Source of the DNA: a virus
Lineage: Duplodnaviria; Caudoviricetes
Strand: one strand, 5' to 3'
IMG/VR virus record: IMGVR_UViG_3300020042_010754
Span: 1-50,343 of that record
Length of the DNA: 50,343 bases
In this document: piece after piece, positions 1 through 50,343 of the stretch
Position numbering within the stretch: position 1 is the first letter of the stretch
Layout of the letters: each line of letters opens with the position of its first letter
Position numbers and translations under genes: made by a program
The notes under the pieces: model-generated
What the model saw: only the letters and a program-made list of their open reading frames with translations
The model's database searches: none
Told to the model about the DNA's origin: nothing

Positions 1-1
1 C

Positions 2-673
2 AAATGGAGTTACCGCATGGCTCCCAGTGCCGACGATAAAAAGTACGCCACTGACACACGCAAATGGGCCACAGGAGTTGTTGCGGATGGTATCTACGAT
101 CGCTGGGAAGATTCTCCCATAAGTGACATGTTGACAATGAAGGACATCTGTATCTACAAGGCAGGCGTTGCTAAAGCAGGTGTTGTACTTACAGAAGAAA
201 ACTTTCAAGATCCTAAGTTGTATGATGTGTTGCCCGATCAAAACAAAAACAACAAATGGGGCAAGACAAGTTGGGACAGTTTTAGTTATGCCTTGCTCAT
301 GGGTCATAATGTCTGGACACACTTGACTGCGGTACAAGAAGCCAATAGACGCTTTGATGCTGGTGAACATCCTGCTATGATGCAGCATAGCAAAGGTGAC
401 TATGCCAAGTTTGAAGACATTGTTGATCGTATCTTTTCAGCGTCAACCAAAGAAGACAGCCTAGCCGAAATTGAAAAGTATGGTGGCGATAATGGATACT
501 GGACTGAAATTGTGGGCACCCGAGGATTCAAAGGCAAAAAGGCGGTGAATGCCCGAACACAATTCAAGGCACTGTTTGATTTAGAAGAATCCGAGGTTGA
601 CTCAATCACAGATGATGTAGTACAATTGAATGAAGCAGCACTAGATCAACTTGAAAACGAGCAGGCAAAATGA
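2..673 (+). CDS. C-terminal part of putative TGT/DpdA-like (7-deazaguanine transglycosylase-like) protein, 5' truncated by window
   Basis: Frame is open back to the window start (KWSYRM...). Late HN motif (LLMGHNVWTH) resembles the TGT/DpdA C-terminal helix. Lies beside QueD/FolE/QueE genes. Confidence 0.45.
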   Translation, partial: KWSYRMAPSADDKKYATDTRKWATGVVADGIYDRWEDSPISDMLTMKDICIYKAGVAKAGVVLTEENFQDPKLYDVLPDQNKNNKWGKTSWDSFSYALLMGHNVWTHLTAVQEANRRFDAGEHPAMMQHSKGDYAKFEDIVDRIFSASTKEDSLAEIEKYGGDNGYWTEIVGTRGFKGKKAVNARTQFKALFDLEESEVDSITDDVVQLNEAALDQLENEQAK

Positions 674-1179
674 TTAGACCAGATCACAACGAATTAGTAA
701 AGTTTTTTACTGGCACAGAGATAGAACATACTCCTGCATTGGGAAAGAAAACTCTGTTTGTGGTAGGTGTGCAAACAGTAGATGATATTGCCATACACCT
801 GTTGGGTTGTGAACACATCTACTTTGGTGCCAACCATAGTTTTCCTAACATCAGTACCAACGATGCAATACAATGGGAACGGTGGGAAAATATGATACGG
901 CCATTCCTGGACAAAGGTTATCTATGTACATTGGACATAGATGTTCAGTGTGTAGAAGGCTTGCTAGAAAGCGGATTTACCGAACATCACAACTTCATTC
1001 CCATGATATCGGTCAAGCTGCCTTACATACGTCAGCTGGGCTACAATGCCACACTCAAACTGGACGACAAGGACTTTGACGCTACCAATCCCGGAGTGTG
1101 GTGTCACAGTATACACAAATTACAAAATCGCACAGCATTTACTGACTGGTCTAAATATACCAAGGACGAAACATTATGA
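670..1179 (+). CDS. Conserved phage hypothetical protein (FFTGTEIEHTP...HIYFGANHSF)
   Basis: 169-aa ORF with ATGA coupling to both neighbours. Confidence 0.8.
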   Translation: MIRPDHNELVKFFTGTEIEHTPALGKKTLFVVGVQTVDDIAIHLLGCEHIYFGANHSFPNISTNDAIQWERWENMIRPFLDKGYLCTLDIDVQCVEGLLESGFTEHHNFIPMISVKLPYIRQLGYNATLKLDDKDFDATNPGVWCHSIHKLQNRTAFTDWSKYTKDETL

Positions 1180-1628
1180 ATCAACGAGAACAATCACTAG
1201 AAGAGACCCGTAGCAGAATCATGCAGCATGCCAAACGACAAATTTGGGTTACGTTCCAAAAAGAAGGCATTCATTGCTATCCAGCAGCAGCAACTGATCC
1301 TGCCTTGGCCACAGGCGACGAATACGATGTTAGTTTTCTTGCTTCCCCACACCGTCACATCTTTCACTTTCAAGTCTGGATTGACGTGGTACACAATGAC
1401 CGCGACATTGAGTTTATTCAATTCAAACGTTGGTTGGAAAATCTGTATCGTAATGATACTCTGCAACTGGATCACAAAAGTTGCGAAATGATCAGTGACG
1501 ATCTGTACGTTCAAATTGCAGCAAAGTATCCAGATCGTAGTGTCTGGATTGAAGTGTCCGAAGATGGTGAAAACGGAGCACTTGTCAAGTATGAAACTCA
1601 CCGGCCCCATCAATCTATCAATATCTAA
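1176..1628 (+). CDS. QueD-like / 6-pyruvoyl-tetrahydropterin synthase-like T-fold protein
   Basis: EGIHCYP, HRHIFHF His cluster, SCEMI, IEVSEDGENG pattern of PTPS/QueD-like proteins. Confidence 0.65.
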   Translation: MNQREQSLEETRSRIMQHAKRQIWVTFQKEGIHCYPAAATDPALATGDEYDVSFLASPHRHIFHFQVWIDVVHNDRDIEFIQFKRWLENLYRNDTLQLDHKSCEMISDDLYVQIAAKYPDRSVWIEVSEDGENGALVKYETHRPHQSINI

Positions 1629-1639
1629 TAGGAGCCATC

Positions 1640-1867
1640 ATGGCCAAATTGTCTTTTAAACCCAACCCCCGTGTGGCTGAGATCTTCAATGATCTTGAAG
1701 CGTACCTGGAATTTTGCCAGGACTACGGATATCGTTACAGCGAAAGCGACCTCTACAACTTCAAGAGCTATGCATGGCAACAGTTCAACAAGTGGCACCA
1801 AGGCAAGAATGCCAGGAACATGTGGCACGAAGACACTCGTCGACTTGCGGGGCATCGTCCAGCATGA
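1640..1867 (+). CDS. Hypothetical protein
   Basis: AGGAG RBS, 75 aa. Confidence 0.8.
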   Translation: MAKLSFKPNPRVAEIFNDLEAYLEFCQDYGYRYSESDLYNFKSYAWQQFNKWHQGKNARNMWHEDTRRLAGHRPA

Positions 1868-2253
1868 GTGGGTCTCGAGAAAAAGATTCGGCAGATTTTG
1901 ATCTCGAGCGTTTTGTTGACATGTTTGACGAAGCACTGACCAGTCAAGATCCTCGAGTGATGGATTCATTGCGCAGTCTCATGATGATGGTGACCTTGAC
2001 TCGTCCTGAAATCAAAACAGAACACAGTCGCCGAGACGGGCCGCTAAGAAGATTGTTTGAAGATATGAACCATCTAAATAGACGTATGCATGACATGGAA
2101 GAAAAAGTCAATAACATGGGTCGATCTAGTGATTCGGCTGAAAAATATGCATACACCCATTATCCTGACAAAAAATATGCCATGGCTGCTGCACAGACCA
2201 GGGCAGCGCAAATAGATCAAGATGTATTGAATCGAGTACAAGGACTAAAATGA
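1864..2253 (+). CDS. Hypothetical protein (start reassigned to MSGSREK)
   Basis: ATGA overlap with the upstream stop. Confidence 0.7.
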   Translation: MSGSREKDSADFDLERFVDMFDEALTSQDPRVMDSLRSLMMMVTLTRPEIKTEHSRRDGPLRRLFEDMNHLNRRMHDMEEKVNNMGRSSDSAEKYAYTHYPDKKYAMAAAQTRAAQIDQDVLNRVQGLK

Positions 2254-2313
2254 GAAAACTATATTACATGTGGCACGAAGACACTCGTCGATTTGCTGGA
2301 AGACTCTAATAAG

Positions 2314-3018
2314 ATGAAATTTGTATACACTGGGCCAAGTTGGGCAGCCTCAAGCTACCCAGTGGACAATAAATCAACTAATCTTGCTAAAGAATGGAGC
2401 ATACCATATCTTAACTATTCAATGCCAGGTAGTAATGTTTTGTCTCAGGTGGCACTAGTAGATAAAGTTAAGTCTTTACCAATAGTATGGGTTTATCACG
2501 AACCAATAGGCTGTTTAACTGAAGCCACTGGACTATCAAAAGAACAACTTATACAACGAGCAGACTGGAGAGATGTGTGGGAAGATTGCAATCAATTTTG
2601 TTTAAAAGCAATCAATGACCTAAATAGACCTGTATTGTTGATTGGTGCTCATAGCGATATTGTTAATTGTGATTATAAAAATATCACTGTGTCGCACTCA
2701 AGTTGGCAAAAATTTCTGGCGCATCAAGCCGGAATGCCTATTAAAGATAACACAGTTAATGTTAAAATGGATGATGGCGGTGATTTTTTTGTTAGCACTT
2801 GCTGGGGCGCAGAAGTGTTACATAGGTTCATGCACGAAAATCCTCACATAATACCATCAGTAGAAGTTACAAACGCTGTTTGGGACATTTTCTTCTTTTG
2901 GAAAGAATTAGAAAAAGCAGATTTGTTTTTTGATGTTCATCCTAACTATCGCGGAAACATATTATTTGCAGAACATTTAAAACCAAATGTAGCTAAATTT
3001 TTACAGGAAAATCAATGA
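2314..3018 (+). CDS. SGNH/GDSL-like hypothetical protein (AT-rich insert)
   Basis: N-terminal TGPSW and C-terminal DVHPN, like SGNH blocks I and V. Confidence 0.5.
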   Translation: MKFVYTGPSWAASSYPVDNKSTNLAKEWSIPYLNYSMPGSNVLSQVALVDKVKSLPIVWVYHEPIGCLTEATGLSKEQLIQRADWRDVWEDCNQFCLKAINDLNRPVLLIGAHSDIVNCDYKNITVSHSSWQKFLAHQAGMPIKDNTVNVKMDDGGDFFVSTCWGAEVLHRFMHENPHIIPSVEVTNAVWDIFFFWKELEKADLFFDVHPNYRGNILFAEHLKPNVAKFLQENQ

Positions 3019-4217
3019 GAAAACTATTTTACATGGGCTTGGAAAGTTATGAAGCCCGCTACACACTACAGCTAACAGAATGGAACCGGCGTGTGTTTGA
3101 TCGTCGAGGCCTTGATGTGGTGTATGTGCCTGGTGAAACACTAGACAACAGCAAAAGCATTGTGGTAGGTCAGGTGCTGGACGCACATGGTCGCAGTTAC
3201 TTTGGCATGAGCCAAATGATGAATCTGGTTCGAATGATGCGTGAAGGCGAAGTTACAAGTGAAGATGTGATCTACTTTGAGGACATGTTCCAGCCAGGCA
3301 TTGAGAGCTTGCCATACATCATGGATCAAATTCCCGCCAACATGCGACCACGTGTGTATGTACGCTGTTTGGCACAGGCAATTGATCCCGATGACTTTGT
3401 TCATGTATGGGGCATGGAAAAGTGGATGGGCTTGTATGAAAAAATGGTCAATGAGTTTGTGACAGGTGTGCTGGCTACCAACGAAGAAATGGTTGCTCAC
3501 ATGCGTATTGCAGGGTGGACTGCTCCTATCTACAACATCTCAGGACTGGCATTTGGCAAAGCGGAAGTACTAGAACGCATTGGTGGTGCAGAAAACATCC
3601 GACCGTTCCCGGAGCGCAAGCGGCGTGTGGGTTTTGCAGCCAGATTTGACCAAGAGAAGCAGCCCGGCTTCTTCATGGATTTGATTGAGATGTACGGTGA
3701 ACTCACTAGCGAGCCTTGCGAGTTTGCCATCTACTCCGGCGGTGCATTGCGCAGCAACAACCCTGAATTTGTAACCCGTGCTAGACAAATGGAAGCAGCC
3801 GGCAAGTTAAAAATCTACGACAACATCACAAAAAATGATTACTATGCTCACCTTAATGATACTCGTGTGCTGTTTAATTGCGCCCTTCAAGATTGGGTTT
3901 CAAACACAGTCAGTGAAGCAGATACTCTTGGGTGTAATGTTCTATATCCTGCTTATAGGTCTTTCCCTGAAACTTTTTCTAATGACCCTAACAGGCTCTA
4001 TGTTCCTTGGAGTATAGATGATGCTTATCACAAGATGCAAAATCTCCTGCGTGAACCACATCACAACATGGGCTTGATCAGTAACTGGAACAACGGCACA
4101 GTTGATCGCGTAATTGATATCATTGAAGGCCGGGGCGAGCAATGGAATCGTGCAGGCAATCGATATCGTGATCATGTTGCTGCGGAAAAATATCATGTGA
4201 AAAAAATTAAATCATGA
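3015..4217 (+). CDS. GT-B fold (GT4-like) glycosyltransferase
   Basis: FAARFDQEKQP and SNTVSEADTLGCNVLYP motifs typical of GT4 C-terminal domains. Confidence 0.7.
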   Translation: MRKLFYMGLESYEARYTLQLTEWNRRVFDRRGLDVVYVPGETLDNSKSIVVGQVLDAHGRSYFGMSQMMNLVRMMREGEVTSEDVIYFEDMFQPGIESLPYIMDQIPANMRPRVYVRCLAQAIDPDDFVHVWGMEKWMGLYEKMVNEFVTGVLATNEEMVAHMRIAGWTAPIYNISGLAFGKAEVLERIGGAENIRPFPERKRRVGFAARFDQEKQPGFFMDLIEMYGELTSEPCEFAIYSGGALRSNNPEFVTRARQMEAAGKLKIYDNITKNDYYAHLNDTRVLFNCALQDWVSNTVSEADTLGCNVLYPAYRSFPETFSNDPNRLYVPWSIDDAYHKMQNLLREPHHNMGLISNWNNGTVDRVIDIIEGRGEQWNRAGNRYRDHVAAEKYHVKKIKS

Positions 4218-4218
4218 T

Positions 4219-5064
4219 ATGCAACTAGATGCTGTAAAATGGGTGCATGTAGAGGCTAGCTCAAAATGCAATGCATGGTGCCCAGCCTGTTCAAGAAACA
4301 ATTATGGGTTCGGTCTTGCACCTGGATTGATTGAACAAGATCTGGATCCAACTATTTTTAAAAATATTGTTTTGCAGTTGCCAAATTTGTATGGTGTACA
4401 ATTATGTGGCAATCATGGTGATCCGATAGCATCAAAGCATTTCAATGAAATTATTGATATTTCAAAAAAACATGCTAAAAAAATACAGATTCATACCAAT
4501 GGCGGATTGAGAAGTGCCAGTTGGTGGAAAAAATTAGCAGCTAGATTAGAAAAGGTTGAACACGATGTCTGGTTTGGCATCGACGGCCTGGCCGGGGTTC
4601 ATGAGATATATCGGCAAGGTACAGATTTTGACAAGGTAATTGAGAACGCACAATCTTTTATCAACAACGGGGGTTATGCAACTTGGCAGTTTATTCCATA
4701 TCTGCACAACGAGCATCAGCTGATGGAATGCATGAAATTAAGCCAAACATTGAATTTTAAAAAATTCAAATTGGCAAAACTTTATCGAACTCAGACCATT
4801 GCAAAAAATTACAAGACTGGGGAAGAATTTGATCTGTTGCCTACCACTAAATTTAGTTCAGTTATCAACATCAACTTAATAAAAAAAACAGCCAAGCCTG
4901 AAAACTGTATGCATTTGTCAATGCCCAGCATATACATTTCAGCCAGTGGTTCTTTAAGCAGATGCTGTTATTTTTCTAAAATTGACCAATTTCAAACCCT
5001 AGACAATTTGTCAAACATATCTCTCAATTTAAACGATTCAAAATGTATCAAGGAGTGTGGATAA
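4219..5064 (+). CDS. Radical SAM protein with C-terminal Cys cluster
   Basis: CNAWCPAC, GNHGDP, HTNG, IDG motifs. Confidence 0.85.
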   Translation: MQLDAVKWVHVEASSKCNAWCPACSRNNYGFGLAPGLIEQDLDPTIFKNIVLQLPNLYGVQLCGNHGDPIASKHFNEIIDISKKHAKKIQIHTNGGLRSASWWKKLAARLEKVEHDVWFGIDGLAGVHEIYRQGTDFDKVIENAQSFINNGGYATWQFIPYLHNEHQLMECMKLSQTLNFKKFKLAKLYRTQTIAKNYKTGEEFDLLPTTKFSSVININLIKKTAKPENCMHLSMPSIYISASGSLSRCCYFSKIDQFQTLDNLSNISLNLNDSKCIKECG

Positions 5065-5065
5065 T

Positions 5066-6019
5066 ATGAAACAAACAATTATAGTAACCGGTGCCGCTGG
5101 TTATATAGGCGGTGAAATTGCTCTGCTGTTGAAAGATGCTGGACACACTGTGATTGGCATTGATCGTAGACCCTTGCCACGCCATCTTCAAGATGTCATG
5201 GAGTTTGTGCAAGCAGATTTTGACAGCGACGAATCTTATCGCAAGTTGATTTCCGTGCAGCCCACAGCCATTGTACACTGTGCGGGCACCAGCTTGGTTG
5301 GCCCCAGCATTCTGAACCCCAGCGATTACTACCACAACAACGTGGTCAAGACTCTCAACCTGCTGAACATTGTTATGAGTGCTGTGCCTCGAGCCAGATT
5401 TATCTTTAGTAGTAGTGCAGCAGTGTATGGTGAACCTGTCATGACTCCGTGTGACGAAGTTGATCCGCGGGAACCCATCAGCCCCTATGGCGAAAGCAAA
5501 CTGATGGTGGAACAGATCCTGGCGAGTTATCACCGTGCATATGGTCTGGACTATGTGGCATTTCGCTACTTCAATGCGTGTGGTGCAGACAGTCAGGGCC
5601 GTCACGGACAAGACCCGGGTGCGACACACATCATTGCCAGAGTGCTAGAAAGCATCCGGGACAATACAACATTTGTGCTCAACGGCATTGATTACCCCAC
5701 CCCCGACGGAACCTGTGTACGAGACTATGTGCATGTGGAAGATATTGCCCGAGCGCACATGATGGCGCTGGATTCAAAAGTCACAGCAGGCGTATACAAT
5801 CTTGGATCCAACAACGGAACCAGCAACAGAGAAATCATCGATACTGCACAACAGGTCACTGGCAATGCTGCGGTCGTTCAACTTGGTCAGGCGCGACCAG
5901 GTGATCCTCCTGTACTCACTGCCAGTGCTGCCAAGTTTAGAATGGCTGTGGGCTGGGCATGGCAAAAACATACTCTGCATGACATGATATCACATGCATG
6001 GACATGGTACAATCGATAA
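5066..6019 (+). CDS. galE: UDP-glucose 4-epimerase
   Basis: TGAAGYIG, SSSAAVYG, YGESK, RYFNACGA, DGTCVRDYVHV. Confidence 0.92.
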   Translation: MKQTIIVTGAAGYIGGEIALLLKDAGHTVIGIDRRPLPRHLQDVMEFVQADFDSDESYRKLISVQPTAIVHCAGTSLVGPSILNPSDYYHNNVVKTLNLLNIVMSAVPRARFIFSSSAAVYGEPVMTPCDEVDPREPISPYGESKLMVEQILASYHRAYGLDYVAFRYFNACGADSQGRHGQDPGATHIIARVLESIRDNTTFVLNGIDYPTPDGTCVRDYVHVEDIARAHMMALDSKVTAGVYNLGSNNGTSNREIIDTAQQVTGNAAVVQLGQARPGDPPVLTASAAKFRMAVGWAWQKHTLHDMISHAWTWYNR

Positions 6020-6020
6020 C

Positions 6021-6608
6021 ATGTTCGATAAGATTCTAAAGTTTGAACATGCGCTGGCAGAGTTCACTGGCGCACCTTATGTGATCATGACTGATTGCTG
6101 CACCCATGCCATTGAACTTTGTCTACGGCATGATCGAATACGAAGTTGTAGCTTCACTGCATTTACCTATCTAAGCATAGCCATGACCATGCACAAACTG
6201 GGCATCAAATACAGCCTGGAAAACGAAGTCTGGACTGGTGAGTATCACATTCATGATACTCGGATCTGGGACAGTGCTAGACGACTGGAAAAAAACATGT
6301 ATCGACCCGGCACCATGCAGTGTCTGAGTTTTGGACATGGTAAACCATTACACATTGGTCGCGGTGGTGCCATCTTGTTGGATGACTTGGCAGCATACGA
6401 GACCATGATCCGTCAACGATATGATGGCCGCGACCTAAATACATCACCCTGGCAAACACAACACACATTTCAAATTGGGTACCACTACAAACCCACACCC
6501 GAAGAAGCTGTTCAAGGCCTGGCCATGTTGGTAGGTATCAAAGAACAAGGCTGTGTGCCTGTACATGTCGCCTACCCAGATTTAAGAACTATTACCATAG
6601 TAGATTGA
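6021..6608 (+). CDS. Short DegT/DnrJ/EryC1/StrS-like aminotransferase
   Basis: FEHALAEFTG, CTHAIEL, DSA, SFGHGKPL..GRGGAI; about half the usual length. Confidence 0.7.
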   Translation: MFDKILKFEHALAEFTGAPYVIMTDCCTHAIELCLRHDRIRSCSFTAFTYLSIAMTMHKLGIKYSLENEVWTGEYHIHDTRIWDSARRLEKNMYRPGTMQCLSFGHGKPLHIGRGGAILLDDLAAYETMIRQRYDGRDLNTSPWQTQHTFQIGYHYKPTPEEAVQGLAMLVGIKEQGCVPVHVAYPDLRTITIVD

Positions 6609-6634
6609 CTTTGCAGTCTAAATACTATACAATT
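6606..6634 (+). promoter_or_regulatory. sigma70-type promoter with embedded TAAATA late box, upstream of folE
   Basis: TTGACT-17-TACAAT, with CTAAATA in the spacer. Confidence 0.65.
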
Positions 6635-6674
6635 AACAAAACGCAATCCACTGCGTCAACATCGGAGAATACAA

Positions 6675-7523
6675 TTGACAAAAGAATTTGTACCAGAAAA
6701 AATGCTGCACAATGCAGCCGAATTTGCGCCAGATAAACTGCTGCATCCTGGCGCCGAACTTGTGCCAGATGACACAGCAACTCCGCCAGCAACTGCACTA
6801 GCTGTCATGGCCGGAGATGGTGGCTACCAAGAAGAAAAATACCTGGGCAATTATCTTCGCGCAAAAATGAAACGTGACAACAAACGTTTCTGGGCAGGCG
6901 ATAACATCAGCGAGTATGTCACAGAAGAAAATAAAGAACGCTTGATCGATGAAGCTGCTGAAGCATTTGAAACAGTGCTGGATCGACTGCTGATCGATCG
7001 TGACGACGATCCCAACTCCAAAGGCACAGCAAGACGCTTGGCCAAGATGTATTTTAACGAAGTAATGGCAGGTAGATATGAACCAGCACCAGATGCAACA
7101 GCTTTTCCAAATGATAGCGCCGACCGCTACGAAGGCATGCTTGTGGTTCGAAGTGAGCTACGGTCCATGTGCTCTCATCATCACCAGCCTGTATCTGGGG
7201 TTGCCTACATCGGTATCATTGCCGCTAATAAACTCATTGGTCTTTCTAAATATACTCGTATCGCACAATGGTGTTCTCGTCGAGGAACACTACAAGAAGA
7301 ACTCTGCAACGATATTGCAAGAGAAATCTCAAAAGCAACCGACAGCGAAAATGTAGCAGTGTACATTCAGGCCACACATGGCTGTTGTGAGAATCGAGGC
7401 ATCATGGCACATTCGAGTCTAACACAGACCACAGTGCTCAAAGGTGCATTCAAGTCGGATCAAAGTGTCAAGAAAGAGTTCTTTGACAATATCAAACTAC
7501 AACAGGACTTTGCACCACGATGA
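6675..7523 (+). CDS. folE: GTP cyclohydrolase I
   Basis: SMCSHHHQP, GLSKYTR, LQEEL, HGCCENRG; TTG start after GGAG. Confidence 0.95.
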   Translation: MTKEFVPEKMLHNAAEFAPDKLLHPGAELVPDDTATPPATALAVMAGDGGYQEEKYLGNYLRAKMKRDNKRFWAGDNISEYVTEENKERLIDEAAEAFETVLDRLLIDRDDDPNSKGTARRLAKMYFNEVMAGRYEPAPDATAFPNDSADRYEGMLVVRSELRSMCSHHHQPVSGVAYIGIIAANKLIGLSKYTRIAQWCSRRGTLQEELCNDIAREISKATDSENVAVYIQATHGCCENRGIMAHSSLTQTTVLKGAFKSDQSVKKEFFDNIKLQQDFAPR

Positions 7524-7639
7524 AACAGTATATTTCCAATCAAGCTCGCACTGTGTTTTTGCCCTGGGAACCTGGCATGATTGAATGGTTGCATGCCAAC
7601 TATCCCCATAGTAGATATCATGTGGTGGAGGTTGCATGA
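7520..7639 (+). CDS. Small hypothetical protein (39 aa, MKQYISNQAR...)
   Basis: ATGA overlaps at both ends; too short for the ORF track. Confidence 0.6.
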   Translation: MKQYISNQARTVFLPWEPGMIEWLHANYPHSRYHVVEVA

Positions 7640-8040
7640 CTCGGTATGACACACTAGATGACGCCCGCGAAGCAGGAGTGGCGCCTTGGGATCAACGAGT
7701 AGATGATCTCAGTGACTACCATGTGACAGTGTTTGAGGATCGTTATCCGGTTACACCAGGTCACTTGTTGTTTGTTCCTGTATATAATACGCATCATGTG
7801 ATCAATGACGCTTTTGAAACTGCGTTACGATATGGTGAGAGAATGGTAAGGCTTGGTGAATGTGATGGTTACAACATTGGATTCAACTCTGGTGCAGCCG
7901 CTGGACAAACAGTGATGTATCCGCATATACATTTGATTCCCAGGCGTACAGGCGACTGCACAGATCCTGTGGGAGGAGTACGAGGCGTGATCCATGGTCA
8001 AGCCAACTATCATTCCGGTGGCTATCAGTTGCCGGCATAA
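7636..8040 (+). CDS. HIT family hydrolase
   Basis: PVTPGHLL and GQTVMYPHIHLIPR. Confidence 0.9.
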   Translation: MTRYDTLDDAREAGVAPWDQRVDDLSDYHVTVFEDRYPVTPGHLLFVPVYNTHHVINDAFETALRYGERMVRLGECDGYNIGFNSGAAAGQTVMYPHIHLIPRRTGDCTDPVGGVRGVIHGQANYHSGGYQLPA

Positions 8041-8050
8041 GTAATTATCA

Positions 8051-8120
8051 AGCGGTCTTGGCGTCACCCCGGTTTACAAATTCTGCCGCCTATGCTATAA
8101 TCTAACATAGGAGAAAAATA
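8051..8120 (+). promoter_or_regulatory. Riboswitch-like structured 5' leader of queD
   Basis: Pseudoknot-like pairings plus CCTATG/CATAGG stem overlapping the RBS. Confidence 0.45.
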
Positions 8121-8672
8121 ATGGCAAACTCATCAGTCGACTTAATTCGTCACTTGGAAGAAAACTTACAAAACACTAGACCAGTGAACTATAGGTACAC
8201 CAGCACAAAAGAATATCACGATTCTTTTCCCTGCGCTTATAGACAATGGCGTGCTGATAGTCACTGTAATCTAATACACGGCTACAGCTTCAACATGAAG
8301 TTTTACTTTGGCACCAACGATCTAGATGCTCGCAACTGGGCCGCTGACTACGGCGGGCTTAAAGAACTCAAATCTGTGTTGGAAAGTCAATTTGATCACA
8401 CCCTGCTGGTAGCAGAGGACGATCCTGAATTGGCGTTTTACAAAGAGATGGAAAAACGCAAGTTGGCCAAATTAACAATTCTGCCCAAACTGGGCTGCGA
8501 AGGCTTGGCAGATCAGCTGTACAAATATGTCAATGGTGTTTACATTCCAGACATGTGGGGTCAAGCTGAATCCAAACGCTTGTGGTGCTATCGGGTTGAA
8601 GTGCGCGAGACACAAGCCAACATGGCGTTCCGCGAAGGACATCGTGAGTGGAATGAAGATTTATTTGAATAA
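8121..8672 (+). CDS. queD: 6-carboxy-5,6,7,8-tetrahydropterin synthase
   Basis: HCNLIHGYS, DYGGLK, FDH, GCEGLA, VEVRET. Confidence 0.85.
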   Translation: MANSSVDLIRHLEENLQNTRPVNYRYTSTKEYHDSFPCAYRQWRADSHCNLIHGYSFNMKFYFGTNDLDARNWAADYGGLKELKSVLESQFDHTLLVAEDDPELAFYKEMEKRKLAKLTILPKLGCEGLADQLYKYVNGVYIPDMWGQAESKRLWCYRVEVRETQANMAFREGHREWNEDLFE

Positions 8673-8681
8673 GAGAACCCA

Positions 8682-9518
8682 ATGGATTTCAAGTACGATA
8701 TTGCAATATTGCTGGCCACTCGTGGCCGCACCACAAGCCTTGACCGTAGCATCAAGAGCCTGGTAGAGATGGCCTCAGATATCAGTCGTGTGCAACTGAT
8801 GTTTGCCTTTGATCACGATGATGATGTAGGATTTGCTTTCTTTGTTGATCAACTACAACCCTGGTTGGATAGTCACAACGTTACATACACTGCTATGAAG
8901 TTTGAACGCATGGGCTACGTGAATCTGCACAAGTACAACAATGCCATGGCCAAACAAACCAACTCTCGCTGGTTGGTGATCTGGAATGACGATGCTGTGA
9001 TGCAAAGTGCTGGCTGGGATGATACAATCATGAGTCATGAAGGCGAGTTCAAACTACTGAGCTTTTGTACTCACAACATGCATCCGTATAGTATCTTTCC
9101 TATTGTGCCGCGCAAGTGGTATGAGTTGTTGGGCTACATCAGTCCACATCCCACACAAGATGGTTGGGTAAGTCAACAGGCATACATGTTGGACATTTAT
9201 CTACGCATACCAGTGAATGTGCTGCATGATCGATTTGACTTGACTGGCAACAACAACGATGACATTTTTAACAATCGTCCCATGTTGGAGGGCAAGCCCT
9301 TGGATCCCAACGATTTTCACAGTGTACAAATGATTGATCTTAGACATCAAGACTGCGCCAAACTTGCCATGCACATGCGTAACGTTGGTGCAAGTACTGA
9401 GTTCTTTGAAAACATTTTTAAAGGCACACAAGATCCCTGGCAACGACTAGCGGAAAATGACATCAACAGTCAAATGGTGCAGTTTGATAATCCGCACAGG
9501 CATTTTAAAAAAGTGTAA
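8682..9518 (+). CDS. GT-A (GT2-like) glycosyltransferase
   Basis: ILLATRGR start, WNDD DxD-like motif. Confidence 0.7.
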   Translation: MDFKYDIAILLATRGRTTSLDRSIKSLVEMASDISRVQLMFAFDHDDDVGFAFFVDQLQPWLDSHNVTYTAMKFERMGYVNLHKYNNAMAKQTNSRWLVIWNDDAVMQSAGWDDTIMSHEGEFKLLSFCTHNMHPYSIFPIVPRKWYELLGYISPHPTQDGWVSQQAYMLDIYLRIPVNVLHDRFDLTGNNNDDIFNNRPMLEGKPLDPNDFHSVQMIDLRHQDCAKLAMHMRNVGASTEFFENIFKGTQDPWQRLAENDINSQMVQFDNPHRHFKKV

Positions 9519-9525
9519 ATACTCA

Positions 9526-11502
9526 ATGACACACAAAATTGCCTGGGTACAGCCCAACTTTCAACAAGGGCCCAAAGAGCTCAATGCTCACTATTTGCCG
9601 TATTCAGCAGGTGTAATATGGAGTTATGCTATTGCCGACCCTGAGATCAAGGCCCGCTTTGAACTTACTGAATGGGTATGGCGTAGAGATGAGGTTGAAC
9701 CTATTGTGGCTCGCTTGGCCAAAAATGACATTGTGGCGTTTAGCACCTATGTGTGGAATCACAACTACAACTATGAGTTGGCTCGCCGAATCAAAGAGAT
9801 CAACCCTAATATACTGACCGTCTTTGGTGGACCTGAGCCAGCAATCACTGATCCTGAGCTGTTTCGTAAAAATCCTTTTATGGACGTGGTAATCACATTC
9901 GAAGGTGAAATTACATTTCGTCGACTGTTGCAAGCCTACGAAAGTCGAGACTTTGCGCATATTCCTGGACTACTGCTGAACCAAGATGGCAAGGCCATAA
10001 ACACCGGAGAAGCCAAGCGTATCGAAAGTCTTGAAGAAGTGGTCAGCCCGTACCTGGCCGGAGTGTTTGATAAGCTGATTGAAGACAACCCTGGCATCAT
10101 GTGGCAAGGCACACTAGAGACCAGTCGAGGCTGCCCGTTTGCTTGCACATTCTGCGACTGGGGCAGTCTCACCTACAACAAGGTCAAGAAGTTTGAACTT
10201 GAACGTGTGTTTGATGAACTGGAATGGATGGCCCGACGCAACTTTGACTTTATCTCTATTACCGACGCCAACTTTGGCATGTTTGCTGAACGCGATGGCC
10301 TGATTGCAGACAAGATCATTGAGTGTCAAGAAAAGTACGGATCACCCCGAACATTCAGTGTGGCTTGGGCCAAGAATCAAAAGAAAGAAGTGGTTGACAT
10401 TGTTAAAAAACTTCTGGATGCTCGTGGCTTCAACCAAGGCCTAACACTCAGCGTACAAAGTCTGGATCTTGATGTGCTGGAAAACATTCGTCGCAAAAAC
10501 ATGGAAATGAACAAGTTGAACGAAGTGTTTGAGCTGTGTGAGCAACGCAACATTCCCACATATACAGAACTGATCCTGGGCTTGCCTGGAGAAAGTCTTG
10601 AGTCCTGGAAAAAGAACTTCTGGACCCTGTTTGAAATGGGCAACCATACCGGCCTCACAGTGTTCCAGGCACAGTTGCTAGAAAACGCTGAGATGAATCT
10701 GTTGCAAAAGAAACTGTTCAAGATCACCAGCCAGCCTGTGACTGATTACTTTTCAGGCAGCTACAGCAACGAACACGTGGAAGAAAGTATTGATATCATT
10801 ACCGGTACCAAAGACATGCCGTTCGATACCATGCTGGATGCACATGTGTTCTCATGGTTTATCAACACCTTCCACATCAATGGTGTGAGCACACTGTTGA
10901 GCCGCCTGATGTTCAAGTACAGCAATGTGCCTTACAGTGATTTCTATGATGAACTGTTTGAGTTCATGCAAGGCGACGAATGGTTGCATCGAGAGCAAGA
11001 AGAAGTGCGTGAGTATTATCGCGGATGGATGACCACGGGCAAGATCAATCATCCCAACATTGGCATTGAGATTCACGGCTGGAACTTGATTCACAGAACC
11101 ATCTTGAACATGCACGTGGAAAAGCAATACAACGGAATCTTTGACATGCTAGAAAGGTTCATGGCACGATACAATTTGCCTGTGGACCTGTTGAACAGCA
11201 TCATGAGATTCCAACGTAGATATTTGGTAGCATATGATGCCATGAACACCTATCCAGAAAATCTCGAACTGGACTACAATATCTGGGAATATCTCAGCTT
11301 TGATCATGACCTGGTACATGCACCAACTGTGTATCAACTGGAGTTTCCGGAAGACAAGACCATGAGCTTTTCCAAGTTCCTGGAGTTGTTTTATTTTGCA
11401 CGGCGCCGAAACTTTGGCAAAGCCATGGTAGAACGAATTGGTCAAGATACAAACGGAGCCCGTCGCGGCGACGGTGCAGCACGAGCTAAAATAGCAGCCT
11501 AA
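9526..11502 (+). CDS. B12-binding radical SAM protein (class B methyltransferase-like)
   Basis: FSTYVWN, GGPE, ETSRGCPFACTFCDWG, DANFG, ELILGLPGE. Confidence 0.9.
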   Translation: MTHKIAWVQPNFQQGPKELNAHYLPYSAGVIWSYAIADPEIKARFELTEWVWRRDEVEPIVARLAKNDIVAFSTYVWNHNYNYELARRIKEINPNILTVFGGPEPAITDPELFRKNPFMDVVITFEGEITFRRLLQAYESRDFAHIPGLLLNQDGKAINTGEAKRIESLEEVVSPYLAGVFDKLIEDNPGIMWQGTLETSRGCPFACTFCDWGSLTYNKVKKFELERVFDELEWMARRNFDFISITDANFGMFAERDGLIADKIIECQEKYGSPRTFSVAWAKNQKKEVVDIVKKLLDARGFNQGLTLSVQSLDLDVLENIRRKNMEMNKLNEVFELCEQRNIPTYTELILGLPGESLESWKKNFWTLFEMGNHTGLTVFQAQLLENAEMNLLQKKLFKITSQPVTDYFSGSYSNEHVEESIDIITGTKDMPFDTMLDAHVFSWFINTFHINGVSTLLSRLMFKYSNVPYSDFYDELFEFMQGDEWLHREQEEVREYYRGWMTTGKINHPNIGIEIHGWNLIHRTILNMHVEKQYNGIFDMLERFMARYNLPVDLLNSIMRFQRRYLVAYDAMNTYPENLELDYNIWEYLSFDHDLVHAPTVYQLEFPEDKTMSFSKFLELFYFARRRNFGKAMVERIGQDTNGARRGDGAARAKIAA

Positions 11503-12206
11503 TGTCAAGACTTTTTGCATTTGGTTGTAGTTTTACCAACTATCGCTGGAGCACCTGGGCTGATTGTTTAGCGCCAGAATTTGACAGTTTTGAAAATTGG
11601 GGGCAAGCTGGCGGCGGCAACCATTATATCTTTAACTCAGTTATGGAAGCAGATCAACGGCATCATTTTGGCGCCGGAGATACTGTAATAGTTTGCTGGA
11701 CCAGCTTTACACGGGATGATAGATATGTAGATGGGCGGTGGCACACGCTGGGCAACATGTTTGCTTGTCCTATCTACAACACAGAATATTTAAAAACACA
11801 TGTGGACGAACGTGGCTATCTCATGAGAGATCTAGCCTATATCAAGGCAGTTAAAACATTGCTACAAGCACGACCCGAAGTTAATTGGAAATTTTTAAGC
11901 ATGGTAGAAATCATGGCCAGACCAGCACCAGACGATGATGTTAGTTTGCATCGTGACGTGATGCGATTGTATAGTGATGTGCTAGACAGTGTGTTGCCCG
12001 GATATGACAAGACGGTGTTTGCAGGAAATTGGCCCAAACCTGGACCAGACCCGCATCCCAGTCCTGCGGAGCATTTGGCCTATCTGGATGTAGTGTTGCC
12101 AGGCTGGGTGACAAAACAATCTACTCGTGTTATAATGCAAGAAGAAAGTATTGATCTAAATAAAGATCCCCACAAGTCGGGAATGACAAAGGTAACAAGA
12201 CTATGA
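11502..12206 (+). CDS. SGNH-like hypothetical protein
   Basis: FGCSFT, GGGN, DPHPS. Confidence 0.55.
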   Translation: MSRLFAFGCSFTNYRWSTWADCLAPEFDSFENWGQAGGGNHYIFNSVMEADQRHHFGAGDTVIVCWTSFTRDDRYVDGRWHTLGNMFACPIYNTEYLKTHVDERGYLMRDLAYIKAVKTLLQARPEVNWKFLSMVEIMARPAPDDDVSLHRDVMRLYSDVLDSVLPGYDKTVFAGNWPKPGPDPHPSPAEHLAYLDVVLPGWVTKQSTRVIMQEESIDLNKDPHKSGMTKVTRL

Positions 12207-13048
12207 AATTTAAAGTAAGCGAACTATTTTATTCAGCACAGGGCGAAGGCCGCTATGTTGGCGTGCCGTCCGTATTTTTGCGCATGTTTGGCTGTAATTT
12301 TACCTGTTCAGGATTTGGTTGCAAGCCCGGTGAACGATCAACTGGTGCCGATGAGGTGGCCAAGACAGTACACCTGTACAACACATTTGAGGAACTACCC
12401 CTGGTGGAAACTGGCTGTGACAGTTATGCATCCTGGCATCCAGCATTCAAACACCTGAGTCCCACATACACCGCAGACCAACTGGTGGCAAAAATGGCTG
12501 CACTGTTGCCGCACGGTAACTGGCAACAGCCCAATGGTAATCCTGTGCATTTGGTTATCACAGGTGGCGAACCATTGCTGGGATGGCAACGAGCATACCC
12601 TGAACTGCTGGATCAGCTGCACGAACTTGGCCTGCGCCACATTACATTTGAAACCAATGGCACCCAGGAACTCAGCAGAGAATTCAAGCAGTATCTTGCT
12701 GCATGGATGGGCGAAATCACATTCAGTGTGAGTCCCAAACTGAGTGTGTCTGGAGAGAAATGGGAAGATGCCATTAAGCCCGATATCATCTGGGATTATG
12801 AAACATACGGTGTGACCTATCTCAAGTTTGTGGTGGAAAAGGTCGAAGACTTTGATGAGCTGGACCGTGCTGTGGACGAGTATCGACTGCGTGAGTTTGG
12901 TGGCCCTGTTTTTGTCATGCCTGTGGGTGGTGTTGTGAGCGTGTATGATGGTAACAGATTGAATGTAGCTGACGAGGCACTCAAGCGTGGTTACTGGTAT
13001 AGTCCACGACTTCACGTGGACCTCTGGGGTAATGGATGGGGCAAATAA
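12203..13048 (+). CDS. queE: 7-carboxy-7-deazaguanine synthase
   Basis: ELFYSAQGEG, FLRMFGCN, ITGGEPLL, ETNGT, SVSPK, PRLH. Confidence 0.93.
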   Translation: MKFKVSELFYSAQGEGRYVGVPSVFLRMFGCNFTCSGFGCKPGERSTGADEVAKTVHLYNTFEELPLVETGCDSYASWHPAFKHLSPTYTADQLVAKMAALLPHGNWQQPNGNPVHLVITGGEPLLGWQRAYPELLDQLHELGLRHITFETNGTQELSREFKQYLAAWMGEITFSVSPKLSVSGEKWEDAIKPDIIWDYETYGVTYLKFVVEKVEDFDELDRAVDEYRLREFGGPVFVMPVGGVVSVYDGNRLNVADEALKRGYWYSPRLHVDLWGNGWGK

Positions 13049-13049
13049 T

Positions 13050-13460
13050 ATGAGACTGTTTGATAAACTGTTTGGATCAAAAAAATCAGCAAAGGTATCA
13101 CAAGCACCTGTGGTGCCAGTGGTACCCAAAATAAAAGTAGCAACCAAAAGTGAAAAAGAAATTGCCACAGCAGCCGGCGAGCCTTATGTGGCTATCCTCA
13201 AGATGGACATTGATCCCAACAACCTGCACCAGGGTAGTTTTGAACTAGACTGGAATGAAATCTTTGTGAGTCGACTGGTCAAGGCTGGCTACATGATCAA
13301 GGCCACGGACCAGGATGTTGACATTGTGGATCGTTGGTTCCAGACTGTGTGCCGACATGTTGTAATGGAAACTTGGGAACAAGAACAAGCCATTATCAAG
13401 GGTGCAGGACAGTATGTCAACACTCGAGACATTGGCAACGGCAGGACCGAAGTGTCATGA
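13050..13460 (+). CDS. Hypothetical protein
   Basis: ORF coupled to neighbours. Confidence 0.75.
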   Translation: MRLFDKLFGSKKSAKVSQAPVVPVVPKIKVATKSEKEIATAAGEPYVAILKMDIDPNNLHQGSFELDWNEIFVSRLVKAGYMIKATDQDVDIVDRWFQTVCRHVVMETWEQEQAIIKGAGQYVNTRDIGNGRTEVS

Positions 13461-13933
13461 TTTTCAATCACATCAAACAACTCAAGGCTGATGGTAAAAA
13501 GATTGGCATCACTTTCTCGACTTTTGATATGCTGCATGCAGGTCATATTGCCATGCTGTCAGAAGCCAAGAATCACTGCGATTATTTGATATGTGGCTTG
13601 CAAACTGATCCCACAATTGACCGACCCGATACCAAGAACAAGCCTATACAAAGCATTGTGGAACGACAGATTCAGTTAGCAGCTTGTCGCTATGTGGATG
13701 AAGTTGTGGTTTATCAAACTGAACAAGATCTTGTTGACCTTCTTTTGATTCTGCCACTTGATGTGCGTGTACTAGGTGTTGAATACGAAGACAAAGATTA
13801 CACTGGCCGAGACGAATGCTATCATCGTGGTATTGAATGTATCTTTAATCCTAGAGACCACTCATTCTCCAGCAGTAGCCTACGCAAACGAGTGGTTGCT
13901 GCCGAAAGTTACAAGGCATTGTCGCAGAAATGA
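13457..13933 (+). CDS. Cytidylyltransferase (TagD/RfaE2-like)
   Basis: TFDMLHAGH HIGH-like motif, ER...YVDEV, SSSSLR. Confidence 0.9.
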   Translation: MIFNHIKQLKADGKKIGITFSTFDMLHAGHIAMLSEAKNHCDYLICGLQTDPTIDRPDTKNKPIQSIVERQIQLAACRYVDEVVVYQTEQDLVDLLLILPLDVRVLGVEYEDKDYTGRDECYHRGIECIFNPRDHSFSSSSLRKRVVAAESYKALSQK

Positions 13934-14664
13934 TCTTGTTTGCAAATGGCTGTAGTCATACCGCGGCTGCTGAGGCTGTGGTAACTCATGCCTGGGCCGA
14001 AGATGATGGCAACATGTACCGGGCCGGACGAGGCCCACATCCGCTAAATCTAGCCGCAAGCTGGTGTACCGTTCTGGGCCAAGAGCTGGATCGTCAAGTG
14101 ATTTGTGCTGCACAATCAGGTGGCAGCAATGATCGCACAATACGCACCACCAAAGACTGGATCAACCAAAATTCTGACAAACTCCAGAACACATTTATGG
14201 TGATACAATGGACCTCCTGGGAAAGGGAAGAGTGGTTTTATCAAGGACAAGAATATCAGGTCAATGCGTCTGGGTGGGACACTGTACACAAAGATCTGCA
14301 GGACCGCTATAAACACTATGTGATCAACATAGACTGGACTGTGAAAACTACAGACGCACATCACAAGATCTGGGACATGCATTGCTATCTTAAACAACTG
14401 GGCATAGATCATTTGTTTTACAATGCCAACAGCACATTCAGTGATATTGACCTAGTTGATCAGAAATCCTGGGGCAAGCACTATATAAATCCATACATTC
14501 GTACCGGCAGCTATGATGCTGTGCTAAGAAACAACGGATTTTCCTATGTCAATCCCAAAACATATCATTTTGGTGCTGATGCCCATTGCTTTTGGGCCAA
14601 TCATGTGCTACAATACATTAAAGATAACCAACTACTAGGCACCAATGAAATACCTTCTTATTGA
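13930..14664 (+). CDS. SGNH-like hypothetical protein
   Basis: ANGCSHT, GGSNDR, YHFG. Confidence 0.55.
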   Translation: MILFANGCSHTAAAEAVVTHAWAEDDGNMYRAGRGPHPLNLAASWCTVLGQELDRQVICAAQSGGSNDRTIRTTKDWINQNSDKLQNTFMVIQWTSWEREEWFYQGQEYQVNASGWDTVHKDLQDRYKHYVINIDWTVKTTDAHHKIWDMHCYLKQLGIDHLFYNANSTFSDIDLVDQKSWGKHYINPYIRTGSYDAVLRNNGFSYVNPKTYHFGADAHCFWANHVLQYIKDNQLLGTNEIPSY

Positions 14665-15658
14665 CACTAGCAACATGTTCTTTCGAGCCCGACATCAAGC
14701 ACACCGTGCTGCGGACTCCTGGACCAAGCTGGGGTTTGCACTGTATCTAACTCTGATGAGTGCAAACAAGGTTGTGCGGCGTTTTCAAGCTGACCATGTG
14801 ATATTCTGCCTCGAAGGGCGCAGCTGGCGCAAGGATCACTACAAGCCCTACAAGGCCAATCGTGCTGTGGCCCGTGCTGCCATGAATGATGAACAGGCTG
14901 AAGAAGACAAGCTGTTCTGGGAAACCTATGATGAGCTGACTAAATACTTGAGCAACAAGACCAATTGCAGTGTGATCCGCGAGCCCAGGGCCGAAGCAGA
15001 TGACATCATTGCACGATGGATAGCCCTACACCCCCAAGACGAACACATAGTGGTCAGTTCAGACACAGATTTTGTGCAGCTGATCGCGCCCAATGTCAAA
15101 CAGTACAACGGTATCACAGATGAGTTGATCACCGTGGATGGAATCTTTGATGTCAAGGGACAACTGATCAAGGACAAAAAAACCAAGCTGCCCAAGACTG
15201 TGCCCGATCCTGCTTGGTTGTTGTTTGAAAAATGCATGCGTGGCGATACCAGTGACAATGTGTTCTCAGCGTATCCTGGTGTGCGTACCAAGGGAACCAA
15301 GAACAAGACCGGACTGGAAGAAGCGTTTGGCGACATGGGCAAAAAAGGCTATGCCTGGAACAATCTCATGTTGCAACGTTGGACCGACCATAATGGTCAG
15401 GAACACAGAGTACTGGATGATTACGAACGCAACCGTGCCTTGATTGATCTCACCGCACAGCCACAAGAGATTAAAGATCTAGTGGATTCTGCCATACGTG
15501 CTCAAGTGAGTCACAAAGACGTGGGTCAAGTGGGCAGTTACTTTTTGCGATTCTGTGGCAAGTACGAATTGGTCAAATGCAGTGACTCAGCAGACAGTTT
15601 TGGACGCTGGTTGAATGAAACCTACAAAGGAGTGTTGAATGAACAGCATAGTGGCTAA
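14645..15658 (+). CDS. rnh: T4 RNase H-like 5'-3' exonuclease / flap endonuclease
   Basis: LLIDTSN, SWRK...YKANR, EADD, SSDTDF, GDTSDNV. Confidence 0.88.
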   Translation: MKYLLIDTSNMFFRARHQAHRAADSWTKLGFALYLTLMSANKVVRRFQADHVIFCLEGRSWRKDHYKPYKANRAVARAAMNDEQAEEDKLFWETYDELTKYLSNKTNCSVIREPRAEADDIIARWIALHPQDEHIVVSSDTDFVQLIAPNVKQYNGITDELITVDGIFDVKGQLIKDKKTKLPKTVPDPAWLLFEKCMRGDTSDNVFSAYPGVRTKGTKNKTGLEEAFGDMGKKGYAWNNLMLQRWTDHNGQEHRVLDDYERNRALIDLTAQPQEIKDLVDSAIRAQVSHKDVGQVGSYFLRFCGKYELVKCSDSADSFGRWLNETYKGVLNEQHSG

Positions 15659-16094
15659 ACCAGTGATAGCAGACAGGTACTGGATACTTAAAAAAGACGA
15701 CCGCAAGATTGGGCAGATTGAAGCTGACTCAGAGGGCATTGTTGTAAAAATTCAAAACACAGTACAACGATACAAGACTCTCAAGATGGCCGGTCGTGCT
15801 GCTGGTATTGAATTTGCAGCAGAAGAATCAATTACTCCACTGCAAGAACAACATGCATATGGTTATGACACCGGTGGTGTGGTCCACAATGCCATGTGGG
15901 ATGTGACTCATCGATTGCCGCTGTTCACACGAGACAATAAGTCAAAGTCCTGGTTTGCAGCTGGCTGGTATCGAGTGAAACAGCATCGCACCTGGAAAAC
16001 TGTGCAGAACCCTAAACTTATTACCTTGCAACGCTATGCATATCAAGGCCCTTTTCACACCAAGGAACAAGCAAATGACAAATCCGTTTCGTGA
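15639..16094 (+). CDS. Hypothetical protein
   Basis: AAGGAG RBS, 151 aa. Confidence 0.75.
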   Translation: MNSIVAKPVIADRYWILKKDDRKIGQIEADSEGIVVKIQNTVQRYKTLKMAGRAAGIEFAAEESITPLQEQHAYGYDTGGVVHNAMWDVTHRLPLFTRDNKSKSWFAAGWYRVKQHRTWKTVQNPKLITLQRYAYQGPFHTKEQANDKSVS

Positions 16095-16485
16095 CGACCT
16101 AATGGTGCAACAACAGATTGATGGACCGTGGCAACATATGGTAGGGGTGATCATGCTTAACCAAACCGGCCGCAAACCTGTTAAGATGGTATTACCAGAA
16201 TTCTTGTACTGGTTTCCCACTCCATGTGCTTTGCTCGAAGCAGATGAGAACTTTGTTAAAAGTATTATCAAACCCTTAGGAATGATGAATGTTCGTTACC
16301 AACGTCTAGTAAAAATGAGTCAAGATTTTTTGGCTTGGGACGGCAACGATGCTACAATGTTATATGGTATTGGCAAATATGGTTCAGATAGTTATGAAAT
16401 ATTTTTTAAGCATAACTATAGCATAGAACCTACAGATAAAGAATTGAAACGCTATTTAGAAGAGGAAGTTTATGAATCCGTTTAG
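16075..16485 (+). CDS. MBD4-like HhH-GPD DNA glycosylase domain protein
   Basis: PWQHMVGVIMLNQT, LYGIGKYGSDSYEIF, DKEL..YL. Confidence 0.8.
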   Translation: MTNPFRDDLMVQQQIDGPWQHMVGVIMLNQTGRKPVKMVLPEFLYWFPTPCALLEADENFVKSIIKPLGMMNVRYQRLVKMSQDFLAWDGNDATMLYGIGKYGSDSYEIFFKHNYSIEPTDKELKRYLEEEVYESV

Positions 16486-16840
16486 AGACCAAGAGAAATT
16501 CATGAAAGCCTGCAATCAAGATGTTAGCAAGTTTGATGAAAAACAATACTTGATGTATGTTAATCTTATTGACGAGGAACACCAAGAACTGCTAGAGGCT
16601 ATGCTAGCAGAAGATCGTGTAGAACAGCTGGATGCCTTGATTGACATCCTGGTGGTCACAATTGGTGCCATCCACTCCATGGGTGCAGATGGCGAAGGCG
16701 CCTGGAAAGAAGTTATGAGCACAAACTTTGCCAAGATTGATCGAGAAACTGGCAAGGTTCGCAAGCGTGAAGATGGTAAAGTACTAAAGCCAGTGGGCTG
16801 GAAATCTCCAGAACTGGCACAATTTATTAAAGGAGAATGA
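16472..16840 (+). CDS. MazG/PRA-PH-like NTP pyrophosphohydrolase
   Basis: EEHQE...DALID, TNFAK, REDGKVLKP. Confidence 0.85.
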   Translation: MNPFRDQEKFMKACNQDVSKFDEKQYLMYVNLIDEEHQELLEAMLAEDRVEQLDALIDILVVTIGAIHSMGADGEGAWKEVMSTNFAKIDRETGKVRKREDGKVLKPVGWKSPELAQFIKGE

Positions 16841-16841
16841 T

Positions 16842-17534
16842 ATGTTTGAAACAAGCTACACCAGCGGCATCACAGATTACCGCTCAGCAGAAGAAATCAA
16901 CTCAGCCATGGGCCGTGTGTATGGACACATGAGTCTTGCCGTTGTTACCAGCATGATTGTCAGCTACTTTGTGGGTACCACACCCGAGCTGCTGGAATTC
17001 TTTTTTACAGGTATCCTGAAGTGGATTGTGATCTTTGCTCCACTTGCAGCCATCTTTGGTATAAGTTATGTGCTGGGCACCAATCCCACGAAAGGAGTTG
17101 CTCAACTATGCTTGCACGGTTTTGCAGCCCTGATGGGTCTGAGCTTTGCAATGATCTTTGCGGTGTTCACCATGGGATCAATTGTTAGTGCTTTTATGGG
17201 TGCAGCCATCCTGTTTGCTGTCATGAGTGGCTATGGTTACTTTACCAAACGTAGTCTAGACAGCATGGGCAAGTTCATGATAGTTGGATTGATTGCAATT
17301 GTGATTGCCAGCATTGTAAACATCTTTATTGGCAGCACAGTCATGCAAATGGTTATTAGTGCCCTAGCTATCATTATCTTTATGGGATTGACTGCCTACG
17401 ACACACAACAGATCCGTGAAATGGTTTCAGTTGACACTAGCCCGTCAGTGGAAGTATCAGGTGCGTTGACCTTGTACATGGACTTTATCAACTTGTTCCT
17501 AAATCTACTACAGTTGTTTGGCGATAGAAAATAA
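16842..17534 (+). CDS. Bax inhibitor-1/YccA family membrane protein
   Basis: About 7 TM helices, YDTQQI, ALTLYMDFINLF. Confidence 0.92.
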   Translation: MFETSYTSGITDYRSAEEINSAMGRVYGHMSLAVVTSMIVSYFVGTTPELLEFFFTGILKWIVIFAPLAAIFGISYVLGTNPTKGVAQLCLHGFAALMGLSFAMIFAVFTMGSIVSAFMGAAILFAVMSGYGYFTKRSLDSMGKFMIVGLIAIVIASIVNIFIGSTVMQMVISALAIIIFMGLTAYDTQQIREMVSVDTSPSVEVSGALTLYMDFINLFLNLLQLFGDRK

Positions 17535-17543
17535 AGGAACAAC

Positions 17544-17753
17544 ATGAGCTTGCACATCAATCGGTTTGTTGATTCAATCAAGGCACACGAAAGTCGTGGT
17601 CAAAAAGACTTTACCATGCCCATGCGTGACGCCAAGGATCTACATGGTGATATCACCAAACTGTTGATGACCCTTGCTGCCATGCGAACTGTACCAGTTG
17701 AGAATTTAGTAACAGAGGTGGTTTTAGATGGTGGATCATTTAAAACCACATAG
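17544..17753 (+). CDS. Hypothetical protein
   Basis: AAGGA RBS. Confidence 0.75.
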   Translation: MSLHINRFVDSIKAHESRGQKDFTMPMRDAKDLHGDITKLLMTLAAMRTVPVENLVTEVVLDGGSFKTT

Positions 17754-17773
17754 TTAATGGCATAAATAATGCT

Positions 17774-18070
17774 ATGAGTAGACCACGGCCTCAGGTGCTA
17801 ATTGAGCACACCAACAAACAAACCTACAAGACCGAGCAAGTACTGGCTTCCGAAGGTGTGTGGGCAGTGTTCTACGACAACAGGCCCATCAATCTCAAAA
17901 CTGCAAACATGCTGACCCAGTACCCGGGGCCCAAGTATAAAAAAGTTAGTTTTTCAAATCCTGGTCACGCAAAAAACTTGGCCAAAAAACTAAACACACA
18001 GTTTAAAACAGACAAGTTCACAGTGGTGCTATTGACTCAGGGGGCGCAGATATACCCCGATGTTCGATAA
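17774..18070 (+). CDS. Conserved phage hypothetical protein (MSRPRP...KYKKVSFSNPGHA)
   Basis: Follows a CATAAATA late-type box at 17761. Confidence 0.8.
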   Translation: MSRPRPQVLIEHTNKQTYKTEQVLASEGVWAVFYDNRPINLKTANMLTQYPGPKYKKVSFSNPGHAKNLAKKLNTQFKTDKFTVVLLTQGAQIYPDVR

Positions 18071-18425
18071 ATCTGCATTAACCCAACAAATTCTACAAGG
18101 CTTGCCGCAAGACGATTGCCCCGTCTTTGACCAAGCATTTGCCTCTTGGTGGATGGATTCTCGCGAAGGCAAGGGCATGCGCCTGACCACAGCAGGTTAT
18201 CAAGCTATTGCCATCTTTGACATTGAGATGTATGTGTTTGATATTCCTGTGGGCATGGCTCTGCTGCCACGACACCTGCTGTTGTTGGATCGAAAACTGG
18301 ATTGTCCTTATTATCTCAAAACAGGAAAGAAATCGCAGATCACCTTGTTCGGTAGCGAGCAGGCCCTGATGATGACCATGTACGGGGATTTGAACCGGTT
18401 CATGCGGTATCTGGAACGCACCTAG
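18060..18425 (+). CDS. Hypothetical protein
   Basis: ORF in gene run. Confidence 0.75.
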   Translation: MFDKSALTQQILQGLPQDDCPVFDQAFASWWMDSREGKGMRLTTAGYQAIAIFDIEMYVFDIPVGMALLPRHLLLLDRKLDCPYYLKTGKKSQITLFGSEQALMMTMYGDLNRFMRYLERT

Positions 18426-18428
18426 CGG

Positions 18429-18457
18429 TTGACCTTTATTGCCCAAAATGCTATAAT
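18429..18457 (+). promoter_or_regulatory. sigma70 early-type promoter
   Basis: TTGACC-17-TATAAT with extended -10 TG. Confidence 0.8.
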
Positions 18458-18463
18458 ACGAGC

Positions 18464-18715
18464 ATGAACACAAAAACACCGCAGATTGTGAAAGCAAAAA
18501 TCCTGATTACCTCTATTGACAACATGAAATTGTTCCGGGGTCGACTGCCCACACGGCGCTGGGGTTTTTGCGAGATCGTGCGCAAGGTCACTATTGAAGC
18601 CTGCCCGTTTGGCATCTATGAAGATGGTAACTATGGCTATGTCAAGATCGACGGTAAAAAAGTCCGTGTGATCAACGGTCATGGTGGCGAAACATCGTTT
18701 GAAATCAGTCGATAA
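18464..18715 (+). CDS. Hypothetical protein, probably leaderless
   Basis: ATG 7 nt after the -10 box. Confidence 0.7.
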   Translation: MNTKTPQIVKAKILITSIDNMKLFRGRLPTRRWGFCEIVRKVTIEACPFGIYEDGNYGYVKIDGKKVRVINGHGGETSFEISR

Positions 18716-18720
18716 AACGG

Positions 18721-18749
18721 TTGACCAATATTGCCCGAAATGCTATAAT
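18721..18749 (+). promoter_or_regulatory. sigma70 early-type promoter
   Basis: TTGACC-17-TATAAT, near copy of the 18429 promoter. Confidence 0.8.
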
Positions 18750-18755
18750 ATACAC

Positions 18756-19100
18756 ATGGAAGCAAAAAACACAACCCGTAAAAAACGAGTAGATCGTACT
18801 CACATTGTATACATGCTCACAAGCGGTAGCGATTTCTACATCGGCGTTACTGCTAAGACTGCATCAACTGTGAAGAAGAGTGTAATGACTCGTTGCATGA
18901 AGCACCTGTATCGTTCACGTAGCGAAGACAAGAGCTGGACTTTATACGAAACTATGCGTGAACGTGGTACCAACGGTTTTACTGTAAATGTTCTTGCAGT
19001 GTTGCGTGGCAAAAGTCAGGCACATAAGTTAGAGCGTTGTATGATACAAGAACACCGACCTAACCTTAACACTGATGTTAGATTAGCCAACAGCATGTGA
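18756..19100 (+). CDS. Small GIY-YIG-like nuclease
   Basis: IVYML...FYIGVT, R...H, E...I...P.LN. Confidence 0.7.
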   Translation: MEAKNTTRKKRVDRTHIVYMLTSGSDFYIGVTAKTASTVKKSVMTRCMKHLYRSRSEDKSWTLYETMRERGTNGFTVNVLAVLRGKSQAHKLERCMIQEHRPNLNTDVRLANSM

Positions 19101-19145
19101 GTGTAAGTATTGCACCGGGCACCAAGTATACAAAAGCAAAAAGCC

Positions 19146-19607
19146 ATGCCTAAATGTTATCAATTGATTGGAGTGCCGGCCTCGGGTAAAAGCACTTGGA
19201 TTAAAAATCAAGACTGGCTGTTAGGGTCAACTGTAGTTTCTACAGATCCGTTTGTGGAAGACTATGCTAGAGTACAGGGCAAGACATATAGTGAAGTGTT
19301 TGCTGAATACATGCCCAGAGCCATTGACCTAATGATTGAACAAGTTGAATTCGCACGTGAGCACGGCCACACTGTGATCTGGGATCAAACCAGTGTTACT
19401 GTGGCTAGCCGTCGAAAAAAGTTTCGCATGCTGCCGGATTACAAGCATATTGCTGTGGTGTTTTGCACACCCAAACCTGTGGAACTTGCTGATAGACTGG
19501 CTAGTCGTCCGGGCAAAATAGTTCCAGAAGAAATAGTACAAGACATGATTGACCGATTTGAAATGCCCACACTAGAAGAGGGATTCCAGGAGATATGGCA
19601 TGTATAA
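19146..19607 (+). CDS. P-loop kinase (AAA_33 / polynucleotide-kinase-like)
   Basis: GVPASGKST, WDQT, R..R, PTLEEGF. Confidence 0.85.
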   Translation: MPKCYQLIGVPASGKSTWIKNQDWLLGSTVVSTDPFVEDYARVQGKTYSEVFAEYMPRAIDLMIEQVEFAREHGHTVIWDQTSVTVASRRKKFRMLPDYKHIAVVFCTPKPVELADRLASRPGKIVPEEIVQDMIDRFEMPTLEEGFQEIWHV

Positions 19608-19639
19608 TCTACACAGACTGTGTAGCCTGGTCAGTAGCG

Positions 19640-20134
19640 TTAGCGGCCGCAGCCTACCAATTTACAGTATGTGACCAATTCGTAGGTTCCCCATATGGTT
19701 CCTAACACCACTACTATTAGTAGTGTCACCAATAATACTGTTTCTACTAGATCTTCAACTTCTTTTTTGTGCCGCTCCGCTGCTTCTTTTTCACGACGGG
19801 TAGCATGTGCTGCATCCGCGTCCATGGCAGCAGACCTGGCTTTGATCTTGTTCCAAACGTCTATCTTGCCTGTTTGCATGAACAGAAATTGCAACTCTTT
19901 TTCAAACTGTACTGCTTGATCCAGGGCCATCTCAATTTGGATGGCTGTGCCCATGCTGGATTTTTTGCCACTGTTTCTAGATTCTACCATGGCCTTGGAT
20001 GCAGTGCTCTTGGCATCAAAGTACTTGCCCAGCACTGGCCCCAGGGACGCTACATCGTCCACAGTTTTAGATACTTTTTTAATTAATGCAACAGCAGCTT
20101 GTATGCCTGCTAGTGCGGTTAATGGATCAATCAT
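19640..20134 (-). CDS. Hypothetical protein with C-terminal TM helix
   Basis: 164-aa ORF starting MIDPLTALA. Confidence 0.75.
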   Translation of the reverse strand: MIDPLTALAGIQAAVALIKKVSKTVDDVASLGPVLGKYFDAKSTASKAMVESRNSGKKSSMGTAIQIEMALDQAVQFEKELQFLFMQTGKIDVWNKIKARSAAMDADAAHATRREKEAAERHKKEVEDLVETVLLVTLLIVVVLGTIWGTYELVTYCKLVGCGR

Positions 20135-20242
20135 GGTGGTTTTTTTCTTCCGTCTAATCTACATATTTTTTTGTGGTCAATATACCAAAACAAACAATAA
20201 TTGTATTTACACATGGCTATTAAAACTAAAACTGTACAGTTA

Positions 20243-20437
20243 TCATGATCGTAGAAAATAAGGTTTTTGTCGCTTCTCCCAGCGTTTGCACCACACTTGT
20301 CTATTAAAAGCATCTCCGGACCAACTCCACGATGTACATACCCAATGTTCATTTTTGTCTAATTTTTCTGTTGGTGGTTCCACAGCATTTAACCCGGTGG
20401 CGCCCAGTAAAAACACAAACAACAAAGAATATCTCAT
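20243..20437 (-). CDS. Small secreted hypothetical protein
   Basis: Signal peptide-like N-terminus. Confidence 0.55.
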   Translation of the reverse strand: MRYSLLFVFLLGATGLNAVEPPTEKLDKNEHWVCTSWSWSGDAFNRQVWCKRWEKRQKPYFLRS

Positions 20438-20552
20438 TTATTATATTTAACTATAATATGGTATAATTACAACGGGGCAATTGCACAGTGTTGATTGCCC
20501 ATAATAACAAAATGTGCTATACTGTGACACAGTAGTTAGAAAGGGTAAACAC

Positions 20553-20750
20553 ATGATGATTGTTGCAAAATTTAAAGACAAGATTGTGCAAATTGTTCGC
20601 GTGGTTGATTCTGTACAATTTTCAGAAGACAAAGGCTGGATCCTTGTCTGCTTTGACTTTGATAAACCAATGTGCAAGAGAGATCATGTCAAGTGGATAA
20701 AGGTTAGCGAAGCACGGTTTGAATGGGTACGCGAGTTTGCAGGAGAATAA
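20553..20750 (+). CDS. Hypothetical protein
   Basis: GAAAGG RBS and upstream promoter. Confidence 0.7.
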   Translation: MMIVAKFKDKIVQIVRVVDSVQFSEDKGWILVCFDFDKPMCKRDHVKWIKVSEARFEWVREFAGE

Positions 20751-20751
20751 A

Positions 20752-21297
20752 ATGAACACATGGATAACCAGTGACTTGCATTTTGGTCACAAGAACATCA
20801 TGAATTTTTGTCCGGTATCACGGGCTCGTTTTAAAAACGATGTATCGTACATGAACGAGGCCATGGTACTGGAATGGAATGATGTGGTTCAACCCGAAGA
20901 CACAGTTTATATTCTAGGCGATGTGGCATTCTTGCCGGCTCAGAAAGCAGCAGACTACATGAATCGTTGCAACGGCACCAAGATATTGGTTGAAGGCAAT
21001 CACGATCGCAAGACTCTTAAAGATTTGAACTTTCGTGATTGTTTTGCAGAAATTCACAAGTATTTGGATATCAACTACAACGGAACCAAAGTAGTGATGT
21101 TTCATTACCCTATTGCAGAATGGGATCAAATGCACCGGGGGGCGGTACACTTACACGGTCACTTACACGGTGATGTAAGTGGTATGGAAAAATTTCGTTG
21201 CAGAGACATAGGCATGGATGCAATTGGCAAAATTGTTATCTCAATGGAAGATGCTATTGCAGACGCCATGCGTGGCGAAATCAAAGGACATCATTGA
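20752..21297 (+). CDS. Calcineurin-like metallophosphoesterase
   Basis: SDLHFGH, LGD, GNHD, HYP, HGHLH. Confidence 0.92.
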   Translation: MNTWITSDLHFGHKNIMNFCPVSRARFKNDVSYMNEAMVLEWNDVVQPEDTVYILGDVAFLPAQKAADYMNRCNGTKILVEGNHDRKTLKDLNFRDCFAEIHKYLDINYNGTKVVMFHYPIAEWDQMHRGAVHLHGHLHGDVSGMEKFRCRDIGMDAIGKIVISMEDAIADAMRGEIKGHH

Positions 21298-21322
21298 GTC
21301 AACAGTTAAAATTAGGAAAAAT

Positions 21323-21532
21323 ATGAACGAGCAAGACCTAGTGTATCGATTACGCAAGCGGGCCGAAATACGCAGACAAATTCCTGGACGCAAAAGCGTA
21401 GAGGAAGGTCAGGCTGACCGCATTGCCGACCTGCTGGAAGAGACAGCAACTGAAATTGAACGCCTTAGAGATCGGATTGATATCATGTGTCAAGAAAATT
21501 CTGCTAGAGGTCCCGAGACCGTAACTAAGTAA
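21323..21532 (+). CDS. Hypothetical protein
   Basis: AGGA RBS. Confidence 0.7.
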   Translation: MNEQDLVYRLRKRAEIRRQIPGRKSVEEGQADRIADLLEETATEIERLRDRIDIMCQENSARGPETVTK

Positions 21533-21538
21533 TATACT

Positions 21539-21952
21539 ATGGAATTTTTACCTGTACTAGAACTCATTGATCGACTGTGCATTGCCCGGATCAAATTTGA
21601 AAGAACCAAGGGCGGCAATCAAGCTGAACTGTCTTGGTACGAACAACGTTATCAGCAATTGATTGACACTATAACTGTTGGCCAACGAGCTGTGTTGGAT
21701 CACAACATTGCAGAAATCACCGTGATACATAATCGTATCTGGGATCTGGAATGGCAGTTGAAATCTGGTGTAGAACACCTGTTGCCCATGGACGAGATTG
21801 GACGACGAGCTATTGCTATCCGAGACTGGAACAACAAACGCATTACCTACAAGAATTCAATTGCTGCCTTGTTTGACTTGGACCTAAGAGAAATCAAAAC
21901 TGATCATTTAAGTGACGCTGAACAGTTGTTTAAAACCGTTGACGCTAAATAA
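21539..21952 (+). CDS. Hypothetical helical protein (ELIDRL...IWDLE...R..YK..I)
   Basis: 137-aa ORF. Confidence 0.75.
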   Translation: MEFLPVLELIDRLCIARIKFERTKGGNQAELSWYEQRYQQLIDTITVGQRAVLDHNIAEITVIHNRIWDLEWQLKSGVEHLLPMDEIGRRAIAIRDWNNKRITYKNSIAALFDLDLREIKTDHLSDAEQLFKTVDAK

Positions 21953-21967
21953 TTTTCCTGTTACAAT
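21939..21967 (+). promoter_or_regulatory. Promoter for the first tRNA group
   Basis: TTGACG-17-TACAAT with CTAAATA inside. Confidence 0.7.
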
Positions 21968-21975
21968 ATAGTACA

Positions 21976-22054
<79 letters not shown>

Positions 22055-22059
22055 AACAA

Positions 22060-22134
22060 CTGGCGTTAGTACAATGGATAGTGCAAGGGTCTTCTAAGCC
22101 CTGAATAGAGGTTCGATTCCTCTACGCCGGACCA
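22060..22134 (+). tRNA. tRNA-Arg (TCT)
   Basis: Cloverleaf, loop CTTCTAA, CCA. Confidence 0.93.
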
Positions 22135-22141
22135 GAAATTT

Positions 22142-22227
22142 GCGAGAGTGGTGGAATGGTATACACAGCAGATTTAAAATCTGCCGCTCGCAAGGGCATA
22201 CGGGTTCGAGTCCCGTCTCTCGCACCA
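22142..22227 (+). tRNA. tRNA-Leu (TAA)
   Basis: Cloverleaf with long variable arm, CCA. Confidence 0.95.
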
Positions 22228-22238
22228 TGAAAGAATAT

Positions 22239-22493
22239 ATGACTGAACCAATACTAAAAGTACAATTTGCCCCAGGATGCTTTGACGAGTTTGAAGGAAC
22301 TCAGGACGAGCTAGATCTCTTGATGTCTGACATCCACAGTAGGTTCGCGGGTATGACTGCAGACGATTTCAAAGCCAGCAGCCGTGCGGTAGATTTTGAG
22401 CAGCTGAGTAAATCAGATCCTGAACTGGCACAACGACTGGCCACAGCGTTGAATAGCATTGAGAGCGGTACGGATACAAGAACATTACAATGA
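22239..22493 (+). CDS. Hypothetical protein (start reassigned downstream of tRNA-Leu)
   Basis: MTEPILKVQF; coupled to the next ORF. Confidence 0.7.
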   Translation: MTEPILKVQFAPGCFDEFEGTQDELDLLMSDIHSRFAGMTADDFKASSRAVDFEQLSKSDPELAQRLATALNSIESGTDTRTLQ

Positions 22494-23053
22494 TTTCTAG
22501 CAGTCCAGATCGCTACACTTTCCAGAAAGAAAAGTACATTGAGCGTTGCCTAGAAGAAGGTAAAAGTCTAGACGATCCCAATGTACTGGCCGTGATCAAG
22601 CTACACGACGATGCCAGGGAACGGGCTGATCAACATGCCCGGGATCCTGCATGGCAAAAACACAATTTAGAATTTGATCTGCGTGTCACAGACTGGATCA
22701 TTGCCAAGGTTCGCGAAAGCAGAGTGTATGCTCAAAATCTCTATGCTGTGATGTGCAACAACGAGTTCCAAAAACAAGAAGTATGGCCCATATTGAAAGA
22801 TCAGGTCTGGTCATGCAGCTGGCGTCACGCTGGTGGTATTGTGGCCGACATACGTGGTGAGGGTGACTATATTGATTGGTACTGTAGTGGCATCAGGGGC
22901 GAAGACTCCATGGAACAATCTGAATGGAACATGCTAACTCCGGAGCAGCAGATGGCCTACAAGGAAGGCACAGCGTTTGTGGGTGAAAGCGTGGTTACTG
23001 ATGAAATCCGTGAAGACCTTGCACGCCTGGGTTGGTCTGTGATTCCAGAATAA
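22490..23053 (+). CDS. Conserved phage hypothetical protein (WSCSWR...YIDWYCSG)
   Basis: 187-aa ORF. Confidence 0.8.
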   Translation: MISSSPDRYTFQKEKYIERCLEEGKSLDDPNVLAVIKLHDDARERADQHARDPAWQKHNLEFDLRVTDWIIAKVRESRVYAQNLYAVMCNNEFQKQEVWPILKDQVWSCSWRHAGGIVADIRGEGDYIDWYCSGIRGEDSMEQSEWNMLTPEQQMAYKEGTAFVGESVVTDEIREDLARLGWSVIPE

Positions 23054-23068
23054 AATAGGAACACAACA

Positions 23069-23107
23069 ATGTTTAGTTTAGATAACAATCCAAAACTCGG
23101 GTACTAA
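23069..23107 (+). pseudogene. N-terminal remnant (MFSLDNNPKLGY*) of a gene related to the 32955 ORF
   Basis: AGGAA RBS; NPKLGY shared with MIKIEQNPKLGYY. Confidence 0.5.
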
Positions 23108-23201
23108 ATAGAGATAGTTGTGTTAAAGAATTTTATGATATCTTTGCAACCTAAGCAAAATCAAACAAGTTCTAGCATCAAAATAGATTAACAAGGGTTG
23201 T

Positions 23202-23984
23202 GTGAAGAAATATCTAAATCCGTATGAATTAACAATCACATTGTTTTATGTCATGACTGTGATCAGTGTGTGCCTTATGTGGTACAATAATGATCTAGTT
23301 TGGTTACTTGCAGTTCCGGTTGCGGGCTGGGTTAATCATTTTTTCTTCAGTCTCAATCATAGAATGATTTCGCATCGTGCGTTTGAGGCCAGAAACAAAT
23401 TTATACACAACCTGATCATTGTGATGAACGTGTTCCAGGTCAGTCATAGTCCTTTGAGGTTTGCAATGGTACACCGACACCATCACAGTCATGCAGATGT
23501 TCCGGGATCGGATATACACGGCCCAACTCAAGGCTTTTGGGAATCAGTAGTTGGTTGGGAATACCACCTGGGTGAGAGTGTTAAACAGCACCGCATCAAG
23601 ATCCCTAAAGATCTACTCCGAGATAAATTTTTGGTATGGTTTGATACACATTACTACAAGATATTGATTTTGACATGTGTTGCGACATACCTGATTAGTT
23701 GGCAAGCATTTTGGTATGTGCTTGTGCCAGGTAGTGTCTGGTTTAAACTGTCAGCCAATTACCTTACAAATTATCACACATCGCATTTTGGGTATACAAA
23801 TCATGATATAGGAAAAGACACTGCAAAAAACAGTATCTTTGCCAATATTTTCAACTGCGGTGAAGGTTGGCACAATAACCATCATGCAAATCCTGGTGCT
23901 TGGAGATACGGGGAAAAATGGTGGGAGTGGGATCCACCCGGGTTTGTGATCAAGCATTTCTTAAAGAAAAGAATTGCTCAATAG
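23202..23984 (+). CDS. Membrane fatty-acid (delta-9-like) desaturase
   Basis: His boxes HRMISH, HRHHH, GEGWHNNHH. Confidence 0.9.
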   Translation: MKKYLNPYELTITLFYVMTVISVCLMWYNNDLVWLLAVPVAGWVNHFFFSLNHRMISHRAFEARNKFIHNLIIVMNVFQVSHSPLRFAMVHRHHHSHADVPGSDIHGPTQGFWESVVGWEYHLGESVKQHRIKIPKDLLRDKFLVWFDTHYYKILILTCVATYLISWQAFWYVLVPGSVWFKLSANYLTNYHTSHFGYTNHDIGKDTAKNSIFANIFNCGEGWHNNHHANPGAWRYGEKWWEWDPPGFVIKHFLKKRIAQ

Positions 23985-23987
23985 ATT

Positions 23988-24494
23988 TTAATCACTGCCC
24001 GGATAAGATAGCATAATTACCCATTCATCTGTGGGGAGCTTATTTTTAAAATACAGTTTATCAATCCATGCAATTCCAGAAAAAGTGCCTGGCGGTATTA
24101 TTTTGATCACTTGGTATTCTTTCATTTTGATATTGTGTGTTCTTGAATATTTGTACAGGGTTTTCATTATATGTGTTTTGGTTACTCTGAGAATTCTACA
24201 ATTGTTACGAATTGCATATTCTTGCAACTCTTTAAAACACTGAAACTTGATTTCCATGTTGGGGAAAGTGCGATCACTCATCCAATGACTTGCAATAATC
24301 AAATTGGGAGACTTTGTGAGGGTCAGTCGACATGTTGATACCAACCTTCCATCACTGTAGGTGCCAAATGTAGTATTTTCTACAAAAAAAGAATTGATTT
24401 GATCTTGACGTTCAAGGTGCGTGTATGCTGTGACGGTGTTTGCTCGTATAAACAGATCAAGCAAATCATCTAGGTGATCGTGGGTTAATATCAT
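23988..24494 (-). CDS. Hypothetical protein (possibly GNAT-like)
   Basis: 168-aa AT-rich ORF after a minus-strand TATAAATA at 24503-24510. Confidence 0.6.
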   Translation of the reverse strand: MILTHDHLDDLLDLFIRANTVTAYTHLERQDQINSFFVENTTFGTYSDGRLVSTCRLTLTKSPNLIIASHWMSDRTFPNMEIKFQCFKELQEYAIRNNCRILRVTKTHIMKTLYKYSRTHNIKMKEYQVIKIIPPGTFSGIAWIDKLYFKNKLPTDEWVIMLSYPGSD

Positions 24495-24590
24495 AGTGAA
24501 ATTATTTATAAGTTACCACCAGTGGTCAAAAAGGAAACATCGTGCAATTTACAGAAATCATCAAAACGGCTACTTTGATGGCCTTTTTTC

Positions 24591-24619
24591 TTGACTTTTT
24601 TGTTGTAGGCATATATACT
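24591..24619 (+). promoter_or_regulatory. sigma70 promoter of attenuator leader 1
   Basis: TTGACT-17-TATACT. Confidence 0.75.
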
Positions 24620-24624
24620 ACACT

Positions 24625-24717
24625 ATGATGACGCAAATTGCACTCACACTCAATCTAATACCTACCAGCCTGGAGCTGGCCTATGAGAGCGATCGTCGGC
24701 GGGGTCTTTGCCTGTAA
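24625..24717 (+). CDS. Putative leader peptide 1 (MMTQIALTLNLIPTSLELAYESDRRRGLCL)
   Basis: Leaderless ATGATG at the predicted TSS; overlaps the antiterminator arm. Confidence 0.6.
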   Translation: MMTQIALTLNLIPTSLELAYESDRRRGLCL

Positions 24718-24741
24718 GTAAACTTATTACTTCACTCAAAG

Positions 24742-24766
24742 ACCCGCTAACTAGGCGGGTTTTTTT
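24742..24766 (+). terminator. Intrinsic terminator with competing antiterminator
   Basis: ACCCGC/GCGGGT + T run; GGGTCTTTG (24702) pairs with CAAAGACCC (24737). Confidence 0.85.
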
Positions 24767-24773
24767 ATGGCGG

Positions 24774-24902
24774 TTGACCCTTATTCAGTCTGGTGCTATA
24801 ATGCATGCAACAAAGAGGAGAGCAGCAGGATTTGCAAAGACCCTAGAACAAACTGGGGCATTTGCAAAACCGGTTGACCAGTATTGCACAAGATGTTATA
24901 CT
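24774..24902 (+). promoter_or_regulatory. Tandem sigma70 promoters for the RNA island
   Basis: TTGACC-17-TATAAT (24774) and TTGACC-17-TATACT (24874). Confidence 0.75.
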
Positions 24903-24993
24903 AGAGACTAGTTAGAAAGCAGCACAGTGCATCGACACAGTGCAGCAAGTTCGTTAAAAATTTGATTATGGTGTACTCAGATTCAGTTCTGAG

Positions 24994-25242
24994 CACTATA
25001 TGTAAACACATTAGGGTTACCAAGCCAGTAGGTGACCTAGCAATGGATTCCAGTTGACGGACTGGCATTGGCTAGGTGACACGAAAGATGGGCGTATCAG
25101 TGATGCAAATCACGAGTTACGGTAGTCACGCTGGAACAACTTGACCTGTAATGTGCTTGATAGACAAGTCCGTGGACGGCACGGTAGGGCAGGTTCAAAA
25201 CTGCGATCTCTATCAAACACCCCTGTGTGTTTTCATATAGTG
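24994..25242 (+). ncRNA. Conserved-stem spacer RNA, copy A (about 200-nt multi-stem cargo)
   Basis: CACTATATGTAAACACATTAGGG...CCCTGTGTGTTTTCATATAGTG. Confidence 0.7.
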
Positions 25243-25316
25243 GAGCATTCGTCTATCGGTTAGGACAGTGGGTTTTCAGTCCACTAAGAGCGGTTCGACT
25301 CCGCTATGCTCTACCA
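25242..25316 (+). tRNA. tRNA-Glu (TTC)
   Basis: Cloverleaf, CCA. Confidence 0.92.
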
Positions 25317-25322
25317 TGTTTA

Positions 25323-25408
25323 GGACAGTTGGCCGAGTGGTCGAAGGCGACGGACTGTAAATCCGTTCTGTAAAAAGCGCAGTGGTTCAAATCCATTACT
25401 GTCCACCA
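25323..25408 (+). tRNA. tRNA-Tyr (GTA)
   Basis: Cloverleaf, long variable arm, CCA. Confidence 0.95.
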
Positions 25409-25413
25409 ATTTT

Positions 25414-25549
25414 GAAATCAAGTGGAAAGCAAGAGCCACAAAGTAAACAGTAGGCGACTTAGGTATCACGGTCGTCTTTGCAGTGATCAACTGCGTCAGC
25501 CCCAAAAAGGTTGAGAAACACTGGGGTAAGAGTCCCAAAGTGATTGCCA
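25414..25549 (+). ncRNA. tRNA-like multi-hairpin RNA ending in GCCA
   Basis: Five hairpins, including anticodon-like CAGCC-CCAAAAA-GGTTG and T-like TGGG-GTAAGAGT-CCCA. Confidence 0.5.
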
Positions 25550-25624
25550 TATACGAACACATTGAGAGACACATCCGCCGTAAAACGTGGAAGCATGGTG
25601 GTTATCCAGTGTGTTCTTATATGG
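25547..25624 (+). ncRNA. Conserved-stem spacer RNA, copy B
   Basis: CCATATACGAACACATTG...CAGTGTGTTCTTATATGG. Confidence 0.7.
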
Positions 25625-25794
25625 TATATCAGTTGATGTAGCGGGTCATACACGGGACTGGCGAAAGCATATTGAGGCTCGGAATCTCGGACGCTAACAA
25701 CACATCAGCACAAAGGTAGTTCGAACTACTCGGCGTGGTCGCAGTCTGTACTACGGACTTTCCTGCTCGATCCAGGGTGCTGATGGATATACCA
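25623..25794 (+). ncRNA. Unknown structured RNA closed by GGTATATC/GATATACC
   Basis: Terminal stem, T-loop-like GGTAGTTCGAACTACT, alternative internal pairings. Confidence 0.55.
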
Positions 25795-25914
25795 TATAGA
25801 AACACATTAATTGAAAAGCGTCCATGGACTAGAATGACCATCTAGTTAGATGCTTGGATAGGGATGTAAAAAGCCCCTGCTCGTCACAGTTGTCCTAGTG
25901 TGTTTCTATATGGT
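25791..25914 (+). ncRNA. Conserved-stem spacer RNA, copy C
   Basis: ACCATATAGAAACACATTA...TAGTGTGTTTCTATATGGT. Confidence 0.72.
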
Positions 25915-25961
25915 AATGTCATCGGCCGGTGGCATCCATTCTGGGGAGTAATTACCCTCAG

Positions 25962-26039
25962 GAACTCGCGGTCTTCTAGTGGTAAGAAAGCCTCGTTTAA
26001 GGGGCGAACGCAGGTTCGATTCCTGCCCGCAATGAGTTT
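25962..26039 (+). ncRNA. tRNA-like element without CCA (pseudo-tRNA or decoy)
   Basis: D arm TTCT-AGTGGTA-AGAA, 6-nt anticodon loop GTTTAA, perfect T arm GCAGG-TTCGATT-CCTGC, bulged acceptor. Confidence 0.6.
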
Positions 26040-26124
26040 GCTATATAAAAACACATTAGAAGCCTTCGTGACTGTAGGCAAGCAGGTCTCTAAGTCGTTT
26101 CCGACTAGTGTGTTTCTATATGGT
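26040..26124 (+). ncRNA. Conserved-stem spacer RNA, copy D
   Basis: GCTATATAAAAACACATTAG...CTAGTGTGTTTCTATATGGT. Confidence 0.72.
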
Positions 26125-26313
26125 AAGAATCCCGTTACTACTTTCGTTAAAGTAGCGTTTGACTAGCGATAGAGGTCCGGTGGCAGAAGACCGTTAGTGA
26201 GGAGAACCCTCTGAATCTGATAGGCAGTTCCCTCTGCACACAGACGTTAGAATAAAAGGGATGGACAGAGTAACTGCTCAATTAAGGGCTGGCGTGGAAC
26301 CCAGTAGCTTATC
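26122..26313 (+). ncRNA. Unknown structured RNA
   Basis: GGTAAG/CTTATC, ATCCC/GGGAT, CTACTTT/AAAGTAG and further hairpins; no credible ORF. Confidence 0.5.
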
Positions 26314-26320
26314 CTAATTT

Positions 26321-26396
26321 GGTCTTAAAGTGTTCATGGACGCACGACGGCTTGTCACGCCGTAAGAGTGGGGATCGTTACCCCCTAAGACCGCCA
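26321..26396 (+). tRNA. tRNA-Asp (GTC)
   Basis: Cloverleaf, atypical T loop ATCGTTA, CCA. Confidence 0.9.
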
Positions 26397-26460
26397 TATA
26401 AAACACATTAGTTCCCCGTAGGGATAATTGACAACAGGTTCATGCTAGTGTGTTTCTATG
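26395..26460 (+). ncRNA. Conserved-stem spacer RNA, copy E
   Basis: CATATAAAACACATTAG...CTAGTGTGTTTCTATG, exactly between tRNA-Asp and tRNA-Leu. Confidence 0.72.
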
Positions 26461-26535
26461 CCCCGGTGACGGAATGGTATACGTGTTGGTCTTAGAAACC
26501 AAATTCTGGGAGTTCGAGTCTCCCCTGGGGCACCA
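26460..26535 (+). tRNA. tRNA-Leu (TAG), short variable loop
   Basis: Cloverleaf, loop CTTAGAA, CCA. Confidence 0.9.
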
Positions 26536-26538
26536 AGT

Positions 26539-26758
26539 TTTGTTAGAGTGTTAGCAAGAGAAAGTCACGCTGTCTAGGTTTCTTCGAAGGACCAAAGCAG
26601 TAGAAGGTGATGGGTTCGACACCCACCCTGCGGGGAACTGCAGGGGTCCATTGAGGCGACTAAACTGGACCGGTATCCCAAGTAACTTACCGACTCCCGC
26701 TCGAGCTTGTTAATTCGGGTGAATGGCAGCAATAACGTGGTGCTGCTACTTTAACAAA
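26539..26758 (+). ncRNA. Unknown multi-stem RNA
   Basis: TTTGTTAGAGT/ACTTTAACAAA closing stem; internal GGGTTCGACACCC, GGTCCA/TGGACC, CGGTA/TACCG. Confidence 0.6.
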
Positions 26759-26769
26759 TTCAATATTTT

Positions 26770-26929
26770 ATTTTTATAGTCAAGCATCAATAAAGGTATC
26801 GTGACGGGACGCTGCCACTATGCGGGCCTAACTGTGCGAGGAACAGGTCCTGATATAACTGCTATTCGCTTGTCAGAGGAAGCACCTTTGTTGACAAATT
26901 GGCATCTCTTGATGCTTGACTATAAAAAT
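26770..26929 (+). ncRNA. Unknown RNA closed by a perfect 21-bp stem
   Basis: ATTTTTATAGTCAAGCATCAA/TTGATGCTTGACTATAAAAAT. Confidence 0.65.
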
Positions 26930-26933
26930 TTTT

Positions 26934-27023
26934 GCCAGCGAGACTTGGAGTCCGAGGGGTCTTATATGCCCTTTCCGCCAGATTAGCGGCTTTGAGAGAG
27001 TTCGATTCTCTCCGCTGGTACCA
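26934..27023 (+). tRNA. Atypical tRNA-Ile (TAT) with long variable arm and reduced D arm
   Basis: GCCAGCG/CGCTGGT, loop CTTATAT, T arm GAGAG-TTCGATT-CTCTC, ACCA. Confidence 0.8.
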
Positions 27024-27026
27024 GTT

Positions 27027-27197
27027 TAAGCAGATCATGTGGCGGAAAAACTCATTGACGATGGGCCCAACTGCCAGGGACAACGACACAATCCTGAACC
27101 GCTGACGTTGAAAAATACGAGACTGCTAGTCACAGTCGACTCATGTTCGGGAAGGTGGCAACACCTTTAAACGCAGGGCAGTCACATGATCAGCTTA
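27027..27197 (+). ncRNA. Unknown structured RNA
   Basis: TAAGC-A-GATCATGTGGC/GTCACATGATC-A-GCTTA closing stem; CCTGAAC/GTTCGGG. Confidence 0.55.
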
Positions 27198-27208
27198 TTC
27201 AAACTCAG

Positions 27209-27248
27209 TTGACAACAACCCAACGTTGTTGTACACTACACATAAATA
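27209..27248 (+). promoter_or_regulatory. sigma70 promoter plus CATAAATA late box
   Basis: TTGACA-17-TACACT. Confidence 0.7.
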
Positions 27249-27254
27249 ACATAT

Positions 27255-27330
27255 CGCGGGAAGGGTCCGGTCACCGGCAGGGTCTCATAAGCCTTTGCAA
27301 TCCTTGGTTCAAATCCAAGTCCCGCAACCA
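27255..27330 (+). tRNA. tRNA-fMet-like (CAT)
   Basis: C1:A72 mismatch, CGCGGG start, TTCAAAT T loop, reduced D arm. Confidence 0.82.
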
Positions 27331-27339
27331 AACACATCC

Positions 27340-27960
27340 ATGGTACCCAAAGTAATCAGAATTACACCAGTAGAATCCTATTTTTCAATTACCTGGGCAA
27401 TAACCAACAAGTGCAATTATGATTGCATGTATTGCCCTGCTGCATTGCATGCAGGGGATCAAGTGTACTCACTGAGCAAGATGCAATCCTACTGGTTGGA
27501 TATTTTTGCCAAGACTCAAGATAAAAATTTAAAATACAAAATTTCGTTCAGTGGCGGCGAAGTCACTACCAACAAAGACTTTGCGCCATTTGTTGCATGG
27601 TTGCGTGAAAACTACCATGATCGCATACATTCTATATTGTTAACTACCAATGGTAGTGCCAGCGTGGCCTACTACATGAAGTTGTACCACAGTGTAGACA
27701 ACATAAGTTTTAGTTTTCACAGTGAACATGCTGATGAAAAACTATTTTATGATAAAATGGTCAAGATCAAGGAAGCCATTGATCCTAAAAATTTCATTCA
27801 TGTAAACATCATGGACGAATACTGGATCAAGGATCGTATTCCTTTGTATACTAAAATTCTAACTGACCATGAGATCAGTCATAGCATTAATTCAATAAAT
27901 TATGCCTTAGGAACACGGACTGTTCCTATTCTTAAAGGTCGGGCTAATCTTGAAATTTGA
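27340..27960 (+). CDS. Radical SAM protein
   Basis: CNYDCMYC, SGGE, TTNGS, SFH. Confidence 0.88.
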   Translation: MVPKVIRITPVESYFSITWAITNKCNYDCMYCPAALHAGDQVYSLSKMQSYWLDIFAKTQDKNLKYKISFSGGEVTTNKDFAPFVAWLRENYHDRIHSILLTTNGSASVAYYMKLYHSVDNISFSFHSEHADEKLFYDKMVKIKEAIDPKNFIHVNIMDEYWIKDRIPLYTKILTDHEISHSINSINYALGTRTVPILKGRANLEI

Positions 27961-28258
27961 AAACCATCACAACAACAATTGCACAATTTTGCTAGACAAC
28001 GGTGACCAGTATCAGATATATGCCAATTGGTTGCACAATCACAATCTAGATAATTTTAAAGGCTGGCAATGTGCTGCAGGAATCACACGAATCTCTATTG
28101 ATCCTACTGGACAAGTGTTCAGTGGCGAATGCGAAAATCACAATTTAGGTAACTTGAATACCAATTGGCAGTTGTTGGAAGAATCAGTTGCTGTTTGCAA
28201 CCGAGACCGGTGCACTGGTTGCACTGACGACTTACTTGCCAAAAAAATTAAATTATGA
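27950..28258 (+). CDS. Stand-alone SPASM/twitch-like Fe-S domain protein
   Basis: CAAG...I...GQV..GEC....LGNL...C...RCTGCTDD. Confidence 0.7.
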   Translation: MKFENHHNNNCTILLDNGDQYQIYANWLHNHNLDNFKGWQCAAGITRISIDPTGQVFSGECENHNLGNLNTNWQLLEESVAVCNRDRCTGCTDDLLAKKIKL

Positions 28259-28352
28259 ACTTGCTTGGCAGCTCAACCGTAGACGAGCTGAGATCCGGGG
28301 GTTTGGAATTTTTTTGTCGGTGGCATAAATAACTTGCAACAAAATTTAGTGG

Positions 28353-28381
28353 TTGACAACAATCACTAAATACCTTATAAT
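28353..28381 (+). promoter_or_regulatory. Consensus sigma70 promoter of attenuator leader 2
   Basis: TTGACA-17-TATAAT with CTAAATA inside. Confidence 0.85.
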
Positions 28382-28387
28382 ACAAAC

Positions 28388-28519
28388 ATGATGAACACAA
28401 ACACTTTTAACCGCATGCATTCCGTACCGACCTTGGCACAGCCCTGGTCACGTGCCTTTGCCTGCGGCAAAAGTATTACAGGGAATCATAGGGTCCGAGA
28501 AGGAATCAGTTGCGCCTAA
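28388..28519 (+). CDS. Putative leader peptide 2 (MMNTNTFNRMHSVPTLAQPWSRAFACGKSITGNHRVREGISCA)
   Basis: Leaderless ATGATG at the predicted TSS; overlaps the antiterminator. Confidence 0.6.
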   Translation: MMNTNTFNRMHSVPTLAQPWSRAFACGKSITGNHRVREGISCA

Positions 28520-28544
28520 CAGCAGTAACTTACAAACTTCAAGG

Positions 28545-28577
28545 ACCCTGGAACTAAAAACTCCAGGGTTTTTCTTT
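28545..28577 (+). terminator. Intrinsic terminator with competing antiterminator
   Basis: ACCCTGGA/TCCAGGGT + TTTTCTTT; AGGGTCC (28490) pairs with GGACCCT (28543). Confidence 0.85.
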
Positions 28578-28585
28578 ATGTGCAA

Positions 28586-28720
28586 TGAGTAACGAGGACT
28601 CAGCCAGCACAATAAACCAGGCAAACGGGCGGACAGGACACATGAACGTGTGGCGATAACACACTAGTAAGACTCCTGGTCGGGGTATCAACCCCGTCAT
28701 GTTCAGTAGCGATACTGGGC
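28586..28720 (+). ncRNA. Unknown structured RNA after attenuator 2
   Basis: GAGT/ACTC, CAGGA/TCCTG or ACCAGG/CCTGGT, GTGT/ACAC, CGGGG/CCCCG, TTCAGT/ACTGGG stems. Confidence 0.5.
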
Positions 28721-28780
28721 ATTCTAAAACATATCAAGCTGGCCTGGGTTGCAATACCGCAGATGGTGTGTTTTAGAATG
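28720..28780 (+). ncRNA. Conserved-stem spacer RNA, copy F (divergent)
   Basis: CATTCTAAAACATAT...GTGTGTTTTAGAATG with compensatory changes. Confidence 0.62.
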
Positions 28781-28853
28781 TATCCATAGTGTAATGGCAG
28801 CATCGCGGTCTCCAAAACCGTCAGTCTAGGTTCAAGTCCTAGTGGGTACGCCA
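28780..28853 (+). tRNA. tRNA-Trp (CCA)
   Basis: Cloverleaf, loop CTCCAAA. Confidence 0.93.
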
Positions 28854-28858
28854 AATAT

Positions 28859-28935
28859 CGGTCCTTAACTCAATTGAATAGAGTGCCAGTCTTCGAAACT
28901 GGAAGTTGGGAGTTTGAATCTCTCAGGGCCGGCCA
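28859..28935 (+). tRNA. tRNA-Arg (TCG)
   Basis: Cloverleaf, loop CTTCGAA. Confidence 0.92.
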
Positions 28936-28942
28936 AATTATC

Positions 28943-29016
28943 GGGGGATTAGTATAATGGGATTACGGCAGCTTTGCAAGCTGTTTATGGGAGTTCGATC
29001 CTCCCATCCTCCACCA
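28943..29016 (+). tRNA. tRNA-Ala (TGC)
   Basis: Cloverleaf, G3:U70. Confidence 0.95.
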
Positions 29017-29023
29017 AATTTAC

Positions 29024-29097
29024 TGGGGGTTAGTGTAGCGGTAACACTACAGACTTTGACTCTGTCATCACTGGTTCGATCCCAGTACCCTCTGCCA
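29024..29097 (+). tRNA. tRNA-Gln (TTG)
   Basis: Cloverleaf, loop CTTTGAC. Confidence 0.93.
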
Positions 29098-29104
29098 GAC
29101 AAAT

Positions 29105-29178
29105 ACCACGTTAGCTCAAAGGTAGAGCAATCGGCTGATAACCGATAGACACAGGATCGTTACCTGTACATGGTACCA
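29105..29178 (+). tRNA. tRNA-Ile (GAT)
   Basis: Cloverleaf, atypical T loop ATCGTTA. Confidence 0.9.
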
Positions 29179-29184
29179 AATTGT

Positions 29185-29214
29185 GTTGACACTGTGTGTC
29201 AACTGCTATATAAT
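29185..29214 (+). promoter_or_regulatory. sigma70 promoter overlapped by a palindrome
   Basis: TTGACA-17-TATAAT; GTTGACAC-TGT-GTGTCAAC. Confidence 0.75.
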
Positions 29215-29230
29215 AGCATTGTTAGTTTCA

Positions 29231-29320
29231 GGAACGGTCCCATAATGGTATTGGAGCGGATTGCTAATCCGTCGAGTGGTGAAAGCCGCTTTAAGAGTTC
29301 GAGTCTCTTTCGTTCCGCCA
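29231..29320 (+). tRNA. tRNA-Ser (GCT)
   Basis: Cloverleaf, long variable arm. Confidence 0.94.
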
Positions 29321-29328
29321 AGTTTTAT

Positions 29329-29404
29329 TCCTCAGTAGCACAGCGGTAGTTGCACTTGACTGTTAATCAAGGTGTCGGTAGTTCGATCCTACCCTGAGGA
29401 GCCA
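29329..29404 (+). tRNA. tRNA-Asn (GTT)
   Basis: Cloverleaf. Confidence 0.94.
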
Positions 29405-29410
29405 ATTTTT

Positions 29411-29484
29411 GCCCTACTAGTACAATGGCAGTACACTGGTTTTGTAATCCTGTGATGGCAGTTCGATTCTGTCGTGGGGCACCA
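29411..29484 (+). tRNA. tRNA-Thr (TGT)
   Basis: Cloverleaf; two U:U mismatches in the anticodon stem. Confidence 0.85.
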
Positions 29485-29487
29485 TTT

Positions 29488-30252
29488 TTATCCCGCAGTA
29501 GTGCGTTGATTATTGTGCATTAATAATTTTTCAACAATTACGGCACCCAGATCAAATCTTGTACCTCCAGAGAATGAATAGTTTGTTTGATCTTCGTGAT
29601 GATTTTTATGCAAACCTTCCCCGTAAGATATAAAATTAAATACTGAGTTCAAGTTCCTGGCTTCAACAACTTCATTCTTTTTGTGGGTGTTATAGTTCAC
29701 AGCAGTAATAATTATCCAGCTATACGCAAAATTTACTGGAGAAAAAAACAATGCTGTTTTCAAGTCAATCAACGCCAATATTATATTGAAAGCGTAGAAC
29801 AACTTCCAGTAGTGTTTGCTAACAAATACAGCTTCTTTATTTTTGAAAAAATCCTTGGGAATCTTGATTCCCGAATTGATAGTATACCTGCCCAGCCACA
29901 AACTAAACCAACTATGATACATAGGGCTGTGTGGATCATTTTTTGTGTCAGTATGTGCATGATGCAAACGATGTGCAATCACTATTTGTAATGGACTGCC
30001 GTGACCGTTCATTACCATGCCAGTAAGCATGAGATATTTTCCAAAAATACTGGGCTTAAAACTGTTGTGACAAAGCCACCGGTGAGATCCAATGTGCGCT
30101 ATACCGCCCATCAAAGACCCAATGACTCTGATTAGGATAAATCCTAGCAGTGTTCCGCCTGCCGAAAAATAATAAGGTATTGAAAAAACAGCAATGGCGC
30201 TGAATACTAGAACTTTCAAAGTTACAGTGTCGGTGTAGGATAATTTGAACAT
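29488..30252 (-). CDS. Membrane fatty-acid desaturase
   Basis: HRWLCH, HRLHH, GEGLHKNHH. Confidence 0.9.
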   Translation of the reverse strand: MFKLSYTDTVTLKVLVFSAIAVFSIPYYFSAGGTLLGFILIRVIGSLMGGIAHIGSHRWLCHNSFKPSIFGKYLMLTGMVMNGHGSPLQIVIAHRLHHAHTDTKNDPHSPMYHSWFSLWLGRYTINSGIKIPKDFFKNKEAVFVSKHYWKLFYAFNIILALIDLKTALFFSPVNFAYSWIIITAVNYNTHKKNEVVEARNLNSVFNFISYGEGLHKNHHEDQTNYSFSGGTRFDLGAVIVEKLLMHNNQRTTAG

Positions 30253-30298
30253 AACTGTATTTAATCAATGTTATTGACTCAATATTGTTAATCAACAG

Positions 30299-30327
30299 TT
30301 GACAACATTCTGAAATTGTTGTACAAT
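30299..30327 (+). promoter_or_regulatory. sigma70 promoter of the Lys tRNA group
   Basis: TTGACA-17-TACAAT. Confidence 0.8.
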
Positions 30328-30352
30328 ACAAACTTAAACAAAAAGGTACTAT

Positions 30353-30376
30353 ATGAAGCGACCAGCTAAACTGTAG
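30353..30376 (+). CDS. Putative mini leader peptide MKRPAKL
   Basis: AAAGGT RBS; AAG and AAA Lys codons; hairpin starts at the stop codon. Confidence 0.45.
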   Translation: MKRPAKL

Positions 30377-30436
30377 TGTCAATCTAGATCCCATGTAGGT
30401 CCGGGTTGGCACGTGAAAGACAATTTTACATATCAA

Positions 30437-30511
30437 CCCTCTAAGATGTTAAGGCAGCATGCCGGACTCTTAATCCGTGACGTCCGAGTTCAAATCTCGG
30501 TGGAGGGACCA
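30437..30511 (+). tRNA. tRNA-Lys (CTT)
   Basis: Cloverleaf, loop CTCTTAA. Confidence 0.9.
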
Positions 30512-30515
30512 CAAT

Positions 30516-30589
30516 GGGATCGTAACTTAAAAGTAAAGTAGCTGGCTTTTAACCAGTAAAAGAAGGGGCAGTACCTTCCGGTCCTACCA
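30516..30589 (+). tRNA. tRNA-Lys (TTT), atypical D and T loops
   Basis: Loop CTTTTAA; T loop GGCAGTA; no GG in D loop. Confidence 0.85.
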
Positions 30590-30664
30590 TAGATAAACAC
30601 ATTGGGATTAAATTCTGGTCACCCCAGCGCATAAGAGGTTGCGTACAGTGTGTTTTTCTATGGT
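30586..30664 (+). ncRNA. Conserved-stem spacer RNA, copy G
   Basis: ACCATAGATAAACACATTG...CAGTGTGTTTTTCTATGGT between tRNA-Lys and tRNA-His. Confidence 0.7.
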
Positions 30665-30738
30665 GTAGTTAGTGTCAGCGGTTAGCACTACGGATTGTGA
30701 TTCCGTCAGCATGGATTCGAATTCCATACTATACCCCA
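30662..30738 (+). tRNA. tRNA-His (GTG)
   Basis: Cloverleaf, G-1:C73. Confidence 0.93.
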
Positions 30739-30744
30739 GAATCA

Positions 30745-30819
30745 GGTTGTGTGGCGTAGACGGATGCGCACCGGCTTCATAAGCCGAGGAGGAAGGATCG
30801 ATACCTTCCACAACCACCA
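30745..30819 (+). tRNA. tRNA-Met (CAT), elongator-like
   Basis: Cloverleaf, T loop ATCGATA. Confidence 0.88.
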
Positions 30820-30998
30820 GTTAAATATTTTTAATGAAAGTCATTGCTGTTTTGATGTTGTTGAAAAACTTCATGGTCAATTTGAAATTGTCAATGTCAA
30901 ACACAAGAATATAAAAAGTGTGTTCTTTGCTCATGGACAAGTGGATTAATAATCCAGTCTTGGTGATAGCATTGTAAATATACATGAACGTATTTAAT

Positions 30999-31072
30999 GC
31001 GGGGTTCGTATAGTGGTAATACCTTAGCCTTCCAAGCTAAAGCGAGGAGTTCGATTCTCCTACCCCGCTCCA
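30999..31072 (+). tRNA. tRNA-Gly (TCC)
   Basis: Cloverleaf, U73. Confidence 0.95.
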
Positions 31073-31078
31073 CATTTT

Positions 31079-31153
31079 GCATCCTTAGCTCAGGGGTAGA
31101 GCGTTTCCTTTACACGGAAAGGGTCCGCGGTTCGAAACCGTGAGGATGTACCA
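31079..31153 (+). tRNA. tRNA-Val (TAC)
   Basis: Cloverleaf. Confidence 0.94.
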
Positions 31154-31156
31154 AGT

Positions 31157-31279
31157 TTTGTAGCCATAGCCCGGAGCTAGGGTAAAGGGTGTTGCGGGGA
31201 TTGCATGCGCTGCCTGTATCATGTGAACCGATAAAGATCGTAGCGCAACTTAATCAGTTTTTGTTCGGCCTGCTACAAA
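31157..31279 (+). ncRNA. Unknown rod-like RNA with central bubble
   Basis: TTTGTAGC/GCTACAAA outer stem, GTTGCG/CGCAAC inner stem. Confidence 0.5.
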
Positions 31280-31288
31280 TTCAATTTT

Positions 31289-31362
31289 CTCAGTATGGTG
31301 AAATGGTATCACTCTTGGTTTGGGACCAAGGAGCGTAGGTTCGATTCCTGCTACCGAGACCA
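31289..31362 (+). tRNA. tRNA-Pro (TGG)
   Basis: Cloverleaf. Confidence 0.92.
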
Positions 31363-31368
31363 AGTTAT

Positions 31369-31446
31369 GCACAGGTGGCGGAGCGGCCCAACGCAAGGGA
31401 TTGCAAATCCCTAACACCGTGAGTTCAAATCTCACCCTGTGCTCCA
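31369..31446 (+). tRNA. tRNA-Cys (GCA)
   Basis: Cloverleaf, U73. Confidence 0.92.
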
Positions 31447-31461
31447 GAATAGAAAGTGCCT

Positions 31462-31713
31462 ATGTGGGAATATGTCGTAACCTTTTTTGCTGTGTTCTTC
31501 ACAGATATCTTTTACACTTACTACCTAAAAGCAGTACAAGATGAACGTGCAATGGCTGCTAGTTTGTGGGCCACCGTGGTGTTCCTGGTGGCCTGCGTGG
31601 CAGTGATCAACTACACCACAAATTCATGGTTGCTGATTCCAGCCGGTGCAGGTGCATTTTTAGGCACCTGGGTGGGCATGCAATTGAGACGTAACAAAAA
31701 TAATGGAAGATGA
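31462..31713 (+). CDS. Small multi-TM membrane protein
   Basis: Three hydrophobic segments; stop overlaps the tRNA-Ser 5' end. Confidence 0.7.
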   Translation: MWEYVVTFFAVFFTDIFYTYYLKAVQDERAMAASLWATVVFLVACVAVINYTTNSWLLIPAGAGAFLGTWVGMQLRRNKNNGR

Positions 31714-31796
31714 TGCAGCGGGGATGGTCCTGCGACTGGCCTTGAAAACCAGGTTCTGAGAAATTGGATGGGGTTCGACTCCTCCGTCTTCCGCCA
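31705..31796 (+). tRNA. tRNA-Ser (TGA), enlarged D arm
   Basis: Loop CTTGAAA, long variable arm, GCCA. Confidence 0.88.
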
Positions 31797-31803
31797 ACAA
31801 TAT

Positions 31804-31879
31804 GCAACTTTAGCTGATGTGGTCATAGCGGTGCCCTGAAGAGGCATTGAAGCAGGTTCGATTCCTGCAGGTTGCACCA
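31804..31879 (+). tRNA. tRNA-Phe (GAA)
   Basis: Cloverleaf, loop CTGAAGA. Confidence 0.92.
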
Positions 31880-31885
31880 GTCTAA

Positions 31886-31960
31886 GTCTCCATAGTTCAA
31901 GGGATAGAACACGTTCCTCCTAAGAATGAAATACAGGTTCGAGTCCTGTTGGAGACGCCA
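31886..31960 (+). tRNA. tRNA-Arg (CCT)
   Basis: Cloverleaf. Confidence 0.93.
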
Positions 31961-32006
31961 ACCTCTCCCTGACATACGGAGTACAATGTGATAAGTTGTA
32001 TGTTTT

Positions 32007-32080
32007 GGGTCATTAGCTCAAAGGCAGAGCGCTAGGTCGACATCCTAGACACAGCGGTTCGATACCGTTATGACCTACCA
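32007..32080 (+). tRNA. tRNA-Val (GAC)
   Basis: Cloverleaf, loop TCGACAT (C33). Confidence 0.88.
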
Positions 32081-32161
32081 GCCCCAGTAGACAAATTGGC
32101 AAAGTCGTCTCTCTCAAAAGGAGAAATTTTAATGCGGGTTCGACTCCCGCCTGGGGCACCA
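32081..32161 (+). tRNA. tRNA-Leu (CAA), shortened variable region
   Basis: Loop CTCAAAA, CCA. Confidence 0.9.
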
Positions 32162-32202
32162 TTAACAAAACTGTAATAATTTTTGAGTTAAATAGAAAGC
32201 AA

Positions 32203-32676
32203 ATGATGAAAAAACTAAACATTGACCTGGTGGCAGAATTTATCCGGGCTCAAACTCCCGAAACAAAAATATATCTCGGCTGTGATAGTGAACGTGTCAA
32301 AATAGATGGCGTCTGGCATGCTGACTATGTGCTGGCTATTGTGGTGCATATCAATGGCAACAACGGCTGCAAACTGTTTGGAGAAGTACACCGCGAACGC
32401 GACTATGACTCTAAACCTGGCAAACCTGCCATGCGACTCATGACAGAAGTCTACAAGGTAAGTGAGCTGTATCTCAAACTGGCCGAAGTGCTGGAAGGCC
32501 GAGCGGTTGAAGTACACCTAGACATCAACCCCAACGAAATGCACGGTTCAAGTTGTGTGATTTCACAAGCAATTGGCTACATCAAAGGCACATGTAATGT
32601 GGTTCCTTTTGTCAAGCCCGAAGCTTTTGCTGCCAGCTATGCTGCTGACCGTTTCAGGTCACTCCAAGTAGCTTGA
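32203..32676 (+). CDS. RNase H-like YkuK/DUF458 family protein
   Basis: IYLGCDS, RLMTEV, EVHLDIN, KPEAFAASYAAD. Confidence 0.85.
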   Translation: MMKKLNIDLVAEFIRAQTPETKIYLGCDSERVKIDGVWHADYVLAIVVHINGNNGCKLFGEVHRERDYDSKPGKPAMRLMTEVYKVSELYLKLAEVLEGRAVEVHLDINPNEMHGSSCVISQAIGYIKGTCNVVPFVKPEAFAASYAADRFRSLQVA

Positions 32677-32683
32677 TAATTTT

Positions 32684-32757
32684 GCGTGGTTAGTTTAATG
32701 GTAAAATATAACGTTGCCAACGTTTTGTCAAGGGTTCGATTCCCTTACCCCGCACCA
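32684..32757 (+). tRNA. tRNA-Gly (GCC)
   Basis: Cloverleaf; A73 discriminator. Confidence 0.88.
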
Positions 32758-32767
32758 TAAAAACACG

Positions 32768-32827
32768 GCCCAGCCCTCTGGCACATGACCTCTTTTAATG
32801 TTGTGTGCTACGGCTGGGTTTTTCTTT
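32768..32827 (+). terminator. Long hairpin with U tract
   Basis: CCCAGCC...GGCTGGG + TTTTTCTTT, inner GGCACAT/GTGTGCT. Confidence 0.6.
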
Positions 32828-32828
32828 G

Positions 32829-32902
32829 GCTCTTATAGTATAACGGCAATACACGTCCTTGGTAAGGACGAGCACCAAGTTCGATTCTTGGTAAGAGCAC
32901 CA
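32829..32902 (+). tRNA. tRNA-Thr (GGT)
   Basis: Cloverleaf. Confidence 0.92.
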
Positions 32903-32954
32903 TATTCTCTTGACATCATGTAGAAACAAATATATACTGCAAGTTAGGTTAACA

Positions 32955-34139
32955 ATGATCAAGATTGAACAAAACCCCAAGTTGGGTTACTATACGGTTG
33001 GCACAGAAAAATTTTTTAGCAAGCCCATGGCGTTGACACAGGCCACAAAACTCAATCAGTTTCCTGAGTGGAATTTTAATCGTAGTACGTTTGACCAGTA
33101 CAACTGGAGTACTGAACCTGAACTCAGTATTAAAGAACTGTATAGAATTCGTGCGCAGCAATTAAGAGACCGGTACGACTACATAAGATTAGAAGTATCC
33201 GGCGGCGGCGACAGTGCTACGGCTGCATTTAGTTTTATACTCAACGGCATACACCTAGACGAAGTGGTTTTTCGGTATCCCAAGACAGGGGAAAAAAATG
33301 TCACCGACGATCCGTTCAATACTAAACCTGAGAACACACTTAGTGAGTGGAAGTACGCTGCACAACCACTGTTGCAATGGATTTCTACACATTCACCAAA
33401 AACTAAAATCACAATTCATGACTATTCCGAAGACATGTTGTCCAGCAATCACGACGAATCTTGGGTGTATCGCACCAAAGATTATTTTCAGCCAGGGCAC
33501 GTATTCAAACACACCGTGGACGCAGTAGACAGTCATAAGATAACCTTGGATCGGGGACGGAGCGTGTGCATGCTATGGGGAATTGACAAGCCCAAGGTCT
33601 GTATCAAAGATTCAAAATGGTATCTGTACTTTATGGATGTGCAAGCCAACTGTGCCAATCCTGAAGTGGGGCAGTGGGACAACATCACTAATGAATATTT
33701 TTTTTGGTCTCCAGACCTACCAGAGTTGCTATGCAAACAGGCTCACACAATTCGCAGGTGGTTTGATTTACCTTCTAACAAATATCTACAACATCTGGCG
33801 CGGTGGCCCAACTACAGTTTTGCACAACGCACCACGTTTGAACACATCATTAAACCACTGTTGTACCCCGATTACGATCCTGCCACATTTCAAACGTCCA
33901 AACCTACCAACAGTTTTTACAACGAAATGGATCAATGGTTCTACGCCAACTTCCAAGACACTCGTGTTTATCAAGTTTGGCAAGCAGGGTTAAAGTACTT
34001 GGTAGATAATATTGATCCAAAATATTTTAACAACGAGATGGGCAGGCCTGTGGGTTTTGTGGGTTTTATCAGTCCGTTTTACTACTTGGGTGACGCTGCG
34101 TATCACAGCACGGGAATCAATGATCACTTTAAATTTTAA
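32955..34139 (+). CDS. PP-loop (adenine nucleotide alpha-hydrolase-like) protein
   Basis: SGGGDS motif, GIDKP. Confidence 0.65.
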   Translation: MIKIEQNPKLGYYTVGTEKFFSKPMALTQATKLNQFPEWNFNRSTFDQYNWSTEPELSIKELYRIRAQQLRDRYDYIRLEVSGGGDSATAAFSFILNGIHLDEVVFRYPKTGEKNVTDDPFNTKPENTLSEWKYAAQPLLQWISTHSPKTKITIHDYSEDMLSSNHDESWVYRTKDYFQPGHVFKHTVDAVDSHKITLDRGRSVCMLWGIDKPKVCIKDSKWYLYFMDVQANCANPEVGQWDNITNEYFFWSPDLPELLCKQAHTIRRWFDLPSNKYLQHLARWPNYSFAQRTTFEHIIKPLLYPDYDPATFQTSKPTNSFYNEMDQWFYANFQDTRVYQVWQAGLKYLVDNIDPKYFNNEMGRPVGFVGFISPFYYLGDAAYHSTGINDHFKF

Positions 34140-34194
34140 TATAAAAACTAGTTAATTGGTTTTTTAAGCAAATCAACTGAACTAAATAAAACTA

Positions 34195-34305
34195 GCAGCG
34201 TCGCAAGTCGCCGGAATTTTAGTTGACGCCTGGAGCGGCCAAACTCCTTTACTGATGTGTTGCATCAGAACGCCAGCTTCCGTAAGCATGTTTCTACACA
34301 TGTCA
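34195..34305 (+). promoter_or_regulatory. Structured, pseudoknotted 5' leader RNA of the dctP-like gene
   Basis: GCGTC/GACGC, GGAG/CTCC, CTGATG/CATCAG, CGGAA/TTCCG, CATGT/ACATG; after CTAAATA. Confidence 0.55.
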
Positions 34306-34336
34306 GCATCAAAATCATTTAACTAGGAAAAAACAA

Positions 34337-35284
34337 ATGAAAAAAATTACTAAAATTCGTTGGGTTGTTGCACATGATCCACTATACCTATTCTTGCGTG
34401 CCGCTGAAGATTTTCAATCAGAAGTAAATGCACGTAGTAAGGATCATAAAATTGAAGTTGAAATTATGACCCCAGCGCAATATGCTGAACGATACAACGA
34501 AGGAAAATACATTCCTCGCCAAGAGTTGTTTGGCCTCATGCACGAAGGTAAAATTGAAATGAGCCAAATGGTAACTACCACATTGGCAGCAAAATTCAAT
34601 CCAGACATGCACATTCTTGATATGCCGTTCTTGTTTAATGATCACGATCATGCAAGCCGTGCATTGGAAGGAGAGCCAGGTAAACAATTACTCCGCAGTT
34701 TCAGCAAAGAAAGCAATATTCGCGGACTGGCATTCACATACTCCGGCGGATTCCGTTGTGTTCCATCTGGTAAAAATATCAAAAGTCTAGCAGACCTTGC
34801 TGGAGAAACAATCCGTACAGGCATGAACCCAATGGCACGTGATACATTTGCTGCCATTGGTGCCAAGCCAGTAAGTATGGAACTTGAAGAAATGAATGGT
34901 GCTGTTCGTGAAGGTCATGTGATTGGCGGCGAAAGTGCCTGGCCTCGCATTTACCCAACACAACAAAACACATTCAGCAAATCAGTTGTTGATACTGAAC
35001 ACAGTTTGTTCTTGACCAGTATCATTGTCAGTGAAAACTTCTGGAACACGTTGAGTCCTGAGCTGCAACAAATCATTGCTGAGGCTGCTGTTGCTGCCGG
35101 ACGTACAGAACGCCAACGCAGTATTGAAGATGGTGCCGACGCCATGGTCAAGTGCGAGCAAGAAGGTATTAAAGTTATCAAAATCAGCAAAGAAGAACGA
35201 GAGACCTTTAAGAAAAACACTGAGTCCTTGTATGAAAAATATCAATTTGCGCCTGGCTTGTTGACTGCCATTAGAAATAGTTAA
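34337..35284 (+). CDS. dctP: TRAP transporter substrate-binding protein (DctP-like), no signal peptide
   Basis: DMPFLFND.DHA, YSGGFR, DLAG..IR, F.AIGAKP, FWNTLSPELQ. Confidence 0.85.
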   Translation: MKKITKIRWVVAHDPLYLFLRAAEDFQSEVNARSKDHKIEVEIMTPAQYAERYNEGKYIPRQELFGLMHEGKIEMSQMVTTTLAAKFNPDMHILDMPFLFNDHDHASRALEGEPGKQLLRSFSKESNIRGLAFTYSGGFRCVPSGKNIKSLADLAGETIRTGMNPMARDTFAAIGAKPVSMELEEMNGAVREGHVIGGESAWPRIYPTQQNTFSKSVVDTEHSLFLTSIIVSENFWNTLSPELQQIIAEAAVAAGRTERQRSIEDGADAMVKCEQEGIKVIKISKEERETFKKNTESLYEKYQFAPGLLTAIRNS

Positions 35285-35346
35285 TTCATTTTAACCACCA
35301 CCTCGTGCCATTGGCACGAGGTTCATCTAAAACTTAAAGAAAACTT

Positions 35347-36297
35347 ATGATTAAAAATCTTTTCATTGCCATAACTCTGGCTATAATTAGCGTATCCTCG
35401 TCTGCTCAGCAGACTATTTCAATTGCCTGGCCATACAGCATGAGCCACGGTACCACTGTTTTAATGTTTCCATTACTGGAAGAGGCCAACCGATCTCAGA
35501 ATCAATATAATTTTATTCTTGAATCCAAGCCTGGAGCAAACGGTCAGATAGCACTAAATCATATGAACCAACTGCCTGTCTCACGTATGGCTGTTATTGC
35601 ACCTGTTTTTGTACAACTTGCAGTTGATGGTAAGATTCGTGAAGAGGACTATAGATACCTTGTTGGATTAGGGGATCTTTGTTTTGCCATATGGGACAAA
35701 CATAGTGAATCTGAAAAAGGTCTTGCTGGCCTAAAAGGCACTGGCGAAATTGTGTTGGGCAACAACGGTTGGGGCAATTCGGGGCACTTGACTGCTTTGG
35801 AAATTGCATCTAAATACAATCTCACTGTTAAAAATATTGTGTTCAAAAGTAACTTCGACGGCCTAGTTAATCTCACACAAAACGGAGGAATAACTCAAGT
35901 TTTAGAGTCAACCAAAGCATTTGATAGTCTTAAATCTCATGCACTAACCCCAGCCAACCCATTAGCAATAACTTGTTCAATTCGTCGTAAAGAAATGCCA
36001 AATGTAAAAACATCCGCCGAGCAAGGAATTGTTACGCCTGGTCCATGGAACATTATTATTGCCAACAAAGAGATGCCAGTAGACACACAAAAAGCAATCA
36101 CTGCTATTATTAATCGCGCTTTGATAACATTAGGAGAGGAGAAGATTCTTGAAATATCAAGTCTACATCCTGTGGTATTTCAAAAGAACAAAGATGTTGA
36201 GATTTATTACAAAACCAGGTCAACTGCTCAAAAAGCGTTGTTGCAAAAATATCAATCAGTCATTGACGCTGATAGAGGAGTCGGTGAAAAGAAATGA
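35347..36297 (+). CDS. Tripartite tricarboxylate transporter (Bug/TctC-like) substrate-binding protein
   Basis: Signal peptide, ESKPGANGQIA, GNSGHL, PNVKTSAEQG. Confidence 0.75.
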   Translation: MIKNLFIAITLAIISVSSSAQQTISIAWPYSMSHGTTVLMFPLLEEANRSQNQYNFILESKPGANGQIALNHMNQLPVSRMAVIAPVFVQLAVDGKIREEDYRYLVGLGDLCFAIWDKHSESEKGLAGLKGTGEIVLGNNGWGNSGHLTALEIASKYNLTVKNIVFKSNFDGLVNLTQNGGITQVLESTKAFDSLKSHALTPANPLAITCSIRRKEMPNVKTSAEQGIVTPGPWNIIIANKEMPVDTQKAITAIINRALITLGEEKILEISSLHPVVFQKNKDVEIYYKTRSTAQKALLQKYQSVIDADRGVGEKK

Positions 36298-36386
36298 CTG
36301 ATCAAGAATATAAAATTGGTTTAAAAATATCAGTAATTGCTGTGGGCTTGTACCTGTTACTAGTACTTGTATGCCATACTATTTAG
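36294..36386 (+). CDS. Small single-TM protein (30 aa)
   Basis: ATGA overlap; MTDQEYKIGLKISVIAVGLYLLLVLVCHTI. Confidence 0.45.
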   Translation: MTDQEYKIGLKISVIAVGLYLLLVLVCHTI

Positions 36387-36387
36387 A

Positions 36388-36416
36388 TTGACAACAAAAT
36401 CAAATAAATATATAAT
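36388..36416 (+). promoter_or_regulatory. Consensus promoter of tmRNA
   Basis: TTGACA-17-TATAAT with ATAAATA inside. Confidence 0.85.
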
Positions 36417-36420
36417 GTAA

Positions 36421-36848
36421 GTTATTGCTGTATGAAGCAAAGAGAAAAGTGTTCTGGACGGGGGTGCGAATCCCCCCAGGTCCACCAAAAGTATTGTGAA
36501 CTGAAACAAGTAATGAACCCGAACTGTGTACAGGTAGAGGTGTAGTGAACAAAAGTAGGTGGCACAGGCTAGTACAACGGAAGAGGTGTTAAACCCGTAG
36601 ATTAAGTTCCTACGCTCTCGCTCAACCGATGCCAGTAGATCGTACCTACTATACTTTTGATGGGCCTGACCTAGATTCGACAGGGCAACAAGTAAATTAG
36701 TGGACAGCTCGGCAATGTAGAAGCCGTTAGGACAGGGGTGACCCGGTCGTAGACACAAAAAAAGTAAAAGCAAACGACTCACAGTTCGCATTAGCAGCCT
36801 AACAGCCGCTTAGGGTAGTTATACCTCGTAACAGAAAATAGCAATAGG
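36421..36848 (+). ncRNA. ssrA: Circularly permuted two-piece tmRNA, tag ANDSQFALAA
   Basis: Acceptor piece with T arm ends CAGGTCCACCA (36487). Coding piece starts GGGCCTGA..GATTCGAC (36662) with G3:U70. Tag ORF 36770-36802. Confidence 0.92.
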
Positions 36849-36872
36849 CTCTTCGGAGCCTATTTTTTTTTA
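36846..36872 (+). terminator. Intrinsic terminator
   Basis: TAGGCTC-TTCG-GAGCCTA + T run. Confidence 0.92.
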
Positions 36873-36915
36873 TTCAAGATACATCATATAAATACTTGCC
36901 TAATAGGAGAATAAC

Positions 36916-37191
36916 ATGCGTACAACTACTGTTGTTTGGGATGAGACTAGTGTCAATGAAACCACATTTAGAACAATGATGGGCGAAGGCGCGGCAAATA
37001 TCACCGGATTTGGTTTTGAAGAACACATGACCAGGACCATTGGGCCTAGCATAGTTGATAGCGTCCTGACTGGATCTACCTGGCATACTATAACTAGAAG
37101 CTGGCCCACACTAGAAGCAGCAGAACAATGGATTACTTTTGTAACAAACCACAACCCTGCTCCTGTTAGTGCTGTTATCAATCCTGAATGA
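36916..37191 (+). CDS. Hypothetical protein (late promoter TATAAATA upstream)
   Basis: AGGAG RBS. Confidence 0.75.
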   Translation: MRTTTVVWDETSVNETTFRTMMGEGAANITGFGFEEHMTRTIGPSIVDSVLTGSTWHTITRSWPTLEAAEQWITFVTNHNPAPVSAVINPE

Positions 37192-37460
37192 CACCTGCTG
37201 TTAAATTCTATAAAATAAAGCTGATTAAAAACTTACTTGAATATTCACAACGGGTAAGAAATCAGTTATTAGATGAGTTAGTTACCAATGCAACTGATCC
37301 TGTTGTTTATTCTCGCAGACTCAGGATGCTTCGGCATGTAAATTTATATGAGAATCAGCTTATACAAAAAATACAAAACTTTGACACAGATGATGTTGAC
37401 GATTTTGCACAAGTCAATCTCAAACGAGAATTAAATCGTATAACACATCGTAGTGCATGA
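37188..37460 (+). CDS. Hypothetical protein
   Basis: ATGA coupling. Confidence 0.7.
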   Translation: MTPAVKFYKIKLIKNLLEYSQRVRNQLLDELVTNATDPVVYSRRLRMLRHVNLYENQLIQKIQNFDTDDVDDFAQVNLKRELNRITHRSA

Positions 37461-38614
37461 AGCCATTATTACTATCAGTCAACCCTGATTACTTTTATCG
37501 GATACTTGACTGGCAAAAAAAATCGTACACGTTAATCCACGGTGGATTACTATTAATAGGAGATCTAGCTCGGGTAGACGGCTTTGATCAATACAATCAT
37601 TTAATAGATCTAAACTCAGTATTTTCTACCAATCCCACCGGGGATCCAGTGGATCGCACCCAAACATATCAAGGTCCATTTAATTTTCATGTTCAACGAC
37701 CTTGGCAAGTGCCTGAAAAATCTGTAACTCTCGACAATGTGATTGAACGTCGAGTACGACATTACCAGGAATTGAATCAGCAATTGAATTTGTGCTGGAG
37801 TGGTGGGATTGATTCAACCTGTATTTTGGCTGGGTTTTTACAACATACACCCCACCTAGCACAACTTCGAGTATTGTATACCCCATTTAGCATTTACGAA
37901 AATCCTGAATTCTACAATCATGTTCGAACAAGATTTCCACAATTGGAAATGTTAGATATCAGCGGTGATGTGTATTTAAAAAACAAATTTGACGGTGTAA
38001 TGATCAATGGCCACGGTGGTGATGAATTCACAGCAAGCCTAGATGAAAGTTTTTTTGATTTGCTTGGATCTGAAGGCTTGCACGGGCCTTGGCAAGATTA
38101 CGTTTACAAAACAACGTCTAATCAGAATCTAATTGACTTTTGCGAGCAATTTTTTACCTTGGCAAGACGACCAATTACCACTGTGCTTCAAGCTCGTTGG
38201 TGGTTTTATGCTGCAACCAAGAGTCAAGTGTATGCCCCACGAGATGGCATGTTTTCTACAACTGCCACGACAAGTGCGTTTTTTGATTGTCAAGAATTTG
38301 AAGATTACATGTGGCACAACACTGATCAGATTATTGCACCCGGAGAGGACTACCGAAAATACAAACAATTTTTAAAACAATATATATATGAATTTGATCA
38401 CAATCTTGACCGCTGTAATACCGCGCAAAAAGTCACCAGCGAACAATTCATTTTGTACACCAGAAAGAAAATTACACTTGCGGGACAGCAATGGATTGCA
38501 CGTTTATCTGACGGCACTCAAATCTGCACTCCAAATTTACCACTATTCAGTCAATTAGAGTTCAACAACAAATATGGACGCAGTCTTGATTACCTGTTTA
38601 ATTATACATTATGA
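37457..38614 (+). CDS. Asparagine-synthase-like PP-loop protein
   Basis: WSGGIDST and NGHGGDE motifs, YKQFLK. Confidence 0.7.
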   Translation: MKPLLLSVNPDYFYRILDWQKKSYTLIHGGLLLIGDLARVDGFDQYNHLIDLNSVFSTNPTGDPVDRTQTYQGPFNFHVQRPWQVPEKSVTLDNVIERRVRHYQELNQQLNLCWSGGIDSTCILAGFLQHTPHLAQLRVLYTPFSIYENPEFYNHVRTRFPQLEMLDISGDVYLKNKFDGVMINGHGGDEFTASLDESFFDLLGSEGLHGPWQDYVYKTTSNQNLIDFCEQFFTLARRPITTVLQARWWFYAATKSQVYAPRDGMFSTTATTSAFFDCQEFEDYMWHNTDQIIAPGEDYRKYKQFLKQYIYEFDHNLDRCNTAQKVTSEQFILYTRKKITLAGQQWIARLSDGTQICTPNLPLFSQLEFNNKYGRSLDYLFNYTL

Positions 38615-39099
38615 TTCCAGAACATCTTTTACATCTATATCCGGGTAAAAAAAATTATTCCAAAACAGCTGGTTTGGAAATTGAATTTTCATCAGGAGTG
38701 CTGATTGGTAAAACATGGTATCCAGGTGACGAAGGTGATCTCAACATAACAATTGCTCTGGATGGAAAAATTTTATGTGTACAATTGTTGAGTTCAACTA
38801 TTACCAAGTTTGTTTATAATTTTGATGACACCAGCGAAACAACCGAGCGAGAACTGACTATTATGTTGAATGGGCACGACAATGGCCCAATGTTGCGTAT
38901 ACATGCAATTAGAATTGAAGGACTCAACATGAGATTGACCATGGAAGATTCTGGGCAATGTATCATGCGCGGCCAGACATGTGTTCCATCCGAATACATG
39001 GGACAGGTGGGGCACCAAAGTTTAAAATTTACCACACCAATTTATCCGTGGTTGTTGAGCAACCAACAAAAGCCCACCTATTATTATGAAAACATTTAG
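38611..39099 (+). CDS. Hypothetical protein
   Basis: ATGA coupling; FTTPIYPWLL. Confidence 0.7.
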   Translation: MIPEHLLHLYPGKKNYSKTAGLEIEFSSGVLIGKTWYPGDEGDLNITIALDGKILCVQLLSSTITKFVYNFDDTSETTERELTIMLNGHDNGPMLRIHAIRIEGLNMRLTMEDSGQCIMRGQTCVPSEYMGQVGHQSLKFTTPIYPWLLSNQQKPTYYYENI

Positions 39100-39181
39100 C
39101 CAGTTTCATTGGCAATCTAAAGATTTTATCATATAATACTAGAACTAGATCGCAAATGGAAGTTTAATACAAAGGACAACT

Positions 39182-39475
39182 GTGAGCAGTGAACAAGATA
39201 AACTCAAACACAGCAAGCGATTGCTTAAAGATGAAAACACTATAAAGAAGCAAACCAAGATTGCAAAATCTGCAGGATCAGATGTTAGTCAACCACACAG
39301 GTTTGTAAAACACCATGCCATGAACTGCGGTGATCCAAATTGCGTGATGTGTGCTAACCCTCGTAAAGTTTTCAAAGAGCCAACACAGCAAGAAAAACGA
39401 CTGTTTCAGGATCTGGACCAGATTCGTGATACTCGAAATAACGGATTAACTACTAAGGACAATGATGAACTATAA
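39182..39475 (+). CDS. Conserved phage hypothetical protein (C.DPNC..C.NPR)
   Basis: AAGGA RBS, GTG start. Confidence 0.75.
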   Translation: MSSEQDKLKHSKRLLKDENTIKKQTKIAKSAGSDVSQPHRFVKHHAMNCGDPNCVMCANPRKVFKEPTQQEKRLFQDLDQIRDTRNNGLTTKDNDEL

Positions 39476-39719
39476 AAAAGACCCCACTGCTGGTCTCAGC
39501 AACGAAGAAGCTGTTGCTAAAATTGGCAATCGATACGATCTAGTATTGGTTGCTGCACGCCGGATGCGTGAGCTTGGAAGAGGGGCCATGCCACATGTTC
39601 CAAGCAAGCATAGTCCAGCTGTGACTGCTCTGCTTGAAATTGAGGCAGGCCGAGTTGGGATTGATTACTTGTACAAACCACAAGACGTTGAACCGCGCCG
39701 TAGAAGGTTAGATCGTTAA
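39462..39719 (+). CDS. rpoZ: RNA polymerase omega subunit homolog
   Basis: IGNRYDLVLVAARRMREL...AVTALLEIEAG. Confidence 0.88.
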   Translation: MMNYKKDPTAGLSNEEAVAKIGNRYDLVLVAARRMRELGRGAMPHVPSKHSPAVTALLEIEAGRVGIDYLYKPQDVEPRRRRLDR

Positions 39720-40123
39720 TGGCTAGCAAAATTTGGGATTCCATTAACGGAACTGCGCTCAAGAGCTTGCCCAATGCGGCTAAGGGATACGAACAAAGAA
39801 TCACAATTCCAGAATTTACATTTTTGGGGGTTCATAATCAGCCTGATTTTGGTGACATCACCATGTGGTTCTATGGCAAAGATAAAACTATTGAACTCAA
39901 GAGTTTGAAACAGTATCTGTTTCAATACCGAGATACTATCATCAGTTACGAACGTTGCCTGGACGTGATGTACAAACATCTTGTGGCAGCATATGCTCCT
40001 GATCGCCTGCGTATTGAAATTGAATTTCGGCCACGTGGGGGTATTAGCAGTAGCATGACAGTTGACAGTGATTGGGGACACCTGGGCGGTTCTGACACAC
40101 TGTGGCAACATCATAAAAATTAA
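39719..40123 (+). CDS. queF: QueF-like T-fold protein lacking the catalytic Cys
   Basis: PEFT...[13 protein letters not shown] QueF motif, PRGGI. Confidence 0.78.
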
Positions 40124-40130
40124 GGAACAC

Positions 40131-41417
40131 ATGGATTACAAAGTTAAAGATATTGCCCTGGCAAGCTGGGGACGCAAGGAAATTGCCATTGCCGAAAGCG
40201 AAATGCCGGGCTTGATGGCAGTCAGGCGAGAATATGCTGCTGCCAAGCCCCTGGCCGGCGCACGTATTGCCGGCAGTTTACACATGACTATTCAAACTGC
40301 TGTGTTGGTTGAAACCCTGATTGACCTGGGCGCCAGTGTTCGCTGGAGTAGCTGCAATATTTTCAGCACTCAGGATCAAGCCGCCGCGGCTCTGGCTACA
40401 CAAGGTATTCCTGTATTTGCCTGGAAAGGTGAAACTGAAGACGAGTACTGGTGGTGTCTTGAACAAACTCTTGAAGGACCCAACGGCTGGCGTCCCAACA
40501 TGTTGCTGGACGACGGGCATGACTTGACTGGATATGTGCATGATCGTAGGCCAGATCTATTGGCAGGTATTATTGGGGTTACCGAAGAAACCACAACTGG
40601 CATTCACAAGCTGCTGGCTCGTGTGGCTGCTGGCACTCTCAAGATGCCTGCTATCAACGTCAATGACTCGGTCACCAAGACCAAGTTTGATAACTTGTAT
40701 GGCTGCCGTGAAAGTCTAGTTGATGCTATCAAACGTGCAACTGATGTCATGATCGCTGGCAAGGTTGCTGTGGTAGCCGGTTATGGAGACGTGGGCAAGG
40801 GATCGGCACAGGCCTTGCGAGCACTTAGCGCACAAGTCTGGGTAACCGAGATTGATCCTATTTGTGCATTGCAAGCAGCCATGGAAGGCTACCGTGTGGT
40901 CACCATGGAGTATGCTGCTGACAAAGCAGACATCTTTGTTGCGGCTACCGGCAACGTTGGTATCATTACTCGCGCACACATGGCAGCAATGAAAAACAAC
41001 GCCATTGTTTGCAACATTGGGCACTTTGATACCGAGATTGATGTTGCTGGCATCAAGGATTGTGTATGGGAAAACATCAAACCACAGGTGGATCACATCA
41101 TCTTCCCTGGTGGCAAGCGCATTATCTTGTTGGCAGAAGGGCGACTGGTAAATCTTGGTTGCGGTACTGGCCACCCTAGCTTTGTAATGAGCAACAGTTT
41201 TACCAACCAGGTGTTGGCACAGATTGAATTGTTTAGTCATGCAAACCGGTACGAGTCCGGAAAACTCTATCTGTTGCCCAGGCACATTGACGAACAAGTT
41301 GCACGACTACACCTGGGACAACTTGGTGCCCAGCTCACTGAGTTGACTCCGGAGCAGGCAGCATATATCAACGTTGATGTTAGCGGACCCTACAAGGTAG
41401 ACGCATACCGATACTGA
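40131..41417 (+). CDS. ahcY: S-adenosylhomocysteine hydrolase
   Basis: [56 protein letters not shown]. Confidence 0.97.
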
Positions 41418-41431
41418 TCAACATGCCAAAC

Positions 41432-41454
41432 AAAATGCCCGCAAGGGCATTTTT
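41432..41454 (+). terminator. Intrinsic (bidirectional) terminator
   Basis: AAAATGCCC-GCAA-GGGCATTTTT. Confidence 0.9.
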
Positions 41455-41460
41455 CATGAT

Positions 41461-41489
41461 TTGACCATTAATCGCTCTTGTGCTATAAT
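41461..41489 (+). promoter_or_regulatory. sigma70 early-type promoter
   Basis: TTGACC-17-TATAAT with TG. Confidence 0.8.
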
Positions 41490-41518
41490 ACACTCATAGC
41501 AACAAAAGGAACTGTAAC

Positions 41519-41656
41519 ATGGGTCAAATAAGCCAACTTCTAATTGATATACAGTATGCATTGGAGCAAGGCAACGAACCTGCACAAATTGCCGCAGACC
41601 TTGGAATTCCAATTTCCTGGGTGTTTGAAGCCCAGGAAATTGCAGTTGACCAATAA
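41519..41656 (+). CDS. Small HTH-like protein (45 aa)
   Basis: AAAGGA RBS; AQIAADLGIPISWV. Confidence 0.6.
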   Translation: MGQISQLLIDIQYALEQGNEPAQIAADLGIPISWVFEAQEIAVDQ

Positions 41657-41718
41657 TTGTAGATCAGCTACAATAGAAGCTTAGATAGTTAATTTTCCAT
41701 CCACAGAAAGGTTAGTAC

Positions 41719-42804
41719 ATGTCAGATACCCGCACCGTTACTTCTGCACAGGCTCGTAAGAGCCTGCTCAAAGCATTTCGTGTCAAACGTCCCTTGTTCT
41801 TGTGGGGTCCTCCAGGCATTGGCAAGAGTGAATTGGTCGAAAATATTACCAATGAGCTAGGTGGACTCATGATCGACCTGCGCCTGGGTCAGATGGAACC
41901 CACAGACATTCGTGGTATCCCGTTCTACAACAAGGACATTGGCAAAATGGACTGGGCGCCTCCTGTGGAACTGCCCGACGAAGAAATGGCCAAGGACTAT
42001 CCTATTGTGGTGTTGTTTCTTGACGAACTGAACAGTGCCGCACCCAGTGTTCAAAGTGCCGCGTATCAACTAATTCTGAATCGACGTATTGGCAAGTATC
42101 GCCTGCCTAAAAATGTTGTGATGGTTGCCGCAGGCAATCGCGAAAGCGACAAAGGGGTTACTTACCGCATGCCTACTCCGCTGGCAAATCGTTTCTTGCA
42201 CCAAGAGATGAAGGTGGACTTTGCTAGTTGGCAAGAATGGGCTGTGATAAACAAGATCCATCCAGAAGTGGTGGGTTACTTGAGCTTTGCCAAACAAGAC
42301 TTGTATGACTTTGACTCCAAGTCCAGCTCACGAGCTTTTGCTACTCCGCGTACCTGGAGTTTTGTAAGCGAGCTCCTGGAAGAAGATGACAGCGACAATG
42401 ACACATTGACCAATCTGATTGCGGGCACTGTGGGCGAAGGACTTGCTGTAAAGTTCATGGCACACCGCAAGGTATCTGGACGCATGCCTAACCCTGCAGA
42501 TATCTTGAGTGGCAAGGTTACCACACTTGACGTCAAAGAAGTCAGTGCCATGTACAGCCTGGTGATCTCCATGTGCTACGAGCTCAAGGCTGCTGTGGAG
42601 AACAAGATTGACAACAAGAAGTTCCATGAAATGGCAGATAACTTCCTGGGCTACATGATGAAGAACTTTGAAACAGAGTTGACTGTGATGGGTGCTCGTA
42701 TTGCACTGACCACATACGACTTGCCCTTCCTGCCTACCAAGCTGAAAAACTTTGATGAGTTCCACCAGCGTTTTGGCAAGTACATCTTGCAGGCTTCGGC
42801 CTAA
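41719..42804 (+). CDS. MoxR-like AAA+ ATPase
   Basis: GPPGIGKS, LFLDELN, AAGN, LANRF, TPRTW. Confidence 0.9.
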   Translation: MSDTRTVTSAQARKSLLKAFRVKRPLFLWGPPGIGKSELVENITNELGGLMIDLRLGQMEPTDIRGIPFYNKDIGKMDWAPPVELPDEEMAKDYPIVVLFLDELNSAAPSVQSAAYQLILNRRIGKYRLPKNVVMVAAGNRESDKGVTYRMPTPLANRFLHQEMKVDFASWQEWAVINKIHPEVVGYLSFAKQDLYDFDSKSSSRAFATPRTWSFVSELLEEDDSDNDTLTNLIAGTVGEGLAVKFMAHRKVSGRMPNPADILSGKVTTLDVKEVSAMYSLVISMCYELKAAVENKIDNKKFHEMADNFLGYMMKNFETELTVMGARIALTTYDLPFLPTKLKNFDEFHQRFGKYILQASA

Positions 42805-42853
42805 AACAACAAGGGCTGTGATGGCCCTTGTTTCTTATCACAAGGATCCGAGC

Positions 42854-43099
42854 ATGGGATGGGTGGTGTATTCTGAAAAATCAGGCGAGATTTTAAGATA
42901 TTACGATATTGAATCCAAGGCACAATCGCAGGTGACTGGGCACAATAAAAAATTATTTTGGGCAAGATTAAAGTCAACTCAGGGTCGTGATTATAAAGAA
43001 CAATGGGCACATTGCAACTGGCAAGACTACGAAAATATTTTTAAGAAATATTACGAAGATCAGAAACCCTACATGTTGCAGAAAAGCAAATACAGATGA
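42854..43099 (+). CDS. Hypothetical protein
   Basis: AAGGA RBS. Confidence 0.6.
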   Translation: MGWVVYSEKSGEILRYYDIESKAQSQVTGHNKKLFWARLKSTQGRDYKEQWAHCNWQDYENIFKKYYEDQKPYMLQKSKYR

Positions 43100-43416
43100 A
43101 ATACCAAGTAACCGATATGGACCGGCGCTTCAGCCACAGTGCCAGTTTCAACTACATGCTGAGATTTTCCAAACCTACCTGGCAAGGCACTGGCGTGCTG
43201 GATTTTGATCGTGCTAGACGTTGGATGAATCGCACCTGGGGCTGGAGTCAAGAGGTAGACTATCGCAGTGCGATCAAGCGCAGTAATATAGTGTTACAAG
43301 ATGGAGATATCAACCTGCACTGGGCATATTCGGCCGTGTACAAAGACTATCGCATCTATCTTGCCAGCGAAAAAGAACTGGCATTTTTTCAACTGGCACA
43401 TTCAGGTCCTGAGTAG
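43096..43416 (+). CDS. Hypothetical protein
   Basis: Coupled ORF. Confidence 0.7.
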   Translation: MKYQVTDMDRRFSHSASFNYMLRFSKPTWQGTGVLDFDRARRWMNRTWGWSQEVDYRSAIKRSNIVLQDGDINLHWAYSAVYKDYRIYLASEKELAFFQLAHSGPE

Positions 43417-43703
43417 TGGGACAGGTAACTGTAAAAAAGAATCTAATCATCTTTCACAATCCTGGAGAATGGTCAGATATCTATGCTAAAATTTTGCAAC
43501 AGTATGGCATGGTAATGGCACTGCGAACCAGACTACGGAAAGAGATGGGGTTTACGTATCGACACCATCAAGGGCTGGTTGCCAACGAGTATCTACGTCC
43601 AGATGGCCCTAACATGCGTTACGAGGAACAGATTCACTTGGACTTTTATAGTGAGGCTGCACAGAGTTGGTTCCAGCTTAAATACCTAAATCTTAGCACT
43701 TGA
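43416..43703 (+). CDS. Hypothetical protein
   Basis: Coupled ORF. Confidence 0.7.
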   Translation: MGQVTVKKNLIIFHNPGEWSDIYAKILQQYGMVMALRTRLRKEMGFTYRHHQGLVANEYLRPDGPNMRYEEQIHLDFYSEAAQSWFQLKYLNLST

Positions 43704-43728
43704 CCATTAATTCAATTTGTGCTATAAT
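43700..43728 (+). promoter_or_regulatory. sigma70 early-type promoter
   Basis: TTGACC-17-TATAAT with TG. Confidence 0.8.
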
Positions 43729-43755
43729 ATACACATAACGCAACAAAGGACAAGA

Positions 43756-45036
43756 ATGACATCTACTACTGCTACTAAAGAAGATAACAAGAAGTTTGCT
43801 AATCTGCTGGGCGAAACTGATCCCAAAATTGACCGAATTGTGCGTGAAAAACTGATCACTGCTCGTGTGGGTCTGCTGCTCAAAGCCAGCTTCTTTGGTA
43901 ACTTGGCCACTCGCTTGAAGCTGGTCAATGCTGACGAATGGTGTGGTACTGCGGCCACAGATGGTCGTAATTTCTATTACAACAGCCGTTTTATCCAGCT
44001 GCTTCGCCCAAAAGAAATTGAGTTTTTGTTTGGACACGAAGTCTTGCATTGTGTATATGATCACTTTGGCCGCAGAGGTGATCGTGACCCTCAACTGTTT
44101 AACATTGCCAATGACTTTTGTGTTAATGCAGACCTGATCAAGCACCAGGTGGGTGAAAAAATTACCACTGTGCCTTGCTTGTATGATCCCAAGTACGATG
44201 GTATGAGCTCAGAAGAAATCTACGATATCTTGTATGAAAAAGCAGACAAGATTGATATTGGCAAATTGCTGGATCAAATGATCGACGAACACCTGGATGG
44301 CGAAGGTGCTGACAGTGACGGCGCTCAAGATGGCCATGGTAAAGGCAAAGGTCGCCCCCGAATCAGTGCCGAAGAAAGTCAAGCCATCAAGGACGAGATC
44401 AAGGAGGCCATGCTGGCTGCGGCCGCCACAGTGGACGGAGCAGGCAACTTGCCCGCAGGTGTCAAGCGACTGATCCAAGAGCTTACTGAACCGCAGATGA
44501 ACTGGCGTGAACTGTTGCGTATGCAATTGGAGAGCACTATCAAAAGTGACTACACCTGGATGCGAGCAAGCCGCAAAGGCTGGCACATGGATGCTGTGAT
44601 GCCTGGTATGAAACTGGATCCCATGATTGATATTGCTGTGGCACTAGATGCATCTGGCAGTATCAGCGAAACAATGCTCAAGGACTTTTTGGGTGAGATC
44701 CAAGGCATTATGGAATCGTTCCCAGCATACCGTATTCATGTTGTGACATTTGATACCGAAGCATACAACCCTGTGCAGTATGACAGTGACAATCTAGACG
44801 ACATCTGCGATTACGAAATCAAGGGCGGTGGCGGCACAGACTTTGACTGTATCTTTAACTACTTGAAAGCCAACGAGATTGAACCCAAGCGACTGGTTGT
44901 GTTCACAGACGGTTACCCGTTTGGCTCGTGGGGTGATGAAAACTATGCAGACACTGTGTGGATCTTGCATGGCACCACAACTATTGAGCCACCTTGGGGA
45001 CAGCATGCCTACTATGATGAGGAGAAAAGCAAATGA
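43756..45036 (+). CDS. Metallopeptidase-like + VWA domain protein (DUF2201-type), MoxR partner
   Basis: TAATDG, HEVLH, DASGS MIDAS, GGGGTDF, FTDG. Confidence 0.88.
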   Translation: MTSTTATKEDNKKFANLLGETDPKIDRIVREKLITARVGLLLKASFFGNLATRLKLVNADEWCGTAATDGRNFYYNSRFIQLLRPKEIEFLFGHEVLHCVYDHFGRRGDRDPQLFNIANDFCVNADLIKHQVGEKITTVPCLYDPKYDGMSSEEIYDILYEKADKIDIGKLLDQMIDEHLDGEGADSDGAQDGHGKGKGRPRISAEESQAIKDEIKEAMLAAAATVDGAGNLPAGVKRLIQELTEPQMNWRELLRMQLESTIKSDYTWMRASRKGWHMDAVMPGMKLDPMIDIAVALDASGSISETMLKDFLGEIQGIMESFPAYRIHVVTFDTEAYNPVQYDSDNLDDICDYEIKGGGGTDFDCIFNYLKANEIEPKRLVVFTDGYPFGSWGDENYADTVWILHGTTTIEPPWGQHAYYDEEKSK

Positions 45037-45461
45037 TAGTACGACTAGAACAGGACGAAAACGGCGATTTAATTTTGCCACTGGGAGACGAACTGTGCGA
45101 TTCAGTTGGTTGGAAAATTGGTGACACCATTGTGTGGACCGACAATCATGATGGGTCGTGGACCATGAGCAAGAAGCCATCCACCAAAATTGTGCTAGTT
45201 GATGTACTAGTATCACATCGCATGCGTTATGCTGTGGAACTGGCCGAAGATTCCCCAGAATCCTGGGCCTTGGACACTGTGACAATGGAACAGGCAGCAG
45301 AGTTTAGTCAGGAGTGCCTGGGCGAGCAGATTGTATCACATAGAGTGATTACTGAGGCTGAATTTTTACAACAGTTTGACAAGGACAACAGTTATCTTAA
45401 AGGCTGGACCGCAGAGAAAAAGTTTGATTCTGCACTGACCCGATTGGAGATTAAAAAATGA
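45033..45461 (+). CDS. Hypothetical protein with AbrB/MazE-like N-terminus
   Basis: GDLILPL...GWKIGDTI. Confidence 0.7.
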   Translation: MIVRLEQDENGDLILPLGDELCDSVGWKIGDTIVWTDNHDGSWTMSKKPSTKIVLVDVLVSHRMRYAVELAEDSPESWALDTVTMEQAAEFSQECLGEQIVSHRVITEAEFLQQFDKDNSYLKGWTAEKKFDSALTRLEIKK

Positions 45462-45682
45462 ACGAACGAATTCTAAAACTTGCTGTTGAGGCCGGAATGT
45501 ATGTAGACCTTAACGGTACACCGTGGCCGCGAGCCATGTCAGCCGAAGAATCTGAAGCAGCCTATAAAAAGTTCGCCCAGTTGATTGTGCAGAAATGTGC
45601 TGATGTTGGTGAACGGTATGCTGATGGTAACTATGAAGTTCCTAATCAGATTTTAGAACATTTTGGATTGGAAGAAGAATGA
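45458..45682 (+). CDS. Hypothetical protein (MNERI family)
   Basis: Paralog of 47437. Confidence 0.7.
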   Translation: MNERILKLAVEAGMYVDLNGTPWPRAMSAEESEAAYKKFAQLIVQKCADVGERYADGNYEVPNQILEHFGLEEE

Positions 45683-45942
45683 GTGTACTTGAACTAAGCG
45701 GCAGACCGTTTGTGGTATTTGATCCTGCTAACTCTGATCATCGCGAGTTCTATTACGAGTTTTTTAAAAAGAGCACATGGGGCAAGTGCCCGTATCGTTT
45801 TGTAGTGCCCGAAGATCATGGTAATTTGGTTACAATGATCCAGCGTAGTCTTGTCAAGTACTATGTGGAGAAAGAGTTTATGCCCAGACGGAGTTTCGTA
45901 TCTCCCACAACGGTCCCTGTACGATTTGGAGTTGACCCATGA
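45679..45942 (+). CDS. Hypothetical protein
   Basis: Coupled ORF. Confidence 0.7.
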   Translation: MSVLELSGRPFVVFDPANSDHREFYYEFFKKSTWGKCPYRFVVPEDHGNLVTMIQRSLVKYYVEKEFMPRRSFVSPTTVPVRFGVDP

Positions 45943-46145
45943 TTGAACTAATTAAAGCAGATGTTAATCATATTTTAGGCAAACTTTTTTTTCAAGACCA
46001 TAAGCTGATGGAAGTTTGGTGGCATACAGCAAATAAACATTTTGAATTTAATACTCCTAACTTTATTTTTCAACAAGATGCCGAGGGTAGACAAAGAGTA
46101 TATGACTATGTACAAAAATGTTCTTCGGGACAAATGAAATCATGA
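45939..46145 (+). CDS. Hypothetical protein
   Basis: Coupled ORF. Confidence 0.65.
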   Translation: MIELIKADVNHILGKLFFQDHKLMEVWWHTANKHFEFNTPNFIFQQDAEGRQRVYDYVQKCSSGQMKS

Positions 46146-46391
46146 CATTTTTTTGGGGATTCTTATTGGGTTACATAGTGGGTGTGTTGTATATGTGCCA
46201 TCGTTCTAACGTAGATTCTAAGAGGCATACAGAATGACTTGGATACTATATCTAATTTTAGGAACTAGTACAATGACTAACTTACAACAAATAAATCGTT
46301 ATACAGATGAAACGGTTTGTAAAAAAGCAGCCAAAGAACTAACAGATAATAATGTCAGGGCAGTATGTTTGCCTAAGCAGGAATTGAAGTA

Positions 46392-47207
46392 ATGAACAAC
46401 ACCACAGTATCTAATGTTTCCTTGACAAGGACTGTTACGGTGCTGAATCATCACGGCGAGATGCAGACATTACAAATACCCACTGAACGTGCTTTAACTG
46501 TTTATGTGGATAAAAAAGAAATTGTCACGCTGATGACACTGGGAGCCTATCCCAAATGGTTGGTGTTGGGATACTTGCTCAATCAACGACTGATTGCTTC
46601 CGCAGCAGAAATAGATTCAATAACAGTAGATTGGGAAGTTGGTGCGGCTGCGGTAAAGACTCATACTGGAATTGTCAATCTCAAGAGAAAAACAACCAAA
46701 CGCACAGTTACCAGTGGTTGTGGGCAAGGTAGTATGTTTGGAGAGTTGATGCACAATATCAGTGATATACAACTTCCACCAGCCTTGATCACGCAAACCC
46801 AGTTGTATGCTATTGTAAATACCATACGCACAAATGACAGCATTTATAAAACTGCTGGATCTGTACATGGTTGTGCATTGTTTCAAGGTGAAAACATGCT
46901 GGTGTTTATTGAAGATGTGGGGCGACACAATGCATTAGATGCCATTGCCGGATGGCTGGCGCTACAACCCCGAGACAGCATAGCAGTAAATGACCGAGTA
47001 TTTTACACAACTGGAAGACTGACCAGCGAGATGATTATTAAGTCTGCACAAATGGCGGTGCCTATCGTTATATCTCGCAGTGGTATTACTGAAATGGGTT
47101 ATGAAATTGCAAAAAAACTAAATCTATGCGCCATAGGCCGAGCAACCAATAGACGCTTTTTTTGTTTTACTGCACCTGAAAGATTTTTATATGGAGTTGA
47201 AGAATGA
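46392..47207 (+). CDS. fdhD: Formate dehydrogenase accessory sulfurtransferase
   Basis: TSGCGQG, GSVHGCAL, EDVGRHNALD, TGRLTSEM..K. Confidence 0.93.
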   Translation: MNNTTVSNVSLTRTVTVLNHHGEMQTLQIPTERALTVYVDKKEIVTLMTLGAYPKWLVLGYLLNQRLIASAAEIDSITVDWEVGAAAVKTHTGIVNLKRKTTKRTVTSGCGQGSMFGELMHNISDIQLPPALITQTQLYAIVNTIRTNDSIYKTAGSVHGCALFQGENMLVFIEDVGRHNALDAIAGWLALQPRDSIAVNDRVFYTTGRLTSEMIIKSAQMAVPIVISRSGITEMGYEIAKKLNLCAIGRATNRRFFCFTAPERFLYGVEE

Positions 47208-47440
47208 GTGGTACACCAGCAAGCTCTAGTCCGGGCATAACGGGCTTTATTGAAATCTTTGAAGGTCGCTTGACCAAAATGAAACTGCACCTTAAAACAG
47301 AATTGAGCAAAGACAAACATGAACGAAATCGCAAGTGGCTTAAAAGTCAGTTACGCGAGACCAAAGCACTTAACAAGACACTGAAAGAAATGCGTACGGC
47401 CAGTGCAAAACGCTGTCCACATTGCGGAGAGAAACTATGA
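47204..47440 (+). CDS. Hypothetical protein with C-terminal CPHC
   Basis: Coupled ORF. Confidence 0.7.
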   Translation: MSGTPASSSPGITGFIEIFEGRLTKMKLHLKTELSKDKHERNRKWLKSQLRETKALNKTLKEMRTASAKRCPHCGEKL

Positions 47441-47655
47441 ACGAACGAATTCGACAACTTGCCGAACAGGCTGGAATTTATAAATTAAATTTGTCTGATG
47501 AAACAGAATACTGGATTATGGAAAATTTCGCCGAGTTGATTGTGAAGGAATGTATCAATCAATGTGCCTACACTCCCGACGTCGGCGAAGATTGGGATAA
47601 AGGTGTAAAGTGGGTTGCTAACGAGATAGCACAACATTTTGGAGTTGAACTATGA
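47437..47655 (+). CDS. Hypothetical protein (MNERI family)
   Basis: MNERI..LA..AG, FAELIV.EC, HFGVE. Confidence 0.7.
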   Translation: MNERIRQLAEQAGIYKLNLSDETEYWIMENFAELIVKECINQCAYTPDVGEDWDKGVKWVANEIAQHFGVEL

Positions 47656-47828
47656 TTAAACTTTGGTTGGCGTTTGCTATTATTGCTATTCTTATTCACC
47701 TTGGCATCACTGCCTGGCGAAAGATGGACGGTAAGGAACAACTGGCCTTGACAAAAAGCATAGGGTATAGTATACTTGTGTCACTGGCAGTGGTCATGAT
47801 GATGACAGTGCTTGTAATTGCATTTTAA
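47652..47828 (+). CDS. Small 2-TM membrane protein
   Basis: 58 aa, hydrophobic, ATGA overlap. Confidence 0.6.
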   Translation: MIKLWLAFAIIAILIHLGITAWRKMDGKEQLALTKSIGYSILVSLAVVMMMTVLVIAF

Positions 47829-47925
47829 GGAACTGTATGTTTTCTGAAGTAGTTGGGCGCCTAGCCTATGTTGCGCTAGGTATTGTGATTGGTATCAATC
47901 TTTTTCTTTTTTTTGGAGTTATCTA

Positions 47926-48723
47926 ATGAATCGTGTTATTAAACTTTCTATCGTGGCCGCGGCTGTGGCTCTTACCAGTGCTTGCACTCGCATTGAAACC
48001 GGCGAGGTTGGTGTGCGTGTGGGCTTTGACAAACAGGTAAAATCTGGCGAACTGTTGCCAGGCTCGTTCAACCAGACCCTGATTGGTGAAGTGCTTACAT
48101 TCCCAATCAAGGATGTTAATGTGAGCCTGGAGAACATGACTCCTGTAGCCAAAGACAATTCGACCATGAAAGACTTCGATGCTGTGGTTGTTTACAACAT
48201 CAACCCACAACAAGTGTCTGAACTGTATGCCACTAAGAATCGAGCGTTTCATGCAGAGTTCAAAGGCGATACTTATGTGATGTACAATTATATTGTGCAG
48301 AATGCTCGTAATGCTATCTACAAGGCTGCTCGCAAGTACGAAGCCCTGGACATGGCAGACAATCGTGGCGAGATGGAGAAGTTCATCCAGGAAGAAATTG
48401 TTCGCAATCTTGCTGAAGAAAAGTTGGATGGTAGTATTATGATTAGCCAAGTGCTGATTCGTAATGTTGTGCCAGCAGATTCAGTCGTTGAAAGTGCCAA
48501 CGCATTGGTTCGTAGTAAAAACGAACTCAAGCAGAAGGAAGTTGAAGTCAAGACCGCTGAAGCTGAAAGCCGTCGTATGGCAGCATTGGCCAACAACTCA
48601 GGTGCAAGTATTGCGTTCATGCAGGCACAGGCCATGTTGAACATTTCGGAAGGTATCAAGAACGGCCAAGTGCAGACCATTGTTGTGCCCTCAAACTTCA
48701 ATGCACTCATGATGAACAAGTAA
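47926..48723 (+). CDS. SPFH/Band-7 (prohibitin-like) lipoprotein
   Basis: Lipobox LTSAC, IETGEVGVRV, C-terminal coiled coil. Confidence 0.88.
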   Translation: MNRVIKLSIVAAAVALTSACTRIETGEVGVRVGFDKQVKSGELLPGSFNQTLIGEVLTFPIKDVNVSLENMTPVAKDNSTMKDFDAVVVYNINPQQVSELYATKNRAFHAEFKGDTYVMYNYIVQNARNAIYKAARKYEALDMADNRGEMEKFIQEEIVRNLAEEKLDGSIMISQVLIRNVVPADSVVESANALVRSKNELKQKEVEVKTAEAESRRMAALANNSGASIAFMQAQAMLNISEGIKNGQVQTIVVPSNFNALMMNK

Positions 48724-48732
48724 GGAGACCCC

Positions 48733-48954
48733 ATGCCCACAATATACACCGAAGTTGAAGTTGATGTTACATTAGAAGATTTTGATGACGATGACTTGAT
48801 GGAAGAAATGGACCGTCGTGGGCTTGGCGTCGAAGTCAATGCTTCTACTGCTAGTGAACTTATTCAAGAAATTTATCAGAAACGTAGATTGGGCAAGGAC
48901 TTTGAGCGCGAACTTGATCAGTTGATTTATCAAGTTACTGGCCGGGCAGTATGA
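48733..48954 (+). CDS. Acidic hypothetical protein
   Basis: AAGGAG RBS. Confidence 0.75.
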   Translation: MPTIYTEVEVDVTLEDFDDDDLMEEMDRRGLGVEVNASTASELIQEIYQKRRLGKDFERELDQLIYQVTGRAV

Positions 48955-49078
48955 CTGAGTTTGTCAATACACTTGTGCCCTTTGTATATGGCTTTGCCAT
49001 TGGTTACTTTTGCAACCCGTTGTGGAAGTTGGTCAAGAAGATCGTTGAAGAAGCCAAGACGGCTAAAAAGGAGTGGTA

Positions 49079-49255
49079 ATGAGTAAATTTAGAGCATGGT
49101 ATGTTGAATACCAAGATGAGATCTCTTGGTTTTTGATTGGTTGGTTGAGTCTGTCCGCGGTCAACTGTTTTATAGAACAGAAGTATGTCTGGGCCGCAGT
49201 CAGTGCAGTGCTGGTATATGCCAACTACAAGATGTCCAAGTTTCAGATGAAGTAA
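49079..49255 (+). CDS. Small membrane protein
   Basis: AAGGAG RBS. Confidence 0.6.
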   Translation: MSKFRAWYVEYQDEISWFLIGWLSLSAVNCFIEQKYVWAAVSAVLVYANYKMSKFQMK

Positions 49256-49258
49256 TGT

Positions 49259-49501
49259 ATGGCCAGTCTAGCCGAGTATTTTGCTGCCAATCGTCCGGTT
49301 GCAAAATACAATATTGGAGATCGTGTTATAGGCAAATATCATGGAGTGCCGTTTGTGGGCACTTGCGGCGCTGATATCATGGTCAACGAGCGTGTGGGGC
49401 CGTTGGTAACTGTGTTCCTGGATTTGCCTCTAAAGCACAATGATCAGTGGCACGAACTGTTTGTCAAAGTCAAATACAGTGATATTAAGATTTATACATA
49501 G
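49259..49501 (+). CDS. Hypothetical protein
   Basis: 80-aa ORF. Confidence 0.65.
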   Translation: MASLAEYFAANRPVAKYNIGDRVIGKYHGVPFVGTCGADIMVNERVGPLVTVFLDLPLKHNDQWHELFVKVKYSDIKIYT

Positions 49502-49565
49502 ACTCAATATACCCAAAATAGCCAATAAAATTTTATTCATCTAGAATCTTGTATTAAATATCTAT

Positions 49566-49766
49566 ATGGAAACTACACAATTGACTATTACAGATTTGAT
49601 GTCTATCAAATCCTTACTAGACACTGCCTGCAATCGAGGTACCTTTAAGGGATCAGAAATGAGCAAGGTTGGTGAAATTTATGACAGACTAACTGCATTC
49701 TTAGAAGTTAGTAAATCTGCTGCAGATGCAGCAGCAAAGCAAGCACAAGGAGAAACACATGCTTAA
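49566..49766 (+). CDS. Hypothetical protein (late box TTAAATA upstream)
   Basis: 66-aa ORF. Confidence 0.7.
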   Translation: METTQLTITDLMSIKSLLDTACNRGTFKGSEMSKVGEIYDRLTAFLEVSKSAADAAAKQAQGETHA

Positions 49767-50343
49767 ACACATTGGACGTCACGGCGACCGAAAGGTTGCA
49801 ATATTATTTAGAGAAGTACCAGGTGAGGATCACATGTGCCTTGTGATTTATCCAGATACATTACCCACTCATATTCATAATTCAATCATGAGCACACTAG
49901 AAAGTGCTCCGGGTCAGGCTGCAACAAATCTGTCAGAAGTGCTGCACCGTAATCTCTTGCCCGATGGTAGACCACAACTAGAAGCTCTACACAAAGAAGG
50001 TATGATCAAGAAGGTGCCAACTGCACAGATTATTGTAACACCTACTTTACAAAGCAGTGTCAAGTTGGATGAGCTAAACAAGATCATTCGTGAGATGGAA
50101 TCTGGTGAACAGGCTCTCAAGCGACTACAAGACATTGACAAAAATAGCGGATACGTTGATCCAGCACAGAAGCGCAAGGCCGAAGCAGAATACAAACGAA
50201 GTCAAGAAAAAACACAAAATTCTACTCCCGTGCCTGCACTTGATGCTTCTCAAAACAGCGCATTAGATGATCAAAGTATTGCTGTCAACCTGTTAGCACA
50301 GGCCAAACGTATGGAGGTAGATGCCCGCGGCATGATTAACGAA
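49759..50343 (+). CDS. Hypothetical protein, 3' truncated (MLKHIGRHGDRKVAI...)
   Basis: AAGGAG RBS, open to the window end. Confidence 0.75.
   Translation, partial: MLKHIGRHGDRKVAILFREVPGEDHMCLVIYPDTLPTHIHNSIMSTLESAPGQAATNLSEVLHRNLLPDGRPQLEALHKEGMIKKVPTAQIIVTPTLQSSVKLDELNKIIREMESGEQALKRLQDIDKNSGYVDPAQKRKAEAEYKRSQEKTQNSTPVPALDASQNSALDDQSIAVNLLAQAKRMEVDARGMINE

Follow-up and report, generated by a model that had tools for sequence, protein, structure and literature searches.

The window, as we call the whole 50,343-nt stretch of DNA analysed here, carries 30 tRNA genes and a permuted tmRNA according to ARAGORN; Rfam adds an extra tRNA at 30516 and assigns the tmRNA to a betaproteobacterial family. 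QueD, QueE, GTP cyclohydrolase, radical SAM and HNH genes are among its PHROGs matches. For one protein encoded within the tRNA region, 539 relatives occur in viral contigs, of which some are 340-364 kb long. The source is probably a large uncultured phage of Betaproteobacteria.

Two of the tRNA blocks, A and B, each lie behind a short leader element that ends in an intrinsic terminator (Table 1). A scan of the 50 kb for strong plus-strand hairpins followed by a T tract returned three sites, of which two are terminators A and B and the third, at 42810, has a weak T tract. A Met/Arg/Leu tRNA block at 21976 has no leader element. Two further tRNA calls depended on the method: a Met-CAT tRNA (27245-27321) was called only at a relaxed ARAGORN threshold, and the tRNA at 30516-30586, with a TTT anticodon loop, was detected by Rfam alone. 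Two His-rich membrane ORFs (23202-23984 and 29488-30252, both PHROG 35201), which we take to resemble fatty-acid desaturases, flank or interrupt the tRNA region, one of them inside block B on the opposite strand.

Table 1. Features of the two leader elements, their tRNA blocks and the candidate elements in cultured phages
Feature	Position	Strand	Description and basis
Promoter of leader A	24591..24619	+	Sigma-70-type, TTGACT-17-TATACT; same spacing in relatives
Leader ORF A	24625..24717	+	30 codons (MMTQIALTLNLIPTSLELAYESDRRRGLCL); in frame with the arm in relatives
Antiterminator A	24702..24745	+	GGGTCTTTG 24702-24710 with CAAAGACCC 24737-24745; folding, -19.9 kcal/mol
Intrinsic terminator A	24742..24766	+	ACCCGC 24742-24747 / GCGGGT 24755-24760, then T6; -11.1 kcal/mol
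Two bypass promoters	24774..24802 and 24874..24902	+	TTGACC class; consensus matches
tRNA block A	25242..27023	+	tRNA calls; stem-closed non-coding units between genes
Block A genes	25242, 25323, 25965, 26321, 26460, 26934		Glu-TTC, Tyr-GTA, odd tRNA-like, Asp-GTC, Leu-TAG, Ile-TAT
Promoter of leader B	28353..28381	+	Perfect consensus TTGACA-17-TATAAT; ATG 6 nt past the -10 box
Leader ORF B	28388..28519	+	43 codons (MMNTNTFNRMHSVPTLAQPWSRAFACGKSITGNHRVREGISCA); codons 2-32 encode 17 amino acids
Antiterminator B	within 28490..28577	+	AGGGTCC 28490-28496 / GGACCCT 28543-28549; -24.7 kcal/mol
Terminator B	to 28577	+	CCCTGGA/TCCAGGG 28546-28568 and T tract; -13.6 kcal/mol
tRNA block B	28780..32902	+	Trp, Arg, Ala, Gln, Ile, Ser, Asn, Thr, Lys, His, Met, Gly, Val, Pro, Cys, Phe, Leu
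Internal promoters of block B	29186 and 30299	+	
Unannotated leader element, BUDD (ON758385)	L482:6792-6975		After CATAAATA motif, not a sigma-70 promoter
Unannotated leader element, X1 (OQ427096)	L486:2563-2745		After CATAAATA motif, not a sigma-70 promoter

Element A and its tRNA block

The first-pass annotation had described a promoter, a leaderless 30-codon ORF, an antiterminator and an overlapping terminator at the head of block A, and all four lie where it had placed them. The ATG begins 5 nt past the -10 box, which predicts a leaderless transcript, and CTA, CTG, ATA, GAG, TAT and GAT all stand in frame in the leader, as had been claimed. The zone within which a stall would permit read-through closes with Tyr20-Glu21-Ser22-Asp23. 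Inside the antiterminator an inner helix pairs AAGTAA (24716-24721) with TTACTT (24727-24732), and the terminator overlaps the 3' arm. The fold of the element has a z score of -2.5, with 3 of 200 shuffles equally good. Rfam gave a weak Trp_leader match (RF00513) at 24691-24768 (28 bits, E=0.01; the gathering score of 41 was not reached); at gathering level the window contained no Trp_leader-type match. A T-box was likewise found neither at gathering level in the window nor at E<=1 in 24500-28800.

The tRNAs behind leader A had been given as exactly Glu, Tyr, Asp, Leu-TAG and Ile-TAT. These five are present, but they are accompanied by a sixth, tRNA-like gene (25965-26034) with a 6-nt anticodon loop, GTTTAA, which ARAGORN calls Lys or Stop and which scores 31.9 bits against the Rfam tRNA model; the leader has no Lys codon. 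Contigs of two RNA runs cover this gene without mismatch, and our guess is that it represents a degenerate or nuclease-evading Lys tRNA. Taking leader A by itself, 22 codons drawn from the codon usage of this phage would give the five-codon match with a probability of about 0.028; the case is carried by the comparative data given below.

Several features of block A and of the tRNA region around it are recorded here in their own right. The tRNA-Leu(TAG) (26460-26535) is without the long variable arm usual for Leu, and the tRNA-Ile(TAT) (26934-27023) has a long variable arm and a weak tRNA-Sec score; the charging identity of both is uncertain. Non-coding units occur between the tRNAs at 24994-25242, 25545-25630, 25786-25920, 26040-26125, 26398-26460, 26770-26929, 27028-27195 and 30588-30664. 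Most are closed by a common long stem, AAACACATT...AGTGTGTTT, resembling processing stems around small RNAs; they matched no Rfam family in the stretch searched, and two of them recur in 12 and 19 of 80 relatives. A structured non-coding segment with a tRNA-like GGTTCGA arm (26545-26740) recurs in 11 of 80 relatives, and contigs resembling it have the highest summed depth in the lake RNA runs, to which other organisms may contribute. Between the bypass promoters lies a small hairpin unit (24809-24872) with a second copy of CAAAGACCC, the 3' partner strand of antiterminator A; similar units occur in L004, L007 and L055.

Element B heads the main tRNA array

A second element of the same design heads the main tRNA array (28353-28577). 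The 17 amino acids encoded by codons 2-32 of leader B, the 31 codons before the antiterminator, are exactly the 17 of the block B tRNAs. Absent from this leader are Asp, Glu and Tyr, and the tRNAs for those three sit behind leader A. Together they make up 16.6% of phage codons, and 31 codons with none of the three would be expected about 0.4% of the time. The internal promoters at 27209, 29186 and 30299 have operator-like inverted repeats across the -35 box and spacer (ACAACAAC...GTTGTTGT, for example), and a second layer of control at these promoters is possible.

Predicted switching by ribosome position

The elements were folded at equilibrium under ribosome masks extending 5-7 nt beyond the A site. 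Antiterminator A is predicted to beat terminator A unless its 5' arm is covered (antitermination probability 1.00). For leader A, the modelled terminator probability stays near 0 while the ribosome is stalled anywhere in codons 2-22, reaches 0.2-0.4 at Asp23 and is 0.9 once the ribosome has advanced to codon 24-25 or any later position up to the stop codon. Antiterminator and terminator are predicted to be mutually exclusive: a ribosome at the stop codon would cover the arm and let the terminator form, and one held upstream of about Asp23 in A, or Gly32 in B, would leave the arm free for the antiterminator and give read-through. The folding model agrees here with the earlier proposal that arrival at the stop terminates and stalling reads through, for stalls up to about Asp23.

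Without a ribosome, leader A has a terminator probability of 0.00 and is antiterminated, with no predicted 1:2 protector hairpin; for leader B the value is about 0.5. Across the surveyed elements, which had been selected for an arm near the stop codon, the terminator wins in the untranslated state in only 3 of 10 type A and 49 of 116 type B cases. An untranslated leader A reads through in the model, so general translation arrest would open element A too. These predictions speak for a general gauge of translation speed or coupling, in which any stall or failed initiation gives read-through and the identity of the codons is secondary; we return to it with the codon data.

Survey of relatives

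Relatives were gathered by motif scans (two of these gave at least 119 and at least 120 loci, with full flanks for 80 in each case) and by a protein-anchored scan (best 80 of 539), giving at least 451 loci. With the window included, the detector returned at least 136 elements with 127 distinct peptides, 10 of type A, 116 of type B and 1 other; one false detector match (L097) was dropped from the set. An unbiased check used those protein-anchored loci that had 2.8 kb or more of upstream DNA; here the detector placed an element within 2.6 kb of 22 of 29 tRNA-Trp genes and 6 of 17 tRNA-Glu genes. By eye, the remaining seven tRNA-Trp cases all have an element, some farther off or without a consensus promoter, and among the tRNA-Glu cases nine more have an element and two have none.

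Several short-armed type A elements had escaped the detector, so type A was recounted with looser rules. This gave 34 terminators before tRNA-Glu, 28 of them with a leaderless ORF. Four belong to a clade (L038, L052, L056, L100) in which an Asp/Glu/Tyr block follows a plain terminator with neither leader nor arm, and two have the arm and no ORF by the rules used. Promoter and ATG are 5-10 nt apart across the elements. The peptides vary widely in sequence and length, and their amino-acid content follows the tRNAs.

A bacterial origin was considered and rejected. A GTDB scan with one motif only, that of terminator B, gave 29 matches, 26 of them without a leaderless ORF or downstream tRNA; the other three are phage-type leaders in metagenome bins, with a tRNA array in view in two. 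Those bins (L452, L453, L464) are labelled Haliscomenobacter and Flavobacteriales, and the contigs are probably mis-binned phage. In L015, L046 and L064, ARAGORN calls tRNAs with a CTA anticodon, amber suppressor-like, in or near the arrays.

Leader content follows tRNA content

For type B, the matching was examined in 33 distinct leaders (window and protein-anchored loci), kept only if Trp was present. Of 97 amino acids absent from these leaders, 84 are also without a downstream tRNA, compared with a mean of 56.7 and a maximum of 71 after shuffling (p=0.0002). The off-frame control gave p=0.10 and 0.97 for frames +1 and +2, and grouping into 21, 12 and 6 clusters gave p=0.0005, 0.0005 and 0.004. 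The sets match exactly in 12 of the 33 leaders; of 106 amino acids for which no tRNA follows, 22 nevertheless occur in the leader. Lineage-specific absent sets match the tRNAs as well: ADEY in L033, CDEY in L018, DE in L021 and F in L082. At the other extreme, three leaders heading a single merged array use all 20 amino acids, and merged-array leaders L083, L092, L093 and L095 use 19-20 (MQTNVLHSISNCSAKQAGFVPSIWFAINSMSYDRTPE, for example).

In 81 elements with enough downstream DNA, 236 of 241 amino acids of the first three tRNAs occur in the stall-permissive zone. With one element per cluster the fraction is 0.96-0.97 against 0.77-0.80 after shuffling (with 47, 25 or 21 clusters p is about 0.001), and for the whole zone within type B p<=0.006. 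Other frames are null for the first three tRNAs; when five tRNAs were considered, several tests gave p=0.02-0.05 for frame +1. Upstream of the first internal promoter the matching is 0.91 and downstream of it 0.86, both against an expected 0.78-0.79. Sensor codons number about one per amino acid in most cases, with no tandem runs.

Type A leaders hold 110 of the 112 amino acids of their blocks, and at codon level 109 against 91.7 after shuffling (p=0.0002); in 6 of the 28 leaders the script did not locate the arm, and there the whole ORF was counted. The conservation of ORF, codons and stems and the permutation test, both of which the first-pass annotation had put forward as checks, thus came out in its favour for types A and B, with shuffled and off-frame controls.

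Genomes with both elements allow a comparison within one phage. In seven such genomes the leaders match their own block for 40 of 41 amino acids and the other block for 17 of 41. When Cys, His and Arg, or Tyr tRNAs stand in block A, the B leader is mostly without these amino acids and the A leader has them (L018, CEREYD; L037, HDYTRE). When tRNA-Tyr stands in block B, Tyr is lost from the A leaders of L023, L027 and L192 and kept in L106. Tests on trees give weaker results. On the tRNA-gene tree (69 of 72 elements), 7.1 of 10 independent pairs for Tyr go in the same direction and 0 in the opposite one (p=0.016); on the element tree only three pairs remain, 1.1 same and 0.1 opposite. Summed over amino acids, the pairs come to 18.6/2.7 in frame against 16.7/10.3 and 19.1/20.1 off frame on the tRNA-gene tree, and to 10.7/2.3 against 13/6.9 and 12/10.5 on the element tree, where few pairs are left and independent events are therefore few. 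Fisher tests on single amino acids, which are underpowered, gave p<0.05 for Trp only among 19.

A general gauge leaves these patterns unexplained: the absent amino acids mirror the absent tRNAs, the two leaders of one genome differ according to their own blocks, and in B leaders without downstream Asp and Glu tRNAs, Asp codons are absent in 26 of 27 and Glu codons in 27 of 27. The near-absence of Asp and Glu fits a gauge that tests only what is repairable. In favour of the less specific reading, B leaders use 16.1 distinct amino acids, only a little more than the 14.6 of phage proteins. We consider it improbable that codon identity is secondary; a general gauge probably operates beside the codon-specific response.

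At the level of isoacceptors the agreement is looser. Coverage is 531 of 667 by readable codon, compared with 517.8 (maximum 540) for synonymous redraws, and some isoacceptors are rarely or never sampled: Arg-TCG 0/20, Lys-CTT 0/11, Arg-CCT 0/6, Gly-TCC 4/27 and Val-TAC 15/29. Matching is mostly per amino acid and only partial for isoacceptors. The earlier proposal is sustained in part: anatomy, conservation, coding constraint on the leader and codon match agree with an attenuator, and cleavage of host tRNA is one possible signal beside tRNA shortage from any cause and generally slow translation. To a ribosome, an uncharged and a missing tRNA are indistinguishable. The looseness would also suit an amino-acid starvation sensor, a leader that responds to charging and adjusts tRNA production to the nutrition of the host and not to tRNA loss; charging is the signal of classical attenuators (PMC3082878). 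We regard this as highly improbable. Extra tRNA would not relieve a lack of amino acid, and type A leaders track isoacceptors, albeit in related sequences: ATA occurs in 7 of 7 leaders with Ile-TAT and 8 of 15 without, and CTA or CTG in 9 of 9 with Leu-TAG and 5 of 17 without.

Coding constraint and stem covariation

In 45 disjoint pairs, indel lengths divisible by three make up 15 of 17 from the ATG to the Trp codon and 19 of 28 from there to the stop, but 5 of 38 beyond it; in the promoter the figure is 8 of 14. A cruder count without this regional split gave 11 of 32 and no frame bias. Of 276 single-base codon changes in the leaders 120 are synonymous, and third codon positions change most (201, against 139 and 144). 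These patterns indicate that the leaders are short ORFs under coding constraint, as expected of translated sequence. Arm and foot covary at two positions (of 135 pairs, C:G 85 and T:A 32 at one, C:G 75 and T:A 40 at the other), the commonest pairs being GGGTCTT/AAGACCC (24), GGGTCCT/AGGACCC (20) and GGGTTCT/AGAACCC (19).

Trp is in frame in 116 of 116 B leaders. Its flanking bases are variable, the distance from its codon to the arm ranges over 22-67 nt and a tRNA-Trp lies downstream in 33 of 33 cases, and for these reasons a sensor codon would be a simpler explanation than a pure RNA-pairing element or an arrest motif of the kind known from SecM and TnaC. A nascent-peptide role is possible.

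Bypass promoters and RNA contigs

The caution that the promoters at 24774 and 24874 could bypass element A was well founded, both being real consensus matches of a class (TTGACC) that also precedes protein genes of the window. A promoter between terminator and first tRNA is kept in 8 of 9 type A and found in 8 of 72 type B elements, and further promoters lie inside the tRNA arrays. Since type A so regularly keeps its bypass, element A most probably supplements basal transcription and does not turn its block on from nothing. On another reading the terminators are ordinary insulators of the tRNA blocks, preceded by a gene for a small peptide or its relic, and downstream promoters drive the tRNAs. 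This would suit type A, the clade with the same terminator type and no leader, and the terminator motif at simple ends of bacterial genes (26 of the 29 GTDB matches), but it is very improbable: 64 of 72 B elements have no such promoter, arm and foot covary, and the peptides change in sequence and length while their amino-acid content tracks the tRNAs.

RNA data came from 20 runs, all as assembled contigs with small word shares; four runs were compared with 24400-29600 and four with leader B. One contig, in run X2, spans 28408-28570 and stops in terminator B, and others run through; a contig of run X15, whose type is not on record, likewise ends at 28573. Strand, ends and level are unreadable from contigs, which are evidence neither for nor against termination.

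Discussion

We propose, with good confidence, that the two elements are codon-matched, ribosome-coupled attenuators, in which a stall for lack of a sampled aminoacyl-tRNA lets transcription into the block that supplies it. Anatomy, conservation, coding constraint and covariation with tRNA content come from sequence and comparison, the switch comes from folding, and the feedback is what we infer. A shortage of working aminoacyl-tRNA would stall the ribosome in the leader and cause the block to be transcribed; the new tRNAs would restore ribosome passage and close the switch, so that the element would act as a negative-feedback gauge of working tRNA during infection. Each leader would test only what its own block can restore, and read-through into block A would come on top of what the bypass promoters transcribe. 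The shortage could be caused by anticodon nucleases, by decay of the host pool or by the demand of the phage itself. A stronger version is possible but falls somewhat short of probable: a block-by-block audit of the host tRNA pool by large phages, in which the leader of each array tests all restorable amino acids and is rewritten as tRNA genes move between arrays, and in which cleavage of any tRNA by an anti-phage nuclease switches on its replacements.

Leader-peptide attenuators of amino-acid operons include trpL, hisL, thrL and ilvL. In E. coli the pheST attenuator, with leader pheM, likewise uses a leader peptide to couple the supply of charged tRNA back to a part of the translation machinery; it senses one amino acid and its target is a synthetase, whereas here the product is tRNA itself, for a whole block. 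The attenuators of amino-acid operons, such as pheL (PMC3082878), likewise have a short translated ORF over an antiterminator arm, a competing terminator and read-through upon stalling, which is predicted here. They differ in that phage tRNA genes and non-coding units, and no enzymes for the sensed amino acid, lie downstream here; 5 to 20 amino acids are sampled with about one codon each, in place of runs for one to three; and the transcript is predicted to be leaderless, with no 1:2 protector predicted for type A, so that its untranslated state would read through. The phage elements would work like a classical leader-peptide attenuator and stand outside the amino-acid operon family on target and codon runs.

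Other systems share single features with them. Mycobacterial polycysteine sORF attenuators (10.1101/834739) are likewise leaderless short ORFs serving as stall sensors at the 5' end of an operon, but they carry cysteine runs and control access to a ribosome-binding site, whereas an intrinsic terminator is controlled here. The Anabaena trn operon is likewise a tRNA array induced by translational stress; its abstract describes a protein repressor, TrcR, acting at initiation, and does not mention codon matching (PMC10272220). Phage tRNAs are reported to overcome tRNA-cleaving defences, with rescue that needed strong tRNA expression (PMC11555353, PMC10264068). These reports give a reason for replacement tRNAs, and the control they describe is a strong promoter. 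The main texts of these two papers, and of PMC13015707 as far as available, contain neither 'attenuat' nor 'leader'. A full-text literature search, in which subscription journals are largely missing, returned no account of leader-peptide attenuation of tRNA genes, phage or bacterial, among the papers listed; genome papers of large phages may mention such leaders in their supplements.

Among cultured phages, blastn with 24560-26600 matched tRNA genes only, among the matches listed. Of five cultured phage regions reached through a neighbouring protein, only that of Xanthomonas phage BUDD has a candidate; the stretches of nt-1 and BUCT-ZZ01 stop short of the array heads. Both BUDD and Xanthomonas phage X1 have an ORF of 39 codons heading their tRNA arrays, along with a terminator and an arm of similar kind. 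The ORFs use 18 (BUDD) and 19 (X1) distinct amino acids. In the model the BUDD element terminates both without translation and with a ribosome at the stop, and some internal codons give windows of read-through. Neither ORF contains Cys, although tRNA-Cys is the second gene, and the BUDD ORF also has no Ile; these elements are for that reason only a candidate counterpart of the attenuators.

Why phages carry tRNA genes has been debated for about 50 years (PMC10264068), with codon compensation, decay of the host pool and defence nucleases as the reasons put forward. Attenuation of enzymes, which senses one to three amino acids, would here be joined by attenuation of tRNA genes, which covers nearly all twenty. 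A part of 150-200 nt that signals when any of 17 tRNAs is lost would make a convenient screen for defence systems directed at tRNA. If the block-by-block audit is true, it would amount to a defence-triggered counter-defence needing no protein sensor. A conserved stall-linked switch would mean that phage tRNAs are made on demand, and the stress that opens the terminator would be the stress that the phage is built to answer.

Follow-up and report, generated by a model that had tools for sequence, protein, structure and literature searches.

A recurrent stem framing exchangeable RNA inserts in phage tRNA arrays, with a predicted RNase III-type processing site

One stem of 17-19 bp is present seven times in the tRNA array of this large phage, each time around a different insert. 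Stems of the same family are carried by large uncultured phages between their tRNA genes, where they are widespread and amount to 390 distinct elements with about 186 insert clusters. We regard it as reasonably probable that the stem serves as a frame for interchangeable RNA cassettes, likely cut by the host RNase III, and that the inserts move from slot to slot and would be set free as stable small RNAs.

A pattern scan of positions 24501-31000 of the window (the whole analysed stretch of 50,343 nucleotides) returned seven stems, and none was found elsewhere on the + strand of the window. After dinucleotide shuffling (n=100), the same scan gave no stem in 97 cases and one stem in three. Folding reproduced the coordinates and the closing helix of all seven copies listed in the initial annotation, with z-scores from -2.3 to -5.8 for copies 2-7 (copy 1 was left out). 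The enclosed segments, with lengths of 207, 40, 84, 45, 33, 25 and 39 nt for copies 1-7, fail to align mutually, in agreement with the unrelated cargo described earlier. A start at the CCA of a tRNA could be retained for two of the seven copies (copy 5 at tRNA-Asp, copy 7 at tRNA-Lys) and not for copies 2 and 3, which start on a non-tRNA CCA; the reported ending on base +1 of the following tRNA was found in four of seven (Glu, Leu, Trp and His). The features are as follows.

24774, 27209, 28353, 29186 and 30299: sigma-70-type promoter matches (consensus match only).
24874..24902, + strand: sigma-70-type promoter match upstream of copy 1 (consensus match only).
24994..25242, + strand: copy 1, stem around a conserved RNA family of ~210 nt, reaching the first base (G+1) of tRNA-Glu; predicted cuts after 25002 and 25235.
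25547..25624, + strand: copy 2, 40-nt insert, starting at the CCA end of an RNA that is not a tRNA; predicted cuts after 25553 and 25619.
25623..25794, + strand: RNA that separates copies 2 and 3 and overlaps the arms of both stems at its ends.
25791..25914, + strand: copy 3, 84-nt insert, pair 8 being G-C; predicted cuts after 25798 and 25908.
26040..26124, + strand: copy 4, 45-nt insert; predicted cuts after 26047 and 26118.
26394..26460, + strand: copy 5, 33-nt insert, from the tRNA-Asp CCA to G+1 of tRNA-Leu(UAG); predicted cuts after 26399 and 26458.
28719..28780, + strand: copy 6, 25-nt insert, divergent stem, reaching the first base (G+1) of tRNA-Trp; predicted cuts after 28725 and 28776.
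30516..30589, + strand: tRNA read from its sequence as Lys(UUU), 48.9 bits in Rfam, missed by ARAGORN.
30586..30664, + strand: copy 7, 39-nt insert, from the tRNA-Lys(UUU) CCA to G-1/G+1 of tRNA-His; predicted cuts after 30593 and 30658.
36485..36661, + strand: intervening segment of the window's two-piece tmRNA.

From its base upward, the stem has seven lower base pairs, then pair 8, which is weak or mismatched, and above it an upper helix of 9-11 bp. Among 389 family stems, pair 18 is paired in 334 and pair 8 is mostly a mismatch (283/389) and is G-C in 40/389, copy 3 included. Copy 1 carries U·U at pair 17, and the lower stem of copy 5 is damaged and shortened. The RNA between copies 2 and 3, which has matches in 11 loci, can also pair its own ends in an alternative 21-nt inverted repeat. 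The U-G wobble from which an RNA structure had been proposed is present at pair 16 of all seven copies; alone it does not settle the strand, since the A·C mismatch that is common at pair 8 would read as G·U on the opposite strand. The proposed + strand could nevertheless be assigned, since pair 16 alternates between U·G, C-G and U-A whereas pair 8 alternates between mismatches, since the + strand fold is the more stable one in 7/7 copies, and since the tRNAs and the sigma-70-type promoters are co-oriented. For an unbiased set, loci were picked via a neighbouring protein and 1527 tRNA CCA ends were scored for a helix with at least 15/17 pairs; 60 of these ends open such a helix, compared to 13/7635 control offsets, giving 45 distinct helices, the majority of which belong to the stem family.

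The upper half of the stem agrees with five of the six published determinants of E. coli RNase III, including the U·G and the weakness of the pair where the cut is predicted. In the consulted part of PMC1540722, the distal box is given as UA and UG and the proximal box as GC at pb1, AU/UA at pb2 and AU at pb3, GC/CG being excluded at pb4, beside the cut; the register of the distal box was inferred from residue numbers and text in that part and from a sentence in PMC8708148. In the family consensus, pair 17 is U-A, pair 16 is U·G, and pairs 10 and 9 are A-U. The helix continues for 11 bp or more beyond the predicted cut, pairs 8-18 being formed, with 8 in some cases only weak. At the distal box (10th and 9th pair from the cut), the window copies show U·G in 7/7 and U-A in 5/7, and the unbiased set shows U-A in 42/45. 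The pb2, pb3 and pb4 positions agree in 15/15 stems that were selected by their insert (copy-1 relatives, chosen without regard to the stem): A-U occupies pairs 9 and 10 in all 15, G-C is never found at pair 8, and pairs 11-13 are variable. The determinant that fails is G-C at pb1, pair 11 being A-U in 7/7 window copies and G-C in 7/45 helices of the unbiased set. Individual departures are G-C at pb3 in copy 2 and, in copy 3, G-C at pb4, a catalytic antideterminant in E. coli, while U·G at pair 16 is seen in only 6/15 copy-1 relatives and 24/45 of the unbiased set, although E. coli is strict at that pair. A score of 5/6 is reached by about 6% of pair-shuffled helices and by only 36/74 family helices, and the match derives from one ancestral stem. 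Other long helices of the arrays fit the E. coli determinants in 4/79 cases against about 7% by chance, so that not every closing helix is an RNase III-type site. Where the initial annotation had left the choice between a shared processing handle and a protein-binding one, these comparisons point to processing, with an RNase III-type site as the best fit and with predicted cleavage.

As far as described in the consulted parts of PMC1540722 and PMC8708148, the RNase III hairpins of T7 early RNA (R1.1) are likewise intergenic helices in a polycistronic phage transcript; the host enzyme cuts them, as is predicted for the stem. R1.1 resembles the stem in a helix of about 11 bp beyond the cut, in the UA/UG of the distal box, in the A-U of the proximal box and in a weak cut-side pair. 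Unlike the T7 hairpins, the stem lies between tRNAs, borrows their CCA and first bases, recurs within an array (as many as seven times) and encloses a structured insert of 25-210 nt that can be exchanged, where the T7 hairpin has a tetraloop; its pb1 is usually A-U and its cleavage is predicted.

E. coli RNase III sites have no strong common consensus according to the consulted parts of PMC5371410 and PMC8708148, and the strong conservation of the stem, also at non-determinant pairs, therefore needs another cause, either recombination or a protein. Such conservation beyond the reported needs of the E. coli enzyme would suit a stem that stays uncut and serves as a dock for a sequence-specific phage or host protein, or as a clamp shielding the precursor CCA, chiefly of tRNA-Lys(UUU). 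The G-C at pair 8 in about 10% of stems fits this alternative too, as does the start on a CCA in 234/390 elements, among which tRNA-Lys(UUU) is the commonest anchor with 142. We nevertheless judge it quite improbable, as 130/390 elements have no called tRNA on either flank, the upper half alone is found in tmRNA spacers that must be removed, and RNA junctions lie at the base of the upper helix. In addition, neither Ro60 (TROVE) nor a dsRNA-binding domain was found in five phage records searched for each.

The tmRNA spacers concerned are intervening segments of two-piece tmRNAs (RF04321, RF01850), which, in the consulted part of PMC9004378, are likewise removed between a CCA end and the next G+1. 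In related phages, 14 distinct spacers were read from 24 calls, and some of them carry the upper stem of the family: the exact one in L415, another variant in L154, and in L382 a stem variant that even encloses a shared insert, of cluster 23. The L450 spacer has a 3-nt loop and no insert, and processing therefore does not require an insert. The seven window copies differ from these spacers in that their neighbours are tRNAs or other RNAs. In the window itself, the tmRNA spacer (36485..36661) has a different closing helix, short and AU-rich, which follows the CCA and encloses an unrelated insert of ~150 nt; it follows the same logic as the stem family, yet it is no family copy in this genome.

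The RNA junctions come from two metatranscriptome contigs of two studies, in which the 3' arm runs straight into the 5' arm, 1-3 nt from the predicted cuts. Neither junction occurs in any collected DNA locus; each is represented by one contig, from a relative, and may be a library artefact. If the stem is a cassette frame cut by RNase III, the host sigma-70 polymerase would transcribe the tRNA array into long precursors, as the promoter matches suggest. Sequence and covariation show that the arms pair, and in many cases they recruit for this the CCA in front and the opening bases of the tRNA that follows. Host RNase III would bind the upper helix and is predicted to cut 5' of pair 8 and two bases beyond its partner, cleavage of the E. 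coli type leaving 2-nt 3' overhangs. The upstream tRNA would keep a 4-nt trailer and the following tRNA a 3-nt leader, to be finished by exonucleases and RNase P. The cuts would free the insert closed by about 11 bp and could help to free the tRNAs. The inserts also change slots, and many of them are selected for their folds; once freed, they might, at a guess, act as protein decoys or sponges. Ten related large phage records (0/5 and 0/5) gave no RNase III domain. RtcB was not found in the phage records searched; PF09414 matches are present in 3/5 records, within frames of ~460 aa that may be DNA ligases.

Behind tRNA-Lys genes that are at least 95% identical, the inserts differ in 166/180 pairs, and 29/65 clusters follow two or more tRNA types. 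Homologs of the window inserts were seen in 1 locus for copy 2, in 32 loci following different tRNAs for copy 4, in 14 for copy 5 and in 3 for copy 7; the copy 3 insert recurs in L005 with a divergent stem, and the search across the collected loci returned no homolog for copy 6. Conservation of cargo at orthologous positions, which had been proposed as a check, is not found by position and is found as families that move between positions. Sequence comparison shows that the inserts swap slots, and homologous recombination between the near-identical arms probably moves them. Movement among slots would equally be produced by mobile or integron-like cassettes, with the arms, which are inverted repeats in DNA, as terminal repeats or recombination sites and the RNA fold as incidental. 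This explanation is very improbable in our view: the variation preserves G·U-tolerant pairing on the tRNA strand, the elements adjoin CCA and base +1 exactly, and no recombinase is annotated in the window. A cassette driven by a retroelement or reverse transcriptase was rejected, reverse transcriptase being found in 0/5 near-complete records.

Every insert homolog found sits within the closing stem, 452 being recognized by motif and 10 more by flanking divergent inverted repeats. Two-sided (compensatory) changes affect 73/353 predicted insert pairs, with 36/353 broken in some member, and in the copy-1 insert family (15 distinct members) they affect 27/55 consensus pairs. The inserts overall have modest structure (mean z -0.53), and for the larger families the predicted pairs show that the insert folds themselves are under selection. 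RNA contigs from three runs contain relatives of the copy-1 insert at a depth of 2400-3400; short inserts have little or no contig cover, which is uninformative at that RNA size. T-loop-like motifs, one of them in the copy 1 insert, occur in 13/185 clusters against 0.7 expected. Confinement to the stem, compensatory change, T-loop enrichment and RNA depth all argue against the view that the stem is RNase III punctuation for tRNA maturation only, with inserts that are disposable filler or hitch-hiking fragments folding compactly. That view, which we consider unlikely, could draw on the 110/186 clusters that are singletons without a shared motif, on the insert-free L450 spacer, and on the near-identical inserts in different slots, which could be recent transfers.

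In Rfam searches of the window and 80 loci, covering about 110/186 clusters, no insert came at or near the gathering score, in keeping with the earlier statement that no family could be recognised. The repertoire of distinct structured inserts that was suggested at the same time now stands at about 186 clusters, with a Chao1 estimate of about 350. The suggested anti-CRISPR RNAs, antitoxin mimics and guides were not borne out, as the scans of about 110/186 clusters gave neither CRISPR-repeat nor ToxI matches: a CRISPR repeat mimic was rejected for want of a CRISPR-DR family match in the window and 80 loci (Rfam families only), and a ToxI-like type III antitoxin mimic for want of an Rfam ToxI match in the same set. 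Pseudoknot potential, examined for the ToxI comparison, exceeded shuffles only slightly, with 16/150 against 8.9 at one threshold and no excess at two others. One pattern match, cluster 160 (L276), does not belong to the family, since it lies next to a SAM riboswitch in sequence of bacterial origin; it was omitted from the T-loop and fold statistics and is included in the total of 186. Y RNAs (YrlA, RF02553), as presented in the consulted part of PMC4201824, likewise have ends that form a long stem and a body that sometimes carries tRNA-like loops. The phage inserts differ in showing no enrichment of the Ro60 motif GNCGAAN0-1G (8/186 clusters; shuffle mean 5.0, maximum 11), in having sub-threshold RF02553 matches only, all overlapping tRNAs, and in the absence of a Ro60 gene from the five records; Y RNA was rejected as a candidate.

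The most likely role of the inserts, in our view, is that of protein decoys or sponges, some copying tRNA elbows, whose diversity is kept because hosts differ; this is a guess that we hold to be rather doubtful, and it is suggested mainly by the T-loop-like motifs. A broader reading, put forward tentatively, is that hundreds of small effector RNAs form a library whose members plug into recombining RNase III-cut frames and, in some cases as circles, would act as decoys against RNA-binding proteins of host defence or regulation. Such a library would be the RNA counterpart of an integron cassette array, any folded RNA being slotted behind a highly expressed tRNA.

The tRNA cluster of phage T4 encodes small stable RNAs, species 1 and 2, which are non-tRNA molecules with no known function, co-transcribed and processed with the tRNAs. 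They are a fixed pair, in contrast to the large slot-swapping repertoire in one frame described here. Spacers of phage tRNA genes are usually ignored, and in these phages they are the site of a large repertoire of structured RNAs with fast turnover. Should the frame be an RNase III site, this would explain how the array is cut and give exact ends for each small RNA, and the role of non-tRNA RNAs in phage tRNA clusters could be tested on defined molecules. Should the inserts be decoys, they would form an RNA-based counter-defence library. Topic searches of the literature returned no description of this kind or of the family, and a full-text motif search gave unrelated papers only; for PMC10690425 the search covered four supplementary files, without a motif match, and its remaining large or archived files may contain these RNAs.

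Among the 30 of 224 matches listed for cultured phages, tRNA genes alone were matched, and plasmids gave no match to the family. Bacterial and archaeal genomes gave 18 pattern matches, 17 of which look like chance; the remaining one is genuine and is part of a tRNA array carried by a MAG contig of 1.5 kb.

The seven conserved stems claimed in the initial annotation are real in the window: a stem scan found seven in 24501-31000, while shuffling of the sequence gave none in 97 of 100 cases and one in the other three. The same scan returned no further stem on the + strand of the rest of the window. Each copy consists of a frame (the constant closing stem) and an insert (the variable RNA enclosed by it):

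24994-25242, + strand, copy 1
25547-25624, + strand, copy 2
25791-25914, + strand, copy 3
26040-26124, + strand, copy 4
26394-26460, + strand, copy 5
28719-28780, + strand, copy 6
30586-30664, + strand, copy 7

From the stem base upward, the frame has a lower helix of 7 bp, a pair 8 that is weak or mismatched, and an upper helix of 9-11 bp (AAACACAUU/AGUGUGUUU); pair 16 is U·G in every copy. An RNA structure on the + strand, earlier deduced from this wobble and compensatory changes, was borne out, but the wobble by itself is insufficient to set the strand, which was assigned from the variation pattern, folding energies and tRNA orientation. Several copies had also been said to start at the CCA of one tRNA and/or to end at base 1 of the next. 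The 5' side coincides with a tRNA CCA in two copies (Asp and Lys-UUU) and with the CCA of a non-tRNA RNA in two more; four copies terminate at base +1 of the next tRNA.

Pattern scans yielded at least 121 and at least 120 loci in viral contigs and at least 122 in metagenomes. The 363 loci listed were analysed together with the window, and a tRNA call was present in 345 of these 364. They contain 390 distinct elements, 234 of which start on a tRNA CCA (tRNA-Lys(UUU) in 142 cases) and 115 of which extend up to where the next tRNA begins. For each of five large records, the best stem matches are concentrated in one or two short regions. Among 185,579 prokaryote genomes, one of 18 pattern matches was genuine; it lies (L364:651-715) within an array of nine tRNAs, and the contig, 1.5 kb long and assigned to a Planktophila MAG, is probably phage DNA. 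Because the search pattern fixes the stem core, two pattern-independent sets were built. In the first (80 protein-selected loci and part of the window), a helix of at least 15/17 pairs starts at 60 of 1527 tRNA CCA ends versus 13 of 7635 control offsets. Of the 45 distinct CCA-starting helices, most belong to the stem family. The second comprises 15 copy-1 relatives recovered through the insert; in it the search motif continues to bias positions 13-17 of the left arm. Among the unbiased members, about half have C-G or U-A in place of U·G at pair 16.

The minimal E. coli RNase III substrate, according to excerpts of PMC1540722, is a helix of 11 bp that contains a distal box (UA, UG) and a proximal box (GC, AU/UA, AU, AU/UA; pb1 to pb4, here pairs 11, 10, 9 and 8), in which GC/CG adjoining the cut blocks catalysis; excerpts of PMC5371410 and PMC8708148 describe a strict consensus as unnecessary. 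Counting upward from the cut, the 10th and 9th pairs were taken as the distal box, using residue numbers and a statement in the excerpts of PMC1540722 and PMC8708148, respectively. In that register the family reads U-A, U·G, followed by A-U at pb1, pb2 and pb3; A-U at pb1 misfits the E. coli GC, and pb4 is mismatched in 283 of 389 elements. All 15 members of the insert-selected set have A-U at pb2 and pb3 and none has G-C at pb4, with pairs 11-13 variable. Several points speak against an RNase III site: five of the six determinants occur together in about 6% of shuffled helices, the family represents a single ancestral stem, pair 16 often departs from U·G as described above, and E. coli sites do without a strict consensus. 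The proposal of a shared processing handle was supported, with an RNase III-type site as the best fit. The stem would work like the RNase III hairpins of T7, but since pb1 misfits and cleavage is only predicted, it is not classed outright as an E. coli-type site. The predicted cuts give an upstream CCA-UAUA and a downstream 3-nt leader. Such ends suit trimming by exonucleases and the action of RNase P. Ten phage records, eight of them at least 90% complete, yielded no RNase III, and the cutting enzyme would therefore be the host's.

With somewhat better than even confidence, we propose that host RNase III would cut the frame, helping tRNA maturation and setting a closed insert RNA free, and that inserts would be swapped by recombination between the arms. 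A stem that stays uncut, as a protein dock or a clamp on the CCA, seems quite unlikely to us; the frequent starts on CCA favour it, and two metatranscriptome contigs speak against it. In run X1, a contig of 257 nt (depth 182) passes from the 3' arm belonging to a copy-1 relative straight into a 5' arm and the beginning of an insert; a contig of X2 (depth 1022) carries the same junction type. Both junctions lack the lower helix and fall 1-3 nt short of perfect ligation of the predicted ends; neither is present in the DNA loci compared, and the genomic relatives each occur once and retain the lower helix. This suggests, as a hint and not as proof, that RNA ends lie at the predicted place and were joined in the cell or during library making.

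The spacer of a two-piece tmRNA is a segment that must be removed. Among 14 distinct spacers from 24 calls in related phages, that of L415 contains the exact family upper stem, that of L382 an upper-stem variant enclosing an insert of cluster 23 (clusters group similar inserts) and that of L154 a different variant, while most others form unrelated AU-rich helices. In these spacers the upper half is present and the lower half is not, which is what one would expect if a single box set is enough. The two-piece tmRNA of the window (36374-36893) has an unusually long intervening segment of 177 nt; the spacers of relatives range from 32 to >200 nt.

The 390 elements form 186 insert clusters including 110 singletons (Chao1 about 350); within this count, at least one member is false, one element is mis-joined and the copy-1 family is split. 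Conservation of the cargo at orthologous positions fails by slot, inserts being different in 166 of 180 pairs behind tRNA-Lys genes that share at least 95% identity, but is seen as insert families across tRNAs, with 29 of 65 multi-member clusters behind at least two tRNA types. Recurrence is seen for the inserts of copy 4 (32 loci) and copy 5 (14 loci), which have several tRNAs upstream and differing lower stems. A cassette acting at the DNA level could likewise move between tRNAs, but we regard it as very improbable. That the stem is a punctuation mark and the inserts disposable filler is unlikely in our judgement, though less so than an uncut stem; the many singletons favour it, and the two-sided pair changes speak against it, as does the closing stem that surrounds the insert homologs in every case. 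Two-sided change affects 73 of 353 predicted insert pairs within clusters (36 are broken in some member), a figure leaning optimistic as the structures were predicted from those very alignments, and 27 of 55 pairs in the copy-1 family. This family appears in RNA contigs of three runs at depth 2400-3400, although contig depth reflects expression poorly. Of 185 clusters, 13 contain a T-loop-like motif versus 0.7 expected. The initial annotation had matched the stems to no recognised family, and Rfam scans over about 110 clusters returned no match for the inserts; its suggestion of anti-CRISPR RNAs or antitoxin mimics was not supported, as these scans turned up neither a CRISPR repeat nor a type III antitoxin. 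Our committed guess, a tentative one, is that the released inserts may act as decoys. An identity of the stem family with Y RNA was rejected, since five phage records lacked a Ro60 gene and the GNCGAAN0-1G motif stood in 8 of 186 clusters versus 5.0 in shuffles. Motif and topic searches of the literature, including part of the PMC10690425 supplement, gave no description of the family.

Several other RNAs lie in the array. The RNA at 26540-26765 (about 225 nt, structured, with a T-arm-like hairpin; no Rfam match) has matches in 75 loci, with 23 members aligned, and no RNA contigs from this region are deeper than those of its relatives (6,000-20,000 in three runs). At 26126-26318 a conserved RNA of about 195 nt (30 loci, no Rfam match) reaches contig depths of 1,200-6,600 in three runs, and its upstream tRNA varies between phages. 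At 26770-26929 a conserved 118-nt insert (34 loci) is closed by a perfect helix of 21 bp that differs in sequence type from the family stem; in relatives, other long helices take its place. The T4 RNAs known as species 1 and 2 are a precedent for non-tRNA RNAs within phage tRNA clusters. Further features are:

25412-25546, conserved non-tRNA RNA between tRNAs, matches in 5 loci, not in Rfam
25915-25964, conserved non-tRNA RNA between tRNAs, matches in 15 loci, not in Rfam
27026-27180, conserved non-tRNA RNA between tRNAs, matches in 29 loci, not in Rfam
28590-28718, conserved non-tRNA RNA between tRNAs, matches in 16 loci, not in Rfam
31157-31282, conserved non-tRNA RNA between tRNAs, matches in 3 loci, not in Rfam
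25965-26034, atypical tRNA, anticodon loop unreadable, CCA not encoded
30516-30589, atypical tRNA Lys(UUU), not called by ARAGORN

ARAGORN identified 30 tRNA genes and the two-piece tmRNA in the window, a virus record of 50 kb, which also encodes radical SAM, queuosine-pathway, desaturase and solute-binding genes. Relatives located via a nearby RNase H-like gene attain lengths of 286-364 kb, and the window is therefore a fragment of a large phage. The betaproteobacterial model scored best for the tmRNA, which points to a putative betaproteobacterial host. Consensus matches to sigma-70-type promoters precede the tRNA blocks. The array is preceded by a short ORF and a terminator-like hairpin (24627-24768; Trp-leader score weak), and a similar short ORF with hairpin and T-run (28391-28580) lies downstream of the promoter at 28353.

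Follow-up and report, generated by a model that had tools for sequence, protein, structure and literature searches.

A putative ribosome-coupled attenuator ahead of a phage tRNA array, with leader codons that follow the tRNA content

Leader 2 and its predicted switch

The element at positions 28353-28577 of the window (the whole stretch of DNA analysed here, a single contig of 50,343 nt), designated leader 2, is very probably a ribosome-coupled transcription attenuator that would read the supply of charged tRNAs and induce the phage tRNA genes that follow it. Comparison with its relatives, described below, indicates that the element is real, conserved and strongly selected. The window, which presumably represents part of a large uncultured phage, contains 30 tRNA genes and a permuted tmRNA according to ARAGORN, with one extra tRNA, Lys(UUU), at 30516-30586 returned by Rfam only. 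Its 5'-3' exonuclease shares ~50% identity with the exonucleases of cultured jumbo phages (PA5oct/Paride, XaC1 and GAP32), the viral contigs that carry relatives of the leader-2 element reach 400 kb, and no capsid gene was seen within the window.

The components of leader 2 are listed in Table 1. The consensus promoter, leaderless 43-codon frame, nested antiterminator and mutually exclusive terminator that an earlier note on this DNA had described were all recovered where that note had placed them. The ATGATG at 28388 lies six bases past the -10 box, and transcription is predicted to start at, or adjoining, the A of the first ATG. Folding of 28484-28556 reproduces exactly the nested antiterminator (-27.2 kcal/mol, z -5.25, with none of 200 shuffles as good), and the terminator region 28540-28580 folds at -16.2 (z -3.48). 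Both structures use 28545-28549 and are thus mutually exclusive. The terminator was not listed by a simple terminator scan because the loop limit of that scan was 8 nt and the loop here measures 9. No promoter-like site was found on the + strand between 28382 and 29185, in agreement with the view that none other precedes 29186. Pfam returned no match for the leader ORF and Rfam no leader family for 28353-28577; a T-box riboswitch match to leader 2 was likewise absent from Rfam at the gathering threshold or at E<=5.

Table 1. Coordinates of leader 2, leader 1 and the tRNA genes behind them
Feature	Positions	Strand	Remarks
Leader 1	24591-24768	+	promoter, 30-codon leaderless ORF, antiterminator and terminator; ahead of tRNA Glu, Tyr, Asp, Leu(UAG)
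Sigma-70-type promoter of leader 2	28353-28381	+	TTGACA 28353-28358, 17-nt spacer, TATAAT 28376-28381; 12/12; conserved in relatives L258 and L272
Leaderless leader ORF	28388-28519	+	43 codons and TAA; 18 amino acids overall, without Asp and Tyr
Predicted sensing stretch, codons 1-32	28388-28483	+	17 amino acids; exactly Asp, Glu and Tyr missing
Mid-leader hairpin including the Trp codon	28403-28474	+	z -4.30
Antiterminator	28490-28549	+	AGGGTCC (28490)/GGACCCT (28543) closes GAAG (28499)/CTTC (28537) and AGTTGCGC/GC-GTAACT, in which AGTTGC (28508) pairs with GTAACT (28525) with one G-U pair; stop codon in apical loop 28516-28521
Intrinsic terminator with U-rich tail	28545-28577	+	ACCCTGGA (28545)/TCCAGGGT (28562); T tract from 28569
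Structured spacer, terminator to tRNA-Trp	28580-28779	+	z -2.80 and -3.25; no Rfam family
tRNA Trp(CCA), Arg(UCG), Ala(UGC), Gln(UUG), Ile(GAU)	28780-29178	+	no own promoter
Internal consensus promoter	29186-29214	+	12/12
Array remainder	29231-32902	+	Ser, Asn, Thr, Lys(CUU), Lys(UUU, Rfam only), His, Met, Gly, Val, Pro, Cys, Phe, Arg, Val, Leu(CAA), Gly, Thr
Second internal promoter	30299-30327	+	11/12

From these features, leader 2 would work like a leader-peptide attenuator: it combines a promoter and a short ORF with a usable start, an intrinsic terminator lying between this ORF and the target genes, a terminator-exclusive antiterminator whose 5' strand lies within the ORF, and control codons that are matched to the regulated genes and located 5' of the switch point. 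According to the mechanism proposed here, the host sigma-70 polymerase would start at the ATG, where the spacing suggests that a ribosome could load directly, and the mid-leader hairpin, a candidate polymerase pause hairpin, might then halt the polymerase for a time. Folding predicts that, when all tRNAs are charged, the ribosome would reach codons 32-42 and cover AGGGTCC, thereby allowing the terminator to form, while a stall at codons 1-31, or a failure to load, would let AGGGTCC and GGACCCT pair first and permit read-through. Fresh phage tRNAs would subsequently relieve the stall and close the loop. Read-through would presumably add to the output of the internal promoters at 29186 and 30299, and the sensing of Asp, Glu and Tyr would be delegated to leader 1, which heads those tRNAs.

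The effect of ribosome position on the fold was modelled for leader 2 and across a set of 134 leaders (see below). In the nascent transcript, with the 3' arm of the terminator not yet free, the antiterminator core was predicted to form with a probability of 1.0 when the ribosome was absent or stood at codons 1-31, and of 0.0 when it stood at codons 32-42; 132 of the 134 leaders listed behave alike at mid-leader. A ribosome placed on the antiterminator led to terminator formation in all 134 leaders listed. At equilibrium with the terminator complete, its modelled probability in the window ranged from 0.003 to 0.93 for stalls at codons 1-31, and in 19 of the 134 leaders listed it exceeded 0.9 without any ribosome. 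Furthermore, in the nascent-transcript model the antiterminator core is restored once the ribosome has advanced to codon 43 or to the stop, as observed for 55 of the 134 leaders listed. With a clean switch on the nascent transcript only, and with the core restored at these last positions, the timing of the events is decisive for the model.

The leaders that favour the terminator without a ribosome would also suit a switch that is real and of minor weight, i.e., one in which the terminator is near-constitutive or bypassed, internal promoters supply most of the tRNAs and a separate trans function falls to the leader RNA or peptide. Promoters at 29186 and 30299, and at 24774 and 24874 behind leader 1, fit this reading, as does the presence of a promoter scoring at least 11/12 before the first tRNA in 17 of 98 leaders, leader 1 among them. 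It is nevertheless very unlikely, as the first five tRNAs behind leader 2 have no other promoter, the leader match extends to tRNAs located behind internal promoters, and a trans-acting peptide would fix the places of its residues, whereas the positions of Cys, His, Phe and Tyr within the frame vary, with compensation.

Related leaders on other contigs

A scan using a terminator-only pattern returned 91 viral loci. Including the window, 74 of these 92 loci have a 30-62-codon ORF ending 20-34 nt 5' of the terminator pattern, 17 are without one and the remaining locus was too short. The antiterminator strand, which was not part of the terminator-only pattern, is present at 69 of the 74 loci with an upstream ORF (uORF) as compared to none of the 17 others, and among loci with 1.2 kb of downstream sequence tRNAs follow 49 of 55 uORF loci as compared to one of 14 others. 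Two-hairpin scans, one over 15 and one over 24 of 64 parts, were combined with a general detector (180 calls) and yielded at least 134 distinct leaders, for which a CCC terminator arm, a stop codon 20-36 nt upstream and a classed start were required, and from which the loci of a leader-1-type terminator-only scan were excluded. The latter scan returned mostly ordinary terminators, with a promoter-led uORF or a tRNA at 10 of 121 loci. A second round of scans returned 96 leaders outside the earlier 134, along with 13 pattern matches without a uORF, bringing the total to at least 230 distinct leaders; the antiterminator core was required by the two-hairpin patterns of both rounds. At loci with at least 2.5 kb of downstream sequence, a tRNA is located within 2 kb in 53 of 53 cases in the first set (among the matches listed) and in 50 of 51 in the second.

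The starts of the 134 leaders listed were classified as leaderless (58), short-UTR (23) or Shine-Dalgarno-like (53), and relatives were observed to swap leaderless and Shine-Dalgarno starts. The segment within the antiterminator that was not forced by the search patterns exhibits a median z of -2.59, with 89 of the 134 leaders listed below -2, while a control segment gave 0.38 and four leaders below -2. The leaders of all loci may have one common origin. The earlier note had argued that the different sequence and same logic of leaders 1 and 2 point to a selected function; selection is borne out by the relatives. Both leaders possess a GGGTCY/RGACCC core and are therefore not independent inventions.

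Among cultured phages, a blastn search with the element returned no match in 50,697 records, and the two-hairpin pattern was not found in the whole Paride and XaC1 records. The general detector gave no convincing call in stretches of 24-43 kb each, with arrays partly cut off, from DLP_6, BUCT-ZZ01, BUDD, DSS3P8, Paride and XaC1. In a comparison with RNA runs, the best share of the sequence words of the stretch was 0.17, with no run reaching half. Among the contigs of relatives obtained from eight RNA runs, some span the leader in X1, X4, X5 and X7, and several begin 5' of the promoter; since these contigs are those of relatives and several start from 5' of the promoter, the start, end and level of the leader transcript are not readable from them.

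Bacterial genomes were scanned in 13 of 64 parts, resulting in 120 parsed loci, of which 15 possess a uORF and three a tRNA within 2 kb, with a filter that missed GC-rich frames such as that of L517. The hairpin pattern in bacterial genomes also identified Leu-rich leaders 5' of long ORFs. L517, at 2559-2729 on the minus strand of a Planctomycetia assembly contig, is a 56-codon ORF that encodes all 20 amino acids and lies beside a kinase-like gene; it ends within a GGGGTCTG/CAGACCCC switch like that of leader 2, and 18 tRNAs follow, with the array located below 2470. On the strength of this one case, the attenuator design may extend to bacterial tRNA arrays.

Leader content and the tRNA arrays

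The earlier note had matched the codons of leader 2 to the five tRNAs directly downstream. The matching itself was upheld, and its scope proved wider: codons 1-32 encode exactly the 17 amino acids that are served by the 22 tRNAs of the whole array (28780-32902), past both internal promoters, and a match limited to five tRNAs was thus rejected. None of the 7089 32-codon windows in the window's genes holds this set of 17 amino acids. All codons named by the earlier note are present, Trp is missing from leader 1 and Tyr and Asp from leader 2, as it had reported; CGA (codon 37) and ATC (codon 40), however, lie past the predicted switch point. The same applies to Glu, which occurs in leader 2 solely at codon 38. 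The sole Leu codon of leader 2 is TTG and the sole downstream Leu tRNA has the anticodon CAA, while leader 1 uses CTN ahead of Leu(UAG).

In leader 1, Tyr-Glu-Ser-Asp is encoded immediately 5' of the switch point, and Rfam returned a sub-threshold Trp_leader match of 28 bits (cut-off 41). The split observed in the window, i.e., Asp, Glu and Tyr versus the rest, recurs in L258, L272, L254, L281 and L406. Of note, L254, L281 and L406 have extra upstream leaders rich in Tyr, Asp and Glu (plus Ser) that head Ser/Glu/Tyr/Asp tRNAs, and their partner downstream leaders are without these residues. Strong promoters at 24774 and 24874 (region 24774-24902) are located directly behind the leader-1 terminator, which they could bypass; the former is also found at +17 in L258 and L272.

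A separate observation concerns the region behind the promoter at 30299, where a Shine-Dalgarno-led 7-codon ORF (30354-30377) encoding MKRPAKL, with AAG and AAA codons, precedes tRNA-Lys(CUU) and Lys(UUU). Several relatives likewise have mini-ORFs of the MKR..K type ahead of their Lys tRNAs. No intrinsic terminator was seen at the MKRPAKL frame, which is possibly a second, Lys-specific control.

To a degree far beyond chance, leader content follows tRNA content across the relatives. Amino acids missing from a leader clashed with the tRNAs up to the next promoter in three instances as compared to 23.1 expected (42 leaders), and with the whole downstream array in seven as compared to 29.5 (23 leaders). 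When only the tRNAs behind the first internal promoter were considered, five clashes were observed and 15.7 expected (18 leaders), while residues missing from the sensing stretch were enriched among upstream tRNAs (33 of 81, with 14.3 expected). The effect was weaker without split-type and small arrays (six clashes versus 11.2 expected, P 0.001, 34 leaders), and within the split group one clash was found with 4.6 expected. A second set of 43 previously unused long arrays, 25 of them belonging to leaders seen before with 1.2-kb flanks and 18 originating from the metagenome scan, gave six clashes versus 26.0 expected, or six versus 17.6 without Asp, Glu and Tyr. The match is therefore imperfect, with six to seven clashes per set; arrays may be cut by contig ends, and some tRNAs were missed by ARAGORN. 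Sister pairs, which were drawn by leader identity and not by a genome tree, are consistent with these counts: in 24 non-overlapping pairs of the first set leader and array differ in the same direction ten times and never in the opposite one, with 13 of 23 leader differences occurring without an array difference, and in the second set the ratio was 10:1, with nine pairs uninformative. The claim of a selected, ribosome-coupled attenuator that follows its tRNAs was in this way strengthened with regard to selection and content, and its five-tRNA scope was replaced.

Many leaders resemble checklists of all amino acids. All 20 are encoded within about 45 codons in 69 of the 134 leaders listed. Among 59 distinct peptides of the first scan (L006, a gene end without antiterminator, was dropped), 25 contain all 20, while five null models gave means of 1.5-5.3 (maximum of 14 under the uniform null) and each of the two other frames yielded one of 59. 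With one peptide per 50% cluster the figure was nine of 21 as compared to 0.5-1.8 under the nulls. In the second set, no amino acid is missing from 67 of 96 leaders (nulls 4.1 and, for the uniform null, 10.5), nor from 31 of the 44 that are less than 65% identical to any earlier leader. In 68% of the 69 complete leaders listed, all 20 amino acids have been encoded by a point 6 nt or more 5' of the antiterminator, compared to 18% when shuffled. The caveat of the earlier note that a frame of this length contains many codons by chance was consequently rejected as a reading. Genome-wide codon bias was also rejected as an explanation: Asp, Glu and Tyr make up 6.3, 6.2 and 4.1% of the window's proteins, respectively, yet are missing where their tRNAs lie elsewhere.

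Comparison of close relatives indicates that selection acts on the presence of a residue and not on its position. Cys, His, Phe and Tyr shift along the frame across leaders, single-copy residues change less often than repeated ones (16.5% versus 25.4%; stratified odds ratio 0.60), and a lost single-copy residue was found at least three columns away in 134 of 194 cases, compared to 176 of 1124 when it was kept (odds ratio 12; 84 close pairs read in both directions, with 28 near-shifts set aside).

The diversity of the leaders would also be expected of a general sensor of translation speed or coupling, in which any slowing (by inhibitors, ribosome shortage or host shut-off) opens the switch and content is loosely diverse rather than matched to tRNAs. 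By its modelled geometry the switch would antiterminate upon any stall and also when initiation fails, all 20 amino acids occur in about half of the leaders listed, and codons 1-32 of leader 2 lack a standard-wobble codon for four array anticodons, namely those of Arg(UCG), Arg(CCU), Val(GAC) and Lys(CUU). We consider this explanation unlikely, as missing residues track tRNA position both within and between genomes, and codon choice also counts against it: both Ser codon boxes are used in 117 of 129 leaders (94.6 expected), both Arg boxes in 48 of 58 (25.1 expected), and Leu TTR codons accompany TTR-reading tRNAs in 26 of 28 cases as opposed to nine of 20.

Trp is the exception with regard to position, having stayed at its site in 154 of 156 close-pair comparisons. 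For the Pro-Trp (PW) region, whose conservation in relatives the earlier note had proposed to check, Trp was thus found to be fixed, and a reading as a Trp sensor was not sustained: the leader is a near-complete checklist, and in 96 of 123 family leaders the Trp codon is base-paired with RNA upstream of it. A conserved mid-leader RNA hairpin explains the fixed position better than an arrest motif, and a Trp-specific PW sensor was rejected. TnaC and ErmCL are nascent-peptide arrest sensors, and a leader of their kind would bind the exit tunnel through its Pro-Trp region and stall upon contact with a ligand. The fixed Trp and the Pro that usually precedes it agree with this alternative, which is highly improbable given that the distance from Trp to the switch varies (mostly 11-21 codons), that the Trp codon lies in an RNA hairpin with a mean pairing of 0.94 as compared to 0.72 for all G, and that leader-1 types keep the switch without Trp.

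Known attenuators, meaning and genomic setting

Among the leaders of amino-acid operons, trpL, hisL, leuL and thrL, as well as the multivalent ilvL and pheST/pheM, contain runs of one to three amino acids and control enzymes or a synthetase. Leader 2 resembles these in its short ORF, in the competition between an antiterminator and an intrinsic terminator and, by prediction, in the use of the ribosome as a readout of charged tRNA. It differs in that mostly one or two codons are present for each of 17-20 amino acids, that the antiterminator encloses the stop codon and that the output is tRNA; neither tandem cognate codons nor a match to the Rfam Trp, His, Leu, Thr or Phe models was found.

The closest tested precedent appears to be the uORF of the mycobacterial whiB7 attenuator, which, according to the available part of its description, overlaps the antiterminator, stalls to allow read-through and senses the amino acids that it encodes (PMC10274678). 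In Mycobacterium smegmatis this uORF specifies 19 of 20 amino acids, and its single Trp codon is enough for Trp to be sensed (PMC10274678). As far as that part extends, both uORFs overlap their antiterminator, and the sensing of encoded amino acids observed there is predicted for leader 2; the whiB7 uORF is, however, chromosomal, alanine-enriched and controls a transcription factor, whereas leader 2 targets phage tRNA genes, and the content of leader 2 co-varies with the tRNA inventory and is split over two leaders. Leader 2 is accordingly distinct from the whiB7/wblC uORFs in having tRNAs downstream and no enrichment of Ala, which constitutes 5.6% of residues in leaders as compared to 7.3% in the window's genes.

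The trn operon of Anabaena is likewise a long tRNA array that is kept low and switched on by translational stress, there through a protein repressor, TrcR, at the promoter, as stated in the available parts of PMC10272220 and PMC8421152; the terms 'attenuat', 'leader' and 'terminator' occur nowhere in the available text of PMC8421152. The tRNA-rich region of phage T5 counters retron-Eco7 and PrrC, with phage tRNAs replacing destroyed host tRNAs (PMC11555353), and in the portions available such rescue from tRNA-cleaving defences is put down to strong promoters (PMC11555353; also PMC12409363 and PMC12445682). T5 differs from leader 2 in this respect, and 'attenuat' is found nowhere in the available text of PMC11555353. 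A search of the open-access literature returned no paper on attenuation of tRNA genes or phage tRNA arrays.

A likely natural trigger of the predicted attenuator would be the loss of host tRNAs during infection, be it through anticodon-nuclease defences or host shut-off. Destruction of tRNA suggests itself as the signal because a leader with so few codons for each amino acid (one or two) would be suited to a severe shortage and because extra tRNA cures a shortage of tRNA, not of amino acids; starvation or ribosome inhibitors would be expected to trip the leader-2 switch too. The wider proposal, to which we give slightly better than even chances, is that large phages audit the host tRNA pool codon by codon by means of a 36-55-codon 'pangram' leader, whose list is re-edited upon each transfer of tRNA genes from one array to another. 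Cleavage of any one tRNA by an anti-phage nuclease would then stall a ribosome and induce replacement tRNAs, and bacterial tRNA arrays may have leaders of this design as well (L517). If true, this audit would turn an abortive-infection attack into its own inducer.

Such a switch would bear on the old question of whether phage tRNA arrays serve codon bias or replace destroyed host tRNAs, as an array that is opened only upon decoding failure would favour on-demand replacement, which is directly testable. The leader would then list the shortages that the phage watches, attenuation would be extended from amino-acid supply to tRNA supply, and transcription and translation would have to be coupled during infection by this group of phages. 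The element might also be turned into a compact reporter of charged-tRNA shortage that can be re-programmed, and with which the tRNAs attacked by tRNA-cleaving defences could be identified.

Several further features of the window were observed. The permuted tmRNA (36374-36893) fits the betaproteobacterial model according to both ARAGORN and Rfam, a hint of a betaproteobacterial host. The tRNA region is interrupted by a radical-SAM gene pair (27295-28258), which is missing ahead of the leader in L258, and by an antisense fatty-acid-desaturase gene (29488-30252), a second copy of which is located at 23202-23984. Long inter-tRNA spacers at 24900-27200 and 28580-28779, several of which are closed by AAACACAT...GTGTGTTT helices, had no Rfam match and are likely to be uncatalogued structured RNAs. 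Atypical tRNAs were identified at 25965-26034 and 26934-27023, one with an undetermined anticodon and one long, called as Ile(UAU), with a weak match to the tRNA-Sec model; the Rfam-only Lys(UUU) at 30516-30586 is likewise atypical. Finally, a tRNA-like gene at 27255-27331, downstream of a promoter at 27209, was missed by both ARAGORN and Rfam; it exhibits a cloverleaf fold, a CAU anticodon loop and a CCA end, directly precedes the leader in L258, and is probably an initiator-type tRNA.

Follow-up and report, generated by a model that had tools for sequence, protein, structure and literature searches.

Two tRNA-Lys genes in a stretch of viral DNA are preceded by a mini-ORF containing lysine codons and by a hairpin, and the locus raises the question of whether, and how, translation of the mini-ORF could govern the tRNAs behind it. 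The window (the whole stretch analysed, 50,343 nt) is read as part of an uncultured jumbo phage. It contains 30 tRNA calls (ARAGORN) and one permuted tmRNA, which matches a betaproteobacterial Rfam model. An RNase H-like gene (Pfam PF04308) located within the tRNA cluster has 539 confirmed relatives among viral contigs; the best 80 of the 539 were retrieved as a protein-anchored set, the longest contigs of which measure 260–364 kb. When cultured phages were searched by blastn, only the tRNA-Gly region gave matches among 40 of 141 records listed, and no record reached 80% coverage of the query. RNA runs containing the stretch are labelled as lake or fresh water. Contigs of runs X1, X3 and X4 match parts of 30259–30546 without differences; a control stretch is covered likewise, and such contigs show neither transcript ends nor strand. 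The permuted tmRNA (36395–36893) is of the betaproteobacterial type and has the tag ANDSQFALAA, a hint to the host group. A gene of the fatty acid desaturase family (Pfam PF00487; 29488–30252, minus strand) lies head to head with the leader promoter.

The promoter, RBS, mini-ORF, hairpin and both tRNA-Lys genes were all found where an initial annotation of the DNA had placed them (Table 1). tRNA-Lys(UUU) of the window was missed by ARAGORN and detected by Rfam. It opens with a G1–U72 pair in the window and in most of the relatives shown. Hairpin P1 folded alone has an energy of −16.8 kcal/mol (z −2.2). An alternative pairing of GGGTTG in its arm with CAACCC at the tRNA 5' end had been suggested, and it is the predicted minimum-energy fold of 30333–30482. 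Judged from the start of the tRNA, the RNase P site would fall within this junction. The fold of the window alone is weak evidence, with z values of −1.4 to −2.2; the case for more than chance rests on conservation.

Table 1. Features of the tRNA-Lys leader and of related elements. Positions refer to the window unless another locus is named.
Feature	Position	Strand	Basis or remark
Sigma-70-type promoter-like site, TTGACA-17-TACAAT	30299..30327	+	11/12 consensus matches; TTGACA 30299–30304, spacer 17 nt, TACAAT 30322–30327
Shine-Dalgarno-like site AAAGGT	30342..30347	+	Sequence; RBS-like word in 92/99 parsed relatives
Mini-ORF MKRPAKL and stop (ATG AAG CGA CCA GCT AAA CTG TAG)	30353..30376	+	
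Last Lys codon AAA, predicted sensor	30368..30370	+	First base 8 nt before hairpin
Hairpin P1, predicted protector	30376..30412	+	Starts on G of stop codon (its last base)
Anti-junction stretch (P1 inner stem and loop)	30387..30402	+	Complementarity
P1 3' arm, complementary to 5' junction of tRNA-Lys(CUU)	30403..30409	+	
Small hairpin P3, between P1 and first tRNA	30413..30429	+	Folding
5' junction of tRNA-Lys(CUU), arm target	30433..30439	+	Spans expected RNase P site
tRNA-Lys(CUU), CCA encoded	30437..30511	+	ARAGORN, Rfam
Junction of both tRNAs, target of anti-junction stretch	30505..30521	+	15 predicted pairs, −24.6 kcal/mol in window
tRNA-Lys(UUU), CCA encoded	30516..30589	+	Rfam 48.9 bits; cloverleaf fold
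Second leader type	L001:7558–7602, L005, L010, L014, L017, L021, L026, L206–L324		
Third leader type	L066:8028–8171, L065:6839–6967, L075, L076, L078		
Recurring closing stems	25798–25912, 26047–26122, 26400–26459, 30595–30662		

Viral contigs were searched with a pattern for the hairpin only, the ORF and the tRNA lying outside the pattern. The search gave 120 loci of an estimated 370, and 105 of these were distinct. The outer five P1 pairs and GGTC were fixed by the pattern, and invariance there is no evidence; a locus found without the pattern (L063) shows compensatory changes in the outer P1 pairs. An in-frame M-K-x(2-5)-K-x-UAG that ends on the first hairpin base is present in 103 of the 105 distinct loci, and the next gene is a tRNA-Lys within 60 nt, again in 103. 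Conservation of the mini-ORF together with tRNA-Lys, put forward as a check when the locus was first described, was thereby borne out in relatives. The exceptions are L163, a chance match with neither ORF nor tRNA-Lys, L099, where the stop is lost and the frame enters the hairpin by a few codons, and L102, which is cut off within the tRNA. In the protein-anchored set, the element is present in each of the 14 distinct tRNA-Lys(CTT) contexts, the window being one of them, and in L003 and L081 it precedes a lone tRNA-Lys(TTT). Bacterial genome contigs gave four matches, all on MAG contigs of unrelated taxa and with the same element before tRNA-Lys; these copies are likely binned phage DNA. The element is conserved and very probably functional, by a mechanism that is predicted below.

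The 99 mini-ORFs that could be parsed encode 36 different peptides of 6–9 residues. Their length varies in whole codons, always 5' of the last Lys, and the codon following the last Lys takes 17 forms. In 103/105 loci, Lys occupies the second codon and also the next-to-last codon ahead of the stop, the last-Lys codon being AAA in 98 and AAG in 5, and the background rate of AAR triplets in the A-rich upstream leader is 0.085 per position. Arg occupies codon 3 in 87/99. The order of codons in the window, AAG then AAA, had been taken to mirror the gene order CTT then TTT. This match was ruled out, as just 6 of the 81 loci scored as CTT+TTT have that order and 75 have AAA/AAA. Read-through of the UAG into a protein was also considered; its frame would traverse both tRNAs. 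In L047 and L029 the cluster contains a tRNA call with a CTA (amber-reading) anticodon (ARAGORN, relaxed threshold); the stop of the mini-ORF is UAG.

The P1 3' arm and the cognate CUU junction pair with a mean energy of −10.2 kcal/mol, compared with −7.67 for shuffled partners (0/2000 shuffles; 62 haplotypes from 93 records, with shuffles that ignore relatedness). At one column, which on the junction side is the base before the tRNA, the 84 loci have the arm and junction bases A–T (32), T–A (35), G–C (5) and T–C (12); in the 12 T–C loci the pairing is offset by one position. On a tree from which the arm and junction segments were excluded, arm and junction each change 14 times and 8/8 independent pairs agree (p 0.008). 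The arm-to-tRNA pairing of the initial annotation thus covaries among relatives. The small hairpin P3 has a predicted energy under −0.5 kcal/mol in 68/104 relatives. It is tandem-duplicated in L086, L101 and L117, where the spacer grows to about 50 nt and the arm pairing is retained.

Two features had been overlooked: the constant spacing between the last Lys codon and the hairpin, and a second complementarity, in which the loop and inner stem of P1 pair with the junction of both tRNAs. The sequence complementary to this anti-junction stretch comprises the 3' end of tRNA-Lys(CUU) with its CCA, then the spacer, then the 5' strand of tRNA-Lys(UUU). The energy of the loop with the cognate UUU junction is −17.35 kcal/mol, against −13.2 for shuffled partners (0/2000 shuffles; 77 haplotypes from 96 records, relatedness being ignored here too), and for junctions of other tRNAs the match to the loop is as good in 1.2% of cases. 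Counting GGUC, the helix measures 12–18 bp (mean 14.9) in 84/84 two-tRNA loci and reaches from the CCA of tRNA-Lys(CUU) into the 5' strand of tRNA-Lys(UUU). Two tree-based tests of the loop pairing agree in direction, with median p values of 0.06 and 0.125, both above 0.05. A pseudoknot of the loop with the spacer before the first tRNA was tried and rejected (−4.42 vs −4.23 kcal/mol, 95/2000 shuffles).

G–U pairs are present in 84/95 loop duplexes, which points to constraint at the RNA level. They also bear on a neutral origin, in which template-switch mutation between quasi-palindromes would keep the complementary stretches alike and the ORF would be there by chance. Template-switch mutation can produce covariation without RNA function. 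Such an origin is nevertheless hardly credible given the G–U pairs, an arm that has two partners to fit, and an ORF, RBS and register that are conserved independently of the search pattern.

The mRNA channel is described as accommodating 11 nt downstream from position +1 of the P-site codon (PMC7282821). When the A site contains the last Lys codon, the hairpin starts at +12, and two frameshift stem-loops at 11–12 nt are reported to slow A-site tRNA binding (PMC7282821). Folding was carried out for 84 loci with the ribosome-covered part removed, using footprints of 7, 9 and 10 nt counted from the A-site start. When the transcript stopped at the first tRNA and the A site was occupied by the last Lys codon, P1 was predicted to be kept in 79, 68 and 60 of the 84 loci (7, 9 and 10 nt) and the acceptor stem of the tRNA in 79, 72 and 70. 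Advancing the ribosome by one codon left P1 in 0/84, so the hairpin tolerates a ribosome no further along than the Lys codon. Once the stop had entered the A site, P1 was again kept in 0/84, arm–tRNA pairing was predicted in 80/84 and the acceptor stem in 30/84; the bases immediately 5' of the tRNA are paired in this predicted OFF fold in 80/84.

In the full two-tRNA transcript, a masked rod is the equilibrium fold whatever the ribosome position. Pairing of the loop with the UUU junction was predicted in 75/84 loci at the Lys stall (9-nt footprint) and in 84/84 at the stop. At the stall, forcing both acceptor stems costs a mean of 5.5 kcal/mol, with 7.9 for the copy in the window; at the stop the mean cost rises to 9.0. 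The shift from stall to stop exceeds 2 kcal/mol in just 59/84 loci and is negative in some. The copy in the window leans OFF, with a P1 probability of 0.34 at the 9-nt footprint and 0.99 at 7 nt. The mutually exclusive helices covary, and a switch is predicted in growing transcripts, though not at equilibrium of the full transcript. Because the equilibrium fold of the full transcript is masked everywhere, an ON state would have to be a kinetic product; the folding model is one without tRNA tertiary structure and without kinetics.

A second leader type, absent from the window, is frequent in relatives that have only tRNA-Lys(UUU) in the fetched stretch. It has an RBS, encodes M-x-S-D-K-x-x-K, an unrelated acidic peptide, and reads directly into tRNA-Lys(UUU). 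The pattern used for it consisted of the RBS, the D-K core and the first bases of the tRNA, the ATG and the last Lys codon being excluded, and yielded 120 loci, 77 of them distinct. An ATG is present in 75/77 and Lys at codon 8 in 76/77 (AAG 57, AAA 19). The start of tRNA-Lys(UUU) lies 7–9 nt after the first base of codon 8 in 75/77, and at exactly 8 nt in 58. The offset from the last Lys codon is 8 nt to the hairpin in the first type and mostly 8 nt to tRNA-Lys in the second, and as an unrelated leader the second type is counted as independent support for the Lys-codon register. RBS-led leaders are concentrated at Lys tRNAs (13/14 CTT and 22/44 TTT contexts). They also occur at Gly(GCC) (16/45) and Asp(GTC) (8/26), with fewer at most others. 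The scan was confined to RBS-led ORFs, and among the matches listed no RBS-led cognate leader was evident at a non-Lys tRNA.

These observations can be set against the idea of a constitutive aid to folding or timing, in which the leader would fix yield or processing order and the ORF would merely open the hairpin, with no sensing of lysine. Bacterial genes often have Lys as their second codon, and the masked fold is the predicted equilibrium at every ribosome position, both as such an aid would have it. It would not explain why 103/105 loci retain the penultimate Lys while its neighbours vary, why an unrelated leader holds a Lys codon at the same offset, or why RBS-led leaders gather at Lys tRNAs, and a constitutive role is judged quite improbable.

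Alternatively, the peptide or the minigene itself could be the effector, for instance by drop-off of peptidyl-tRNA-Lys, leaving the RNA pairing secondary. The minigenes of lambda bar act through peptidyl-tRNA drop-off, and the ORF discussed here is likewise very short, with Lys codons, a good RBS and Arg at codon 3 in most copies. The diversity of its peptides (36 among 99) argues against this, as do a hairpin register that is fixed while ORF length varies, the covariation of the RNA pairing in cis and the unrelated acidic peptide of the second leader type. An effect of this kind is given very little weight.

Ribosome-gated masking of pre-tRNA ends, acting as a feedback switch on both tRNA-Lys, is the explanation judged fairly probable. 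While the last Lys codon awaits decoding in the A site, the hairpin would stand closed at the mRNA entry and hide both antisense stretches, so that the tRNAs could fold; with no ribosome on the leader, the hairpin would likewise be shut and the tRNAs free. A ribosome moving past the last Lys codon would open the hairpin. The 5' end of tRNA-Lys(CUU) is then predicted to be covered by the freed arm, and its CCA end, together with the start of tRNA-Lys(UUU), by a helix of about 15 bp with the freed loop, so that three tRNA ends in all would be masked. Masked precursors would presumably escape RNase P and be degraded. tRNA-Lys would thus likely mature only while ribosomes stall for want of working lysine tRNA, and slow decoding of Lys codons would lead the phage to supply tRNA-Lys. 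The closed hairpin would have to act as a kinetic trap until the RNase P cut, aided by tertiary folding of the tRNA. Against the explanation, the leader has only two or three Lys codons, and a terminating ribosome leaves quickly. In synthetic constructs, masking of the 5' leader is reported to control RNase P (PMC8925977).

The sensed pool is, more tentatively, that of tRNA-Lys(UUU). The sensor codon is AAA in 92/92 ORF-bearing loci with the CUU tRNA and AAG in 5/10 without it, and the five AAG loci look related, not independent. An AAA sensor in the presence of the CUU tRNA fits sensing of the UUU pool, because CUU reads only AAG. The trigger, with similar reserve, may be host anticodon nucleases or starvation. 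PARIS is described as cleaving host tRNA-Lys, with T5 tRNA-Lys rescuing infection (PMC11464382); by analogy, this case could be a possible motive for a Lys-specific sensor. A broader proposal can be made with somewhat more doubt than confidence in all its parts jointly. It is that of a naturally occurring kind of switch by which a tRNA would govern its own maturation, a Lys-starved ribosome holding the lock open for RNase P to release tRNA-Lys. The clade would have reached this design at least twice, once as a hairpin lock and once by reading directly through into the tRNA, and would use it on demand against host nucleases by which tRNA-Lys(UUU) is destroyed.

A similar promoter-like site within 130 nt upstream was found in just 29/103 relatives, which suggests that many copies of the element lie within longer tRNA transcripts. 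Masking would suit a long tRNA transcript, since its effect would be limited to Lys tRNAs. The initial annotation had noted that a U-tract terminator is missing. Indeed, no terminator (stem plus U-tract) is present in 30376–30436 of the window, where the sole T run is 4 long and lies inside P3, and no terminator-like site was found between ORF and tRNA. Control through folding or processing, one of the routes proposed there, is the best reading of such a leader.

With the intrinsic terminator missing, Rho may be involved, and the same sensor could have another output: the open state would lead to Rho-dependent termination or to endonuclease cleavage, silencing everything downstream, beyond maturation of the Lys tRNAs. 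The masking helix, at a mean of 14.9 bp, is near the size of helix that RNase III can cut, and the promoter of the window may also serve the downstream tRNA-His and tRNA-Met. Nevertheless, the antisense stretches track the exact ends of both Lys tRNAs, the long helix needs both tRNA ends to have been transcribed already, and a promoter of its own is lacking in 74/103 copies. Cleavage of the helix would moreover stay Lys-specific and be compatible with masking of the tRNA ends. An operon-wide output is considered unlikely.

Among known systems, the nearest at the input are the leader-peptide (ribosome-mediated) transcription attenuators, such as trpL, hisL, thrL and pheM of pheST. In common with these, the phage element has a short leader ORF with cognate codons and an RBS, ribosome position is predicted to pick between exclusive RNA folds, and a stall would mean ON. 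Unlike these, it is phage-borne and without an intrinsic terminator, it has 2–3 cognate codons only, one of them in fixed register, and the tRNA itself would be regulated, by alternative helices that invade its ends. Attenuators regulate biosynthetic enzymes, transporters or synthetases, whereas the next gene here is a tRNA-Lys. The element is attenuator-like at its input and stands outside the attenuators in its terminator and regulated genes.

On the output side, the synthetic RNase P riboswitches of Ender et al. are described as masking the 5' leader of a pre-tRNA with a hairpin and thereby controlling RNase P cleavage (PMC8925977). Those constructs are designed and theophylline-responsive (PMC8925977), whereas the phage element is natural, its predicted input is the ribosome and its mask would lie over the acceptor strands and CCA of two tRNAs. 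T-box riboswitches are similar in that the state of a specific tRNA feeds back via alternative leader folds, and differ in that, as generally described, they recognise uncharged tRNA directly and work without an ORF. Rfam gave no T-box match in 30299–30436 up to E 5, and over the leader area Rfam 15 gave tRNAs only, plus a sub-threshold opposite-strand match over a tRNA. In the T5 case, a phage tRNA-Lys can replace host tRNA-Lys cut by the anticodon nuclease AriB of PARIS, and the account given concerns tRNA resistance, not regulated supply (PMC11464382). A natural precedent was not found in the literature searched, which comprised titles and abstract starts; most subscription papers and supplements, such as the motif lists of comparative RNA screens, fall outside it.

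Why phages carry tRNAs is described as an open question (PMC10264068). If ribosome-gated masking holds, phages would keep watch on a single tRNA and make good its loss when needed, and the ideas of codon compensation and nuclease evasion would become testable in a 300-nt construct. tRNA processing would also join the outputs of ribosome-stalling leaders; such an output was found only in synthetic form in the literature searched.

Further leaders were observed at tRNA genes. The third type is a basic ORF, some 40 residues long, extending into tRNA-Lys(UUU), its last Lys being 7 nt (1 locus) or 15 nt (4 loci) from the tRNA. Processing of the tRNA would in this case yield an mRNA without a stop. 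A suspected resemblance of these basic ORFs to ArfA was not borne out in the two that were tested, which gave no Pfam match.

The initial annotation had counted the tRNA-Lys leader as a further case of leader codons that match downstream tRNAs. The AAG-then-AAA order fails as part of that claim, and the two other leaders in the window do have conserved relatives. One of these (28353–28580) comprises a promoter, a leaderless 43-codon ORF and a terminator-like hairpin with a T run before tRNA-Trp/Arg/Ala/Gln/Ile, and Trp is kept in all 23 related loci with a parsed peptide. The other (24591–24770) has a promoter, a leaderless 30-codon ORF and a terminator-like hairpin about 470 nt before tRNA-Glu and tRNA-Tyr. 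Its hairpin gives a weak match to the Rfam Trp_leader (E 0.047), and its relatives are looser leaders rich in Glu, Asp or Tyr.

Elsewhere in the cluster, a long-armed tRNA with the anticodon TGA (Ser) at 31705–31792 was missed by ARAGORN and shows a weak Rfam match to tRNA-Sec (34.5 bits). Closing stems of the type AAACAC...GTGTGTTT recur around unrelated inserts between tRNA genes.

Follow-up and report, generated by a model that had tools for sequence, protein, structure and literature searches.

In the available portion of PMC9004378, riboswitches are called rare in phages, and the cases described there resemble bacterial classes. The closest described systems are the manA and wcaG motifs (RF01745 and RF01761; Weinberg 2010, PMC2864571), presented in the accessible part of that study as orphan riboswitch candidates in the 5′ UTRs of T4-like phages and aquatic metagenomes. 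A further precedent is the glutamine riboswitch (glnA motif), predicted in T4-like, tmRNA-carrying phages and found as tandem aptamers, according to the same portion of PMC9004378 and to PMC2864571 in part.

The DNA analyzed here is a 50,343-base stretch, called the window throughout, which is contained in freshwater and lake sequencing runs. On its plus strand, a leader RNA (34194–34307) lies between an upstream ORF (32955–34139) and a DctP-family gene (34337–35284) that begins with the ATG at 34337. The translation of the upstream ORF, considered as context only, contains SGGGDS, which we take to be a PP-loop-like motif; the ORF has no Pfam and no PHROG match. The DctP-like identity of the downstream gene, proposed in the initial annotation, is borne out by Pfam (PF03480, E = 7.7e-49).

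As far as manA and wcaG are described in the accessible part of PMC2864571, they share with this leader the varied host-metabolism genes downstream and the lack of an assigned ligand, but they are marine and cyanophage-linked, with manA also occurring in bacteria, whereas this leader is freshwater, precedes solute-binding proteins and is found in phage-type DNA only. Their models do not match it. The glutamine riboswitch differs as well: it gives no Rfam match here, has other conserved bases and, in the sources seen in part, is mainly bacterial with a known ligand.

The leader is a real, abundant phage RNA motif, apparently uncatalogued, that belongs to large freshwater phages of about 350 kb. 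With a probability of roughly 45%, we read it as a phage-specific ligand-sensing RNA, a candidate riboswitch that would tune uptake and tailoring genes. This reading fits best because the motif occupies a 5′ position, has invariant junction bases and a module that can be duplicated, and occurs gene by gene in front of non-homologous uptake genes.

Relation to catalogued RNA families

In Rfam 15, no family reached its gathering threshold on the leader, and the same held for the motif at 20 homologous loci, in agreement with the earlier statement that the RNA could not be placed in a known class. The sole match at E ≤ 10 was the freshwater-2 motif (RF02980; 18.8 bits against a gathering threshold of 49.9, E = 0.96), which is cis-regulatory like this leader; the match is confined to the last hairpin (P5, see below) and the ribosome-binding site (RBS), and RF02980 is absent from the 20 homologous loci at E ≤ 1. 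Resemblances to guanidine-II ACG loops, the purine-riboswitch junction and the hatchet ribozyme were set aside, as none of these Rfam models scored. The least probable of the readings considered is a new ribozyme at the 5′ end of the transcript, self-cleaving or end-modifying. The compact multi-junction fold, the invariant bases and the absence of a visible expression platform would suit it, but no Rfam ribozyme model matched at E ≤ 10 on the leader or at E ≤ 1 in the 20 homologous loci, and we would not expect a ribozyme to show tandem duplication of an inner module or a transporter gene theme downstream.

The 8,495 candidate structured RNAs of PMC10690425 come from the same source database, IMG/VR, and are objects of the same kind. 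Neither motif strings nor domain names had a match in four supplementary tables (among nine files) of that study, and prior cataloguing of the leader in the partly accessible sets of PMC10690425 or PMC5737381 is possible. No description of the motif was found in literature listings and the opening lines of abstracts.

Homologous copies define a nested fold

The folding energy of the window leader is unremarkable relative to shuffles (z = −0.13), and the case for a structured RNA therefore rests on homologues. Phage loci fetched by the DctP protein alone, at about 50% identity, carried the leader in 11 of 11 instances, a recurrence well above what chance would give. A pattern built on the 3′ half of the motif matched 100 viral and at least 120 metagenome stretches (about 300 estimated); 213 of 221 matches parse as the motif, and the other eight comprise two chance-like matches, one truncated copy and five variants. 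An independent 5′-half pattern matched at least 120 viral stretches (about 210 estimated). Among the 120 matches listed, the 99 that have a promoter box, and one that has none, carry the whole motif, and the remaining 20, which have neither box nor 3′ half, are attributed to chance. One further pattern gave an additional distinct copy at 1 of 120 loci. A total of 227 distinct copies, the window copy included, were parsed from phage and metagenome contigs; these are not independent lineages, and about six were parsed from a wrong start, which explains four apparent P1 breaks and some copies scored as having no promoter. The window contains no second copy (next best match 8.8 bits, E = 3.8), and a similar sequence at 49811 (minus strand) was rejected, as it falls inside a plus-strand ORF.

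In the resulting nested fold, helices P0, P1, P2 and P5 surround an outer junction, and P2 leads through a variable linker into an inner module that contains P3 and P4. In an unfitted MAFFT alignment of 38 copies, for which the search pattern fixed part of P3, this fold is 98.4% paired with two-sided changes at 10 of 22 pairs, and 0 of 500 shuffles reach as high, relatedness not entering the shuffle. A model-fitted alignment of 99 copies displays two-sided changes at 19 of 26 pairs, and RNAalifold recovers P0, P1, P3 and P4. Anchor-based counts, free of search-pattern bias, show that P3 pairs in all 53 copies retrieved without using P3, and the first pair of P1 in 170 of 170 copies retrieved without using P1 (A-U in 125, G-C in 36 and G-U in 9). 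At variable pairs, G-U outnumbers A-C by 18 to 3 (9 to 0 in the P1 extension), which fixes the RNA strand.

P0 joins GC at 34195–34196 to the GC of a conserved AGC at 34306–34307, and both of its pairs covary: among 99 aligned copies, two change G-C to A-U and one changes C-G to U-A. A GC partner is retained in 10 of 10 short variants. P1 is a local hairpin (34198–34211) with a conserved mismatch, C·A in most copies and U·U in the window copy and in copies L138 and L153. The strands of P2, CGGAA (34212–34216) and TTCCG (34278–34282), covary through G-C to A-U swaps, with conservation restricted to CGG/CCG. P5 (34286–34303), a hairpin of at least 3 bp in 201 of 224 copies and not a terminator, ends 21 nt upstream of the RBS and leaves it uncovered. 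P2 and P5 are jointly missing in 10 of the 227 copies.

Every string named in the initial annotation is present, and its final hairpin before the RBS, identical to P5, is supported by compensatory changes. The multi-way junction that it proposed survives in part: GGAG/CTCC (34232–34235 and 34244–34247, P3) and CTGATG/CATCAG (34252–34257 and 34263–34268, P4) are likewise backed by compensatory changes, but the pairs of CTGG/CCAG (34230–34233 and 34273–34276) are kept in 77, 170, 108 and 188 of 224 copies, and this stem was dropped. A P1 formed by GCGTC (34198–34202) and GACGC (34225–34229) had also been suggested, with CGGAA/TTCCG crossing it as a pseudoknot. The latter is a real stem, its first three pairs supported by covariation; since the covarying P1 is the local hairpin, it is nested and not a pseudoknot. 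The pseudoknot arose because, with the U of this lineage, GCGTC and GACGC match perfectly. With the crossing helix, pairing amounts to 64.7% and GCGTC/GACGC lacks two-sided change; the earlier fold as a whole is 70.3% paired, a level reached by 357 of 500 shuffles (MAFFT, n = 38). Neither a known family nor an absence of covariation was found, covariation being present for the nested fold.

It is very unlikely that a real second conformation is formed by the earlier pseudoknot or by some other exchange of partners among the two GACG and the two CGCC segments. The 5-bp match of GCGTC to GACGC is indeed perfect in the window copy, and the invariant strands of the inner module leave their partner unfixed by covariation, RNAalifold offering ACG with CGU as an alternative for the AACG of the module. 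Across copies, however, the earlier P1 retains its first pair in 45 of 170 and its fourth in 7 of 170, without covariation, and in L036, L054 and L150, where both strands of P1 are altered, the local hairpin persists.

Promoter box and transcript start

The leader is preceded on the plus strand by a late-promoter-like box, CTAAATA, at 34182–34188. The sequence TAA[AG]TA is located upstream of 218 of 227 copies, ending 5–6 nt before the motif in 198 of these, and resembles the T4 late promoter as given in the available portion of PMC9004378. A purine occupies position 6 after the box in 90% of the 218 copies (14% at position 5), which suggests that transcription starts at the edge of the motif, putatively at A34194 in the window, one base before the motif. 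RNA contigs from four runs leave 33608–34183 uncovered and are uninformative on start, strand or level; a single RNA-library contig covers 34207–34472 and so bridges leader and ORF, which lends weak support to their residing on one transcript, as DNA carry-over is possible.

A start at the motif edge, together with paired 5′ and 3′ ends, would also be compatible with a free-standing small RNA gene or a constitutive 5′ stabilizer made from the late promoter, the downstream gene being a passenger. Each of 19 long phage records has one copy apiece, often near tRNA or tmRNA genes, and 14 of 57 long-spacer copies have a separate sigma70-like promoter downstream of the motif. We consider this reading improbable, because separate copies head adjacent genes, short variants adjoin the RBS at 27–34 nt from the ATG, and an intrinsic terminator is lacking (a T-rich tail follows P5 in just 22 of 181 copies); the bridging contig points weakly in the same direction. 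In L023, L025, L027, L031 and L038 the sigma70-like promoter comes right after the motif, which allows expression that bypasses the leader.

The inner module and its duplication

The aptamer-like module spans 34225–34274 and is built of GACGCC, P3 (34232–34247), UUUA (34248–34251), P4 (34252–34268) and AACGCC. GACGC, UUUA and ACGCC are invariant in 99 of 99 copies, and the module is predicted to form a three-way junction. Its ends can pair as GACG/CGCC with an A·C mismatch, as in P1; this closing helix is only a prediction because its strands never vary. The module is doubled within one P2 in six distinct sequences. In addition, four shorter contigs contain two separate copies each, about 1.1 kb apart and each with its own promoter box; in three of them, the copies head adjacent TctC-like and DctP genes. 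Features of the riboswitch class are seen in the motif: a 5′ UTR structure that is conserved and covaries, strong conservation of bases that are unpaired or pair non-canonically, and a duplicable module.

Downstream genes and distribution

In the window, the DctP-like protein aligns from its residue 21 to residue 19 of the 306-residue SiaP chain 2cex. The protein lacks a hydrophobic signal peptide and is therefore probably cytoplasmic; likewise, none of the N-termini of 69 DctP-like relatives contains a hydrophobic stretch. The gene that follows (35347–36297, plus strand) is probably the second of the DctP unit and encodes a TctC/Bug-like protein with a hydrophobic N-terminus (hydrophobicity 3.13; Pfam TctC E = 6e-4, under the curated cut-off).

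Transport or solute-binding genes follow 143 of 199 copies (DctP 71, TctC-like 53, SBP_bac_8 6, TctA 5, porin 5 and NMT1-like 3), the names being drawn from 36 representatives, 1–3 per cluster, several of them weak. The 56 genes unassigned to transport are DUF2061 (12), TauD (9), a PP-loop-like cluster (9; the label is a reading of the motif, as the cluster has no Pfam match), hexapeptide transferase (6), desaturase (4) and others (16). The downstream genes are non-homologous and appear transport-themed, with no single substrate and with counts from lineages that are not independent; part of the theme may be positional, since the locus lies within an island rich in transport genes. The proposal of a riboswitch-like leader, mostly ahead of transporter genes, is supported as a candidate.

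A strict pattern gave four matches in 185,579 prokaryotic genomes (GTDB). Two of these (L112 and L113), without P1 and promoter, were treated as chance. The third is on a contig of 70 kb that also has phage-type genes and boxes, and its bin contains a further contig with another copy beside 26 tRNAs; the fourth is a 3-kb contig with a box and a signal-less DctP, presumed to be phage. A covariance model found no match in 150 other genomes of the class to which the bin with the 70-kb contig belongs, so that no bacterial chromosomal copy was found by the strict pattern in the 185,579 genomes or by the model in the 150. This counts against a riboswitch, since the validated riboswitch classes known so far are host-encoded, although divergent forms may exist in bacteria. 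Isolated phages gave no DNA match, and protein matches of just 20–29%.

The phage-only distribution is also consistent with a protein-binding leader, in which a phage or host protein would recognize the two GACG/CGCC helices with their A·C mismatches and control translation, stability or elongation. The helix motif of P1 recurs, in opposite order, in the predicted module stem, tandem repeats suit dimeric proteins too (the pan motif in the accessible part of PMC2864571), and a general expression platform was not found. We nevertheless regard protein binding as less likely than ligand sensing: the obvious candidate, the signal-less DctP, is missing from half of the near-complete genomes with the motif (present in 4 of 8, and in 10 of 19 genomes overall), four other DctP paralogue leaders, from the four of eight loci listed, lack the motif, and the many invariant junction bases would suit a small-ligand pocket. 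Autoregulation by the DctP protein itself is disfavored by the same genome and paralogue counts.

Expression platform and proposed mechanism

A Shine-Dalgarno-like AGGA at 34325–34328 (plus strand) is mostly open in the predicted folds of the window copy, with an unpaired probability of 0.67 when folded freely and 0.90 with the consensus stems enforced; no anti-Shine-Dalgarno (anti-SD) hairpin is predicted in this copy. Over the copies, an anti-SD pairing of P3/UUUA is matched in strength by 24% of shuffles, and enforcement of the consensus stems leaves SD accessibility nearly the same (0.29 versus 0.31), with 1 of 148 copies switching. The 3′ strand of P5 pairs with the SD slightly better than in shuffles (−3.27 versus −2.97), but this value, obtained before any lineage correction, was given no weight. 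A local fold of the spacer that leads to the start codon pairs the P0 cytosine in 33 of 138 copies. The strongest of these hairpins bury the SD and lose about 3 kcal/mol without the P0 cytosine, and P0 formation would therefore free the ribosome site. This signal was reached by 0 of 300 shuffles before lineage collapse, but after collapse to 59 lineages p is 0.32, with five strong cases. Neither an intrinsic terminator nor a general SD switch across copies was found, and the switch is the weakest part of the ligand-sensing reading.

Under the ligand-sensing reading, the leader RNA would begin at the first base of the late transcript and its inner module would bind a small molecule. Binding would stabilize the two-base-pair P0 and thereby tie the 5′ end to the 3′ AGC, and P0 closure would in turn raise expression, with output through translation or mRNA stability. 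In about a quarter of copies, closure may free the ribosome site from the anti-SD hairpin that starts at the P0 cytosine; in the others, the window copy included, it may instead shield the 5′ end from decay. The ligand might be a general metabolic signal or a small organic acid, a guess made because the genes are diverse. More tentatively, the motif may be a riboswitch class that arose in jumbo phages and occurs nowhere else. Its modular and in some cases tandem aptamer, placed at +1 of late transcripts, would sense the metabolic state of the infected cell and switch on the uptake and tailoring genes of the phage through closure of the 5′ end.

If true, a phage-only ligand-sensing class would mean that viruses evolve RNA sensors of their own with which they manage the metabolism of the host, and it would help to identify the substrate of phage solute-binding proteins, which are widespread and unexplained. 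Minimal variants (about 80 nt) and tandem variants occur naturally and make the leader directly testable. Even if bound by a protein, it would be an abundant, uncatalogued regulatory RNA of freshwater phages of about 350 kb.

Other features of the window and of related phages

Rfam identifies 28 tRNA matches and a permuted tmRNA in the window. The tmRNA (36374–36866) is a two-piece molecule of betaproteobacterial type that RNA libraries cover heavily; relatives skip 150–170 nt of the middle. The regions 39462–41417 and 46392–47207 include RNA polymerase omega-like (Pfam Rpb6) and QueF-like genes, together with what are presumably SAH-hydrolase-like and FdhD-like ORFs, named from their translations; QueE-like and GTP cyclohydrolase genes are located upstream. 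A GC-rich segment at 27242–27340, directly after another TAAATA box and without an Rfam match at the gathering threshold, is possibly another structured RNA.

Close homologues of the window DctP-like protein also include proteins labelled as Bacteriovorax MAG proteins. Several phage-type contigs are binned into bacterial MAGs in GTDB (L514 and L515 in G020, L114 in G021). In G002 (L482:7037–7989), G012 and G014, the DctP behind the motif is broken into two ORFs (about 156 and 162 residues), and each of these genomes encodes a second, intact DctP paralogue elsewhere. A motif-bearing phage also carries an ARAGORN-predicted tRNA with a CTA anticodon (L481:2460–2534), a possible amber suppressor.
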